In this document: piece after piece, positions 1 through 64,000 of the stretch
How the letters are laid out: each line of letters starts with the position of its first letter
How positions within the stretch are numbered: the stretch's first letter is position 1
Origin: Amoebophrya sp. A120
Taxonomy: Eukaryota > Protista > Dinoflagellata
Direction: 5' to 3'
Length of the DNA: 64,000 bases
Assembly: GCA_905178155.1 (NCBI GenBank)
Contig: CAJINV010000003.1
Coordinates: 9,741,979 to 9,805,978 of the forward strand
Made by a program: the position numbers and the translations under genes
Notes under the pieces: generated by a model
Databases searched by the model: none
Told to the model about the DNA's origin: nothing
The model's input: only the letters and a program-made list of their open reading frames with translations

Positions 1-1188
1 AAAATTTTCGGCAGTTTTTTTGCTGTCCTGGCGGAAAAAAAACCGCCAGGCTAGAATGCTCGTGACCTTACTAAATATTACGCTCCAGAAAGAAGCGTCC
101 TCACCGGAGTCGGTCCTCTCCGGAAAGAAATTCTCACCAGAGTCGGGCCTCTTCGGAAAGAAGCGTCCCGGTTTGGAAATCCAGGCAGGAATCTTCTCAG
201 GAATCCTATCTGGAATTCCTTCGCCCACCATATTGCCCTCCTAGTGTTGGGGAACGGCCGCGGAAATAAGAGGTGTGACGACGAAAAACGCGCGCCCGGC
301 TAACGTGCGTCGAGTCGGGTAACGGCCTTCCACAGGGTCCAGACCAGAAATGTGCGCCGGCTTTTCGGGTCAGCTACTTTGGGCAAAAACCGCTATAGCT
401 TCTTGCGCTTTGCCCGTTTTGAAACGGAGCCGCAACGCGTTACCTCGCTGGCCACAAACCGCACGGCGGTCCGCGGGGTTTGTGCGCTTCTGTTAAACTG
501 CGCAACGCACCTGCTAAAGCGGAGTCGCCCACTCCCCGGGAAATGCTTTTTGCCCTTACAGGGGCGGACGCGTGTACTTTTGAGGGCTGAGAGCGTCACT
601 TTCTGCAAAAATGAAACCGCTGCCGACGGTGAGTGCTTTGCCAGTTATACTATACTTAGCTCAGGTAAGTGCGTGGCCATTGGTCGGGCGTCTACAAAAA
701 AATCCGCGCCGGGAACTGGGACGACTGGCTGGCCGGTCAGGCCAATGAAGTGGTAGCACCGGAGGGTAGGCGAATGCGTGCCAGTTAGCATCTATAGAAG
801 CACACCAAGTAAAGCGGTAGAGGCGGACAAATAGTCGCGGAGCCACAGCTGATGGCTCACAGCGCTCAGACCAGCCTGGCGCGTGCACTGCTGCGAAAAT
901 GTGCGCGGGGTCGCGAACGTATCCGCAGGCAAACAAGGCTCCACAGAAGCGAGAACGCGTAGACGTATCGTGGTCCGTTAAGTGCCCCTATTTTCACGAG
1001 CGTGCGCTCCCTTTCTAGAATATTTTGGCAGCGGGCCAGTTTTGACTGGAGGCACCATGTTGAAACATGAGCCCCGGTGAAGTGCTACACTTGCAAACAA
1101 GCACAACGCATATCGGAAATGTGCCCGCCGAATGGTGCAACTTTCGCCATGCGCTACCCTCCTGTAAGGAATTATAATTACGACGTAC

Positions 1189-4100
1189 CTTTTTTCTTTC
1201 CTCGTCGGCTTCCACGGTTTTTTCCGTAAGCGCGTCAGACAGACCTGTAAGCCGGACGTCAATCTCCTTGCGAAGTTGTTTCCGGATGCTCGATTTCTCC
1301 TTCAGCACAACAGACCTACGAAAAACGATAAGAAAAAAAGCTACTCTATCTGCGAGCATGAGGGAATCTTGGATATTGCAGTCCGTTTCGGTAGTTCCCA
1401 GGCGTCGACATTCTTTTGGATAGTTTGCAGATACCAAACGGCACTTGCAGACTTGTCCACTTGTAGCAATGAAGTGGCGATGTGGAAAAGTAGCCGTAGC
1501 AAGGAATCGCGACCAAGAGTCGCGGACCTTCTGTCTCCGAAGCGCGCTAAGCCTTCTCGCATGCTATGGCCCCTCCAGGCCCCCAGTTAGGGCGGGCACC
1601 ACTGGCGGGCACACAACATGCGGCCTGTCTCACGGGACTGGGCGAGTTTTGCGCTTTTACGTGTTATTCATCAAATGCGCGTAAGGAAGAGCTCCCGAAA
1701 CACAAATAGGCGCCCAGAGCGGCCGCTTTATTGGCCTCAGAGAGAGGGCGGCAACGCTGCCAATACCAAGCGGATCGCCGTTTTTTTTGCGCTTCTGCTT
1801 TTTTCGTGCCCTTCTTTGGTCACCCCAGTTCAGCGAATGCAATGCGCTGGGTGTCTAGGAAGGGAAAGGGCGCCGCCTTGCAGGCTCCACCGCGTCTCTT
1901 TCCTTGTAATGGAAGTCAGTGAGCTTTGTTTGACAACGACCCCGGCGCGCAAGAAGATTGATGGTCCGCCGTAGATGTTCTGTTGTGAACATGATTCAAA
2001 AATCGCCGCCCGTACTTCGCGATACGTAGCAAAAAAAGCGCCAGAATAGAAGGCTCGCCCTCTGACTAGACACACTTACATAGATAGCGTTTCCGCCCAC
2101 GTATGACAGAATACTTTTTGTCGTTTTCATTTTCCGACGCCCGTATCCTTTTATTTTCTTCGTCGATTTTCAGCTTCGACAACCGCATCTCTTCCTGCAG
2201 TCGTTTGTACTCGGTTTCCAGGCGCGCTTCCTCGGCATTCATATCCCGGCTGGCTTGCTCGATTTTCTGCAAAATCTGGGTTTCATGCGAGAAAGCCTGC
2301 TGCTTCGCCCTCAATTCGGCGCGATTTCTGTCATATGTGTAAAATTATGCGTGGCGCAAAGATAGCACAGACGCCTACCCTTCAGCGTTAGCTCCTCTGC
2401 CTGCGCCAGTGGCGCAGGCAGTCTGACTCTGAGTCTGATCTGGTTCTGGATCCTGAGAAATATATGACTTTTGCGCTCCCCTCAGGAATTCCTGTTCTAC
2501 GAGGGAACGCCTTCAAAATAAGCGCGGAGCCATTATATATTCTTTTCCCGGGGGCAGCGCGTTAGCAATTTCCTCCACATGTCCCGCGCCGTCCTGTCAC
2601 CGCGTCCGAGCGCATACTCTAAAAGCGGTGGGGAAGAGTGTGGGCAGAGCCTACCAGCGCGCGCGCACGATCCTGATACCACTAGAGGCCGGGAGGGTGG
2701 GGGCAGTTTCGGTCGCGCGAGTGGGTCTGGCGGCGTTACGGCTGTTTTCGGCCGCGCTTGCCCACTTTCAACCAAGCAGCTGCGAGGCTGACTGAGGACG
2801 AGGGGCCCGGCCCTCGCGTTCCCATCAAACTGCCTACCTTTTTTTTTGCGGCCGACGCCAATGCTACACTTCTGATGGTGTACGTGAGGCGTGGCATGAC
2901 GAAAAGTCAGCTACTCCGACTTCTCATCGGAATTCGCATAAACCCTGCATGGAGAGGTTGCTGTCTCCGGGTACTTCAGCGGTGTAAAGCAAAAAAAAAC
3001 GCTTTGATCTTCTGCAAAGATAAAAAGAAGGTAGATGTATAGAGAGAACAATGCTCCGCTGCAAAGTTACCTTGGCCTTTTCCCTGCCTGCTCGGGCTTA
3101 CAGGCTCGCCAACCGCCCGAAGATAGTGCGCACGCAGCCTGTGTCGCATGCCTCGCGCCGCCCTCCCTGTCATGTCGCCGGGGCGCAGGCTCTGGCAATG
3201 ATGGGAAGGACGGCAGGCAAAGCCTCAACGCATGTGCGCAACACCCCGACATCATTCCCATCGTAGAGAGGGTCGACCACTCGCCCTCACTGCCGGCAAG
3301 GACCGCGCGGCGCCGGGAACGAGGAGGGCCGCCCAACCCGTCGGCCGCAACGCCCTCCCCCCTGCAACCCATTAGAAAGCGAGGGCAAGGCGGGCCGCGC
3401 GCACAGCCAAGTCGGGCAAGCGACTCGGGGCCCCCGCCCCGGCGCTAGCCAAGCCGGCGGCGCTTTTCTTCTGCGCGGCCCCTCCCTCGTGCTACATTTT
3501 TCCGGCAGCGCGCGTCTTCCCTTTGCGTTTGCTTTCTTCTACGCCCAAAGCGCGAGCAACCGCCGCCCTCGGGTGGCTTTCGCCGCGCTGCTGCCGCTCC
3601 TTTTTCTCAATACCTTTCCGCGAGCGCGTTCTCGCTGTTCTTTGCACGAGCCGGCTCTGCTGCTTGTTTTCCTCGGCTGCTCGCAACTTTCACTGGGGCG
3701 CGTCAGCTTCGGCGCTTTTCTCCTCTCGCACGGCTGCGCCGCACTCCTGGCGTGCCCGAATTCATCCACTTTCCTCGATTGCCCGCAGCACCCGGGCCCC
3801 CTCCCCGTCCTCTCTCCCACTTTTTCCTCCCTTCCTTCCTCCCTCTCCCCCTGCTGCCTGGTTCCCCCTACTCCTTTCCGGCTTCGTCTCTTCTTCGGTC
3901 ATAGTGCGTCGCCCAGTATAGATAAAGCCTTGCAAAAAAGTGCGATGTACTATACTCTTCGCTTTGCAAAGTCAGGTCGTCAATGTCCTTCTCCAGGTCG
4001 ACCTTTCTAGCTGTAATTTCGTCCGCCTCTCGGCGCTTTTCGTTTATCCTCTCACGTAACGCGGCTATTCCGGCTTCCGATCTGCATGTCTTGGCCAGCA

Positions 4101-7100
4101 ATACGTGCACCTCCTCCCGAGTTCGCTCGGGGTCTATGCACTGCAAAAGTATCGCATATTGTACATGCGTCGCAGGACTACATCAGAAAAGGGCTCCCTT
4201 GCAGTCTATAGAATGGACCTTTGCGCTGAGGCGCAAAGCTATCTGCCGTCTGCAACGCGAGCTGTACGCAAGTGTACTTTTATGATTGATAAAAACCATC
4301 GTCAGATGATGCGCGTCGTCATGCACAGCAAACGGGGACATTGATCACGGTGCAGAGCAATGGAAGGGGTTGGCGCCCCCTCTGCTCTCCAAATAGCACT
4401 TCTGCTTTTGCATCCCTTCGAGCATTTCTGTTTCATCAACTGCATGGCACAGATGCACGAATGGGCGACGCGTGTTTGTGGAACTTGGTAGACTATACTT
4501 TTTTGAACTCGCACGAAAGCAGGGCCAATGGCACATTCTGATTGGGAAAAAGGTAAAAAAGGGGGCCAGGCTCATTTCACGACTTGAAGCCATAACGACA
4601 TGCAGAACACGGCCAATCGCCGTGGTTTGTAACGCGAAAAACTGCTGGAGCAACGACAGAATCCGCCGTCTCCTGTTCCGCAGCGACGAGACTCCTCCCG
4701 TGCCGAAGGGGACACACCGACCGCCTCCTGCAGGAGTGGTCCCGAAGCACCACTTCGAACGCCAGAGAGCTTAAGTAGGCATACGAGCAAGAAGGCACCC
4801 GAGATCAGCTTCGTCACCTCGCGCACGCGAGGCGCCAGGGCCCCAGCGAGACAGGATATAGAGGTAGCCAGCCACCCCGCTGCGGTGGCCGTGTGCTGAA
4901 ATGTATCCGACGGGCCCAACAGAAAGGCCCGGACCCAATGTCGCGGGCCTTTTATCCCGGTCGGCAGAAAACTAGGACCCGGCTTCTTCCTTGGACAGGG
5001 GCGGCGGAGGGTGCCGGCCCCTGCGCAGCGCAATCATGCCTCGGAAGGAGCCCCGAACGGGGATGCGCCCCCCCTGCCAGACGAAGTAGGGGGGCACAAC
5101 TCTCGGTGGCGAGACGGAGAAGATGCGGGGGCTCCTTTTTAGTCCAGCGACTTACATCCATGCGGCGCTCCTCCTCAGGCTGGCGCAGCGTGCGCTCCTC
5201 CATGAGCCTGCTTCAGAAGAAAGCGGCTAGCGGGCGGGCCCCTTCCACGGCCGGGGACGTGTGGCGCACTCCTCCCTCGCTCGATCTGCTCTTCTGCTAT
5301 GCGCCGCGCGCGCAGGGCATTTTGGAGGGAAGCGAGGCGCCGAACCAAATAAACAACAGTTCAAGCGCGCACGCATCCGACTTCTGTACGCCTGGAAATT
5401 CGCGCAAACTGCCACGACACACACCGCGGCCACTTTCCCCGCGGGCGGAAATGGGAACGAAAACCGACAGGGGCAAATCGAAGCCCCGCGCTCGCTTTAT
5501 AGAAAACCGAAGAGATGAACCACACATCAGGACGAGGGAAAGATAAGAAACAAAACTATAACTAGGCAAGTAGAAGAAAGACACACGAACGGGCATCCAA
5601 AACGAATCGCCACACTGTACTGATTCCAAGCTGACACAAGAGTCCTGAGCATTTCAAAAAAGCCGAGCTCTGCTAAAGGAATTACCAATCGGGGCAAAGA
5701 CAAAGCCAACCCTTTGCTCGCGTCTCATGGTCCGCGAGTAACTGTCTGACATCTGCAGCTAATGAATCCCGAGAGCAAGTCTGTTGCGAAAGCTTGAGAG
5801 CGCCTAGGCACCGCAGCGAGACCAAACGCTGGTCGTTTTAGCGGTGAGCGACCAAGAGTAGGGAGTCGCCCAGTTGTGTGAGTGAGTCCGAGAACCAGCC
5901 CCAGCGGAGCTCCAGACTTGCACAACACTACTACATCATCCGTGTGGGCCAATCAACCTCCAAAGAGTCGTCAGTGATGAGCAACACGCCTCAGGTGCTC
6001 AACCTGACGTCAAACTGGACTCAAGAACCACAGCGCCACGCACCCTCTCAGGGGTCACACTGTTGACTCCCTTGTTGTAGAAGCAGAAGGAGAGCCACAC
6101 TGACGCCGCCGGGGGGATACAGAAAAACACGGAGTCATGCCCTGCACCTCCGGTTACCACCATCTAGGCTTGGAGCAAAATCAAAATCAACCCTTTGCTC
6201 GCGTCTTATGGCGCACGAGTTACTGTCTGAAATACAGCTATTGCATCCGGAGAACAAGTCCTTTGCAAAAGCTTGAAGGAGCTTAAGCACTACAGCAAGA
6301 CCAAAAACTGCTCGCTTTAGCGGTGAACGAGCTAGTGTCAAAGCAACGGCAAAATCAAAATCAAAGCAACGCATCCCAGACGCGGTGACCAACTTTGCAC
6401 GTAGCTGGCTAGCCCCCTGTGACAGCAAACCTAAAGATCTTTCACCTGCCACTGCAACTACATCGTAAATGAGCTCTGCCATTCCCATTACAGCGTTGGC
6501 GCCTTACTGAGAAGCGAAATCTCGTTCGACTGCGAGAGGGTGATCAATAGCCCCAATTTTCCTGAAGTACTCCTCTTTGGCTCGATCCACCTCGCGCTGT
6601 TGAAGCTCTTTCTGCAAGGTCAGGCTTTTTTTGCATTGCAAACATTTCAGACTCAGGAACAGGATCACATCGCGTTCGCGTGCCAAGAGGAGCCTCAGCC
6701 TCAGTGTCATTCTTACTAACTGTCAAGCCTGTGTGTCCATCTTTAGAAGATAGCGTAAGGAAGGCGGCACGCGTAACACAACTCCAGCGCGAAAGTCTCT
6801 TCGCTGCGTTCCGCTCCTACAGCATGCACAAAGAAGGAGCATCTCCCTCATCAATTGGCGTCGCGAAAGATTCACGCACAACTCCCCTGGTCATGATACG
6901 CTCGCGCTTCGTACTTTCTAGGCGGGCGTAGTACGCAATCGTACCGAAAAGCACACCCATACCCTATTCAAAAACATTTGGAATTCACGCGCGTTCGCGT
7001 TGCTGATGATGCGGCTACGAGGCAAAAGCCTCCGCACAAGAAGACGGAGTGCGAGGCATCAGACACGGAACTGCTGCCGTTATCGGTCCGACCAAGCTCT

Positions 7101-10100
7101 TTCGTAGTTTGTCGAGGGAGTGCCTTCGAAACGCAGCGAGCTATAAAACTAGCTGGACGTAAGCGTAACTCGTCAGTGAAGCTAGTGAAATAACCGCACT
7201 CAAAAGTAGCCAGCCGGAAACAAACCTACTAGGTGCGTCGCCCAGTCTAGGCAGCGGCGGCGTTCGATCCCTCACTTGCGCTTCTTGCCCTCTGGCCTCA
7301 TCATGGGACCAGGGCGGGGCGCCGAGCCTCTGCGTGCCCCGAGGCAACGCATGAAGGGGCTGGATGGAGACCGTCGCTGATGTCGTGCCAGCTAACGGAA
7401 AGAAGCAAAAACTATAGCACATGCCGGAGCTGCGTATGTGCTACGCTAGGCGGACTGGGTCTGTGCGGTATCCCGCGCCATCAATTCTTTTCCAACAGTC
7501 GAAAGCTATTTCCATCGACATGCATTTTCTTCCCGCGCGTAAGCTCTCAACACGCGTCGGGCCTCCTGACGCCAGAGGTTCGCCTTCTAAGTTTCCGCGA
7601 TGAAAGATCGCGATTACTTTCAGCATCCATTCCCATTCCACCTTTCGGCCTTCAGGGTCTCAATAGTCTTCAAGCTTTCCCGAATATACTATAGCTTCGC
7701 CGCGTTTTTAGGCCTTCCCTGATCATGATCTGTGGCCTTTCACTAGCTGATAAAGTGACTCCCAACAACTTCTACCGCTTCGGCATTTCATCTCTAGCCC
7801 TCGCAGCATTCGTCCTGGTTTAACGCCTCGCACGCCCTTACGACTTCGCGCGCCAAGCCCTGAGGCTGTCGCCTTCGAAATCAAGAGACGGATGCGCAGG
7901 AAGGGCGGCCGATGGGAGCTCGGGCCCCCCGCACGATTGATTCCCACGCCCTTCTTTGGCATGCCTCCACCCAACTTTCTCCAGTTCTTTGCAAGTCCAT
8001 GCGCTTTCGCAAGCGAAGTCCCCTTCCCGGCGGGCGCCGGAGTTTTTGGGGCTGGAACTCGACGAGGCGCAGCAGGGGGGAGGGCAAAGCCCTCGGTGCG
8101 CGTGGGCCACACGTACCTACGATTTGTAGCATTGGCCATCTTAGACTTTTTTCTTGAAAATCCCCGGCCGCCATTAGTTTCTCGCTAGCCTTTACATCTC
8201 CGCGCGCGAGGCCTTCGCCTGCAGTGCGCAGGAAGAGGGAGGGCAGCAGGGGACTTAGGCCCCCCGCAAGATTTGTTCGAAAGCAGTCCGGCATCTTTCG
8301 CTTCCCGCGCTCGCGAGGTCGGGGGGCTTCGGTGCGCGCGGCGACAAGTCCTAGCGGTCGCCCATCCAGCTAGACAAGGGCCGTGCCTCGACCAGGTGGA
8401 AAACACGAAACAAACACGCCCGCACCACGTGCGGCTGCGCCTCCCGTGCCTGATTCGAGAGGAACACCCCGGTGCAGTGGAGGCGTTCGCCCCCATCCTG
8501 CCGCGCTTGTTGCCCTATGGAGAGCTTCGACCACTGCAAGCGGTGGCTCGGACGGGTCGTCCCCCAAGCGGACCAAGCTGATAAGCCACCGCCTTCCTCC
8601 CATGCGGCAATCGGCGTTCCGCTGCGTTGCGCGCGACACTAAAAAATTGCACCAGCTCCAAATAGTTGATGACTACGATAGAGGTGCGATTGTGTGCTCT
8701 GCTGGATAGCCTCGGCCGTTACGCCATTCTGGTCGCTTGCGTGCGGTATCGCGGCGTCCGCCTAGAAATCATCAAAATCTGGGAGCCCGGGTCTATGAAA
8801 ACGGTCCGAGTGTTTTCTTTGCTTCCCCTTCTTCCAAGACAGTAGCTAGCTGCAACAGGCTATCATGTGCTCACGTTGAAAATGATCCAAATCTCGCCAC
8901 GCTACACTTCGAAGGGAATTCTGCAAAGTGGCACGCGAAAAAGTCAGCCCGATGCCGCTGCGCGCAAGTGCCCTGCGCTGCTTCGGCCGGCCCGCGAAAG
9001 GCCCAACTGATAGACCCGATCCATCAGGAGCCTGCTTACAGTCATCCCCCGCGCCCAGTCTAGTTTTCGTGTGAACGCCGGCCGAGGCATGGGTCAGCGA
9101 CTGGGGCGCTACCAACGAGGCCGCCGGGCCGGCCCGGCTTTAAGTCAGGCCCCGGGTCTTGGGTGGGGCCGCATCATAGATTGACCGCAACAAGGCCTGG
9201 CCGCATGTTGGTCGGGCACCTTCCTGCCGTCTCGCGAGCGCGACCGGGCTGCGTGGAATCTCCGGGCCCGCGGTCGGGTAGCAACTCCTGCACGCCGCAA
9301 GGCCGCGAAAAACCAAGAAAAGTGGCCGCCGCTTCTGCATCTAGAACGCTACGGCCCCCCTGCAAGTGCTTTCGCCACCGAGACCCCCGGACACAGCGCG
9401 CGTACTGTCCCCGGCCCCCTCGAAGGCTTTTGCGGAGGCGTCGTCGGCCACTTCGCAACACCCGACGCACGGGCGTCACCAGATGAAGTTCCTGTCGCGC
9501 TACTTTGCGTGGCCTCTACAAATCGCAGGGCCCGCGCCTCGGCTCCACCGAAGCGTTCGCAGGGCCATAGACGGCACGACGGCAGAACGGCTCGCGCCAC
9601 ACTTTGGCCTGGAGCAGTCGCCACCATTAGAAATCGCCAAAGCTATGCGCTTGGAGACCGAGGGGGCGGATCCATCGCGGTCCCAGACTCACTTCGTAGT
9701 GCGGCAGCAGTTCGAGCACTACGCGCCGCGCAACTGCCCTGGCCGACAAAGAAGCCACCTGGCAACGGCTGCCCGCGCGCAGTGCGGCCGCCTTTTTTAT
9801 TTTTCGGGAGCGGCCCCGCATTAGCATTAGGGCTAGGCTAAGCGCCAGCATGTGAAGACGGGCAACAAGAGCACGCGCGCGACGCCCACTAGGGGATTCT
9901 TCCTACTAAAGTGCGGAAGTTTGCTAAGGTTCCGAGCGGCGGTGGGAGGCAGCGGTACAGAAATGAAACAAAGCGCGGACCCCGGTTGGGGCGGCTTAGC
10001 GACAAGCGGAATCGAGCGCGCACTAGCCTGGCGGCCTGGCGTCCGGCAGCCGCGCTAGCGGCCGGCAATTTCGATGGCCACCAAACTGGAGAGGCAGGCT

Positions 10101-13100
10101 GGGAAGAGTTTGCCGCCCTTTCAGAATGGTCGACGGGGCAGGGGCGAGACCGAGCCGGCGGCGTTTTCTTGCAGGTGGCCAAGCAGAAGTACTGGCCGGG
10201 GCAGAAGCAGTAGGTGCCCAAAATCGACCAGGGGCCTGAATGATGGCGCGACTGCGGGCTTCGGGAAGTGGCCAAGGAACGAAGGCAACTTTCATCCGCG
10301 GCGAATCAGCTCGCCAAGCAATTGGCCCGAGGGCCGCCCAAGGGCGGCACCCGGAGCCCCGCTCTAGTCGCCTGAATGGGCTTCGCGTAGTTGCTGAAAA
10401 AGCTGCCATGAACTTGCGGGGGCGAAGCCGCGGCGCTGGCTGGGCAGCAAACTTTCTCGCCGGCACACCCCGAAACCTGCAGCCTTTACCAAGCTGCCCC
10501 GCCTAAGAAACTGCTTTGCCCGCGGCCGCTCCCGCGGTTGCTGGAAATGCAAGCAACCTCCGCAGCACCAGCTGCGCTGCGAGTGCGACACCAGCTGCGC
10601 TGCATGCCCTTCGCAGCCGCACTGCGGGCACCCTTTTGGCTGTAGCGCGAGTAGGCCGCGTCTAGGGTGGCAGGCCTTTCGCACAATCCGTGCTGGCTTA
10701 CCACAAGGCTGCCGGCAGAACACCTCCGGGCACTTTTGGAAAAGAGGGCCCTCCGCAGGAAAACTCCAAAAGCTCCCAACCGAAAAACAATCCCCGCTGA
10801 AGCGCGAGGAAAAAAGGCTCGCAGCTACGGCAAGGACGCAGCCCGGGGCGAACGGCGTGCCGGGCCTCGCTGTCGTGCTCGTTGCACTCAAAATCCGCTA
10901 CCTCGATCTCTCGGGGCGTTATCGCTAGCGAGGCACTCTGAGTGCCTAGGGCTCGCTGCGTTTGTGCCATTTTCCGTGTTTGCGCTTTTGTATCAGCCGT
11001 GTCATCGCCCACCTGCGCTCATGTATTTTGACGATTGCCGCTCTAGCAATACCATAAGCAGGTCCGCAATCTGCTTCTCGTACGATTCGCATAGTTGTCG
11101 CTTCGTTGAGACTTTCTCAGTGTTGTTACATCAAGGAGGCAAACGTGACGCAAGCCGGGCCGCTACGGTCATGGCAGAATTCACGAAAACAAACGCCGCG
11201 GCCGGCACCGAATCTTTCGCGCTGGCCCTGGGCCAGCCAACGCGCCCCCCCTGCCTTTCAGCTAGCAACCCGCGCCGGGCCCTTTAAAATTTTCGGCAAA
11301 CGACCCCTACGGCGGGGGCGGCCCCCCAAGCGGCTTCTCTCACGGCATGAAGGCTGCGCCCGGATGGCGATGGTGGTAACCGAGTGCGTGAGTGGGCATC
11401 TGGATAGCGCGAATGTCCGCCAGCGCTTTCCTCACTTTGCCCCGCCAAGAAGATGCGCCATCTATTAGAGGGCCGGCCCTGCTCCTTGGGCCGCAGAGTA
11501 GGGGCCAAGTGTGTCGCTTTCCACCGGAACACTGCCGACGCCGGGCGGGATGAGGCACGACGCTGCTACCTTTAGTGCGTGCATGCAGGCACAAAATGCA
11601 CGGCACCCACCGCCGGCCTCCGGGGGCCGGATTCCGGATTTGTCTTCGAGGCTTACCGCAGGGGCCTGCAGGCCGGCGCGGGGTCAACGACTTCCCTGCC
11701 GCAGGCGATATCCGGCCGATCCGCAGCGGGGCATCCTTTCTAGCCCCCCTCAGACAAACTAGCCCCCTCTGCAGGCCACCCTGCCGTCGGGGCCTACGTC
11801 ATGAACGACGGAGGGCAGGGGGGCGGAGAAAGGCGGAGCCAAAAAAGCTGCGCCACTTTGCCCATTTCCGGGAGCCCCTTCGGGCCGCCAAAGTCGGGCC
11901 CTGCCAGGCGGAAAGAATATTTTAGCCCTGACCCCCTGCCAGGGTTGGAAGCCGCGTCAGGTGGACACGCCTGCACGGGGTACATTTGCGCCGTTTCTGC
12001 GGTCAAATCCCGACGGTACTGGCCCTGTGGCAGTGTCAAAAATCCCGGCGGTATTGGCCTTGTGGCAATTTCATAAGTCCCGGCGGTATTGGCCTTGTGG
12101 CAGTTTCCCAAGCCCCTGGGCTACGGGTAGGCACCCCGGGCGTGATAAAGTGGGCGGCCAAGCTCAGCGCCGTCGTTTTTCTGAAATCCGACCAGGAGGG
12201 CGGCGGTGTGCGCAAAAACGCGAAAAAGTAGAAGGGCGCCCCGGCGGAAATGGACCGGAAAGCGCGCCTGAGCCTGAAACTGACGGCGCGAAGCCGCAAA
12301 ATTCCTGACCCACGTCTACCATCAGAAGCATTCCGACCGCGGGGCGCTTCTGAAAACTGAAAAACTGAAGCGGTCTACAGACACGTGCGCAACCCCCTGC
12401 GGATACAGACGGGAAAGCGCTCCGAAACTGAAAATGAAGCGGGTCCGCTGCCATGTAGAAAAAAAAAACAATGCGAGAAAAGCTTCTTTGATCGCGCAGG
12501 TTGCCATCAGGTGAGCCCGGAACTGTCTGAGTGATGCGCTAGCTTCCTCGAGGTTAATTGCCTGCCCTCGGTCCTCGGTTAGTCGCCAGCTGCATCACAG
12601 AAGTCCGAACGCCGGCCGTTTTAGTAGCGGACGGACACCCGTTTTGTGTCCGCCAGGGTTGCCAGCTGTCCACCCGTAGCGTTCAGGAGATAGAAAGCGA
12701 TCCCCATCCACCGATCAAACCATCGAAAGCCTCCGGGTAAGGGCCAAGAGCTGCTCGAACCCAGACTCTGACGAAGTCGACGGGGAAACTCCCACCCCAA
12801 GCTAATGCCCGGCCAGAAAAAAAACAAGGCGAGCACAAGCTTCTTCGATAGTCTTAAAACTATCTGGCGAGCCAGAAAAAAAACAAAACTAAATACAGAA
12901 AGTGCCCCGCGCTTCACCAAGTGTTCCGCGCTCGGGTCCCCTTTGGCCGTAGAGACCACGACCAGGCTCCCCAGGATATGCCGGGCCGCGTCGATGCTTC
13001 TTGAGTCCCGCTTTTCATTTCCACTGATTGTTTCGTATCGAAACCGTCACAAATGAGCGAAGATGCCCACACGAAGCAGCTCAGGTCTCTCCCATCCGTC

Positions 13101-14097
13101 GACCGAGTGGATTTATACCAATTGAACCCAGCAGGAGTTCGTTTTTATTTAAACGCGCTGCCCCGCTCTAACTGGGCACACGCATAGCTGTTGCAGTGCT
13201 CGAAATAACAATAAGTTTGAAGTTCCCATATTTGTACGCTTTCGAGCTTGAAGTTGCATTTGACGTCCTCAAATTTGCACGCTTTCGCGTCTATTTTACA
13301 TGGCGGCAGAGAAGCGACACTGAGCCCGCACCTGGCAGCGCTGGCAGGAGCATAAACAGCACTTGATCATCTTCTATTTTCATTTACACGATACCGCGAG
13401 AGCGCAGCTCTGATCAAGCCGGTGCAACCCGGTTGCGACTCTGATGCCCGCAATGCGTGAAGTAAACTGGTCACGTCATACAAAAGGGCAGTTTCTCGCT
13501 TAGGGTCCACACGGGGCAGATCGCTGTCGGCTTTTGTTTTTCTATTTCTTTTTGCACCTGCAGCATTACATCACATTTTTCACCTCGATATGTCGGTAAT
13601 CTTCTTGCCAAGTCCCTTGATGTCCGCATTCAACTGCAGGCACAATTCGTGATTGCCTTCGGACTGTTGCAGCGTGTCCGACACTTTTGTTTGGTAATTG
13701 TGCAACTCCTTAGCCAGCTCCTTGGACTTCTTAATCAATCGACGCTCGTTCTCGTGTGCCTTCCGGAGAGCTGCGTGAAGGTTTTCGAACTCTTCCTTAT
13801 ATTGGGTTAAGCAAGCCAATTATGACCAGTAAGCAGGTTCGCAGCATCTATCTTTGCAGATGCAATGGTTGTTATTGCGCGAATGCATAGCTGTAGTGCG
13901 TTCTCAGGCACCGTCAGGCTGCAGCAGACCTGATAGATACACAATCCAGCACTCCACTACATATGTAGATGCGCGACCACGTTGCTGTCTGATATCGTTT
14001 CGCGAACTTCGTTCAAAGTCATCAAAGCGTCCTTGGCCATGGCCTCGAACAGCTTGGCACTGTTGTCGCCATGTTCTTTCCACTCATCCATGGACAT
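1189..14097 (-). CDS. CFAP58: CFAP58/CCDC147-like ciliary coiled-coil protein, multi-exon, 3' part probably continues beyond the window start
   Basis: Approximate exons: 13966-14097 (MSMDEW..LFEAMAKDALMTLNEV), 13584-13810 (QYKEEFENLHAALRKAHENERRLIKKSKEL), 12981-13023, 12554-12564, 11056-11125 (YEKQIADLL), 7642-7682, about 6560-6730 (LQKELQQREVDRAKEE), about 3950-4130, about 2103-2335, 1528-1562, 1189-1315. The peptides follow the CFAP58 N-terminal half colinearly as I recall it (e.g. FRIEYERLHAVMKKSYDNEKRLMAKCREL). Introns 13024-13583 and 1316-1527 are GT-AG and in frame; several other junctions are non-canonical or unresolved. Confidence 0.75.
5702..6332. repeat. About 150-bp diverged direct repeat (5702-5853, 6183-6332) in a CFAP58 intron
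   Basis: AACCCTTTGCTCGCGTCT...TTTAGCGGTGA present in both copies. Confidence 0.9.
11129..12553 (-). mobile_element. Insert with a TAA direct repeat forming a putative CFAP58 intron
   Basis: Inverted repeat CCTCGAGGAAGC / CATCAAGGAGGC (9/12); TAA on both sides; in-frame join INN-TEKV. Confidence 0.45.
12006..12107. repeat. About 34-35-bp tandem repeat, 3 copies
   Basis: AATCCCGGCGGTATTGGCCTTGTGGCA units. Confidence 0.9.
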
Positions 14098-14979
14098 AAT
14101 TCCGATGCTAGGCGTACTTCGTGGCGCGGCGAGACAGCTTCTCAAACGAATTCTGGTAGCTTCAGCTGCACTCAAATGCTTGACGCGTAGTTTTGCATGA
14201 ACCGGCGCTCCCCCATAGCTAAGTAGGAGTATTAGCGCATGGGGTCAGGACGTGCGTCCGCTTCAGCGTCAAAAAAAAAAAGCCAACTGTAGACTGAAGC
14301 ACCGTTACCGTTTACGCTACCGCTAAAAGTGCGCGAGGTCTTCTAATCGGAGCTTCCACGAGCCCCCGGTCGTTCCTCTGTCCGACTCGTTCACAAGCAA
14401 CTGGCTCCAGGAAACAAAGAGGGCGCCAGAACTACGGTGGAGCAGCAGCAATATTGAGCCAGTCCTGCTCTGCTTTGGTGCTTAGCGCTGCATCCTCGGA
14501 GAGAAGGGTCCGCCGACGATGTGGCAGGTTGGAAGGCAACCTTCTGGATGGTAATCGCTGCGGCGCCTGTCATGCTTTTGCTTGAGATTGCCTTTGATTG
14601 ACGGACACATGAAACAAACTGCAAGAGTCGAACAGCACAAGACCTCCGCATATGAATTCTCCGTTTATTTCGGCCTTTTCGCTCTCGACTTCTTTCTCTT
14701 TGACCAAGTGGAGCTTTTTTTATGTTGCGCAGGGAAGTAGTTGCCTGCTTTCTACTAAAGTCATGGATGTGCCAAGCTGAATACCGTTCCTGGTAATTTT
14801 TTCGGTTGCATTCGTCGTGACAAACATTGGCATATGTGGTTGCTCGCCAAAGAAGAGCCCTATACTCCATTATATCCGCGAAAGTTATAGTGGTTCTAGT
14901 TTTCGAGTTTTACAACTTTAGTAAACGAACAACGAACTGAAAACAGAGAAGATGAATAAAGAGAGAACGAACTGAGTGG

Positions 14980-15143
14980 GAAAGTAAGCTTCTCCCTCCG
15001 GGAGGGGTTCGAACTGGCGAGAAAAGTAAGCTTCTCCCTCCGGGAGGGGTTCGAACTGGCGAGAAAAGTAAGCCTCTCCCTCCGGGAGGGGTTCGAACTG
15101 GCGAGAAAAGTAAGCTTCTCCCTCCGGGAGGGGTTCGAACTGG
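14980..15143. repeat. 42-bp tandem repeat, about 4 copies
   Basis: GAAAAGTAAGCTTCTCCCTCCGGGAGGGGTTCGAACTGGCGA, head to tail with no spacers. Confidence 0.95.
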
Positions 15144-16700
15144 ACAACGGAGAGAGAGGGAGGTAAGGCGCACGAACTGAGTGACTGCGGCTCGCTGCGC
15201 GCGGCACCGTACCGCCTTGGGCAAGCACAAGGGACGCGTAACAAGGCGCGCGCAGACTCAGGGCGACGAGAAAGAGGCGCACCAAAAGCGCGCCGCCATC
15301 ACCCCGCTCCCTCTATTCCCGAGCTCGGCTGTCTCTTTTGCGCCACATTCTGCTTTTTTGAACAACAAAAAAGGCTCTTCCCTGTACTTTGGCGGCCCCG
15401 AGTTGAAAAAAAATGCCGCGGCGTATGCTTTGCTGCAGAAAGTACTCAAGGCCGGCGCCCCCACCCTCACAGAGACTCTGGCGGCTCCTGTTGGGTTCGC
15501 AGAGTCATGGCGGGGGTTGGCCGGCATGGGCGAGAGCACGACGCGCCCGGGAAAATGACAAGAGGCCTGCGTCTGCAACTTGGCGGCCCGCAGTTGCAGA
15601 AAAAGGCCTCTAGATGATTGCCGCGAGCAAGCGCGCGCGCTTAGTCTGGATTGGTTTCTTTGGCTCGGGCGATGTTTCCTGGCTATTGTTGGGCGCGCAG
15701 CTGTGCGCGCGGTTGGGTGCAAGCCGGTTTCCTGGCAGCGGTAGCTGCGAAAAAACAAAAGACGAGCGCTCTCTAGCTACCTCTACAACCTGGCGGCCCC
15801 AGCTTGTCGAAAAAGACCGCCGGGCGAGGCTTGTTGAAAAAGACCGCTGCGCCCTCTGCTGTTGTCTGGCTGGAGGGACCCGGTGACCTTCCGCCCTGGG
15901 CCGTAGCATTTGTGTCTGGCCGCCAGCTGAGGCCTTTCTTGGCAGCTTGCAGCTGGGAACTTGTCCAATTTGTGCTTCTGTTTGTGTTTCTTGGTGTGAG
16001 CTTTGTGACCAAGAGAAACACTTCGACAACACCACTCCGGGCCACTGCCTGGCCTCCGATGGCCGTGGTAGTGGATATGTTGCGCGCGTTTCAGAAGCCA
16101 CCCAGTTGCTAGACCGATTTCACTCCGAAAGAAACGGAGAAGGGAAGGAGGTCGAGCAAAAGAGCGCGGGGCGCCCAGGCTATGTGTTGCCCCGCTTTCC
16201 CCCCCCCCCCATTTTCTTGCGTTTTAGTGCTTATTCAATGCGAACGCGCAAAAGACAACGAAAACCGGGCAACATAGGCCATGAAGCGCAAAGTGCCAAC
16301 TTAAAAAACAAAGTTTTACTGTAGTGCAGTGTCTGCCTGGTTTTGCAAATAAAAACTTCGCCGAAAGCCAACTCGTTGCCGAAGTTTTGGCGAATTTCGG
16401 CAAAAGAAATTGCCGAAATTGGGCAAGATTGAAAAGCATTGCCATGGCTTAGGTTTCCCGGCTTTGCATTTTGCGCGTTCATGCTATCCAATGGCCCGCC
16501 GGCCTACCGCCCCCCGCCTTCTTTTTTCCCCTAGCTATTCCAATCGGCACGGGCTGCCTAAGCAAATGCGCAGGCAGTTCGCGCAGTCCACAAGCTCCCC
16601 ACCGCGGGCAGCCACTTCGGCGATGGCTCCCGACCCGAACACGAAAAAAACGCAGGCCCACGCGTTGGAATTATTTACTCAGTGCCCCGCGAGCGCGGAA

Positions 16701-16832
16701 GCAGTTCGCGCAGCTGCGCAATCCGTCAGGTCGCGCAGCTGCGCAGTTCGCAGTCCGTCAGTTCGCGCAGCTGCGCAGTTCGCAGTCCGTCAGCTCGCGC
16801 AGCTGCGCAGTTCACAATCCGTCAGCTCGCGC
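16701..16832. repeat. About 32-bp tandem repeat
   Basis: CGCGCAGCTGCGCAGTTCGCAGTCCGTCAG-type units. Confidence 0.9.
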
Positions 16833-16936
16833 GTGCTCTGCAGTTTGCAACTTGTCAGTACGTTACGAAAAGACGAAAACTCGAAAACCAGAACCTATTG
16901 AAAGTTATAGTGTCTTACTCATACTCAGTTACTGTG

Positions 16937-17650
16937 ATCATCATCATCATCATCATCATCATTTATCCTGCACTTGGGGGGGACGTTGTAGAGCTTTCCG
17001 CTCTCACACTCAACCCATTGCGCACATTAGCACTAACATCCGTTCTAGTGTCAGCCTGTTGTGCTTGTCAGATCATATCCTCTGTCGCTCGGCAGGTTTT
17101 TACTACTCCCCGAAGCAACTCTGCTCAGGGGCACTCGTTTTCAGACATATTTTCGGCGTCCAGTAACGAGCCCACTGTACTTCCGACGTGGACATCTGCG
17201 GACTGCTTGCCACGCAAATGTCTGCAATCACTCAGGAGATGGACTGGAACTACGAGGCTTCGATCCAAAGCGGGATCTCAGCATCCGGGTAGTCGTAGTC
17301 CTTGTGCGCCGGGGGACGACAATTGTTCCTTTGATCTGTTGATATGGAAGGATATCTTTCTGTTGAGTGCCGCCGATGACTATCCAGAGGAAAAACGTCC
17401 GCAACCCCAAGCTGTCATGCAAATCTGCATGCCCAGATCATCTGTAATGCGGCTCCACATGACGGGCATTTTCTAATCCTGTTTGGTGATCTGCAGTGCG
17501 CGAATCAGGGTGACAGAGTGGATTTGTGGTGCGTCTGGGCTACCTCAGCAGCACGACTACAGTGTGTCCCCAAACTTGTCATGCGCGACAATCACTACTT
17601 GCGGATTTGTCTAGCAGATTCCCCATGTTGACTATGGGGTTGGGGTGGGA
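16937..17650 (-). pseudogene. Possible 3' remnant of a non-LTR retrotransposon with an (ATG)n tail
   Basis: Interrupted frames containing RKCPSCG and VHLLSDCRHLR (CCHC-like), ending directly in about 8 ATG repeats. Confidence 0.35.
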
Positions 17651-19402
17651 GCCTTTTTGCACAGGATAATGACGACACAGAGTTCATGCCTGAGCCGAGT
17701 GCACTACTTTTTGCGCGGCGCCACAAGACGAAGCGAAGCGAGCGGGCGAGGCTGCTCTTCCGGCCTATATACTAGTGAACTTTTGCGACGGGGAGAACAC
17801 CTACCCAAACTGCTAGTGCTCTCCTGCGAAACGATCCTGTCTCACTTTGCCTGTGTACTGCTTGCTTTCCTGTGATGAATGTCAGCGCACTTGACACGTG
17901 CCGAGTTAGTTTGGCGCCCCTCCCTTCCGTTCCACCCCTTTCAGCAATCACCGAGCGGCTGCCGGTGCCCGGTGGTTCTGGCACTTTGCATTACGCGTGT
18001 AGTAGCGGCTCAATTCTCCTGAGCGCTGGCTTTGCTACTCTGAGGGCTCGCGGTTCTGTGCAGGTGAAAGCCAGAAGAATGAGCAACATTGCCCGGCAGC
18101 AATGTCCACGATGGATTCGGGACCAATTAGAAGTGCTCTGGGTTGGTGTCCGGAGAAACGTCGGCGCAAACGCTGCTGGCCAGAAAACGAGCGGGAAGTG
18201 CCTGGGTGGGTAGATTGATACCATACGCAGGAGACGCAGCACCGCGCCACAGTAAATAGCCGCCGAAGGGGCGGCCGGTTTTTCCTCCTCACCCTGCGAA
18301 GGAGGAAGGGGGTTGATGTCTGTGTTGCCAAAAATACAGCGCTATGAGCGCGGGTGGTGAGGTTTATTGGCTCTGTTTCAGCAGAAAATCCCGGCCGCCA
18401 CCATCTAAAAGCGAAAAAGATTAGAGATCCGAGCCCGTGGCGGCAGGTCTTCTCTCCGGCGCAACACAGGGGCCGCGGAGCTCCTCCCGAATATGTGAGA
18501 GCTCAGCGTAGTGCTTGTCCCGGGAGGGCACTGCGACATTGACTGACCTCGTGCGGCACATAAGATTTGCCCCACTTGGTTCCTCTGCGCAAGCCGAAGT
18601 AGAAGCAGTATGCGGCGCCTGTCGTGGAAGAAACGCAACGCGCGCGATCGCGAAGCCTGGTGGCGAGATGTTTACCTGTCTCGCGTGCTGCGCCGCTTGT
18701 CATCCTCGTCGACTCGGCCCTCGGGTAGCCACTTGTCCACGTCTTGGCGGCTTTCTGCAGTTTCCGCATGCCGCTCCGACTGTAGGTTTAAAAGCAAGCC
18801 CGGCCCGCGTTTTTGCTTGGATGGTCCGAAGCCTCCGGCGGGAAACCGTTCTCACCGGAAAGGCACAAGCGTCCACGATGGTGAGCGCACATCGGAGAAT
18901 ATCGACCGACCAGCCACCTCAGCCTAGTCTCACAGGCTCGATAGACTTCTACTGCATGGCCATACATTTTTCAGTGACGAGGGTGCGTGTTTCCAAGTAA
19001 ATGGTCAAGAGCAAGAGCCTGTCAAAGCGTCGTTCCTATTGAAGCAAACAGATGCACTCGAGTCGTGGGGCTTCCCGGGCTGCCATGAAGTCCCCTGGTT
19101 TTTGCTTGATTGCTCTGCCTCTCTCGTCGAGAGCTCCGCACGCACGAAGTTGACGCAGCTAGTTGCAACCATTCGCATCGTTTTCGCAGTGCAAGTTTTC
19201 AGCCCCTCTCTGCAGTTGCTTACTTGTTCTTTTTTAGGTCGCTTGCGGTTGATTGCTGCAAACAACAAGCGAGCAGTGAAACTACTGCAGCGCTGGTCTT
19301 TTACGGGTGTCAGCACAAAGAACGACCCATCGGCGCTTGGTTTTTTGTAGTGTTCCACCTCACAATGACAATGGTTCTAGGAATTCCAACCGCTGGCATA
19401 GC

Positions 19403-19447
19403 TCACCCCAGGTGGACCGTACCATTAGGAAACAGCCCCATCACCTC
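19403..19447 (-). CDS. UBXN11: UBXN11-like terminal exon (EVMGLFPNGTVHLG-stop)
   Basis: Completes the UBX C-terminal TLxxxGLxPN motif; in frame after removing 19448-24517. Confidence 0.8.
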   Translation of the reverse strand, partial: EVMGLFPNGTVHLG

Positions 19448-19450
19448 CAG

Positions 19451-22400
19451 TATAGAAGCGTCAGGTGGGAAATCGTTCACATAACGGAGGCGGTGTGTAA
19501 TACACAAAAGCGCCAAGCGTTTTCGTTTTAGCCATCAGTCTTCTATCTTTGCAGCACACCTTCGAAGCAACGCACCTCAAGGAAGGGCTAAGCGACCTCG
19601 GCGGCCACCAGCTTATTCGCGCTTTACTGTTTCGACACATGGAAGGACCTCGACCACGCTCAATATTCGGCGATCCCTTCCAGAACGACAGCCCGGGCAT
19701 GGGCCGCAAAGATCCTCGCTTGCTGTGAGCGCGGGCCAGTTCCCTTTCTGCAGTTGCGACTTCAGCCCACGACCGGGGTCACGGGGTGAGAGATGGCAGC
19801 GGCCCCCTCCGATGCGGCTCGCTATAGGTAAGAGGCAGCCAGGGCGCCGCCATACCTAGGCGCACACCCCGACGCGTACCCGGTCACAGCGCTGGGCTGA
19901 CACCAGACCCGCGGCAAGCCCAAACACTACAGCGGCACTAATGACGACGCCGGCGCTGTGCCCGTTGGCGGTCTGCTGCGCGCCCCCCCTACCTGCGCCC
20001 AACCTGAACAAGACCGGGCGGGGACCCGGCGAGAAGTCACGGCTCCTGTAGGTTCGCGGGCGGTTCCTGCAGGTGCCAGAGGCCAAGCGGGGCGCGCGCG
20101 CTTTCAACGTGCGGCCGCCATCGCCAAGCGCTAGCTTTATTGCGGGCCTGGGCTTGACTCAGATTCCCCCGCCTTTTGGCAACAGGTCCCGGGCCTCATA
20201 CGTTCCTTGTTTTCTAGGCCGGTCGAAAGGGATCGCGCGGCCCCCGCCGGCGCCCCAAAGTTCAAAAAGTTTCCCCCTCCAATCCGAGAGAGAGGCGCGC
20301 CCCGATTGTGCAGCCCATCCGGCTTCTTCACAAGAGCGGAGCGGACCGCGGCACTTCCGGGAAGAATGCCAACAGGGGTGGGCGTTTTGCGTAGCGCATG
20401 ACGGTGGCCAGGAACGCTCTCGCGCGTATCGTGATGGTGGCCGCGCCTATTCGTAGGCCGGCCGCGATTGCAAGGAAGCTCTTGCACACGGGCGCGGCGG
20501 TAGAGCAGAAGTAACAGTCAGAGTTCAAACACAAATACTGGAAAAATTCAAGAAAAAAGCTCCAAGCTAATACATAAGAAACGACCCAGGCGGCGCGCGC
20601 CGCGTGGGAAAAAATAGCGCGCAAACCTTTCGGAGCACCTCTTAGATTGGACGCGGAGATCTACGCCAAGCACAAGCTCGATGCTTGGCCTTCAAGAATC
20701 TCCACACTCCACTAAAGCGGCTGCCTTTAGCCCCTCTCGGCGGAGCTACATGCGGAAAAAGCCGGCAAAAAACCTCCTTCAAGAGCCAGAGCCGGATGGG
20801 AAAAGCTAGAAAGGCTGAGACGCCTCCCGCCTTACAAAACCGCAAGGCTGAGACGCCTCCCGCCTTACAAAGCCGCAACCTCCCGCCTTGGCAACTTTTC
20901 GGAGCGCCAGATCCAGAAAAAGCCGAAGCGCCCTCTGCGCTTTTGCTTGCAAAAGTGCTCAGCTTTCTTGTGTTTTGAGAACAAGAGAAAACTGGTAGAA
21001 AGCGGGCCCCCCGAGAAGTTTTCGGATCTGCAGGAAGACAATCTCGCTGCTTACAAAAATCCCCTCCACCTTCAGCCTCTTTTCGAAGGCCGGCCAGACC
21101 CGGAAAAGAAAAGCCAGCGGCCGGCCTCAAAGAAAGTGAACACCTTCTGGCTTTTCAGACGAGCCAGATCTGGTGGGCAGAGCTAGATCCGGCCAGAGTC
21201 CAAAAGTTCGCTTTTTCGTTGCAAAGGCCGCTACTTTTGGCTTGTCCTAAATTTGCCAGAAGCAGCCAAAACGTGGCCGCTTTTGGTCGTGCTGATACGT
21301 CGTGGCCTGGCGCAACCTTCAGAAAACCTTCAGAAGGCTTTTTGACCTTGATGATGATGATTAGTGCGAGCGGGGCTCGGCGCAGCTCCCTCCTCCGGCG
21401 CGCGGCAGGAATAGCCTGCCCTAATACCCTAGTGGTCACGGCGTTGACCGAGGCCAGGACTTTTCGTTATTCGGTTGTGGAACGCCCTCACTTTCGATCG
21501 TTGGGCCTTGCTTCATTCGGGGGCCGGCATGTTTCACACATTCCGAAGAACGGGGCGGAACTACCAGCACACGCACAGGATACGGCGCTTGTTTGTCCTA
21601 TTCTTTGGCCTGGAGGTCAAGGATCGACCTCGCGATCACACTTACGGCTCACAGTACTAAACGCTCTGACCTCCGACCCGTACTGATTGCGCAGCAATCA
21701 CGCTTGAGTGGACTCGAACCCCTCGGCTCGTTGAATGAAGTTCCACCAGTCAGGAGCTACACCCTGGCGAGCTGACCAAGGCAAAGCTCATCCCAACCTT
21801 TTGAATCCGGCGCAGTGGATCCTTTCCCTACTAGGTTTTTTATAGTGAGACCAGGGCACGCCCCCTGGAGACGGCGCGACTCACTTTTTGCAAACCTTCT
21901 CGCACTAGCGCCCATCTAGATGCGGCGGGCCTTGCTCCATTGATGGCGTGCAAAAAATTCGGATCGAACGAAGGCGCAGGCGCTCTCTAGGTAGGTAGTC
22001 CGAAGGTAGGCAGTCTTAAGGTCGTGCCTTTCTCTCAGTTCTTTTTTGTGTTTTCTTTTTCTGTGTCTTCAGAGCTGCTGTCTTTCAACAGCGAGCCCTT
22101 TCTTGGTCGGTTAGCTGGTTGCTAGCCGTTTGAAGACGTGCCTACTGCTGTTGCTAGGCGCAGGCTGTTGCGTGTGGCCGCTGGCGCATGGGAAGGCGGG
22201 CGGACCTGAGAGGTCAAGGCAAGCAAGCAAAGTCTTCAGACACGTTGGCCGGCCCCAAGACGTTTGCCGCACATCGCGGCGCCGCCATAAATCGACAGGC
22301 TGCTTTTTTTTTCCGCTCTAGAGACCGGCTCTTTCGCTCGTTTTACGAACAGCCTACCTAGAGCAAAGCACTCTGGTCGGCCACTGGACCTGCGCCGGCT

Positions 22401-24515
22401 GGCTAGTGGCCGACTGCCTTTCACGGCTGTCGGCGGGCTTTTTCCTTGTCCGGCAAGCTTCTGGGTCTCTGCTGAAGTCCTTCTTTTTCTTTTCGTTCTT
22501 ACTGTCGCAGGTCGCCGTCGAACTGTCCATGTTTGCTATGGTTGGAGTCCGCAACCCGGCGAGAGACTTGGCGGCTGCCCCTGCCACGCCTTGGGCTCTT
22601 CCTGCCTCACCTCCTGTCGCCTGCCTCGCTCTGTTTTACGCCGCGCGCCTCGGCCTCTTTGCCAGGTTGCTGTCGTCCTCGCCCCGGCCTCGCAGCTGCG
22701 CTGCGTTGCCCCCCTTGGAAGTCGCGCCGCTGCTGTGCTCTGCTGCCTTTTCTCCCTTTTTCTCTTTTCCCGGTTCCGGGGGGGGGACGCCTTTTCCTGC
22801 CTTTCCCGTCAATGCGTTTGCCACTACTGCAGCAAGGGCCCCCTCGTCTACGGCGTCGCGCCCCTCATCGGTCCCGCGAAAGCCTTGCCCCTGTTGCTGT
22901 TGGCTTTCTTGGCTCGCGGGCCTGTCTTGCGTTGCCCGCGCACCTGCTTCACCAGTAGCCCCCTGCTGCTCAGCTTCGTCCAGGCCTAGTTTTTCTAGCA
23001 GCCATCTCGACCGTTCTCCGCGTGTCATTTCCGGCCATTCCTTCACCGGTGGGAAGTCATAGAGATTAACTATCCCCGAAGTCGTACACTGGCCAAGCAC
23101 CACGCGAGTCGTGATTTTCTGCGCTGCCGTACCGCAACCCTGTTTCTAACGCCGGGGCGTCGCTTGCTACCTTCCGCCAAGACTCCGCGCTGTCACCGTA
23201 GAGGCAATTCTTTTGCACTACGTGCCCAAGCACCTCCATGGTCTCGATCGCTTCTGTCAGGCTTAGCACCACGCCCGCACCCCTACGCAGCGGACCCCGC
23301 GGCTTTTGGTGCAGTTTCTTATAGTCCTCCAACCTGTCTGAAGCATATCGCTTGGCCTGAGTGCCATGCCATCACGGCCTCCACCGCAGCGCGTGCACTG
23401 CTGCAATATGCCAGGACCTGCTGCTCTTGTTCTCTATCTTTCTTCTACTTCCAAGTGCGCCGCCTTGATCTTTGGTTGCAGCACTGCAACCATTTTTGTG
23501 CCGTTGGGTGGAAATCGCCCATACATAGATCCGAGCGGCCCCAACCTCGTCCGTAGAAAGTACTGAGGTCGTCAGCTCGTCCTTGCTTTTGCGCCCGGGC
23601 TAAAGCGCTCCGAGCGGTCCGGGATGATTCCCGCTAGCCGAAGATCACAGGAGTCGGGTAGTCGGGTCATTGCGCCTTCTGCTAATGCTGTCACTAGCGC
23701 CGCGTCCGCCGTTTGGCGCGTTCGCCGTGCCTCATGGTTCCGCCTCGTTCAACCCCGCGAGGCCAGTGCCCAAGATTCGCAGCGGGAAAGCTGCCCACTT
23801 CAGCACGCCTCCCATGTCAGTCAGCAGATTCCTTTGCGACAGAGCGCGGAGTATTTTGATGCCCAGAAGGTTCAAAAATAACGCGAGCCCTTTTGCATGT
23901 TTTTTTGTGAAAAGTACGCACAGTTTTCTTTTATTCCGCCTTCAGAAGGTTTTGGGACTTTGAACCTCAGAAGGGCAAAAGAAAAAATCTTCAGGAAGGT
24001 CAAAAACGAGGCGCATAAAAACCTTCCGAAGCTTTGCAGTCAGTCAGTCGCTCACGTCTAAGAGTAGGGCCAACGCGAGCAGGTTCTGCGTCTTTGGCCA
24101 CAGTTCGGCTCTTTGCAGGCTGTTCACGAAGAGGGGACGCCAAACTCATAAAGAAAACTGTGGCTACGGTAAAGCTCTAGAACACACAAAAGAAGACTGT
24201 GGCTAAAGTTTTGCACATCGATCAAAGAGCTTCTGAAGGTTATTGAACACCTACTGAAGGTCCAAACTCGACAAAATTTTCTAAAGGTTTGAAAAAAAAA
24301 AAAAATTTCCGAAACAGGACCTGTATCCGTTTCAGTTTTGTGTCTTTTTCAAAGTGCCCACTTCTGCACCTTCAGAAGGTTTTTCGATCCTTCTGAAGGT
24401 TCTTCTGAAGAATTTTCTTCTGAAGGTTGTAGTGATTTTTTCCCGTATAGTCCTTCTATTGAATTATGCATATAGTTCCTACTTCGTCGTCGATTTTCCT
24501 CCAAACACTCCCTTA
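19451..24515 (-). mobile_element. 5-kb introner-like element forming non-canonical UBXN11 intron 4
   Basis: 25-bp imperfect inverted repeat (TAAGGGAGTGTTTGGAGGAAAATCG vs TATAGAAGCGTCAGGTGGGAAATCG, 17/25 identical); flanking 5-mers TTAGA and CTGGA; removal restores the UBX C-terminus. Confidence 0.8.
23066..23590 (-). pseudogene. Decayed tyrosine recombinase-like ORF inside intron 4
   Basis: GRADDL (box I-like R, about 23580) and, in another frame, GPLRRGAGVVLSLTEAIETMEVLGHVVQKNCLY (box II-like xxLRRGA...LGH...Y). Contains stops and frameshifts, and the His of HxxR is missing. Confidence 0.5.
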
Positions 24516-24517
24516 TC

Positions 24518-25030
24518 TAAAGTGGCTTTGGTGTCGGCAAACAAACGTGTCGGTGGAGGGAAGGCACACTTCAGTACCGAGGAAGGGTCCTCGTGCGACA
24601 AGTGAAGCTTCGCTTTCGCCGCCTGGTAGAGCTCAGCCACGGTCGCTTGCTTCGGCAGAGACACGCGACAAGCTCCGTTACGGTGCTTCACTAAAATACT
24701 GCAAAACGAGGCTCCAAGTTCCGCCTCGCCGCCGGATGGGCCGGCTTGCGTCATGCAGTCGTCTCGCCTCGCCCTCGCACTGCAAGTGTGCTCCACGGCT
24801 TTCAACGGACTGGCTCTGACGGGAAGCGTAGCTCCAGTAGTTTTGCAACCAGGAGTTTGCTCCTCGACCATTGTCCGCGTCACCAATCTCCGGGCCGTCT
24901 GCGCACTGTTACTCCGCAGCTCGGCGGGATTTGCGGCTGGCAGACGTACGGCGTCGCGCTCATTCTTAGAAAGGAGCCGCTCTTCCATCTCTTGCCGGAT
25001 CGGAACAATCTGCCCGTTCGCCAGAATAAC
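24518..25030 (-). CDS. UBXN11: UBXN11-like exon 4 (most of the UBX domain)
   Basis: Canonical acceptor ctctctcag|GTT; VILANGQIVPIR...QATVAELYQ...LKCAFPPPTRLFADTKATL (UBX FP motif); 171 codons. Confidence 0.85.
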
Positions 25031-26876
25031 CTGAGAGAGAACGAGATGTGCTGATGTTGATTATTGCCCCTCTGCCTCTGGATCAATCTGACGACCGAAC
25101 ACGAACGCAATAAAGTGTGCTCTTGCTTTCCGTCTTTGTAATTGCTCAACTCGCTTTTGCAGCACTTGCCGGGAGAGAAAAAATGAAAATCGCGCACGCG
25201 CGTGCGCATATAGACGCACGCCAACTACACCAGACGATAAATATCAAGAGTCAGAAGCTCCTCGTCAGTCAGGCAACGGAGGGCCAAGACTGCAAAGCCG
25301 AAAAGAACAAGGCAAGTGGCCCAAATGGCTGAGGGCGGCCGAAAGCCAGGCCCCGGGGGGACGGCGGCGGCTGCCTCTCACAAATACCAAGCGGGGGCAC
25401 TGGGTGCGACCAAACTCCCCGAGGCGCAGAACCCCGGCAGCTGTTTGTTTTCAAAAAACAAGCGGCCGGCCGCGGCAGCTCCCTGCAGCCCAGCGGGCCC
25501 CGAGCGCGGCGCCCGCCCGAGGGCGCCGGCCGCGGCTGCTGCAACGCGCGGAGACCCGGGCGCCCTCCCACCGCGTTCCCGACTGCGCGTCGCCCTTTGA
25601 CTTTTTTTTTGTTTTCCGAATCGGCACGCTGAACCTCCTCCGCGCCCTTTTTGGCAAACTTGTCCCACTAGTAAGGCCACCGGCTTTTTTCTACAGACGC
25701 GCTCGCTTTCGAACCCAAAAAATTATGGGCCCGCGCTCCAAAAAGAAACTCAAGCCATTTGATTTTTGGCCCAGATTTTTACTTTTTGTCATGAGGCAAC
25801 TGTGCTCCGTTTTCTCTTTTTTGTCGTTGGGGCTGAAGAACTTTACGCGCCCGCTAAAAGTTTCGAACTGGGTCTAAATTTGCATATGCGATCGGGCTTC
25901 GCGGATCTGGGAGTGGGACTGCGACTGTCTGTGCCTGGGTTCGTAATGGGACATCTCAAGGGCGAGCAGTTAGGAGGTCTTATCTCGGGGAGCTTCTAGA
26001 TCTCGAGTCTATTGCCTACAATTTGCGATAGTTTTGCCCAGCTAACACGCATAGCAACTCCAATACTTTTCGAAAAAGATCGCGCCAAAAACGCATGGAA
26101 GAGTGCGCCATCCTCTCCCATGATTACTCTCTACGCCCTTGGTCCCCCTCCATTCCTCTTCTTCCCCCCTTGGCAACTCGTTTCTTTGCCCTTTCCTTGC
26201 GTGACATAAGTTGGCGCCTTGTAAAATCAAAATAGGAACCCTAAATCCTAAAAACCCTCTAAACCCTTCCGACGCTGGTGGCGGAGCCGGGACGGAAACA
26301 GGATGGAGTAGGAGCGGAAGGGAAGAAGGATCGGAGGAAAAGCGCAGGAACCGCCACTGATCAGAGAGAGCGCGCATAAACGCATGGCGTGTACCTGAGC
26401 AGAGTTGCGCGAAATAAGTTGGCGCTTTGTAAAAAAGACAGAAAACCTGTGCGGCCAACAATCAAAATGCGACAAGACAGCAACGAGACCGAAGCAATCG
26501 ACGAATAAACACCGGAGGCGAGTCAGCATAGTGCAGCGCTCCTATATCCTAAAAGTAGCTCCACCAGCGCAGCGAAAAAGAAGGCGCATATTGATAAACC
26601 ACGCACAGACTTTGCCTCCCCCCGCGCGTTAGAGGCGGCGCGCGTTTAGAATAATGCGCTGGCGCTTGAGCGAAGCAACACAAACGCGAAAGACAGCAGC
26701 TTACATACTTAGAGCAAGCTCCTTCGGCACTGCATTAGCTGCCAAGGCGGGCCAGAGACTGCAGTCAAAGAAAAACGAAAACGCAAAAACTAAACTTAAA
26801 GTGTAAAGCAACAAGCAGACAGAGCCAATAAAGTCTATAGATGGGCAGCGTACTGGAGCAGTCGAGTTCGTCTTAC

Positions 26877-27028
26877 CTGCTTCGGAAGGAGGTCCAGAAA
26901 CTTTTCCTGCACTGCCCGAGAGGCAAGCCGAATCTCGTGGCTGTGATAGTCTTCGTTCAGCCGGTCGACCACCTGGAGACACACCCCATTGGGATAGTCG
27001 GACTTCAACAGATAGGGAAAATATCCGT
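26877..27028 (-). CDS. UBXN11: UBXN11-like exon 3 (SEP domain end)
   Basis: DGYFPYLLKSDYPNGVCLQVVDR...EKFLDLLPKQ, followed by a canonical CAG|GTAAGA donor at 26876. Confidence 0.85.
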
Positions 27029-27031
27029 CCA

Positions 27032-29362
27032 TATCGGGTGGAAAAGGAAGAGCCACCCCCGCCGCATATAGGGGTCCCGGGCGAATGTGGGCGCAACCTC
27101 TAAAGAAATGGCTCGCCTCACGGAGGTGCTCCTGCTCACTCGCACTAACGCAGGGCCGCGATAGCTACGCCCTGGCGGTCGGGCAGCGTGTCGAAGCTGC
27201 TCGCCCCTTGATCCAGTGCGGTGCGCCCGCGCTTCGCTATGCTCCCTATGCATCGCCGATTCCCGGGCCTCCACAAGAAGACTCGTCGAGCCTACCTGGC
27301 CACGGTACAGAGGCAAAGCCAAACGAAGCGCACAGAGATAAGACACGCGGGCGCGCTGCAAATTGGCAGCAATGGATGCCGCAAACGAAAAGGATGGCGG
27401 GCGGCCCCGAGCGTGGATGAACCGGGGCCGCCCAAATCTTTCGCGGGCGCCCTCACCTCGAAAGCGGCAAGCCACCGGGGCCACTGAGGCGGGCGCCCGC
27501 GCCGGGTGGCCATGGCATGAAAAACAACACGCGGGCCCCTTCGCCAATCAACGGCGAAGCGCGCGGGGCTTCTAGTTTTCCGCCCTGCGCCCGCGGCAGC
27601 TGTTGCTAAGTAAGAAAGGACGGAGGCAGGCGGCACGCTACGGAAGTGCTGCCGCGGGCGCCCGCGGCACTGGCCAGCGCTGAACACTGCTGGGCCCGCG
27701 GCGGCGCGTCTACCTCTAGCCGGCACCCCTCGGCCTACCTTCCTCCGGCTTCCGGCGGTCCGGTTTTTTGCTTTCAGGCTTCCGGCCTGGTGGCTTTCGG
27801 TTTTCCAGATTTCGCCGCGCCCCCGGCTTCCGGGCTTCGGTGCCCCGGCTTCCGGCTTTCTGGCTTTTTGCTTTCCGGACCGCTGCACGCTGGCTTTCGA
27901 CCGGCGCCCCGGTTTTCGGCCCGGTGTTCAGGTTGTCGCCCCTCATGCCTTCGGCCGGCCTTCAGATTTTCGGCGCCCAGCGCTTTTCGGCCCCCCAGGC
28001 TTCTTCTTGCGGCCTCCAGGTCTCCGGCGTTCAGGTTTTTACGCGCCGCGTTCAGGTTTCGGGCTTCCGGCATTCGCGCAGGCCTTCGGCCCCCGGCAAA
28101 GGTTTTCGGCTTTGGGGCCTCGCTCCAACCTTCATTCTCCGGCCTCCGCCTCGGCTCCAAGGTTTCGGGGTCTAGGCTTAGGCCCGCCGGCTTCCAAATC
28201 TACGGCGGCCGCTTTTACGTCGGCGCCCAGGATTCCTGCTTTGAGTTTCCCGGCAGCCACCTTCGCGCGCATGGGGCAAAATGGCACGGCCCGGGCAAGA
28301 AACTTGCTCCCCCACTGCTAATATTCAGGCGGGCCCCAGGTTGTGCGCCCGGAATCACAACCACAACACCGCCCAAGGGGGCCGCGCTGCGCCCTGGTGC
28401 TTTCCTTTTGTTGTCGCGGCGCCCTGGGCATCTGAGTGACACAGAGACGTGCTATACCAGTGGCGGGGCCTGGGTGGGGCCGCTCCCAGGAGATATTTTT
28501 CTGGCTACCCAAATGCCCATCGGCGTGAACGGTGGGGACGCGGGGGGCCAGCGCTGCCTTGAGTGACACAGGAGAGGGGGCGCGGAAAAGAGGGGGCGCG
28601 GGCACCCTCGGGGCCCGGCGGCGCGGCGCTTGCCCGTACTTGTGCGGGCGCGCGGGGCTACCCTTCTTTCATGCCATGGCACGCGCGGGCTGGCTGCTGC
28701 CAATCGCTTGAAGCGCAGTCGGGAACAAGAGGAGGAGGCGCGCGCGGGCAACCGCGCCGTCCCGGGCCCGGGCTGGCTTTGCCCCGGTGGCCTGCTGCTT
28801 GCACGGGGGCCGAGAACGGCAAAGACGGCTCCTGCCAGCCTGTGCGCCCCCAGGCTTTCGCGCACAACGCAAAAACCCGGCAGCTGGCTTCGATTTCTGG
28901 CGAACTCCTCTCCTTTTCTTGCTACCCAAGGCCAAGAAGCCCAGCGCGTCGCCTGCTCCCTCCCCACTTTGGAGTCGGCCGGCTTTTGTGGTGCGCCCTC
29001 CATTCGAATGTGGGCCAAGATGATAGATGCCCGCTCCGCGCGAGCTAGCTGCTTCCTTCCTGCTGGCCCCGTTTTGGCGCCCGTTTTTGGGCGCTCCAAA
29101 TTAGCCGCGCGCTAAAACCCAATGAAAGAAATGGAGACAGGTTGCTTTGCTGGCAACAGTTCAGCACCCACGCCGCCTAGACATGACAGGTTTTACCTCT
29201 CAGGGATGACAGCACCACGGACCGCTTAAACATTGCCGGCCGTTTTGTGCCCGGGTGCCAAAGAAGCCGCCGGGCCTGTTTGTCGCATCGGATCACGCGG
29301 CACAAGCCCCGCTTTGAGTTCCGCAATATCGGTCGGGGGTGCCTTGCGTTATCTCTCTGATA
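27032..29362 (-). mobile_element. Introner-like insert forming non-canonical UBXN11 intron 2
   Basis: TATC...GATA termini with a perfect 5-bp direct repeat TGGAC (29363-29367, 27027-27031); removal gives VLD|GYFP. Confidence 0.85.
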
Positions 29363-29364
29363 GT

Positions 29365-29401
29365 CCAGCACGTCACGCAAGACCCGCTGCGCCGTCGAGT
29401 T
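29365..29401 (-). CDS. UBXN11: UBXN11-like exon 2 (37-nt micro-exon, NSTAQRVLRDVL)
   Basis: Supplies the missing SEP segment between PFYKYE and DGYFP; in frame on both sides. Confidence 0.8.
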
Positions 29402-29404
29402 CTT

Positions 29405-31569
29405 TATCACACAGAACACAAACGCCCTACCTTGCTTTTTGATCGCGGCCCCATCTCATGGCCGACTGTCGCGCATCGTGTTGCACGTTTGAAGTTGCGC
29501 ACTACTGTTGCGCGCTGGGAGTTAACGGCCCGGGGCGCTCACCCGGCTCATACACTACGACCAGCGCGCGCGTTTTTGCGCGCGCTTTTGTTGGGGAACA
29601 CCACACCGCCAAAGGTTCAAAATGCTGCAGCTTTGCACAGCTAGCAAAATCCCAAACACAAACACAAACGGCAGGGCTTGAGCTCCCTCGCTCTGCCGAA
29701 CCTGGAAGGGGCAAAGGAAAGGGACCAAGCTCATCGGCTCCACTCTCTTCAGCATCATCATGGCCATAGGTCTAGCGCTAAGGCTCTGGATCTGAGTCAT
29801 TTGGATCAGAGTACTGGGCTGCGACGCTAAGGCATTGAAGTCGCTGAAGGGCCTGCAGGTCGTATCTCGTCGCCATTTTTAGCTAATGCAGACGCTGGCG
29901 CCCGTTATAGAATTGGCGCACAACCTGCCGCCCTGCGCCGAGCACTCGGCCGGCATGGATGCGTGGCAGGCCCACTGCCCCCTACTTTTTGACATTTCTG
30001 GCCGCGGGGGATTTGGGTGAGCTTGCGCGCGCGACCGAGTAGAAATACCGTGGCGGCGGCGGCGCGCGCAATGACAAGAAAACCGCTACCCTGCTCCGCC
30101 CCGCTCGTTCGGGCTGCGGGGCCAGCAGGAGAAACAGGCCGCGCCGCGATTTTTGGAGGGGCGGGCGCCGCCATGGTACTGCGGCGGCTGATTGCGCACG
30201 CCCCGGGGCTTGTCGGGTGCGTCAACTGGAAGAACGGAAATTGGATCCAGGTCGTGTTTTATCTCGGCAAACACCCCCCATGCCGTCGCCGCCAACCCCC
30301 ACCGAAGCCAAGCACTTCAGCCGCGGCCTCAAGCTGAAGCCGGTGCAAATGGGCAAGCCGAGGGAAAATGTACAGCCAATGTTGGCGAAGGTGGCGCCAG
30401 TCAGGGGCAACGCCAAGAAGAAGGGCGGCACGAAGGGAGCGGGCAATAGCGGGAAAAACGGAAACGAAGGCAAACGAAATGGCGCGACGCCTCTACTGAT
30501 GTCAATCTGCCAGCGCACGAATCTCACCCACACTCCATCCAGCCGCGCGACAAAGGCAACCAGCAAGCCAGACAGCCCTGCGCGTTTCTCCGTGGGAGCA
30601 CATGTTTGAAGAGTCTGCATACTGGGCCGGGGGACTGAAAGAAGCGCACGGGGTGAACGAGCCGCATAGCGGAGTAATGCAGCACACTCACGCGCTGCCT
30701 GGCACCACTCTAGCCAGGCGCGCAGGCTGCTTGACGCCTGCAGCCAAGAGCCGCGACAGGGCTTCTGCGTGGCTTACGTGCAACAAACGCACGGCAGACA
30801 GGCGGCACGCAGCAGCCTGCCGCATGCCGCACGCAGCCACCGCCGGAAGGCTACTTCTGATTGCACATATGCAACAGGCGTGCAAATCAAATCAAATCAA
30901 ACCCGCCGTCCGGTAGGAATGTGAACCACTTGCCCCCTCCTCTGAATCACTCCCCTATCCCTTTGAACCACCGCCCGATCTGGGTCACTACTTAGCATCT
31001 CACGCATCACCTCCCCACCTCCCCCAGTCGGAAATTGAGCGAGCTGGTACCGAAAGGGCCGGCGCGCTGAGTACCCGGCCTGGCCCGCCGGGTGGCTCCG
31101 GCTGGTTCTCCGGCACCGAAATCCTACCTGGCCTGGCATGCACCAAAACAAATCCTACCTGGCGACACGGTCCGGCTCGCCGCCTCTGGAACTCAGGCCG
31201 GAAGGGCACGCGCTGGGGCATATGAAGAAACTTCGGCAAGCCAGACGGACCTTCCAAACACGCCGCCCGGCTGAAGTTATCGGGCGTAGCGGTGCGGCCG
31301 GGCCTGGCAGTTCCGGCGGATCACGGCGCGGCAGGCTTGCCCCGTCGGGCGAGACCTCATTTCCTTGTCGTTTTCATTTTCTGGAGAGCCTGCCTCGTCG
31401 CTTTATTCCTCAGCATTTTGCTTCTTACTTTGTAGTTTGTGATCTAGCGGAATAGTTGAACTTTTCTACACATCTTCACAGGCCTGGCGTACGCGGATAG
31501 TAGTTATGCTTTGCAAGCAATGATGTGGAATATTGTAAAGCTGGTATGGATGTGCCATTCTGTGTGATA
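29405..31569 (-). mobile_element. Introner-like insert forming non-canonical UBXN11 intron 1 (intron about 29402-31571)
   Basis: Perfect 12-bp terminal inverted repeat TATCACACAGAA at 29405-29416 and 31558-31569; flanking 5-mers GAGCG and AAGAA. Nearby GT-AG or GC-AG choices give the wrong frame. Confidence 0.85.
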
Positions 31570-31571
31570 CG

Positions 31572-33674
31572 CTCATACTTGTAAAAAGGGTGACCCTCTA
31601 GCCGCAGCCCGTCTTGAAAAAAAATGAGCTGCGCCAGCCTTTCGGACTCGAACTGGTGTAGCCTGGTGCCGCCCTGCGGTCCTACCTGAACAATTTTGGC
31701 CTCCCTCTCCACGAGACCGCTCAACTCCGTGACTTTGCGCTGGATCAGCCCGATATCTACGGTCGGCGCCACTGTCCGTGCGTCTGTTTCGTCTTGTCTA
31801 CGAGAGGGACTAGAGCTAACCGCCGGCGCTTCTCTTCCTCGCTCAGGTGGCCGACCCGGCATGGCGTTGACCGAAGGAGAGACCTTTAGCGCCTTGCCCT
31901 CTGCTTCTTGCGATCTTTCAGTTTCAGGGACCGTTGCTATTGTCGGGGACGTGTTCGAGGCCTCCTGTAGTCGAGATCTCTGCTCCGCGGGAAGCGGTGG
32001 CGCGGCCATGACCTTGGCTCTTATGCTCTTACCGACGCGATGGTGAGCCTCCTCTTCCAACACGCATCTATCGACGCCGTCCTCTGGAGAGCCTCCAACC
32101 CAGGTGAGGCCGTAGTCGGCCAAGAACCGTTTGATATCCTGGAGCTCTTTGCGCAACTCGGCATTTTCGGACACGACCTCGTAGAGCGAGACGAAGTTGT
32201 CTATTTGTGCAAGCGGTTCGTTCGCTTTTTGCAGCTGCATCCGCACTGCCCGCCTTTCGTGAGCGCTATGAGACGGGTCGGCTTGAGTTGTTTGTAGTCG
32301 CTGAGCAATCGAGGTCGCGCCGAGCGAAGATCCCCTTGGCGCAGCCTCCGGACGAACTGAGCTGGAACTATGAACACTGGGGGCGAGGCGTTCAAGAAGC
32401 AGCTTGTCGCTACTTGTACTTTTTGGGCTAGGCACAGGAGCAAAATGAACCGATGCGGGTCCGCCGGCGAAGGCTACAGCGGCGGTGCGATCCAATACTT
32501 TAGGACTTGCGTATACTGCATTTGGATGGGACGACGACGACACCCGCGGTAGTGCGGTGCAATGACGCGGCTCCGCGAATGAACCTCCTTGGTGCTGAGC
32601 GCGAGTAGCGTACGCCATCGGGATGCGCTGCCAGAGTTCCTCCTTCTCCAGTGCGGGGCTTCGCTCCGATCCGAGCCGACTGCAGAGGTCCCCTGATGAT
32701 GCTCTCGGAGGCAGATTTCCCTCGCCTGGGTCCGGCCCCCTCTCGCTGGTCCTTGTTGACGCACGCACCGACGAGGCCTGTCGCAGCGCGAATCTTGGCG
32801 ACGTTTTCCACGAAGAGAGTACTGTAGGACTGCTGACGCCGACAGCCGCAGTGGAGGTCCCAGCGCCGGCGGTGCTTCTGCTTTTCTTGTAATCTGTTCG
32901 AATAAAAATTTCAAAGCCTGACGCGCTATCGGTGGTTAAGCTTTCCTCGTCCTCGCGATGAATGTGAAGATTTGGGGCTCCCTGTCCCTCGTCTAAAGCA
33001 CCTGCTATGGAGAGTTCTGGTAGTTGTTTCGTGGCGAAGCTCTTTTCAGCGCTATGGAGGCCAGCAGCCGCGTCCGTCGCAGTCCGAAGTGGCAATCGAG
33101 AGTGCAGAAGACTGACGCGACCCGCGATGTTCACTTGATTCTTCACGGCAAGATTCGTGCTAAAAGGTATGGCTCTCTCGAGCAGCGGTCGGGTAACCTG
33201 TTCGCGGCCCCCGAGCACACAGCTATCCACAACGCTTGCGAGCGCCCGCAGCTGCGAGCTCGTATTGGAGCAGCCATCTGCGAGGCGCGGCTTCGGGACG
33301 TCCTCGGGAGATGGGACACATCCAGATGAAGAAGGAAAGGACGCAGTATCGTGGAGTAGTGGCACCCGAGCGCCTCTTGGCGCTGGTGACAAGGAACTCA
33401 TCGCGGACAAAGTGGCTTTCTCTCGAGTTGAGCCGTGCGGCGAAAGCGCGCGATCACGGGACAGAATACAGTGAGACGGTTGGTCGATGTGGTCGCGAGC
33501 CTGTTCGTTGCTATTTTTACTCAGTTTCTCCCGCCAGTGAGGACCCGCAGGTACATTTCGCTGTCCATTGACATTATCCCGCACGACACCAAGACAGACG
33601 CCTTGCAACAAACGCCCTTCATGTGAATTCGGGAAATAGTTGCTGCTCTCACCCGGACCGGCGACCGAGGACAT
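31572..33674 (-). CDS. UBXN11: UBXN11-like protein, exon 1 (701 codons; low-complexity N-terminus, coiled coil, start of SEP domain)
   Basis: Long ORF containing ELRKELQDIKRFLADYGLTWVG and LIFFQDGLRLEGHPFYKYE, which resemble the UBXN11 coiled-coil and SEP start. The ORF tail beyond 31572 is intron readthrough. Confidence 0.85.
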
Positions 33675-34946
33675 CTTATCTTCTCAAAAATTCGAACTCA
33701 CTCCTTTCCCCTCCGCACTGGCGCAACTTGTGAGAATCTGAGCCCACAGATAAGCCCCCTGTTGTCCAGCACGACAATTTGTTCAGTCAGTAGAGCTATA
33801 TACACTGCGCGGCCTTCTGTCAAGACACGCGAGAAAACTTGCGAGGTCTCTCGTGTAGCAGCGCGAATCCGTTTGAGGGCCCGACATTTCTCATATCAGC
33901 TGCCACGCTGTAGCCGATATGTCCCGAAGGACCGGATTCCGAATTTGTCAGGGGCTGATCCGTCGCCGGAATCTATGGGGGCGATCATCTCCTAGGCGGC
34001 GCCCTCATCCCAGTGTTAAAGCGAGGGCATGCGCATGGCAAACAATTTGGATAAACCTGTGACCGAGCTGGGGGGCATGCAAAATGTGCCCATAGCTGGG
34101 GGGCAACCAAAAATGGCCGAGCTGAGAAATGACCGCTCATAGCTGGGGGCAAGCAAAGAGTGACCGCCCATAGCTGGGGGGCAAGCATAATTTGTGACCG
34201 GGCTGGGGGGCATGCGAAAAACTATAGAGCTATAATGCGCCAGCCTTTGTCTATCACGAGGGGAAGACTGCTCGAACTCCCACGACGGAACGCGTGACCA
34301 GTGTGCGGGGCCGACTTTTCGCGCTGAGAAACCTCACGCGCACAGTTTGTGTGAGGCCCTAGTGACAAGGGCCAACCGGGAAGACCCGGAGATCAAACAA
34401 GAGCACAGCGGGACGCCCAGCAGCTAACAAACGCTATTGAACGCGCGGGGTTCAATCAATAGTAATATTGGACGCGCGGGGAAGCCCGGCAGCTGCCTCA
34501 GTCAATCAATAGACATAGAGCATATTGACGCGCGGCCGCGGGATTCGCTAAGATATTGCATGCGCGGGATTCGCTAAGTTGCGGCTTGTGTGACAAGGAG
34601 GCAGCCCGAGACAAGCCAAGGCCTGAAGGCTAAGCGCCCGGAGATGTGGACGAGGGAACACAGCTCGGATTCTTTATAAAGTGAGCGCCTCCACCCTGCC
34701 TGGCGCCCTCGCTCTTCCACGGTCCCGGAAAGAGAGACGACCTAAAGCTCAAGGCTGCTCGCATTCCAACCTCAAAATTTCGCCACCCGCCCGATCCCAC
34801 CCGCCCCACTCTGCACTCTCCCTGGTGCTTCATTGGTTTGCCAAGCTTTCTGCGAGCCAACGCCCCATGCCTGCGGGGTGGGGGGCTGTCATGCTAAAAT
34901 ATCAAAGCGCCGATCTTGCGCCAGCCTGCCTTGCGAGCGGCTAGAT

Positions 34947-35827
34947 ATGGGTACGGGTACGGGTGCGGTGTGGCGAGTAGCATAGCACCTAAAGCTTGTG
35001 CCAAGTATGACTACTTGTGCCCGACAGACTCGGGCGCTGCAGAGCAGACAACCCTCCACCAAAGCACTACACTAATAAGACTATTGCTTCCCGATGCTAT
35101 ACTACGCAGGGCGGGCCACAAAGAGTGGTCTTGTAATGAAATAAAAGTCGAACTAGCGCGCCAAGTCTGAACACAGACTCCTTTCCTACACCCTGTCTAT
35201 TGTATCACCTTCATATCACATACTATCTTCTTTTACTAAAACTTTTTCTTCTGTCAACTTCGTAGCGCTGCGTGTAGGTATAACCTTAAACCCGTCTACT
35301 TCTACGCGCGTGCTCCGTACCGACGGTCTTTCTACATGGCACCATAGACAGCTTCTTCTGCAAAAAAAATATTTTCACAAAAGCGCCGACTTTCCTGCTG
35401 TGCCAGGCGCTAACGCGCGGGCATGCATCACGACTAACACTATTGCACCCCGCCACTTGCCGTCGGTATCCACCAATACAAACTCATACAAAGCCGGTCG
35501 GGGCCTAAAGCTACGGATCCCCCACACGACAAATAGCCCCGCCGGGTGTATAAGCCGTATGGTATGGCATGGGCGTGCGTGGCGAGTAGCATAGCACCTA
35601 AACTTTGTGCCACGTATGGCTACTTGTACCCGACTCCGGTGCTGCTAGGCAGTCTTACCCCTTGCCAAAGCACTACACTGCTAAAGCTTTTACTTCCCGG
35701 TGCCTGGTGTGGGCACTACGGGCCACCGTAGTGGTGGTCTTGTAACCAAGCAAACGCTTTTATAGTGCGCCAAGCCTGATCACAGACTTATTACCCTAAA
35801 TCCCGTCTAGTATATCATCCTCATATC
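34947..35827. repeat. Diverged direct repeat of about 230-270 bp (34947-35217 and 35558-35827)
   Basis: Shared blocks GTGGCGAGTAGCATAGCACCTAAA, CCAAAGCACTACACT, GTGGTCTTGTAA and GCGCCAAG.CTGA.CACAGACT. Confidence 0.9.
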
Positions 35828-36424
35828 CGTAGAAGCAAGAGGCCAGCTTTTTTCGTGCAAAGGTGACCGCTTTTGGCTTCTCCCGAGAGAGATCCGGAAG
35901 AAGAAAAAAAGCCCGCCGAAAGAGAGCCATCGCAAAGCAAAGGGAAAGAGCTTGCCTCTGTACCCCATCCACAGACCTTCAGAAGACTCGCAGAACACCA
36001 GCAGAGGGCCCCAGCCTCCCGCGGGTCACTAAAAAAGACAACTATTCTGAAACACGACCAGACTTCGCGTCAGTTTATTCCTTGCGTGGTCCATTTTACA
36101 TCCTCGTGACGCCTTTTCTACTGCTCGAAAGATTCCTCTGAACAAGGTTGACCGTCTGGGGAGGTTCGTAGATTTTTCCCCTATTGGCCTTCGCGCGCAA
36201 GTTTAGCGATGTAGTTTACTAGACGTCCTACCGACGGCGACCTGGTCGGTCCTGGACGCTCGCCGGCGTAATAGTCTAGCACTCATACAAGGGAAGCGCT
36301 GCCTGCCATTTAGTGAATGTGAGAAGAACAAGGCGATTAAGACATTTGAATTTAATCCAAGCACTGGACAGAATCAATTAGTTGCTCCGCGTGGAGTGTG
36401 TGAACTGCTGGAATGAATAGTTCA

Positions 36425-36448
36425 ATCATCATCATCATCATCATCATC
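36425..36448. repeat. (ATC)n microsatellite
   Basis: About 8 ATC units seen directly. Confidence 0.95.
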
Positions 36449-36639
36449 TATTCTGCGCGGGGTATCGCGCAGAGGGTTAAATATCGTGGGGCCTGTTCGC
36501 GTGTTCGGAGTTCGTTCTCGATGAGAGGTCTAGACATCAACTCGATGAGGGGTCTGGAATCGAACAAAACTAGAAAGCAAGCCTTGGAAATGGAATTGCT
36601 GGCTCGCAAGTGTTGGATGAATTTCACGCGCAATAGCAA

Positions 36640-37430
36640 TACGTCAGAGCCTCAATCTATCCCTTGCTAAGAGTAAGAGTGTGACGGCCAAACCATGACT
36701 CCGCAATTTAAAGCCAAAAAGTAAAAACAAAAAACAAAAGCTCAGAAGGAAAAGCTAAAAGCTAAAAAGTAAAAGCTAAAAAATGAAAATTGCAAGAAAG
36801 AGAAAAGCAAAGCGTGCAGCAGAACGCCAGCGGCAGAATTTGAAAAACTTAAACTTTTGAATTGCTCAAGCAACAGCAAAAGCAGGCAAGGCGGTGCAAG
36901 CTGGATAAAGAAAGCGTGTACGGCGCTGGCAGAAAATGCGACGCCTCAGGTTCAAAATCTTCAACAGCTGGCGCCCCAACCCGAGGCTCGACCAGCTGCT
37001 CGCCATCGGTTCGCTATATAGCGAACTGATGGCGGGCGCCCCACCCCGAGGTCCGACCCGGTCCCCGGGCACCTCAGCCCGAGGCTCGACCAGCTGCCCG
37101 CCATCAGCTTGTGCTATACCGAACTGATGGCGGGCACTCCACCCCGAGGTCCGACCAGGTCCCCGCCATCAGTTCGCTATATACCGAACTGATGGCGGGC
37201 ACTCCAACCCGAAGTCCGACCTGGCAGAAAGAACGAGATCAACTGAAACAGAGCAAGAGTTTTCGAAGTCCTGTTCTGGTTTTTTTTTTTGTTTTTCGAT
37301 CTAGCGGAATAACTTAATTTTTTTTCACACTTCTACAGGCGAAGCACACATTGCTAGTTTTTTTGCATTGTTAGAGTCGTGTCTATCATCACCATGCCCC
37401 TCCCTCGCTCTTTTGCCAGTCTGTCATGTA
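36640..37430 (-). mobile_element. Member of the same family as UBXN11 intron 1; probable glycosyltransferase intron 2
   Basis: Starts TACATGACAGACTGGCA (compare TATCACACAGAATGGCA); shares the CTAGCGGAATA...ACAGGC block with 31444-31483 and 52419-52460, and the TCTATCCCTTGCTAAGA block with 50923. Confidence 0.6.
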
Positions 37431-37432
37431 GC

Positions 37433-38993
37433 GAGCCCATCCGAAGACGAAAAGTCGCAACAGAAACACGTCAGTGAGAGCAACGGCCTCGGGTGTGTCA
37501 TAGGGTCCACGCAGCGGCGAGGCGCCCGGCGGCGGCTCCGAGAAGAGCGCCAGCTTTTCCGGGATGTTCAAGCGGCCCGGGGTTGCCTCAGGTACGCGGA
37601 GACAGAAGTCGTTCTGGTCCTGCTTCGACATGTACTTGCCGGACTCCAAAGCGTAGCCGCCCTGGTTTGCAAATTCTGTATAGAGAGCCTCGGAGTCCGC
37701 CAGGCTCGTATGTTTCTGCGCAACGCCGGCGGTCCACTTGAAGTGGAAGAGCACGACAAGAGTGGGGTGCGGCCGCACAAAAAAGACGCGAGGCCGGAGT
37801 TCGTTGGCTGGATGATCGGCAAAATTTTGCATCCACAAAGGAATGGTGCCGTCTCTTTCCGGATCTGGGTTAGTAAGTGCGTGCACGTCGCGCGAACCCT
37901 TCACCCAATGCGGCTGCTGTCCTAGTGTCGCGTGTCCTTGTACACCCTGGCTTCTGCGCTTTTCGTTGTGCATCTCGTCCTCCAGCAACTCGCGGGCAAA
38001 AAACTCGTCCTCCTCTTCGTAGTTCTGCAGGACAGCAGGAGCAGTTGACGTGTGTGTAGAGTGTCCTTTTTGTTGTGCTCTCCTGATCCCTTCCACGCTC
38101 CTCTCGTGTACACGCGCTTCACTCGAACGCTGCTGCTGGCTCTCGTCATAGAAGTCCGAGTTGTAAACGACCGGGTTGTCCGGTGTCGGCAGCAGCTGGA
38201 ACACCTCGTCTCCCAAATGTGCCTTCATCTTTTGGAAATCGCGGTCACTGCCGCCGGACTCGACGTACTGCAGTTCCTGCAACAGGTTCCGTGCGTGCCG
38301 ATGTGCCGGCCAGTGATCTTCCCAGTCGTCTACAACCTCGTCTACCTCCGCGTCCACGAGTCGTTCCTTGAGTTCTTCTTCTCTACTCGTCGCTTCGTGT
38401 ATAACTCCGGTAGAAAAAGACGACGAGCCAGCTTCTACTGTTGCGTTTTTGGTTCCACTCGACGACTCTACTATTTTTTTTCGTGCAACTTTTATTCTTG
38501 CTGTCTTCGCCTCTTTGCGTTTTTCGTACCCCACCCGCGGGAGTAAGATATTATGGGACCCGTGCACTTGGAGCTCCGGAAAAACCACGTAGTTCAGTTT
38601 CTCCTTGGAGAATGGTGCAACGCGGGGCGGATGTGTTGGACTGGTCATGGTGCTCCTGCTCTTGCTCCTCGTTATATTGTTCGGCTTAGCCAAGTCCACC
38701 TCAAACTGCCATGTCGCCGGCGGCAGATGGGGCAGGAAGTCTTCAGAGGTTTTGTCTAGGTTCACGCGCTTCGCCCACAGTTCCGGCAGATGCGCCAATG
38801 TCGGAAAGCCGCCAGCGAACACCCGCGCAAACACGTCGTGGCCCGCGGACCGTAGATGGCCGCGGAATAAAATCACCTTGAGCGGGTCCGCGTCCATTGT
38901 TAGTAATTGTAAGGCACAGTTAAGCGGAAATTGCTCCCAGAGTGACGGCCGCAGCAGCTTGGTGGCGGAACACGAGACCGGAAGCGTTGGCGC
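37433..38993 (-). CDS. Glycosyltransferase exon 2
   Basis: PSLWEQFPLNC...ADPLKVILFRG...LFHFKWTAGV continues the domain in frame with exon 1 once the 3-kb intron is removed. A possible last exon lies at 36530-36636; the alternative is a stop at 37389. Confidence 0.7.
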
Positions 38994-38996
38994 GAC

Positions 38997-41996
38997 CATC
39001 GTGTGTAGAAACGTACCAGCCCCATAGTCAAGATTGCATTTGCAACGAACCCTGCTACATAAATCCAGAACAGAGGGCGTCCGCAGACAGCATGGCACAG
39101 GGCAGGCCGCCCCTCTTGGTGTGCATAGCCCCACAATCAACTGGCGCATCATCATCGTCAGGCGCGAGCGGCTCAGTACGCTTTTGATGGCGCACACCGA
39201 AAAATAAGGCACATCGTCGCCGTCTCGACTATGCGCGCAGATGCTGCGGCGCAGCGGCACAATACCCAGCAGCCTGCACCTTCCGCCACTATGCTCTCCC
39301 GCGATCATGGACACAGCCACGCAAGGGAGATAACTTGCGCGCAGCACAATGGCGCCGGATTCGAAGGAATGCCCCAAAGCGCCCCCACTGCTCCCAATAT
39401 GGTCGGGGCGGCGGAGCATTCACGGTAGGAGCGCGTCCCTTGGGGAGTACATATACACACAGACGCCACACAACACGCACGCACACAAGTGAGCCAGTAC
39501 ACGAAGGGCGCCCGGGTCTCCACAACAGACAAAAAAAAGTAGCGGGGCAGGCAAATGAAGCACGACGAAAGGCAGGGAAGGTATGCGCGTCCCGCAGAAT
39601 GCGAGGGCGACAACGATCGACTGCGCTGCGTGATGGTAGAAACGTGGCGCGCGCGCGCCTGTTCGAAGAAGCGCGCTGCTCGGAAGCGCGCTTGGGGCGA
39701 GACATGTCCCGGGGCACAGGGCGAAAAGGCGCACCGGGGGCGAGGGAGCGGCATGGCACTTGTGCCACTTCCAGCGGGCCGCTGCCCTCCAGATGGGCAC
39801 TCGTTTCCTGGCTGCCGGTTGGGGTGCACAAAGCCCCGGGGCTACCCAGCAGGGATAATTGTTGCGCCGTATTGCCAGTGGGAGCAATGAAAAACGCGGG
39901 CGCAGAGGCATTGTCGGCACCGCCCCGAACGGGGGTCCCGCGAAGTCCCGGGGGCCCCTTGCTCGGCGGCTGGGCCGCCTAGACAGCGTCTCGGAAAGGA
40001 CAAGAAGGGCCAGGCGCCTCCGTGCCCTGCCAAAAAGATATAAGCCGCGGGGTCTTGGGATTACTGGCTCACATGCAAAGCGCCAGACGCAGACGGGCGA
40101 CGGCCAAAAGGTAAAACCAGTGGTAGATGCCAAAACCAACGGCAAGCAAGGAAGGGGGTGCGACTGAGGCAAAGGGAAGGCCATTCGTTTGCTTTCTCTG
40201 CAGAAAGCACAACCAGGAACCACGAAGAAGTTTAAACGGGCCCGCTTCCAGTTGTTGGCTAGTTTGCAGAAAGAAAGGGGGCGCTTCGCTCCATCTCCCT
40301 CGCCGCGGTTGCGTCGTTCGGGCATGCGCCTCCGGACTTGCGCCGCGCGCTGCTCCTTCGGAAGGGCCGTCCCAGGCCAGGCTGGCCGGCCCGGCGCTAG
40401 CAGGCCAAGGCCGGCTCCCCCGGTGGAGCGCTCTCGCACGCACCTCCCCGCGCTTCGGGCGATGAACAGAGAACAGGGCGCCACCCTCCCCTCTAGGCAA
40501 GGAAAGAAAAACGACCGCGCGCGCGACTGACGTAGCTACCGAGCTGGCCGCCCAACTGCGTCTGCTTTGCCGCGCGGGCCTGCCTACTCCCCCGGCAAAG
40601 GAAGTGCGGCCAAGCGCCATCCAAGCCCGGCCCCGCGCGTGCCGGCAAGCGTGCGTGCCCCCCCCCCGCCCCGAGGTTGCAGCAAGCCCCGAATCAAGTG
40701 AGTCCGCCGGCTCGCCCCAGGATGGAAGGAAACCCAGCGGGCCTGCCAGGGACAAAACGCGGCCCGGCGCCAGGGGGGCACCCCGCCCGGCCCCCGGCCG
40801 GCTGCTGTCGTCTTCTAAACATCAAGGGCGCGGGGCTGTTCCCCCGAGAAATTCTGCGCGCGGGGGTAGTTGAAAACCACCCGGCCCGGGCCGTGGGGGT
40901 GTAGCAGGCAGCAAGGCCCGTCCGGCCTGGCCCCGGGGCCAAGTCCGCCCGGCCCTTCGAAGGCCGGGCGGGAGGCCACCCCTCCGGCTCCGGCCCAGAC
41001 GAATGCCGCTATGGCAGAGCGTTCGGAAGGGCCGAAACCCTTCCGGCCGAAGACCAGCGCCAAGTTCGTCCGGCCGGTCCGACGCCCTAGCGAGGGAGCC
41101 AGAGGCCAGCCGGCCCAAGCAAAGGAGGCAAAGCCAACAAAGGTTGTCCGCCCCCGCACCCGGCCCCGCCACCGGCCCATCGAACCCAGCCGATGGGGCG
41201 CCCAAAGCTAAGGTCGTCCGGCCCGACGGACCCCGGGCCCCGCTCGGCCTAGGAACGCAGCCCGACCACTGCTGAAAGAGGGGCAGGGGAGTCCGAGAAG
41301 GGAAGGGCCCGAAGAAACGGCCCCCCCCGCCGGGCCAAGCCCAAACCAAGGGCTGTCCGGCCGATCTCGAAACCAAGTCCGTCCGGCCCTGCCGGGTTGA
41401 AAGTGAAAGTCCTGCCAACCCGCCACAAGCCCACAATAAAAGTAACACGAACGGCCGGCCGGCCCAAGCCCAACCAACAAAAGCCGAACGCGGCCGTCCG
41501 GCCAGGGCCCAAGTCCGTGCCAGCCAAGGCCAGCTCGGCGGGCCCGGGACCAAGCTGGCCCCGCCGCGCGGGCGCAAAGCCAAGGCCGGCCCGCCGGAAT
41601 CGTCTCGGGCCGCTGCAAATCCGGCGCGCAACTCTTATCGCGGACCGCGGCACTTTCTTCAACACAAGAAAGCGCTGGCGGACTTCCTGCAGCTTTTCCT
41701 GTCGTCCTTCGGTATCGACTCTTACTGTTTTTGGTTTATCTCAACAAGATTTGCACGGATTATACTTGATTAACAACTCTGTCGCGCACACGCGGAGCTA
41801 CGGAAGGCTGAAAATCAAAATAGCATGACAAGGACAAACACAAATGATTAAAGATGGCAAATCCAGTCTGCTCCTCGTGGGGCTACGAATGGGGCACAGT
41901 CTGCACCGCGACTGCTGGAGCTGGACATGCAAATTATTTGCATGAGAAGTTACCAAGATCGTGCGGGTACGTTTTTTACATAAGGTAACGACGATA
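38997..41996 (-). mobile_element. 3.0-kb introner-like insert forming a non-canonical glycosyltransferase intron
   Basis: Gapped inverted repeat TATCGT..TGTAAAAAACGTACC vs CATCGT.TGTAGAAACGTACC; flanking 5-mers CAGCC and GTCGC; in-frame join. Confidence 0.75.
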
Positions 41997-41998
41997 GG

Positions 41999-42781
41999 CT
42001 GTTCAAGATCCCCGTTGCGGCCGATCCTTTCCGCGAGAAGCGCGAACATCGCGTTTTCTCCGTTGGCCTCAAGGTCGTCCACCAGGGCAACGAGTGGCGT
42101 CGGGCGTTTCGGGTAGAGCTTCATGCCAGGAAACATCGCAAATTCGTCGCCGTCAGCCTGCAGAACCCAGTCCTGCGGCTGCACGCCTACTTCGTTCAGG
42201 ATGTAGAAGCGGTCGAACACCATTTTCTTCACTGAATAAGGCTCCAAGTCGACAAAGACATTGTCGCAGATGCCGGTTGTTCTACTAGTTTTCCTCTGCG
42301 ACGCCTGTTTATTGATTTTTTTCCCTGAGCCAGTGATGACATCATCATGCGGCACATGCGCACTATCACGCGGATACGCTTCTCCTTCTCCTTCACCTCG
42401 TTCCGTGTCGTCATAGTACCCGTGGGGCCCGCACAAAGCCTGGTCCGCGAACTTCTTGGCCCGACCCACAGTGGGCGAAAACAGCAAAACGATGAAATAA
42501 CGCGGATCCATCCCAAGTCGTTTCTGGTGGTGCTCCACCCAGTAACTCACCGTCGCGCGTGTCGAATTGCTGTTCATACCCCACCCCGTAAGGGCCCAGA
42601 TTCGTCGCTCGTAGGAGCGCCGCGGAGAATTGGAGCCCTGTGTAGAACAGCTTGCCTGGATTGGCATTGGAGGGGTGTACTCGCGCGCAGAAACGGACGA
42701 CTGTAGCAACGAAACACAAACAACATGTAACAGCGGCAACATCACAAACGAAAACAATGCCGACGCTTTTGTTCGAGACAT
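41999..42781 (-). CDS. Secreted GT2-like (Glyco_tranf_2_4/GT92-type) glycosyltransferase, exon 1
   Basis: Hydrophobic signal or anchor (SALFSFVMLPLLHVVCVSLL), YWVEHHQKRLGMD and DWVLQADGDEF (DxDE motif); 261 codons. Confidence 0.75.
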
Positions 42782-43600
42782 GAGCCGCTTCGTGTGATCT
42801 AGGGGCCGCTCGCCCTTTTCCGTCGTGCTGCACGGCTCCTGGAGAAACGACAGCCGGCAAGCTCTACGCCGGGAAACAGCCAAGGAGTTGACGCACTACA
42901 ATTTTACGAAGGAGCGCGCATCCCAAACAAGACAGAATGACAGAAACTTACTCTGCGGAAAAACAGTCCCGCCCTTACTTGGTATTTCGCGCCTAGCATA
43001 TCTATCAATAGCGAAATGAGTTTCAGTGCTGCCAGCTAACGGGGGCGACACCGCCGTAGGGGCAACGACGCGCGCCGGACACGTGTTGTCATTTCTCCCG
43101 TTTTTCCTCCCTAACAAGAAGCGGCCCCCCGCATGGGCAGGGGTGCGCGGAAAAACAGCAACTAAAAGGTCGGAAGGAAAAAAAAAAAGAAAGAAGTCAA
43201 TGTGTGTGCCGGCGCGCGTGCTCGCCGCGACCCAAGGTCGCTGCAAGCTGGTGCCGTGGCCGCAGCTGTTGTGTGCTCGCTGGTCTCGCGTCGCCCAATC
43301 ACCCAAAGCTGTGACAGCTAAGCCCGCGCACATGTAGTCGCGACCAATGCCAGCAGTGGTGAAATATCTTTCTGACAAGTGTCTTCAATAGAATACATCA
43401 CAAGAACCGTGTCAAGGTTCAACAACATCCATGCGGGAACCCGAGATGGGGCTGCCTGGCAAGATTCAAATAAATTTGATGTCGCGGACACAAATTGCCT
43501 ATGTGCGAAGTTTCGTCTGTGAGGTCTTGTGAGGTTGCTCATTTGCGTTCGTGCGCGAAGGTGGAAGCGCGTCAGCTCACCTCTTTGCTTTAGTGCTATT

Positions 43601-45562
43601 TCAAGAAAAATCACTCTGGCTGCGGGACGCTGAAAAAGTCAGCTCGTAGAGGTATGGCGCCATTGCTAGTGCTGCTGACAAAGGTAAAGCCTTAGCCTGT
43701 GACTTCTTATTCCTGTGCGCGTAATAAAAAATATGCTTCTCGTTATTCTCGAATTCGACCACATCCACAGCCAAAATTTTTGCAGTAAAGTGAGACCCAC
43801 ACGTCCAGCAACGCCGACCACCACCACACACGAAAACCAAGCTGCGCCCACACCCTCCACTAATACTAGACACGTACTATAACCGGCAACAATACGACGA
43901 AAACCAATGGGGGCAGTCGACAAGAGTCGGCATTTCCAAAACGCGCAATGCGTGTGGACGCGTAACGCGCCACACGTGACGCCTTCGCGCCATGCATCGC
44001 ATACGACGGGCGCCGTGTCGCGTAGTACACGCGCGCAACGAGTGCGGAGAGGCCGGGCCGGCGCGATGCGGCGCGGGGTGCGGCCGGTAGCTGCTACGCA
44101 CTGGGCGGGGCACCGGGTGGCCGGGGGGGCCGCAGCTTCCACCTGCGGACGGCCGGAAAGTCAGGGCTTCTCTGCGCGGCGAGCAAAGGGGGCGCGCACT
44201 TTCTTGCAGCCAGGCCGTAAGCAACCGGGCGCCCGCTGCCAGCGGCGTCTGGCACGCGACCGGACGCGGGGCTGGCAAGACTGCTGGCAGACCTTCGACA
44301 ACGGGCGGGGAGGGCGGCTAACTAAGGTACGTGGGGCCACGCCCTGGCGCGCCGTGTGTTTGCAGCAGAAACGGCGCGCCACGGTGCGCGCCTGCGTTGT
44401 CTGCAAAGCCAGCGCTTGCGCTCGCTTCTAGGCGGGCGCGGAGTTGCTTAGTTACTGCAGCATACCAATAATAGCCGCGCCCGCGGGGGTAGTGAGATCA
44501 CAGCGGCTTTTTTGACTGTCCGCCCCCAATAAAGCGTTGCCTTGCATGGTGTCGGGGGCGGTACATATCACGGCCACAAGCCGCCCGCTTCCTGTCTGCA
44601 AAGTCCGAAGGCCCTCCCCGCATGCCATGGCCCCGCTAGGGCCTCCACGAGGGTCGGCCCCTTGGGCGCCCCAAATCAGGCCCATAGCATGCGGATTGGC
44701 TTGCTGCTTTCGGCGGCATCTGCGTTCTTTGGTTTTTTTGTGGCAAAGTCGCATCCCTGCTGCCTCCAGAGAAGCAACGCTTTCTCGCATGCATGGCCAC
44801 CCCAGGGCCCTCCCCAAGCCCCGCCCCATTGGCCCCCAAAATCGGGCCCAGACCATGCGGGTTTGCTTTCAGCTTTTGGCGAGCTTTCCGCTGTTTGTTT
44901 TTTTTTGTTGAAAAGTGGCACCTTTTGGCTTGCTGCCCGCCTTCAAAATGCCCGATTTTGGTGGCCGGCTTTGCGACCTCGAAAAGTGGGCCAAAATGAG
45001 GCCCATAGCATGCGGATTCGCGGTTTTCGTATATATTGCGGTTTTTTTTCGGCGCTCCTTTCTGGGCGCCCCAAACCGCCAGAAACCAAGGCGGTGGGAC
45101 CCTCAGAAGGGCGCCACCTTTGCCGGCTCCTCTGCGTCGTTTTACCAAGTGGCGACCGATAGAATCCTCTGGCGATTCGGTGCCGACACAGCCAAAGCGG
45201 CTCGATAATTGGAAAGTTTTTATGTCACAAAACTCTTCCGGCTGCTTGAAAACTGCCGCTCGTTTTGCGTGAACCATGGCAAAAAAGCCGCTAGAATAGA
45301 ACGTTCGTGGCCTCACTACATACAAACCTAAGTCATAATTTCTTACGCTAGGGACCCGCTGAACTTCTCCGCTAACCCCATGGGGCGGCTCTCTAGCTCG
45401 GCGGGCATGGGTGCAGCGCTTACAAACTCCTGCGGCTTGAGCCAGGTTTTTTTTTTGCCCAAGTTCATGACGAACTTCTTTTTCTCGTGCGGCGGCGGGC
45501 GGCGGCGGCGCTGGCCTCTTACCAGAATCAATAGCGGGAGTGTGGCGTACAATGAATAACAA
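43601..45562 (-). CDS. Possible small multi-exon hypothetical gene (about 45205-45560 plus 43601-43875)
   Basis: Two lower-GC, protein-like blocks flank a GC-rich repeat insert and join in frame under the TAT/5-bp rule. No domain recognised and the start is unresolved. Confidence 0.25.
44543..45190 (+). repeat. Dispersed repeat, related copy at about 56060-56535
   Basis: Colinear blocks ATATCACG.CCACAAG, GGGCGCCCCAAATC, AGCATGCGGAT and GGGCGCCCCAAA; this copy also has internal reiterations. Confidence 0.85.
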
Positions 45563-45724
45563 TAAAAATAATAGGCATCCTGTACACTTTCTTAAACATC
45601 AAAAACCTTGCCGGGTTTTGGGACTTTCGCTCCTTCTGACACGCACGCTCTGGGGACGAATCATTCTTTTCTTAAACTTCAAGCTAGCCCAGTATTCTTG
45701 CAGTGTCGGATAAGTAGTTTTATT

Positions 45725-46861
45725 CTAGAACGCAACGACTTCTGCAGTATTGTTCTTGTCTTCGTCCACTGGATAAAAGCCCTTCTCTCCTTCCTTACCG
45801 GTATCCCACATACGGGATGACGCTTCGGACTCCGTGTCGGCGTATACGTGTTTCGTTCGAAAGAAGGGTAGTTCAAAGATCCCACCCTCCCCAAACAAGA
45901 ATTTGAGCACAATGAGCCCCAAAAGCCCACCGGCGCCGTACTTCGCGTAGTCTTGCGTGGTCATGCTGGACTCCGCCTCCTCCTCGGCGGTGCTGGCCTG
46001 CTGCGGCGCTTCTGTGGTCACATTACTGCTATTTGTCTTGTTCGCGACACGCTCTCCATCCACGACATCGTGGCCCAGTTGTCGCTCTTGCGATGAGAAC
46101 AGCGCTCTTACATTCGTTTGTGCGATTCCATGCTGCGCGTTTTCGCGTGCAGTCGTCTCTTCTCCTCTCGAAGGCGGTACTCGCCGCATAATCTTGGCCC
46201 GCCCCTGTTGTTGCGACGTGCTTGCTCTTTGCCAACCGCCACGGGTGCTAGTACTACCCTCGTTCGCAGTTCGAAGATGTCGGTCCAGGTACGTGTGCGA
46301 ATGTTCGAGATTAGAAGGTTGTCGTTCTGTTTCATCAGTACGTTGTTGAGGCGTTCCACGGTATCGTGGGTCGTGCTTGCCTCTCAGCACGTTCGATCGC
46401 ATTTGCAGCGCTTCCGTTTGCTTTCCGCCCTTACCACCACTCACGTGCCTCGTTTTCGTTTTCATCTCATTGAAGTTGGCATCTCGGACGGCACTTGCAC
46501 TAGAAACAACTTCACTGCGATCCTTGTTCTTGTACCTCTTCCAGTCATCCGATGTCATTCTAGTGCGCTCTTCTGCGCCACTGTGCTGTCTTGTTCTGCT
46601 TGCCACGCGAGGACCCCAGGTTGTCAACAACGCCCCCATGTTTGGACTTTTCTGTCCGAAGTAGGCGGCAGACGTCCCAATTTCTTCACTACCATTGTGC
46701 TGCTGGTCTGTCGCTTCGGCTGTGGCTCCGTCAGAGTGCAGCTCCACTTTCGACGCCGCCGGCTTGCCTGACGTTTTGTTGGCTACCGGGAGAGAGTGAC
46801 GACGTGAAGCGATAACTTTCCCAACGAATAAAGGAAAAATTGCGCATAAACAACCGCACAT
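45725..46861 (-). CDS. Single-exon hypothetical membrane protein (signal peptide, long polar region, C-terminal TM)
   Basis: About 378-codon ORF in exon-like composition; N-terminal MCGCLCAIFPLFVG and C-terminal YGAGGLLGLIVLKFLF. Confidence 0.75.
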   Translation of the reverse strand: MCGCLCAIFPLFVGKVIASRRHSLPVANKTSGKPAASKVELHSDGATAEATDQQHNGSEEIGTSAAYFGQKSPNMGALLTTWGPRVASRTRQHSGAEERTRMTSDDWKRYKNKDRSEVVSSASAVRDANFNEMKTKTRHVSGGKGGKQTEALQMRSNVLRGKHDPRYRGTPQQRTDETERQPSNLEHSHTYLDRHLRTANEGSTSTRGGWQRASTSQQQGRAKIMRRVPPSRGEETTARENAQHGIAQTNVRALFSSQERQLGHDVVDGERVANKTNSSNVTTEAPQQASTAEEEAESSMTTQDYAKYGAGGLLGLIVLKFLFGEGGIFELPFFRTKHVYADTESEASSRMWDTGKEGEKGFYPVDEDKNNTAEVVAF

Positions 46862-46985
46862 TGTTAGGTAGTAACCCAAAGCGACAAGAATGTTCTGTCA
46901 GGACACAAAACGAATTGCCCTTGACATTCAATTCTGCTCTCCTCTCAACAACATCTGCTACTAAAATGAAGTGCTTGCGAAGAGT

Positions 46986-49900
46986 CTATACCCTTCTCCG
47001 GCAAAACGTGAACATGCTTCCTATTGTGCTGTCCATAGTATGAGTATTCAGAAGTGAACAGCTTTCTTGCCCGCAGTCAGGGGGCCGGGGTTTCGCTGGC
47101 TTTCGACGCAGTCGCATAACTTCAGCTGCGTCGCTATCATGTTGATACGAACTGCTTTTGAGAATTGTCCCTCGACCACGAAAACTTAGCGCTTCTTCGA
47201 AATCCGTACTCATTATGTAAACTTTAGAGACTGTGCAAAAACTGGACCCCCTTTCGACGTGTCGATAGGGGGGGTCAGCGGCCTGCTGGCGACTTACCTC
47301 CCCCCTCCCCCCCCCTTTCGACAAGCGCGCCCGGGCTCTACAAGATGGGATGTGCGGGGCGCGCTACGCGCGCCCACTGGAGGCACTTCCCGGCCTTTCC
47401 TGCTTGGCCCGCGACCTACTTGCAAAAAATTTCGCGGGGCGGGCTGCGCGCGCCCGGTGCAGGTACATTGCCCACATCGCTGGCGAACTAGTTGAAAGAA
47501 TTCTACGAGCCACGCGCCGCCCGAGGTGCAGCTACGTGACACGCGTGCGCATTACACCGTTGCGAAAATTTCGCGGGGCGCGCTGCGCGCGCCCGCTGCG
47601 GGTCACTTGCTAGGAAAATCTCCACGGCTTCGCTTTTATTCATTTGCCAATGACTTCACTTTTATTCATTGCGCACCCGCTTCCGCGCTTGCCAGGGTGC
47701 TAAAATTTTGCGGGGCGCCCTGCGCCCGCCCGCTGTAGATAAATCCCCAGAAACTGCGCCGCGCTCTACCTTCTGCGTGTGCCAGGCAGTGGGTGCTATA
47801 CAACTTGAAGCGCCTCAGATGCAATTTGCGGACGGGCGAACAGTTCTGCTATTTTGGAAAGGGTTCCAACCAACGCAAAAACCAAAGTCCAAAACGACGC
47901 CGAGAGAGTGCTTGTTCCCCTAGTTAGTATGGAGACACGCGCTGGCGCTGAAGCTTCAGGATGTTGCTGTTGTTGGCTGAGTAAGGCGCAGCGATACCGA
48001 TACGCCCGGCCCGCACCTGCCCGCCAGCCATTTTGGCTCAAGCTATCACATCGCGAACTGCTACAAAAAGCCCCTTTGCGCCCTTACTTAGCGAGGCTCA
48101 AAAGGCGGAAGGGTGCTGGACTTAGCAAGCCACGCCCCTGCACCTTGAGCCAAACGTCCTCGCTGCAAACTTCGTTCGTTGAATTGGCACTGGTTTGGCA
48201 CCAGGACGCAAACCTCAACGAATACTTACTCGCACTGTGCGCCAAAATTTGACGCGATGGGCTTCCGTCACTCGCGAGAGTGGTGTCAGTCCTGAGTTGC
48301 CAAAGTTGAGACTTGTGGACCATGAGCCCAATGCCAAAGATGTTGCAGTGCCGGGCTTTTGGCTCAAGGTATCTATTGCGTCGCGACTTGCTACGCCCAA
48401 TCCCTTTATTTTCACCCTTCACGGGGCATGGCAGGCGTGGGCCTTGCTTTTGAGCCCGTTGATTTTCCATTGGGGCAAGGGTTCTGCTGCATGGCCGGGC
48501 GCGCGATACGAGTCCGCGCGCCATACCATGGTGGGTAGTTTGATTCTGGGCGGAACGCTGCCCATGTTTTTTGCATTTGGGGCCGCTGGTTCCTCGATTC
48601 TGATCGCGAGGCGTCTTGATTTGGCGACGACGAACAGGCGTGGCCTTCATTTGCTTTTTTTAAAAAGTTGAAATCCGCCCTAGCGGTAGCCCACTCGGGC
48701 GGATCGCATCCGACGAATGCAGCCCGGCCTTGTTCATTCTAGAACACATGGACAGTGCTGGTGGACTGGGTCCGTCTGGTGAAATCCGCCCCCGTGCTGC
48801 GCGCTGTTGTTGGCCTGGATCCCCCCGCGCTCTCGCCCTCACGCTGGCGGACCGGCCGCCGCTCCCCGGCAGCCGACCTACCTACCCCCCCCCTTTCGAC
48901 CTGTCGAAAGGGGGTCCAATTGTTGCGCAGCCTCTTAAGTTTCCAACTTTCAGCAAAATTCTGCACATGCAACATGTACGACATGGAGACGATGCAGTAA
49001 ATTTAGGCCAAGTTATGCCAGGTTTTTGGCGCTTGTAGGTAATTTCCGTTATCCCGCACCCGGGCCCACCGAACGTCGAAACCGACCGGGCCACCCGGCG
49101 CACTGAGCGGCGGTACATGCAGGTGGCCCGACATGCAGGCAAAATTTTTTTCGGCGCGCGCGCAGATAGACATATTTGCATGGGAGAAAACTTTTCTTAG
49201 GCGCGCGCGCCCCCAAGAAAATCCCGACCCGAACACAAAACTTACGCAGGCGACGCACAGAAATTATTTCCCAGGATTTTCGCCGCGTCACGAAACTCTT
49301 GACACAGGGAAAATCCAGGGAGCAAATTTCTGTAAGTCACCTGCGTAGGATTTGTGTTCCGACCGGCAACACCACTCTGAGCACAAATATTACGCAGGTG
49401 ACTTACAGAAATTAGTTCCCAGAAGGTTCGCCGCAAGGGCATGGCATCAAGATGTTCTGAAAAATAACCTAAGGAGATGAAAGCAAATGCTGATCCCCTC
49501 CTTGGTTCGAAAAGTAAAAATCTTTTCGGCCCAAGGGGATGAAAAGAAAAACTCTTCACAGCGAACGTTTAGTACTAGCAACTCATCTCAACTTAATCCA
49601 ATACTCGAAAACTTTGAAGCTTAAGGCTCAGAAGTGCAGCACGATCAAAGCATCGTAGAAATTCAGCGTGCAAGTTCTCCCTTACCTAAAAACAACTCGT
49701 CCCTTTTTTCAGCAAGTTCAAAGTGAGTCCTTCTAGTTTTTCAGCAGCTGTAGTTAAAGAAATATTTCTCTCTTGTCTTTTTTCAACCAGGGGTTTTTCT
49801 TGAAATAGCGCTAGGAGAAAAGGTGTGTAATCGCGTTTCCACCTTCACGCATAAACACAAACAAACAACAACAAACAAACAAAAACTCATTCGGCCTGTG

Positions 49901-52900
49901 AGTCGAACCGTTCTTGCCTTTTCGAACCCAGGAGGTGAACAGAATTGCTTTCGCGACCGCTGAAGTGAAGGCCATCTGCTTCCGCTCCCACGAGGTGGAA
50001 GCAATTTGCTTTCACTGCCAAGGCGGAGGCGCAGACAACTTTTGTTCTCAGAAATGTGTAAGCTTGAGAGGGTCTCACGAGCAACCCCTTCCGGGACCCT
50101 TTCGCGACGCCCTTTCGTGGAACCTTTTATAGCTCGGGACTGAGGTACTTTCCGCGAATCTTTCCCGACCCCCTCTGCAAACATCCTCGACGGAGACCCT
50201 ATCCGGAAGGTCTCAGCTAGAAACTGAGCCCCTAGAAGAGGACGCAGCTTCTTCTAGGAGCGGGGTTCGTGGTTTCGATCGCAGAACGTTCGCCCCTAGC
50301 AGAGCAAAGAACTCAACCGGCCCGAAAGCAAAACCGATGGGCGTTCCTAAAGAAGCCTCGGCAAGCGAGAGCTACTGCCCCAGGCTTCGCTGGGAACATC
50401 GCGGAAGCGTGAGGCGCTCCAGGGAGCTCGTTCTGTGCATGAGTTCAGGAACACCGTTCTGGAAGGCCAGGAAGAAAAAGCTGCTGCGGGAGTATTCTTA
50501 CCTTGAAGCACAGACCAACTCGTTTGCCTATAGCTTCGACTTTCTGGCTTTACAGGAGTGCGCTCCTAGGATTTGCCTACTACGTCTCCAATCGCCACAC
50601 TTCAACACGTGGAGGATTTTAGTTGTGTCTAACTGAGGTGATTGGAAACGCAGTCAGCAATTGCCAGGAGCACATTTCTGAAAATCCTGGGAGCGCATTT
50701 CTATAAGGCCTCCACGTGTGATTATGTTGCGCGAGATCTTCAGACCTACTCCTAGTGCCGGCCAGAGCACAAACCTTACGTGGGGGCCTTGCAGAAATGT
50801 GTTCCCAGGATTTGCGACAAACCTTGGGAACACATTTCCAAGCGGCTAGAGTGTGAAAGCTGTCGAGCGACCTTTTTTATTGAAAACGCATCGCTTTCAG
50901 TACCCTGGCACTGAAAAAAAGTCTATCCCTTGCTAAGACTAAAGTCGTGACGGCCATACAATTATTCCGCAACTTGCTTCCCTCCTTTCAGCGTTCCCCG
51001 CGTGCTGTTCCGGCAATGAGCGCCAACCCGAGCCAGGTCCGGCGGACAGCTGCGAACCATCGGCACCCAATACCCAGCGGGCGCTTAGCTAGGACGCTAG
51101 CATCTAAGTGAGCATACACCTCCCCGGGCACAACTCTACTGCCAATCCCCCACATGCAAAGGGCAGCGAGCAGGGGCAGCTCACTATGCCAGATGAGATT
51201 CTGTTTCTGCTTACGGACTAGCAAAGTTCAGAAATCAAAGGAGAAAAAGAACCCACCCCCAAGTGTGGACTCGCATGGTGAACGTTAAAAAATAAAAAAC
51301 GCGTAAATCTACATTGCGCCTCGCCGGGTTAGCATTAAGAATAGCACCAAAAAACAAGTAGAGCGCATTCACTTAAGGAAAGGTTAGTGCTGCAGATATG
51401 TTGAAAGGAGCGAGAAAAATACCGCTGGATCAGCCTAGCGCTAACGAAGGCCGGGTGTGCAGGCATGAGAGGACGAGCGCAAAAACTACAGACGGCGGAC
51501 ACTACGACAAGAACCTAGGAAAACAAACAGCGCTAACAGGCCCACCTAGCCGTCAGGGGGTGCCTGAACAGCCTGACTCATAGTGTTATCGCAGCTGCCG
51601 CAATATCTTCAGCTGTCGCAACTATGTGTGGTAATCATGGCCTTAGGAGCGCCACACACATACCCAGGAGCGGGGTTGTCCGGTGGAGACGTCCTGGAGC
51701 CTTGTTTGCCCGGCTTTGCTCCCGGGGGAAAACTAAAAGTAAAAAGTAAAAACTAAAAGCAAAAAGTAAAAGTAAAAACTAAAAGTAAAAATAAACGAAA
51801 AGTAAAAGCTAAAAACTAATGCTAAGCTGCGGGTAAAAACTAAAAGCAAAGGCAAAAACTAAAAGTGAAGGCTAAAGTCAAAAAGTGGAAGTTGAAAGCA
51901 GAAGCAAGGAAAGGCAAAGCTTGAAGATGAGGGCCAACAGCAGAACTTGCAAACCTTTTGAATTCGACAAGCAACAAAAATACGAGGCAAGGTCGTCAAA
52001 GCTGGCTGAAAAAAGCGCGCGCGGCGCTGGAAGGAAGAACGACGCCCCAGGCTTTCAAAGTCTTGAAGAGCTGGCGGGAAACAAACAAGCCTAAGCAAAA
52101 CGATCTGGGCACTCAGTGCCTGCATCGGGTGCAAAAGCCAGGGACTCTGCTCGCGTGTGGAGACCTACCCACAATTTGGCACGAAGAATGACAGCCGCGG
52201 TATGCAGAAAAGTGGCGCAAAAACCACTCCAGCCACAACAACTGCTCACAGCTGTTAGCACAGCCGCGCATATGCCTTACAACCGCAAAAACTGCTTGCG
52301 ACCGCAATCAAAATCTGCTTACAACCGCAACCGCAAACGGGGCGGAGCTGCTTCTGGCCCTGGCTTTTCGTTTTTTTATTTTTGAGCTCCTGTTCTGGCT
52401 CTTTTTTTTGTTTTTCGGTCTAGCGGAATAATTTGATTTTGTTTCACACTTCCACAGGCGAAGCATTCGTGGCTAGTTGCTTACAGAAGTATACTGGCAC
52501 TGCAAACAAATTGCTTCCATTGCCACGCACGGCATTAAAAGTACTTAATTCACTTTCAATACCTCCAGGGCATTTGAAAGCAATGAATTTGCTTTCAATG
52601 CGCAAGAGTGTGAGGCCCACTCCTGGCAGCCCGGAAGGAAAAGCGTGGCAGCCTTGCCGAAGAAAGCTGCCTGTTCTCCCTCGAGCTCGTGCGCTGGCTG
52701 CTTCCCAGCCTGATTCTTCATGGCCTTGGGCCATTCCAAGGGACTCCGCAGAGATGCTACCTACACCGCCCCGCAGTTTGTTTCCGTTTTTTTCATAACA
52801 TGAGTGTTCGGGAACGAGGTTGGGAACTAATTTCCGAAAGCCTTCGAGAGAAGTGGCGCCGGGGCGCGCGGAGGTTGGGAGCAGCGTCGCCCCGGAGGCG

Positions 52901-54100
52901 CTGCGACGGCCGGCCGCTGCTGGCTGGGCGGCCCCTTCGTGTGCGTCAGTGCTGGCAGCGCACTCAAGCAAAGCGCGCGCTCTGAAATTGGGCACCACCT
53001 TGAAAACATCCATGCCGTCGCCTAAATCAGTCCGCTTGTGGTGGGGAAAGTCGCGCAATGCAATGAATAAATACAACCGCTACCATAAAACACAAGATAG
53101 CAAGGCAATGCATGGGTCAATGCAATGGAATACAATGTGGAGCAAGCTTCGGCACTGTATGTGCAGGAATAGAATACAATACAACACAATACAATACAAC
53201 ACAGCTCAGCGCCAAAGAGTTCACGAATGCGCTCGAAAATTGTCGCTCGAGCCTCACGCAGAGGCGCGGAGAAGGTGTTCGGATGAGATCACTGCGAGAA
53301 CTCTTTTCTTCTTGTGAACAGCTGCTGAGTTGGACGATTCCCGTAAAGAGCCAAAATTCTCACGGGTGAAAGATGCAAGTCTGGTCATTGCTACTTTTTC
53401 TTGTCAAAGAAATTGCATGCACGTGGGCGACGTAACGCCTTGCGCTTACTCGTGTATACATGTACTCACATGAGGGCCAGCTACTATTGCCACACACCAA
53501 CACAAGCAGTGCGAAAACCCCAGTATCGAGTGGGGTTTTGTGTGAGTGAGACTGGCCTTGTTTACTCGTCACCATGACTTGTTACACTCAGTTATAAATA
53601 TGTAACCGCTACAGAGAAAAACTATGACGGCGGCGGAGGCCAATCTAACTCGTGACGAGACTTCTATTACTATAAGAATTACAACTACAACTTTTTTTTT
53701 CATTCCGCCTAACTTATATTTCGCAGCTACATCATTGTTATTCCTCAGCGCTTGACCTTCCTTTTTTTAGTTTAGTTTTTGTGTAGCGTTTGTTCCTTTC
53801 CGCGGTGTACCTTCTACAGGCACTGCGAGCGTGAACGTATGTGGCTTGGCTCGATGGAGCTTTGTAATTGCAACTTCAAAACGCGTAATCAGGTCCCGTT
53901 AAAGGAATTCTTGCAGGAGATCTTCGAAGAGTCACGCTTTTGACGAATTCTCGCAACTAACTTCAACTTCTATTTACTATTTGTGTGACTGATATAGCAA
54001 CATAGTACTGTTTTTTGTTTCTGATTCTGGCTTACCATCCGCGTTATAAATTCATCATTTCGGAATCTTCTTCTTCATTTAGCAAAACCGAAAGCATAGA
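46986..54100 (-). CDS. Poorly resolved multi-exon hypothetical gene with weak RluA/pseudouridine-synthase-like segments
   Basis: Protein-like blocks at about 54050-54098 (MLSVLLNEEEDSEMMN), 53200-53290, 52562-53076 (…GLTLLRIESKFIAFKCPGG), 50988-51224 (…WLGLALIAGTARGE) and 46986-47210. No intact HRLD catalytic motif; junctions uncertain. Confidence 0.35.
47214..48946. mobile_element. 1.7-kb element with about 60-bp imperfect terminal inverted repeats, probably intronic
   Basis: TATGTAAACTTTAGAGACTGTGCAAAAACTGGACCCCCTTTCGAC vs reverse complement TTGGAAACTTAAGAGGCTGCGCAACAATTGGACCCCCTTTCGAC; flanking 5-mers GAAAG and ATGAG. Confidence 0.8.
48021..48042 (+). other. Dinoflagellate spliced-leader (DinoSL) relic
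   Basis: AGCCATTTTGGCTCAAG is identical to the 3' 17 nt of DinoSL (DCCGTAGCCATTTTGGCTCAAG). Confidence 0.8.
49231..50840. repeat. Foldback/MITE-like region with reiterated palindromic modules
   Basis: Hairpin at 49318-49420 with 42-nt arms (5 mismatches) and a 19-nt loop; related modules at 49231-49280 and 50679-50840. Confidence 0.75.
50878..52561 (-). mobile_element. Third member of the CTAGCGGAATA family
   Basis: TATTGAAA inverted termini; both subterminal blocks and the internal AAAAGCT/AAAAGT-rich repeat (51730-51900) are shared with 36640-37430. Confidence 0.55.
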
Positions 54101-54306
54101 TAAGTAAGTGTAGGAAAGTATTGCTTCGCGTCGCGTCAGCGCCAGACAATGATTTCTCTTTGATAGCGATAACCTAAAACTCGGCAGAGAAATCGATGAC
54201 ATTTTCAAACGACTGAAAAGTGCGTACCCGTACCCCAGAGAACTGTATCTCAGAACTTCATGCCTCCTGGTTCATCCATGGCTGCTCTCTCCTCACTTAC
54301 AGGGCC

Positions 54307-57300
54307 TCATGACCCCGGCACCGGCTTCGCTTGCACGCCCTGCAGCAGTGTAGCCGGCTCATCTGCTGTACACTCGGATTTTGCATCCAGCATGCCTTCT
54401 GTAGCTGAATCCGTACCTGATTGAAAAATGCGAACCTTCTGCACAAAGACTTTTGGAAAGCAAGGGGGCTGTTGCGAGGAACGACTAACAGCTTGACTTG
54501 GTGCAAGTGATTATGACCTGCAGCATAGTGTGAGTGTCTGCAATATATAGATAACACACACAGGCAAAATTCCGATGACGAGTGACTGTGATGCCCGAAA
54601 ATGTGAACACTTTGCATACACATACCAGTAAGTAGTACAGTGAGGACTTACCTTTGAGGCCAAGAGGAAGCGGCTCGACACACGCGCTCGCCTCGCTAAC
54701 AGCGTACTTCTGCAATGTCTCAGCACCATGCCCATGGTTCGCTGGGATAGGAACAGCAGACTCTAGGGCATCGCCCACCGCTGCTTGGCCACCACGCTGA
54801 CTTTTCTTGCGCACGAGATAGCACATCAGGCTGATAACGAGGGCGCCGCAGTATCCCGCGCAAATGCGTTCGGGTCAGGAGCGGATTGAAATGCATTGCG
54901 CGCATGCTTTTACTAACTCCCTAGACTATTACGCCGATGACCAGCACGCCGACGGTCGGGCGCGTAGCAAACATGACGATGACCGCAGAGGATCGGGCGC
55001 GTAGTAAACATAACAAGCGAAGAATAAAACAGCTCGGGCTTTGGACACGAGCAACCTCTTGCCTGGCTCCCGGGCTCTGGGGGCCGGGGGGAGCGGCAGC
55101 TTGAGGCTGGACACCAGCCTGGCGGACACCGGGTTGGGCTCGCGCTGCGCTTCTCCGGCAGCTGCCCCGCCCACAAAGTGCGAGGGATGGGGCTTCGCAG
55201 AACTAGCCGCACGAAGCGCAGAAACGTCCTTCGTCCCTGGGCCCAACAGTCCGGCCGCAGACTGGCAGCCGACGGAGGGGCACCAACCGGGTAGCCTGTT
55301 CGAATGCGCGACCGCCAGAGCGCCCTTTCTAAGTCGAAGAAGGACGAAAGGGCGGCGCGGCCGCGCGTATCAACTCCGAGCGCCCCGCACCGGGAATGCG
55401 CTGGGCGGGCAACGTTCGCGCGGAAAAGGCCCCGGCCGGCGCATGCAAGTAGGCCGGCACCGGGCGTGCCCCAATCAGTACGGAAAAACACGCAGAAAAT
55501 GGGGGCTCGTGGTCCACGTCCCCTTTTCAAAAAAAAGAAAAAGGGCGCACTGGGCCCAACCCGGCGGGAAGAGGGCCCCCCCCCCGGCGTAGAAGCGGCC
55601 CGAGCCCGGCCGGCGGGGAGAGGAAAGGCGTCCGGAGCTTGGTTGTGCATTGCCCACTCGGAAAGGATCGGAGGCTTTGGAGGCGGCCGGGGGCCCGGCC
55701 GCGGCAGAGAGAGGGCCGGGGGCCACGCGGGGCGGGCCGGAATCTTCAAACGGAGGCCTTTCGGGCCGCAATCAAACGGAGGCAGGGGAGCAAGGCGCCC
55801 CCGCCTCGGAGGGCGCAGCCCGCCCTATATTTCACGACACGGACCAAAGCGCGCCGGAGCCGAGCGGGGTAGGTAAATGCAGTAGGTAAGGACCAAGACG
55901 ACTACGGGCCGCCTCTGTCCGCGGGGGTAGTGCGGCTGCCGCGGTTTTTTTGCCTGCGCGGCCCAATTTTGCGGCACTGCTTTCGCGCGTACATTCCCGG
56001 TAGCAAAAGCGCCACGCCTTTTGTCTCGGGCACTCTCCCGTCGCGCATGACGTATGTCCGCAGGCATGCAGCCGGGGACCGTAGATATCACGACCACAAG
56101 TCGCCATCTTCCTGCCCTTAAAACCAGAAAACCTCCCCCGTATGCTATGGCCCCGCCACGGTCGACCCCTCGGGCGCCCCAAATCGTGCCCGCAGCATGC
56201 GGATCAGCGAGCTGCCTTTCGCGCACGTTGCGTCTTTTCTATTTTTTCACTTTCAATCAAAGCGAAGCAGTTGGCAAGCTGCTCGCCGCATTGGAAGTGG
56301 CCCACTTAGGCCGCCGCTTTTGCGACCTTCAAAATTCGAAAAAAATGGCGTCTAAAGCATGCGGGCCCGCGGGCGTTTTTCTTCTTGGCATTCTTTGGCG
56401 CCTCTTTTGGGGCGCCCCAAATCGGCGGAAACCAGCGCCCCGGGCACTTCCGACGAGCGCCCCTTTTGCCGGCGCCCACCCCCCCCGCGTCCGTCGCCCC
56501 ATCACTCGGCAAGCGATCGAATAGCCTCGGGCCCTTTTGATTGACCCCAGTGCCCCGGCCGATTGAAGGCTGCCGCGTTTCTATGTGGGCCCAAAAGCCT
56601 TCCGGCCGATTGAAGTCGCCGGGCGTTTTGTTGTCTGGCTGGCACAAACCTTCCGCTTCCCCGGCCGGAGCCGCTCGGTGGCCTCACTACGTACCACCCT
56701 GGGCGCCCGGCCGGGCGGGCGCCTCAGCCGTTCCGCGCGTTTCGCTTCCCCCCGGCTGGCCGTCGCGGCGGGCGGCCCCCCGGAGAGACTGCCTACCAGG
56801 AGGGCCAGCCAGGCTGGGCAAGCCATCGTAGGGGGGGGCAACCAGGCGGCGCCCGCCGCTTTATTTGCCGGGGTGGCGAGGGCCTTGCCCGCGTTGGGCC
56901 GAAGAAGAAAAGCGGAAAATGGCCGCCCACAGAAACCCGGAGGCGCCCTCCCTCACTGGCGGCGGCTCGGGTCGCGACGGCGGGCCGGCGCGTAGGGGGC
57001 CCACGCCGAAGGCGGACCCCAACAAGCGCGGCTAGCCAGCGGCGATGTGGCTAGGCAGCGAAGCACCACAAGGCCGCTTGCCGCGCCTGCTAGCTTTTTT
57101 TTCCCGCGGCGAAACGCGACCGGCGGGCCGCGGCTGTGGGTGCTCGAGGTTTATTCCAATGCCCCGACCGCAGCCGCGGGTGCCTGCGCTAGAAACAGGA
57201 AGCGACCCAAGGTAGGCGGGGCGAGCGCACAAGGGCAACCACGGCAAGCAGCGCCCGCTCTAGGTAGACTCCAACTACCTCGGCCAACGAAGTCGGGGGC

Positions 57301-60300
57301 CGACGGAGAGGAAGCACAGAGGCAAATGGGCCGCCGGCCCGACGAAAACACAGGCGCGGGGCGTCATTTCCGCATTGCCCGGCCGGTGCTTGGTTTTTGC
57401 GGCGGACGCCCTGCGCGTGTAAGGGCCACACGGGAGCAGCTCGGGACATACGGAAGAGCCGGGCAAAGGGCGAGACAGTCTGCGGCAACCCAAGGAAACA
57501 ACCCCGGCCCAGCGCGCGCCCCCCTCCTGCCAGTATTGGCTTGAACAAATTTCCGCGGGCCTGTGCGCTTCACTTAGTTCAATACCACGGCCGCTGTGTT
57601 TTGCAGCGAAGCTGCGCGCACTACTTTAGTATTTGAGTGCGGTTCCGCACCGATATGGGTCGCGCCCCAGGAAGCCTGACGCAACTTTTCGCACGCTTTC
57701 GGCGCGCACTTAGATTGCGCCCCGTGGCGCCCTGGCGTGAAGCTCTCGGGACGGCCTGGTCGTGAAGCTGAAGACCATCCAAGAAACGAGCTGAGAATGC
57801 TCGCCGACCACATCGGCTTGCAGCCGCGTTCCCGGGCCGCAAGGGAGGGCGGCCGCATAAAAAAAAGGGCTCGGGAACGCGTGCGCGGGCCCGCGGCTTT
57901 ATCTGGAGGAAACGCGCAGCCACAAAAGCTGCCCCAGCCCACGATGGATCTCAGGCCCGCTCTGCCTTCCAGAGCGGCGGCACCAGAACTGCCCGACGCC
58001 GCGGCCCCCGGGCTACTTTAGGAGCATGCGCCGCGCCCTCCGTGAAAGTGTCCGGGGCTCGAGATCCGCGGAAGCTGCCACGAGCTTGCGCCGCCACCTG
58101 ATTCATAAGTGCTCAAGTTGCGAGCCCCCTAGACCGAGCAGACTATCGAGTCATTGAAAAAAAACAGCACGGGAGGTAGAGAAGGCTGGAAAAGGAAAAC
58201 AACGAAAGGACCAGCGTGCGACCGGCACCAGGAGTAGAGCGATACGAGACGAAAAGAAAACAGAGGGCAAGATGAGAAACAAAGCAACGAAATGGGCGGG
58301 GCCTGCCCATTTCGCTCCTTTGCCTCTCATCAGTCGTCACGCTGTGGTGGCTTCAAGTTCAGTCAGTGCTCTTCGCGATCTCAGACGAACGAGCCCGCCC
58401 AGAAAAACGAGCCCGCCCCCCTCTATGTATACGCAGCCGTCTTCGTATTACACAGAAGAACTACGCGGCTGCGCGGATTTGCATGCAATGCGAGGCGGGT
58501 GCGAGGCATTGCAGCCTGCAACCCAGCGAATGCGCCGCCTAGTCACAAGGCTCGCGAGTGCCTACCGAGCGCAGGAAAAGCCCAAAAGTAGAAGCCGCGG
58601 CATTTGCCAGCCAATTTCCCGCCTCGCAGTTCGCGAAAGGCGACGTTCACGAAAGGCGACGGCAATAAAGGCATTTTGATGCCAGGGGCCCGACTGCTTC
58701 CGAACCTACACGATTTGCGGGCAATGCTTGCAAGCGCGAGGCCGCGGCCGTTTTGCGACTCAAGCCGAGTCGTGTTGCTTATTAATTCGAAACTGAATCT
58801 AAATCCCTGCGAAATGCATATTGGAAAAAAATCACGCAGCCCAGGCATTTATATATTTTGCAATTGATATGCCAAGACCACAAGCGGCCAGCACTACTGC
58901 CAGCACCAGTGTATCATCTCCATCCGCCGAACCCGTACCAGAGCCGCCACTCGCCGGCGCGACGGTCGTGCTCGTAGTCGTAGTCTGCGAGGCCTCCAGG
59001 ACGGCAAATGAGGGCGCCTCAGACGCTTCTGCGACCTTTTGGCTCAGGGCGGTGACGCTCAGACTGTGCACACAGAACTGGTAGCATGTCTAAATAACGC
59101 GAAAGGTTTCTGCGGCTCGTAAGGCATTCGCTAAAGCGATTTCGTTGCAAAGTGGCGCCTTGAGGGGGTGGTCCGTAAGAGGCTGACGAAGTGGCGCCCC
59201 TGAGAAAAACTAGCACATTAAGGGGCCGCTTTAAGTTTTGTGGGTAAAAAGCGGCCAATTTGCGAAAGAAACGTGCCTAAAGGGTCCCGATGCGCCGTCG
59301 GGCGGGCAAAGGCTCACAAGGAGCATCCGAGGGGCTGCTTAGCAGCTTTCGAAGGCGCTCGCCAAGGGCTGCCCAGCAGCATGCCCTGGGCCCCTTCGCG
59401 GCTTCTCTGGGAGCGCGCTAAGAGCCCCGCAGCCGCTTCCTTAGGAGCTCGCTTAGGAGCTTGCTGCGGGCAAAGCGCAAAGGCAAAGCGTCGCAAGAGC
59501 AAAGCCGCGCAAACGCAAAGCGGCGCGAAAGCAAAGCGGCGCAAAAGCAACGCGGCGCGAAAGCAAAGCGGCGCGAAAGCAAAGCGGCGCCAAAGCGAGG
59601 CGGCGCTAAAGGCAAGGCGGCGCAGAAGCAACCAAGAAGCGCAAAGAAAAGCAAGAAGGGCAAAAGCCAGGCGGCGAAAAAGCAAAGCGGCGCCCGCCAA
59701 AGCAAAGCGGCGCAAAACAAAGCGGGTCGGCGCAAAAGCCAAGCGGTTTGCCTTGGTCTTTTCGCGTTGGCGCGTTTCGCTTCGGGCGCGCTTCGCTCTG
59801 GCCTTTCTCGCTTCGGTTGGTTTTTTTCGCTAGGTCCGCGACCCCCGCCCCAACTGGGTGCGCGAGAAGGTATGCACTTCGGCCGTTTTGCTGGTCTAGT
59901 TATGCTTATGCATGACCCCCACCGCCACTTAAAGCCGCTGGCTGGAGTGGAGTGTCTGCGTTTCTGACATTATTATATAAGACACGCTAGCAGCTCTTTT
60001 GTAAAGGATACGGAACCTGAGACACCGACAGCGTCGGCGTCCTATGAGTTGCGAGTGCTGGGGTCTAGAAAAATGGAAGAACTCCACTGCAGGTTTTTTT
60101 TTTTCTAAACTTCTTGCGCATGGATTTCGGCTAGGCTCGGCGGTCCCGATTTGTATTGCTCGCTCTGCGTGCGCTCCTCTAAAGTTATTTACATATTATA
60201 TTTTGTATGGCCACCAAATAGGGACACAATTGTTTGTCACGCACACAGCACGAGAAACAGAAAGCAGCCCAAACATTTGCTATGCTTGCGTGGAGCTGCA

Positions 60301-61757
60301 GTGAGTGACGTTTGAGTCTCTTCATATTAGTCCCTCAATGAATTATGAGGTAGCGCCACAGGTTTCCAGACCCAGAAGCATTTGCAATGCATACGTCCCG
60401 TCGTTCGACAACGACGCTACTTTCATGCCCATGGTCGGTAGCAGTGTAAGAGTCGAGTTAGATTGCGGCCCAACCGAAACGTACATGCTTCCGGCACCAG
60501 CTCCAGTCGACAGCGCACGCTGAGAGGGAGTAACACTCGCCAATTTTCGCACTGCCCGGCGGACGCCTGGATTGTCGACGCTATCACTCTCCGTCGGATT
60601 CAGCCAGACGATACACATTTCCGTTGGCATCGCGGGAATCGGAAAACAGATTTTCGACCCGGCCACCATACCGACGTCCTTGATTAGATTCATACCCTGC
60701 GCGGTCCCAAATGTCGTGGCCGATTCCAAGTCCGAGCGGAAATTCGCCGGATTCAACTGGGAGGGCAAGCCCGTGATAGTGGTAACGTGGAGCATATCCG
60801 GGAGGGTACCAGACAACTGCATCTTCGCACGAGAAATCCAGGTCTCCGCATTGTATTCCCACGTTCCGAGAAGCGTCGTCCGTCTTGGGAGGAAAAGTGC
60901 CCGCACCGACTGTCTCGGGTCGTTTGTGTACGGCACTCCTTTTGCCTTTCCGCGTGGCGGGAGTAGTGATTGGATGCTTGTACTTGTTCACGAATGTAGT
61001 AAACTGGCATAGGAATCCTAACCCATGCGTCTAACTATTCCGCATGGTAGATGTCTGCTTTCCGCTAACACCCATAGATATCGCGACATATTGGATTCGA
61101 CAAAAGTTTCTGGACGTGCCTGTCCCTACTTTCCTTGTATTTATGCTCGACACAAGCAGATTTGTGGCCACGCATGGAGCTTTACGAATAGCCTTCCTGT
61201 GACAACCAGGGGGGCGTGAGATTTTGCGTCAACATAGTCTTGTACTTGAACACTGTAGAGAAGATGGAAGCATCTTCAGTCTGGTCGTCCCGCTGCGTCG
61301 TCGTGAGCTTCCGAAAGTAAATTTTGTTTCGGACGTACTCTGTCATTTGCAGACTCCGCAACCTCGCGGCGCTCTCTTGTGAACTCCCCAGCATGAGGTA
61401 AGAACTCGGCCCGAGGTAGAAGCACTTCACAAACTGCGACAGGGTCTCCGGATTCCCAACGTCGATCATGGAGCCGATCGACGGGGTCGTAGCTCCTGAT
61501 GCCATGCACGGGTGCTGGGTCGGGGCGTTGAGCTGCCTCTGGGACCAGCCTATTGCGGATTGGGGAAGACGCCGCACGCATCGAGGCTGGCGGCACGGAG
61601 GGCAGATCGCGTTTGGATCACCTGCTGGAACGGTGTATGTATTTGCCGCGCACCCGCCGTCTGTGCTTCCATCAGCGGCCAATACGGTGTCGTTCAGCAG
61701 GTAGGACTGGATCCCTTGTTTGATTAATAGAATTAGAATAGCAATAGTCGTACACAT
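54307..61757 (-). CDS. Multi-exon type I membrane / surface protein
   Basis: Exons about 61236-61757 (signal-like MCTTIAILILLI, Cys-containing region), about 60396-60985, about 58870-59061 (T/S-rich stalk and TM VLAVVLAACGLGI), 54652-54835 (SLMCYLVRKK, basic stop-transfer) and 54307-54416. The GT-AG intron 54417-54651 is in frame. Confidence 0.65.
59065..60393 (-). mobile_element. Introner-like non-canonical intron in the membrane-protein gene
   Basis: TATGCA...TGCACA termini, 5-mers GGACG and GTCTG, in-frame join NDG(M/L)SVTALS; internal GCAAAGCGGC-type minisatellite at 59470-59745. Confidence 0.55.
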
Positions 61758-64000
61758 ATAATGATGCAGCCGACGATCTCGTCTGTCCAAATCAACCTTT
61801 TTCGCTTCGGTGACGAAATCAAAAGCAAGGACGTGCGCGCTCCACTATAATCAGTCACGCAAGCACAGCAACTACATCACCACGACATTGCAGCAACAGA
61901 TCACGGCCCGGAGCGCCAAAAAACTTTACCTGGCGTCGAGGGTATCCTGCAGGAAATCACTAGCAGCACACTAAGTAACGGTCTTCGTGTACATCTGAAA
62001 CTAAAAAATGGGTCCCCCGTGTCTTGAGAGAGTGGCATCCTCTGGGGCTATTTTAGTCAGTTGAGTTTGCTTTTTCATTTTTTGAGAAGGATGCCGGGGT
62101 CAGTTGCGACTTCCTTGCGTAGCGACGTCGAAACTGTGCAGGACCAAAAAGCAACCTGCTATGATACTAGCTTGTCGCAATGCAAATGGTGGCGATTTGA
62201 AGGAGCTGGGCTTACCTCTGTTTCCTCTTTCGGCGCGCGGCAGGAATGCCCTGCGTAGCGAAAGCCGAGCGCTTGCGAGAAGAAAGAAGCGGGGCGCGCT
62301 CGTGCTGACTTTGAACAACCGCGAGAATGCTTCCCACCCAGCCAAGCAGACCGCTCGGAGGGGCCCGGCCATTCTTCAGGCGCCCACCTGCGGCACTTGA
62401 GGCTGGAAGCCCCGCCCCACCGCTCTCCCCGCCCGGCTAGCGCCCGCCCGCGCTTCTCCTCCCTGGTTTACCAAAAGCAGCTCGGCGCGGGGGCGGGCTT
62501 GTTAGGGAGGCCGCAGGCGTTTTCTTGCCCTGGGCTGGTTGAAGAGCCCAGGCCCGCGGCGGTTTTGCTCTCCCCGGGCTCCCCGCGTGCTAGCGGATGA
62601 CGTTAGGCGGCAAGAATAGGCGGCCGGCTATGAAGCAAATGCCGCACTTTCCAAGCTTTTGCGCCTTCGAAAACAAAGCGAGCCCACCTCCGGAGACCGG
62701 CCCCGACGGTATGAGGCCCGCCCGGCGGGCTCCTGGGTTTGGCAGGCTTTTCCCCTTTTGCCTATTCTTCCTTTTTTCGCAGGGCGCCAATTTGCAAGGC
62801 GCGCCAGTATCAGAAGCCGACGAAGGGGCGGCCGCTTCAGCGAGCGGCCAAAACGCTGCGACACCGCAACCGCGCCGCGTGGCTTTCCAGTTCAGATGTC
62901 GCGCGGGCGTGCTTTTTTTTTGGGCGCCTTTTCGCGCGTCCCAAACCGCCCGCCAGAAAAAACGCAGCGGGCGCCCGAGAAGGGCGCCGCCCCTCCCGGC
63001 TCACCGTCGTGGCGCGCCCTTTGATTTGGCCGGCGCGCGATAGGCAGGGCCCCCCCGTGTTTCGTTGGCCACGGGGCCAATCAGGGAGGGTCGGGCGCTT
63101 GGCAGATTGGCCTTTGTTCAACTTGAGGCCCTGGGGCGGTGGCTGCGCTGTGTCGGCTGCCTACCGGCTTCGGGATTTGGCAAAAGCACGGAAGCCAAGA
63201 AAATGGGCGGGGCCGGCCCCGCTTGGCACGAGTTGAAAAACCCGGCCGGCCCCCCTGGCGAACGAAGTACCCGCGGGAGCGAAGGCAGGCGGGCCGAGGC
63301 TCCACACATTCCAGGGCCCCCGCCAAAACCGGAACAAGAGCAGGGGCGGCGGACCAAAAAAGGCAGGAGCGGCGCGGGCCAATGTCCCTACGCCCTCCGC
63401 CCGTGTGCTTGGTTCCCCGAGAGAGGACGCGCCCGGGGTGGGTGCGAGAGGCCTTGGCGCCTCGCGAAATTCCCCGGCCAAATTTGAAAAAACGGAATCC
63501 CTAAACACCGGCCACAAAACCCGACCCGAAGGAAAGCGCCAAAAGAAGGGGCTTCTGTTGAGGTGCCCCCGGGGCCTTCTATTCCGGCCCCTCGTAATGG
63601 CTCTACTGCAGCCCTTCTCCTGTTGGGCTTCTATCCAGATCGGGATCGCGGCCGTTTCGTCGCCCTCCCGACATGAATAGAAGCCCCCCCCGGGCCCTTT
63701 TGCTTCCCATTTTTTCGACGTACGGAGAACAGAACCCCCGCCCGCCGAATCGACGAAACTCCCCCCGGCCGAAACGGGCGCAGCCCCGAAAACTTTGAAA
63801 CGTTCCGAATGCTCCGGCAGAGCACAAATTCCACCGCGCGGGGCGGCCATCCTTCCGACTGGGCAGCCGGGTGCCCAACACGGGGAAGCGGCCGGAACAA
63901 CTCGGGGCCGGGCCGCCAGAGCCTGGCGCGACGCCGCCACAAACCGGGGGCGCGAAGAAACCCGAACCAAAGACGAGCAGCGCCGCAGAACACTTCGCGC

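Follow-up and report, generated by a model that had tools for sequence, protein, structure and literature searches.

A 5-kb spliced non-canonical intron of Amoebophrya sp. A120: likely an old introner enclosing a broken gene with tyrosine-recombinase-like motifs

The introners of Amoebophrya are described by Farhat et al. 2021 (PMC7789003) as elements with 8-20-nt inverted repeats, 3-5-nt direct repeats and TAT starts; the same paper gives a mean length of 240 nt for the non-canonical introns of A120, and reports that U1 snRNA was not detected in this organism. Gozashti et al. 2025 (PMC12130899) list the A120 introner family 38 as ‘Ginger-like, 5-bp TSD, TA/TA termini’, Ginger-like standing for an integrase/DDE type of element, and class introners of Tetraparma gracilis and Pelagomonas calceolata as Cryptons, those of Polarella glacialis and Lasiodiplodia as DIRS. 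Since introns are already attributed there to tyrosine-recombinase (YR) elements, the general idea of such an origin has a precedent and is not undescribed in general; an earlier note on this DNA had seen in the locus presented below its best candidate for an undescribed system. Cryptons themselves are reported to have no terminal inverted repeats (TIRs) and to end in direct repeats of 4-6 bp, often constant within a family, e.g. TATGG in CryptonS (Kojima and Jurka 2011, PMC3212892).

In the window—the whole stretch of 64,000 nucleotides that was analysed—a host gene read on the minus strand is interrupted by 5070 nt (19446..24515). In the transcript contigs of X3, X4 and X5, which are three runs of one sample whose RNA nature is the tool's guess (probable RNA), base 19445 is joined directly to 24516 and these 5070 nt are skipped; a canonical GT-AG intron is likewise absent from the same contigs. 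The raw RNA runs X8 and X9 yielded 1 and 0 reads, too few to count as evidence. The joint from 24518 to 19447 that the earlier note expected is this one, read two bases further on. In the DNA run X1 every one of the 30 bins over the insert is covered and the 19445-24516 joint is absent, and its contigs span both insert junctions with zero differences; X1 is possibly the source of the assembly, and so not independent of it. An assembly artefact, or an insert left unspliced, is hardly credible when the DNA contigs cross both junctions unchanged and the exons are joined in frame in each of three contig sets: this reading is refuted as far as contigs allow, and no evidence speaks for it. The 5-kb insert is a real spliced intron, non-canonical as had been claimed: the removed sequence has no GT-AG ends, and the cut, ambiguous by 2 nt, can be placed in three ways, giving TA-GA, AT-GG or GA-TG.

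When the insert is taken out, the host reading frame is intact through to its stop. The upstream exon (24516..25028, minus strand), covered by transcript contigs, holds most of a UBX/ubiquitin-like domain; alone against Pfam it gives a weak match to OTU1_UBXL (PF21403, E 4.7e-4, 21.1 bits, under the cut-off of 22.7). The final coding codons and the stop, where the joined frame terminates, lie at 19402..19445 (minus).

The insert proper begins and ends with TA (24515 and 19451), and its two termini on the minus strand, the 5' arm (24491..24515) and the 3' arm (19451..19475), form the imperfect 25-bp inverted repeat already pointed out in the earlier note. They match at 17/25 positions, a value reached by 2 of 200,000 random window pairs; on the transcribed strand 21/25 are paired once G·U is counted, and the duplex of -23.0 kcal/mol is equalled by 6 of 2000 random partners. 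This G·U advantage of the transcribed strand is not general, the sense strand being the more stable in two introns out of four. No second copy of the inverted-repeat sequence was found within the window.

The 5-mers flanking the insert are, as had been stated, not identical: TTAGA upstream (24516..24520, minus), retained in the transcript contigs at the joint, and CTGGA downstream (19446..19450, minus) match at 3/5 with a 5-nt offset. Such a mismatch is not peculiar to this insert, which is one of three among the five contig-supported non-canonical introns of the region to have it. The two 5-mers encode the same Leu-Glu, so that the alternative join would give an identical protein, and this synonymy is what is expected of a drifted duplication; CTGGA is likely a drifted target-site duplication. 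Six of the 1024 possible 5-mers would preserve the protein, which is the rate expected of an unrelated coupling sequence.

A small regularity, open to testing, comes from the neighbouring introns. In all five contig-supported non-canonical introns of the region the skipped length is that of a TA...TA element plus 5 nt, and a single cut rule relative to the hairpin (4+1, four bases of the upstream 5-mer being removed) fits the five, whether their flanks match or not. This bears on the splicing mechanism of such introns, U1 snRNA having gone undetected in this organism (PMC7789003). The flank matches of the four neighbours are 5/5, 5/5, 2/5 and 2/5, the first two being perfect, site-specific 5-bp duplications; the 5-mers vary from site to site, and the intron 29405-31569 combines a perfect 12-bp inverted repeat with flanks matching at only 2/5. 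With these five introns, decay of a duplication (likelihood 1.6e-4) and a mixture with unrelated 5-mers (2.1e-4) are about equal, while a two-age model, which has more parameters, reaches 1.2e-3. A blind hunt for further introns, combining an inverted repeat with an open frame, was dropped for its many false pairs.

YR transposons of the Tn916 type, which are bacterial, leave short flanks at a fixed offset without requiring that they match. By analogy the earlier note took the insert for a likely decayed autonomous YR element, and the inverted-repeat introns for its possible non-autonomous derivatives. Spelled out, the whole 5065-bp TA...TA unit would insert through 5-bp heteroduplex coupling sequences and the short TAT...ATA introns would derive from it, a reading that we hold to be quite improbable. 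In its wider form, to which we give equally little weight, a Tn916-like eukaryotic YR with a 5-base stagger and no need of matching sequence would move the TA...TA introners, the 5070-nt intron being a decayed master copy; some copies would then carry a duplicated 5-mer and others the 5-mer of the donor site, and a structure-guided splicing of element plus 5 would render either outcome harmless. We retain this mechanism at all because three of five flank pairs mismatch, the +5 geometry being kept. Also in its favour, the published table records a peptide BLAST match of the ‘LTR/DIRS’ type for A120 family 5 (1995 copies), a family which it finally classes as TIR. On the other side stand the synonymous flank pair of the 5070-nt intron, the two neighbours with perfect site-specific duplications, and the description of Cryptons as devoid of TIRs (PMC3212892).

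The interior of the insert is a mosaic. At 80% identity the zone 22196-23824, which contains the open reading frame (ORF) discussed below, occurs in one copy, and so does the left 1.1 kb; other internal segments are multi-copy and have their boundaries inside the intron, and the right-end bin is multi-copy too, the terminus itself being below bin resolution. The segment 21349..22100 (minus) terminates near 21350 with an (ATC)n tail and is probably the 3' end of a nested non-LTR retroposon: its X1 depth is 1198, 287, 302, 211 and 69 against a baseline of 44, with up to about 3190 at 21398, declining toward the 5' side, and loose contig ends occur at 21349-21352 in X3, X4 and X5; X5 has two more, at 21397 and 21467. 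Next to it, 20567..21348 is a diverged multi-copy segment (X1 depth 82-472) ending in CTTCAGAAG repeats, and at the other end 23940..24515 is multi-copy and rich in the palindrome CTTCWGAAG, with six of its nine exact window copies. No target duplication marks off a nested element in a unique way (19/23 at 23940, but 18/23 at 24370). Long internal repeats were not found in the insert, where decay could hide them. A single-copy ORF between multi-copy flanks would equally be expected of a master copy whose derivatives have suffered deletions.

That a decayed coding remnant lies inside the intron is supported by codon usage. The ORF 23069..23371 (minus) ranks second of 298 frames for codon bias, and has the top host-like bias among the 293 that were not used for training (298 in total, 5 for training). 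It carries LRRGAG...LGH...Y (23290-23198), resembling YR box II. A GRADDL motif resembling box I (23565..23582, minus) occupies a different frame and precedes the box-II Arg by 292 nt, and a low-complexity part downstream (22639..23145, minus; rank 12/298), for which no family was found, is likely coding remnant as well. The bias of the whole zone does not exceed that of composition-matched shuffles (86/500); only the box-II ORF stands out. The broken ORF and its two motifs are thus present as the earlier note described them; as marks of a tyrosine recombinase they find no profile or homolog match.

From the catalytic set R...HxxR...H/W...Y, the remnant offers candidates for R, R, H and Y in this order and lacks the His of HxxR. 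The 97 codons between the box-I and box-II Arg fall within the 92-100 seen in 26 of the 37 fetched bacterial YRs having both motifs, whereas Arg to LGH is 18 instead of the 20 found in 37/37, and His to Tyr is 7 instead of 8-9. A gap of 7 would agree with that of DIRS-type enzymes. The motif pair appeared in 0 of 2000 shuffles, with a pattern fitted post hoc; it is rarer than chance, runs in the direction of the host gene and sits within the inverted repeats, all of which we count against the explanation preferred below. The Arg spacing, the rarity of the pair and the coding look of the box-II frame would suit an autonomous YR; the missing His, the invariant bacterial spacing of 20 and the single-copy state of the ORF do not.

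No recombinase was found in Pfam, PHROGs, NCBIfam, PDB, a search of 1.84 billion proteins, HHalign or a frameshift-aware profile. PF00589 and related profiles gave no YR match on the remnant in any test run, which is the first of the outcomes that the earlier note had named as refuting its reading. HHalign against YRs returned a probability of 1.3%, and the frameshift-aware YR profile 18.1 bits for a background of 16.9 ± 2.8, equalled by 30 of 150 shuffles; our own profiles are prokaryotic only, and positive controls were detected at 10% nucleotide decay with 4 frameshifts and mostly lost at about 20%, where these tests weaken. The 101-aa ORF has no homolog at E ≤ 1 among longer proteins, nor at E ≤ 10 when read through one stop and one frameshift, and a whole-frame search gave nothing at E ≤ 1. 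With phmmer, the three matches among 1.84 billion representatives are proteins with internal repeats that lack a YR domain; PDB sequences gave no match or chance matches, phage tblastn two chance matches, a Cre scan of viral contigs near-identical Cre only, and Rfam no match. Metagenome and viral loci matched neither the ORF nor the host exon, hence no empty site and no ancestral codon were found there. In the ESM Atlas the ORF (recognition 2426) retrieves unnamed or oxygenase fragments sharing about 100/256 features, none of them YR, and the downstream ORF nothing at 0.9; a single-sequence fold model of the 101 aa (mean pLDDT 45.5) is too poor for a fold search. Resting on motifs, the recombinase identity of the remnant is unproven, and we rate its chance of being right somewhat below even. 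The derivation of the inverted-repeat introns from an autonomous YR element here is not supported: no YR profile matched within the power of these tests, the remnant is single-copy among internal repeats, and the 5-mers are synonymous.

The remnant could also be a true YR that is merely nested—of DIRS/Ngaro/VIPER or Crypton kind—and unrelated to the introner ends. We consider this unlikely, though far from negligible; it would be a sub-case of the explanation we prefer. The order and spacing of the motifs, the His-to-Tyr gap of 7, the mosaic interior and the DIRS-like matches on record for dinoflagellate introners agree with it, against the lack of a profile match, of a nearby RT/RNase H remnant and of identified Crypton-type terminal repeats. 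Slightly more plausible, if still doubtful, would be the truncated ORF of a tailed, retroposon-like repeat (about 23940 to 21350, minus) or a captured fragment of a host gene, the YR motifs being due to chance: the (ATC)n tail is on the same strand, depth falls from tail to ORF, a 19/23 direct repeat brackets 21351-23939, codon usage is host-like and all YR searches are negative. However, no RT, RNase H or endonuclease family matched in or near the remnant, the bracketing repeat belongs to a set of several palindromic copies, and tail and ORF would have to be continuous.

We favour, with fair confidence, an introner of the Amoebophrya type, which probably entered by cut-and-paste through a DDE/integrase-like enzyme; the 5-bp target duplication produced at that time would have drifted since, and nested insertions likely followed. 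The insert is likely an old intron derived from a transposon, and introns of this kind have been reported before from parasitic dinoflagellates. The later insertions would have lengthened it, one of them bringing the now-broken gene, which may be a decayed YR—a possibility rated somewhat below even—or else another mobile-element gene or a captured one, and would be a passenger without role in mobilising the intron's ends. The paired ends may draw the exons together, and distance from the hairpin, in place of GT/AG, would fix the cut at one base ahead of the TA and four bases beyond the far TA. A single base of the downstream 5-mer would then enter the mRNA, and the remaining four would be free to decay. 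Pfam revealed no DDE/integrase in the intron, in its six frames or its ORFs—an absence expected of non-autonomous copies—nor in the 279 of 298 window frames (≥ 95 aa) that were scanned, so that the proposed mobiliser rests on the literature. Were the recombinase model true, it would identify what mobilised tens of thousands of such introns, and eukaryotes would gain a coupling-sequence type of DNA transposon.

Compared with Tn916-type transposons, the insert shares short flanks that mismatch at a fixed offset; it differs by the synonymy of these flanks, by two neighbours with perfect duplications, and no relative was found. Unlike DIRS/Ngaro retroelements, which carry an RT/RNase H ORF and ITR or split direct repeats, it shows no RT/RNase H match or long internal repeats, though decay could conceal them. 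With Cryptons (PMC3212892) the single YR ORF to be expected and the 4-6-bp terminal direct repeats would be common features, but the insert has TIRs, and the flank 5-mers differ at every site. The Crypton introners are presented in PMC12130899 as lacking TSDs and having GT-AG ends, whereas the insert has a fixed 5-bp offset, non-canonical ends and no YR domain match. Family 38 of the same source, compared here by its description, has TA/TA termini, a 5-bp offset, TIRs and non-canonical splice sites like the insert, but its near-identical copies measure about 810 bp and show an LTR-element-like ORF homology, no such ORF having been found in the insert. As to the A25/A120 introners of PMC7789003, our intron departs from them by its much greater length (5 kb, the mean of the A120 non-canonical introns being 240 nt), its mosaic interior, one end in TAA, the absence of the TAT-N7-AAA motif and a direct repeat of only 3/5. 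It has in common with them the non-GT-AG ends, the terminal inverted repeats, a likely though drifted direct repeat at the borders and the co-oriented genes, and their TAT starts are seen in its neighbours; the 5-kb intron is an unusually long example of this published class.

The 5070-nt insert of the minus-strand UBX-like gene (19446-24515) is genuine; it belongs to a known class of introns, for which it is unusually long. Position 19445 is joined to 24516 in contigs of X3, X4 and X5—three runs of one sample, whose RNA nature is a computed guess—with no extra letters in the listed pieces; the junction that the earlier note proposed to look for in RNA is the same one, read two bases further on. 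The canonical intron 25029-26874 is likewise absent from these contigs. In the DNA run X1, possibly the assembly's own source run, the joint is absent and 30/30 bins of the insert are covered. Once 19446-24515 is taken out the host frame is open through to the stop, and none of the three equivalent cuts (TA-GA, AT-GG or GA-TG) is canonical. The reading as a non-canonical intron holds; exon 24516-25028 matches a UBX-like model weakly, below threshold. The TA…TA ends (19451-24515) also carry the proposed 25-bp imperfect inverted repeat: they are complementary at 17/25 positions, a level attained by 2 of 200,000 random pairs, and at 21/25 on the transcribed strand when G·U is counted. An unconstrained scan of the whole window did not find an inverted repeat of this quality exceptional; its weight comes from its location exactly at the contig-defined junction.

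Four further non-canonical introns of the window are backed by the same contigs. The first (13817-13995, joint 13821-13994; 179 nt, TAT…ATA ends) lies in a coiled-coil gene, possibly CFAP58-like. The same transcript contig joins across the introner at 17376-17668 (joint 17381-17668, flagged "between: not known"), which lies well past the host's stop codon and so seems to sit in a long 3' UTR or in the following gene. A third joint, 27032-29362, carries the same flag. The last (29401-31570, joint 29405-31569; TAT start, perfect 12-bp terminal repeat) is read from a 30-letter loose end of one contig, matching 31571 onward; it belongs to the UBX gene, where it connects ORF 31479-33683 with the UBX-like exons, presumably a SEP-UBX, UBXN11-like architecture. 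Besides, 60043-60393 is a candidate introner with TAT ends, an inverted repeat of 15/25, a perfect 5-bp duplication and a frame kept open.

In all five contig-supported introns the skipped length is that of the TA…TA element plus 5 nt, and a single cut rule, which takes four bases from the upstream 5-mer and one from the downstream 5-mer, suits 5/5; at the insert, both splicing and this geometry are observed. Its 5-mers, TTAGA and CTGGA, are non-identical as described earlier and match at 3/5 positions; the neighbours' match, in the order given, at 2/5, 5/5, 5/5 and 2/5. Both 5-mers of the insert encode Leu-Glu, as would 6 of the 1024 possible ones, which would suit a target duplication whose exonic copy drifted synonymously. 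Against drift speaks 29405-31569, with a perfect 12-bp repeat yet only a 2/5 flank match; alternatively the 5-mers could be a mixture, partly unrelated, which five introns cannot separate from decay.

The interior of the insert is a mosaic, since single-copy and multi-copy pieces lie side by side. At 80% identity, X1 depth is at baseline over 19451-20566 and 22196-23824; among the matches listed, 20567-22100 and about 23825-24515 are multi-copy, the right terminus itself not being resolved. In three contig sets one repeat, read on the minus strand, ends at 21349-21352 with an (ATC)n tail. Its 5' ends vary, and its depth, about 70 times baseline at the highest, declines to baseline on the side of the ORF, the pattern of 5'-truncated retroposon copies, which these probably are. 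No duplication uniquely delimits a nested element within the insert, nor did the contigs, which can show presence but not absence, contain a recent relative of the ORF. The palindrome CTTCWGAAG, concentrated in the insert (7/9 exact window copies, at 21328 and 23940-24425), may be likened to subterminal binding-site repeats; segment 24366-24515 folds with z = -2.7. Elsewhere in the window we observe an element of a different TIR type (47216-48945, with TGT…CCA ends and bounded by an inverted repeat of 59 nt, 85%), two dispersed repeat pairs (36721-37359/51833-52478 and 44544-45130/56064-56476; 67-86% identical), whose scanned ORFs gave no Pfam TE domain, and tandem arrays at 14968-15143, 16702-16849 and 59459-59746 (units of 42, 32 and 16 nt).

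The broken ORF does contain the reported motifs, likened to those of a tyrosine recombinase (YR): GRADDL (box I) and LRRGAG…LGH…Y (box II), though in different frames; its identity as a YR is unproven. In favour of a YR, its Arg-to-Arg distance is 97 codons, and 92-100 in 26 of the 37 bacterial YRs (of 61 fetched) that match both box patterns. When the patterns were relaxed until the target fitted them, 16/2000 shuffles contained box II and 0/2000 both boxes. Against a YR, HxxR lacks its His, and the inner gaps measure 18 and 7 where bacterial YRs have 20 and 8-9. Among 298 stop-free frames of at least 95 aa, ORF 23069-23371 (minus strand) ranks 2nd and ORF 22639-23145 12th for host-like codon bias, by a model trained on five of these frames; this rank and an Atlas recognition score of 2426 count in favour of a real gene remnant. 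The best codon-bias bin is attained by only 14/1000 shuffles; the mean across the ORF zone is not higher than in shuffles.

Pfam, PHROGs, NCBIfam and PDB searches gave no YR match, nor did three homolog searches, phmmer over 1.84 billion proteins and contig scans; HHalign ranked the ORF 4/151 (probability 1.3%). With our profile of 61 prokaryotic YR domains, frameshifts allowed, the target scored 18.1 bits; 126 segments of the window gave 16.9 ± 2.8, and 30/150 shuffles were equally high. For comparison, seven Cre-like genes kept out of the profile and given four frameshifts reached 46-94 bits without further damage, 28-51 when 10% of positions were substituted and 15-32 at 20%, which makes a lightly decayed YR of the ordinary kind unlikely. 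The remnant may be a heavily decayed or eukaryote-specific one, and its being a YR at all falls somewhat short of an even chance. Given no YR match and a mosaic interior, the view of the remnant as autonomous mobiliser of the intron ends is not supported: that it moved the insert seems unlikely, though testable.

Most likely, a TIR element would have inserted with a 5-bp stagger. Its paired ends would let the host excise the element together with 5 nt, the cut being guided by structure, probably by the hairpin, and further insertions, tolerated because only the ends matter, would have built up inside the intron later.

Tn916 has coupling sequences at its insertion flanks, to which the flanks of the insert had been compared; no coupling-sequence model of intron gain was found in the literature searched, most subscription journals lying outside its reach. 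In the accessible parts of PMC12130899, introners are classed as Crypton in Tetraparma and Pelagomonas (Crypton features for comparison being those in the accessible part of PMC3212892) and as DIRS in Polarella and Lasiodiplodia. There, A120 family 5 (DIRS peptide match) and families 86 and 93 (Crypton end or classifier matches) are finally classed as TIR, and A120 family 38 is Ginger-like, with TA/TA termini and a 5-bp TSD. In the accessible text of PMC7789003, "integrase" and "DIRS" are absent from the main text, and "DIRS" and "recombinase" from the supplement. The same source describes, in A120, IR/DR introns of the insert's kind, and the likeness, which would suggest an Amoebophrya-like dinoflagellate, lies in TAT-N7-AAA starts (here among the neighbours, at both ends of 17381-17668 and at the left end, 27032, of the third joint), in co-oriented long ORFs, as those of the window are, and in non-canonical borders.

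Follow-up and report, generated by a model that had tools for sequence, protein, structure and literature searches.

More than 60% of Amoebophrya introns are removed without GT-AG ends or a detectable U1, and how this is done is an open question (Farhat et al. 2021, PMC7789003). The locus examined here, a 64,000-nt window of the Amoebophrya sp. A120 assembly, poses the question eight times, in introns J1–J8 of the annotated A120 gene models P0001, P0002 and P0005 (Table 1). That study describes non-canonical introns, or introner elements, in strains A120 and A25. Those of A120 have inverted arms of 8–20 nt that start with TAT and end in As, and direct repeats of 3–5 nt (5 bp in the legend of Fig. 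S19). The top RNA-seq motifs are NT-NN in 9/9 cases for A120 and TT-NN in 9/9 for A25 (Table S4), with GA-AG (1.5%) and GC-AG (1%) among the non-NT motifs also listed; A25 arms begin with TTA and two purines. U2, U4, U5, U6 and 83 of 89 spliceosomal proteins are reported for A120, with U1 snRNA not detected. U1 snRNA is also described as apparently absent from Encephalitozoon; in the Kv strain both U1 and canonical introns are present.

Junctions were established by mapping annotated A120 proteins letter for letter onto the window, P0006–P0008 staying outside the comparison. The basis is thus a transcript-derived annotation, its gene models having been built by BLAT alignment of assembled transcripts. 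P0001, which we take to be UBXN11-like, has a SEP match that spans J1 and J2 (aa 683–744 on profile positions 1–63, E 1.4e–9). An earlier sequence-only reading of the window had proposed seven introns of the Amoebophrya type, bounded by inverted and direct repeats; deletion of the insert plus 5 bp was said to restore the frame in five of them and to give open frames in the other two. All seven intervals and all seven flank pairs are present as quoted, on the minus strand. We dropped frame restoration as evidence for introns because random deletions often leave an open frame too (36% at 79 codons, 72% at 39 codons; 3000 trials), and by frame alone +2, +5 and +8 are indistinguishable. Judged against the annotated proteins, three of the seven are exact with a net +5 (29405–31569, 27032–29362 and 19451–24515, all in P0001), but the other four are not.

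Table 1. Features of the 64,000-nt window
Feature	Position	Strand	Source or remark
Host gene of J1–J3, P0001, 949 aa	19403..33674	-	SEP domain and weak UBX-like domain
J1, non-canonical intron, 2170 nt, GT...GA	29401..31570	-	P0001
37-nt exon between J1 and J2, within SEP domain	29364..29400	-	P0001 mapping
J2, non-canonical intron, 2336 nt, perfect 5-bp direct repeat	27028..29363	-	P0001
Canonical GT-AG intron of P0001 gene, armless, negative control	25031..26876	-	
J3, non-canonical intron, 5070 nt, AT...GG under 1/4 rule	19447..24516	-	P0001
J4, annotated non-canonical intron of P0002, 2960 nt, GT...TT under rule, arms weak	39030..41989	-	
Coding 3' end of P0002, conserved in AT5 orthologue P0003	37389..37430	-	
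J5, non-canonical intron of P0005, 359 nt, absent from earlier list	60879..61237	-	
J6, non-canonical intron of P0005, 356 nt, perfect 5-bp direct repeat	60039..60394	-	
27-nt micro-exon between J6 and J7, overlooked in earlier list	60012..60038	-	P0005 mapping
J7, non-canonical intron of P0005, 951 nt, arms pair poorly (5/14)	59061..60011	-	
J8, non-canonical intron of P0005, 4023 nt, absent from earlier list	54848..58870	-	
Canonical GT-AG intron of P0005, negative control	54417..54651	-	
Element with 59-nt, 85% terminal inverted repeats, without 5-bp duplication	47214..48947	.	outside every retrieved CDS
TAT-armed 288-nt element, arms 11/14, perfect 5-bp direct repeat	17377..17669	-	motif scan
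Predicted 179-nt intron, same grammar, in CFAP58-like gene	13817..13995	-	prediction

Where a single intron had been drawn at 59065–60393, P0005 has two (60394..60039 and 60011..59061), and the single join amounts to an in-frame skip of the 27-nt exon that they flank. For 38997–41996, the P0002 annotation has an intron with other ends (41989..39030), 45 nt shorter. The longer version shows an uninterrupted stem of 6 bp, and the residues between two anchors number 34 with it, 49 with the annotated J4 and 35 in the AT5 orthologue; the ends 38997/41996 are therefore a candidate alternative favoured by orthologue spacing. The proposed intron at 36640–37430 was rejected: the frame continues to a stop at 37389, and the last 12 residues match the C-terminus of the AT5 orthologue at 11 positions. 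The element at 47214–48946 does have inverted arms, but none of the retrieved CDSs includes it; P0004 consists of a single exon (46861–45728). Taken together, we see very little room for doubt that J1–J8 belong to the Amoebophrya non-canonical class and that each is removed as the insert plus 5 bp.

The net +5 is best read, from sequence, as the trace of a decayed 5-bp duplication. Cognate 5-mers agree at 25 of 40 positions versus 10.9 for non-cognate ones (P-value = 0.0006, eight annotated introns), and identity one base outside the 5-mers, on either side, is 0/8. The direct repeat is a perfect 5-mer in two introns and retains 2–3 of 5 bases in the other six. Cognate arms are complementary at 67 of 112 positions versus 47.4 (P-value = 0.0009; 0.0065 without J1), a comparison in which RNA pairing and shared transposon ends are not separable within the window. 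T(+2) pairs with A(–5) in all eight introns. As a set, J1–J8 have the published inverted arms (8–20 nt, TAT-N7-AAA type), from J1 (12/14 identical plus two G-U) and J8 (left and right arm each 6/6 to the published motif) to J4, J5 and J7, where the arms are weak and pair poorly (register rank 10, 4 and 21 of 41). In leave-one-out ranking, the motif does poorly for J3 (11, 8) and for the right arm of J7 (17); J3 combines its poor motif with a strong end-to-end duplex (z –3.8). Whole-intron folding predicts a terminal stem for J6 and for the 17377..17669 element, and none for J5, for J7 or for the candidate at 13817..13995. The earlier suggestion that splice sites lie at a fixed offset from paired ends stands insofar as one offset fits every annotated case; the ends pair on average, but weakly in 3/8 introns, so that a pure stem ruler goes further than the pairing supports.

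Two further elements have the same grammar. The one at 17377..17669, which came from a motif scan and had not been listed earlier, has no long ORF across it. For the one at 13817..13995, a candidate intron, a cut by the 1/4 rule described below would fuse two stop-bounded frames; the upstream CFAP58-like exon had no match among solved structures, and no annotated protein was retrieved. Window-wide, 5-bp repeats beside strict motif arms are weakly in excess (3 of 423 pairs versus ∼0.5 expected), with no excess of 3- or 4-bp repeats; with a relaxed motif the count was 141 versus 108–122 at other offsets, from which we take no signal. Within the window, matches to other places (67–73%) are confined to internal parts of J8. 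No transposase family was found in 39 frames of at least 147 aa (chosen from J1–J4, J7, J8 and the 47-kb element) or in the other intronic frames scanned, a set that excludes shorter and broken frames. An Rfam search gave no matches, and none of the pattern matches from two metagenome scans for relatives (73 and 206) was confirmed.

The cut itself can be placed by a single rule, N/TAT…ATA-NNNN/, in which the 5' cut lies 1 nt before the left arm and the 3' cut 4 nt after the right arm (the 1/4 rule). It is the only cut compatible with all eight annotated introns. J1 alone has a unique cut, after base 4 of both 5-mers; the proteins allow 4–5 at J7, 2–4 at J8, 2–5 at J4, 2–5 (within 0–5) at J5 and any value at the uninformative J2, J3 and J6, so the shared value is 4 with or without J1. 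Among 961 offset rules scored with the published motif, (1,4) ranks first at 77/96, ahead of (3,2) at 68, (2,3) at 66, (0,5) at 62 and the best rule with a net other than 5 at 61. It keeps first rank in 9/9 jackknife drops; 40 random intron sets score at most 45, and both canonical introns, as negative controls, 9/24. Under this rule +2 is T in 8/8 and +3 is A in 7/8. Donors are GT (four), CT (two, including the ambiguous J2, which becomes CT...GA) and AT (two), and acceptor dinucleotides are free (GA three times, GG, TT, AC, CT, GC). The fixed T at +2 and free acceptor are the opposite of the earlier guess: its claim of no fixed donor dinucleotide is wrong for +2 and +3, but GT is indeed not required and donors vary at +1. 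AG acceptors number 0/8, the GT/GC donor and AG acceptor of a U2-type intron never coincide, and no permitted placement at J1–J8 gives GT-AG ends. We regard a fixed 1/4 cut as quite probable, and the rule as the likely means by which the cell finds these introns without normal splice signals.

We propose, with confidence evenly balanced, that J1–J8 are TAT-armed introns with a decayed 5-bp repeat, likely left by a transposon and likely cut at 1/4 by a predicted U1-less spliceosome. From the anatomy of the introns, an element with terminal inverted repeats would have inserted and duplicated 5 bp. Splicing, judged against the annotated proteins, removes the element plus 5 nt, and because a 1/4 cut leaves in the mRNA bases 1–4 from the upstream copy plus base 5 from the downstream one, the message is restored at any target. 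The 5' cut would then set U at +2 and A at +3, which is the register of the window's canonical donors (GTAAG); recognition of the donor by the catalytic core has therefore probably been kept, with any base accepted at +1. Paired arms, or a protein on each TAT-N7-AAA motif, may join the ends in place of U1 and AG scanning, with the 3' cut counted four bases from the last A of the arm. Later insertions would have stretched introns to 2–5 kb with the cuts unmoved. Given a fixed 1/4 cut, spliceosomal chemistry is what we would expect, with somewhat less assurance than the cut itself.

A non-spliceosomal endonuclease and ligase could produce the same offset by a staggered cut at the stem base, as proposed for euglenid nonconventional introns; with +2 paired to –5, it would leave a 3-nt 3' overhang. 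The lack of both an AG and a fixed +1 fits this model, as do the complementary cognate arms. In euglenid introns, too, the ends pair in a fixed register (+4,+5 with –7,–6; PMC3935182), and these introns are reported to be released as full-length circles (PMC11282704). However, the A120 cut falls in the canonical U+2, A+3 register, stems that are weak in 3/8 introns suit a structure-specific nuclease poorly, and the A120 spliceosome is nearly complete (PMC7789003). We consider a nuclease unlikely. An equally unlikely alternative is a cut that floats within the 5-bp repeat and differs between introns, which is the position taken in PMC7789003, its agreement on base 4 being due to chance or aligner placement. 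Only three junctions really constrain the cut, and the chance of a common value is 0.08 for independent cuts over 0–5 and 0.31 over 2–5; the legends of Figs 3 and S23 state variable positions (1–5 nt), the former relative to the hairpin (PMC7789003). Against this, T is at +2 in all 9 top A120 motifs (Table S4), perfect repeats by themselves make positions look variable, and the alternative cuts at J1 yield different sequences, which leaves a transcript alignment only one solution.

The sequence-only reading had instead placed the cut after base 3 of the 5-mer, with a TAnnG acceptor and a free donor. The downstream 5-mer does have G at position 3 in five of its seven introns and in 5/8 annotated ones, which would give NG acceptors, and the rule is compatible with 6/8 junctions. 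But it fails at both junctions where the protein separates it from 1/4, giving N where the annotation has H at J1 (31570) and L where it has P at J7 (60011), and its motif score is 66 versus 77. G also occupies base 3 in 4/8 upstream copies, so its frequency is in part a legacy of the duplication. The rule conflicts with residues of both P0001 and P0005 and was rejected as very improbable. Programmed excision at the DNA level, or junctions that are annotation artefacts, we hold for scarcely credible: the TA-bounded inverted repeats resemble DNA transposon ends and the junctions rest on annotation, but 66,565 introns on the same assembly have RNA-seq support (PMC7789003) and the SEP domain is continuous across J1–J2.

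The intron class, TAT arms and 5-bp repeats are already known, and the introns described here share with the published ones the strain (by protein identity), non-GT-AG ends, arms, direct repeats and canonical introns in the same genes (PMC7789003). That study analysed 40–1000-nt introns only, whereas here 1/4 fits all eight, five of them 2.2–5.1 kb. A modal 1/4 offset may already be present in its Figs 3, S19 and S23; we found no statement of a fixed offset for Amoebophrya in the literature searched, which covered few subscription papers. Paired ends, junction direct repeats and free terminal dinucleotides are shared with nonconventional introns of euglenids (PMC3935182, PMC11282704), which also have a fixed register relative to the cuts, and of hemistasiid diplonemids (PMC12621601). 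Neither group is related to Amoebophrya. Euglenid introns have CA/TG at +4,+5/–7,–6 and Y/R borders; most of the eight A120 introns instead have TAT at +2..+4 and ATA at –7..–5; they are not members of that class, although they may work alike. TIR/TSD introners of other eukaryotes (PMC9860276, PMC12130899) and Fritillaria borealis introns (PMC11282704) share the cut-and-paste signature, splice sites inside the duplication and unchanged message length. They usually carry or co-opt GY and AG; the introns described here require neither.

A fixed 1/4 offset makes the removal question testable with existing RNA-seq, predicts where lariats or circles should be sought, distinguishes a spliceosomal from a nuclease model and could let gene finders call these introns. 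More tentatively, and at slightly less than even confidence, A120 would use one geometric code in place of both canonical splice signals: a transposon-end motif with the 5' cut one base upstream (N-U-A, the canonical register minus its G) and the 3' cut exactly four downstream, without AG or U1 and over up to 5 kb. If true, any insertion of the family that duplicates 5 bp would become a clean intron wherever it landed. Invasion by tens of thousands of introns would then be accounted for, and the published 'no clear splicing signature' would reduce to a single rule.

Proteins recovered by database search were mapped exactly onto the window DNA to test each intron proposed by an earlier, sequence-only reading. 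A 50-residue exon adjoining the focal interval gave a single match, P0001 of Amoebophrya sp. A120 (100% identical), two further protein searches recovered P0004 and P0002 with its AT5 orthologue P0003, and P0005, another A120 gene model, came from a library search. All four genes of the window are encoded on the minus strand. In PMC7789003 the A120 models were derived by aligning assembled transcripts with BLAT, since canonical tools had failed; they therefore provide indirect, transcript-based evidence for the junctions, and all junction evidence in this analysis comes from them. Eight non-canonical introns of 356-5070 nt are annotated in this way, and two canonical introns serve as controls.

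Annotated non-canonical introns and other elements of the window, with permitted cuts counted in bases of the 5-mers
Feature	Position	Strand	Gene product	Permitted cut	TAT register rank among 41
J1	29401..31570	-	P0001	after base 4 only	
J2	27028..29363	-	P0001	anywhere	
J3	19447..24516	-	P0001	anywhere	
J4	39030..41989	-	P0002	after base 2-5	10
J5	60879..61237	-	P0005	after base 2-5 (within 0-5)	4
J6	60039..60394	-	P0005	anywhere	
J7	59061..60011	-	P0005	after base 4-5	21
J8	54848..58870	-	P0005	after base 2-4	
J6-J7 pair	59061-60394	-	P0005		
CFAP58-like gene	1-14097	-			
Young-looking TAT-armed element	17377-17669	-			
Long-TIR element	47214-48947				
Diverged repeat	44544-45130 and 56064-56476				
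Recurring 100-nt segments	36851-37359 and 51952-52478				

The seven proposed intervals and their flank pairs are all present in the sequence as described. The open frames offered as proof carry little weight, since 36% to 72% of random deletions also leave one. Exact mapping confirmed three intervals with a net +5 (29405-31569, 27032-29362 and 19451-24515). The interval 59065-60393 consists of two introns separated by a 27-nt exon. The interval 36640-37430 is not an intron, as its first 39 bases encode the conserved C-terminus of P0002, and 47214-48946 is a long-TIR element within no retrieved CDS. At 38997-41996 the annotated P0002 intron is 45 nt shorter; the proposed ends form a better stem and give a residue spacing of 34, versus 35 in the orthologue and 49 in the annotation, so either placement may be right. 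Two P0005 introns had been missed.

To locate the cut, we listed, for each junction, all placements that yield the annotated protein. Base 4 is the sole value common to all eight introns, so that the intron consists of a single N, the left arm, the body, the right arm and a final NNNN. When 961 offset rules were scored with the published motif, a cut 1 nt before the left arm and 4 nt after the right arm, (1,4), ranked first (77/96) and kept this rank in 9/9 jackknife drops; (0,5) scored 62, no rule of another net length exceeded 61, and random intron sets (40) reached 45 at most. Under (1,4), T occupies +2 in 8/8 introns, A occupies +3 in 7/8 and A occupies -5 in 8/8, while +1 varies among G, C and A, and no acceptor sequence is fixed. 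The cut position is constrained by only three junctions, and the chance probability of a common value is 0.08 (0.31 if cuts span 2-5). A floating cut seems to us unlikely. The fixed offset proposed earlier survives in corrected form, and the TAnnG| acceptor, equivalent to (2,3) and scoring 66, is wrong with very little doubt. The RNA-seq table of PMC7789003 (Table S4) provides outside support for (1,4): the nine commonest A120 motifs all carry T at +2, their acceptors being varied, and the nine commonest in A25 are TT-NN (3-5% each). The A25 result is as would be expected if A25 introns start at their TTA arm with a free acceptor.

Arms of the window introns follow TAT-N7-AAA, the arm motif published for A120 (PMC7789003). 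Cognate arms match at 67/112 positions versus 47.4 for non-cognate arms (p=0.0009; p=0.0065 without J1). The TAT register is top of 41 in 5/8 introns (one tied). Whole-intron folding predicted a terminal stem for J6 but not for J5 or J7. Together with the weak registers, this indicates that part of the arm signal is sequence motif; arm complementarity may be simple inheritance from transposon ends. The J7 right arm matches the J6 left arm at 7/14 positions versus 5/14 for its own left arm, and skipping the 27-nt exon between J6 and J7 preserves the frame; this may reflect an exon-skip isoform or a nested origin.

Between cognate upstream and downstream 5-mers, 25/40 positions agree, versus 10.9 for non-cognate pairs (p=0.0006, eight introns). 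The repeat is perfect in 2/8, and identity one base outside it on either side is 0/8. Such a pattern is expected of a 5-bp target duplication that has decayed, which also explains the net +5. A blind scan of the whole window gave a weak result (3 perfect 5-bp cases among 423 strict arm pairs versus ~0.5 expected), and with a relaxed motif it gave no such signal.

Several other elements were observed. The young-looking element (288 nt) combines a perfect 5-bp direct repeat with a predicted terminal stem; as it is crossed by no long ORF, it could be an intron in a UTR or a free insertion. The CFAP58-like gene (E 3e-6 against the solved CFAP58 structure) shows two strong left arms, at 13994 and 13590, with a right arm at 4135, and probably holds more introns of this grammar. 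The long-TIR element has 59-nt inverted arms, with a palindrome and spaced repeats inside, and its ends differ in type from TAT-N7-AAA. The diverged repeat (67-73%) is common to intergenic DNA and the J8 interior, which suggests that nested insertions lengthen introns. The two 100-nt segments recur ~15.1 kb apart (75-86%) and are likely one non-coding repeat family.

The 5-mer, TAT arm, 5-mer grammar is already published for A120, so this intron class is known in the same strain. The text of PMC7789003 describes splice sites as variable and draws no fixed-offset reading from them; our literature searches found no such statement for Amoebophrya introns, though figures of that paper may show the same mode. 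It analysed introns of 40-1000 nt, whereas the offset here also covers longer ones.

As to mechanism, a staggered nuclease-ligase of the kind put forward for euglenids is improbable, and DNA-level excision or an artefact is highly improbable. With the (1,4) cut, +2 is U and +3 is A, matching both canonical donors in the window, and A25 introns, if begun at the TTA arm, would share this register. A120 retains U2, U4, U5, U6 and most spliceosomal proteins, with U1 snRNA not detected (PMC7789003), whereas in strain Kv both U1 and canonical introns are present. Overall, donor register and spliceosome inventory lead us to favour, with about even confidence, a U1-less spliceosome that would read a relaxed donor and cut the 3' end four bases past the arm, the intron ends being brought together by the stem or by a motif-binding protein.
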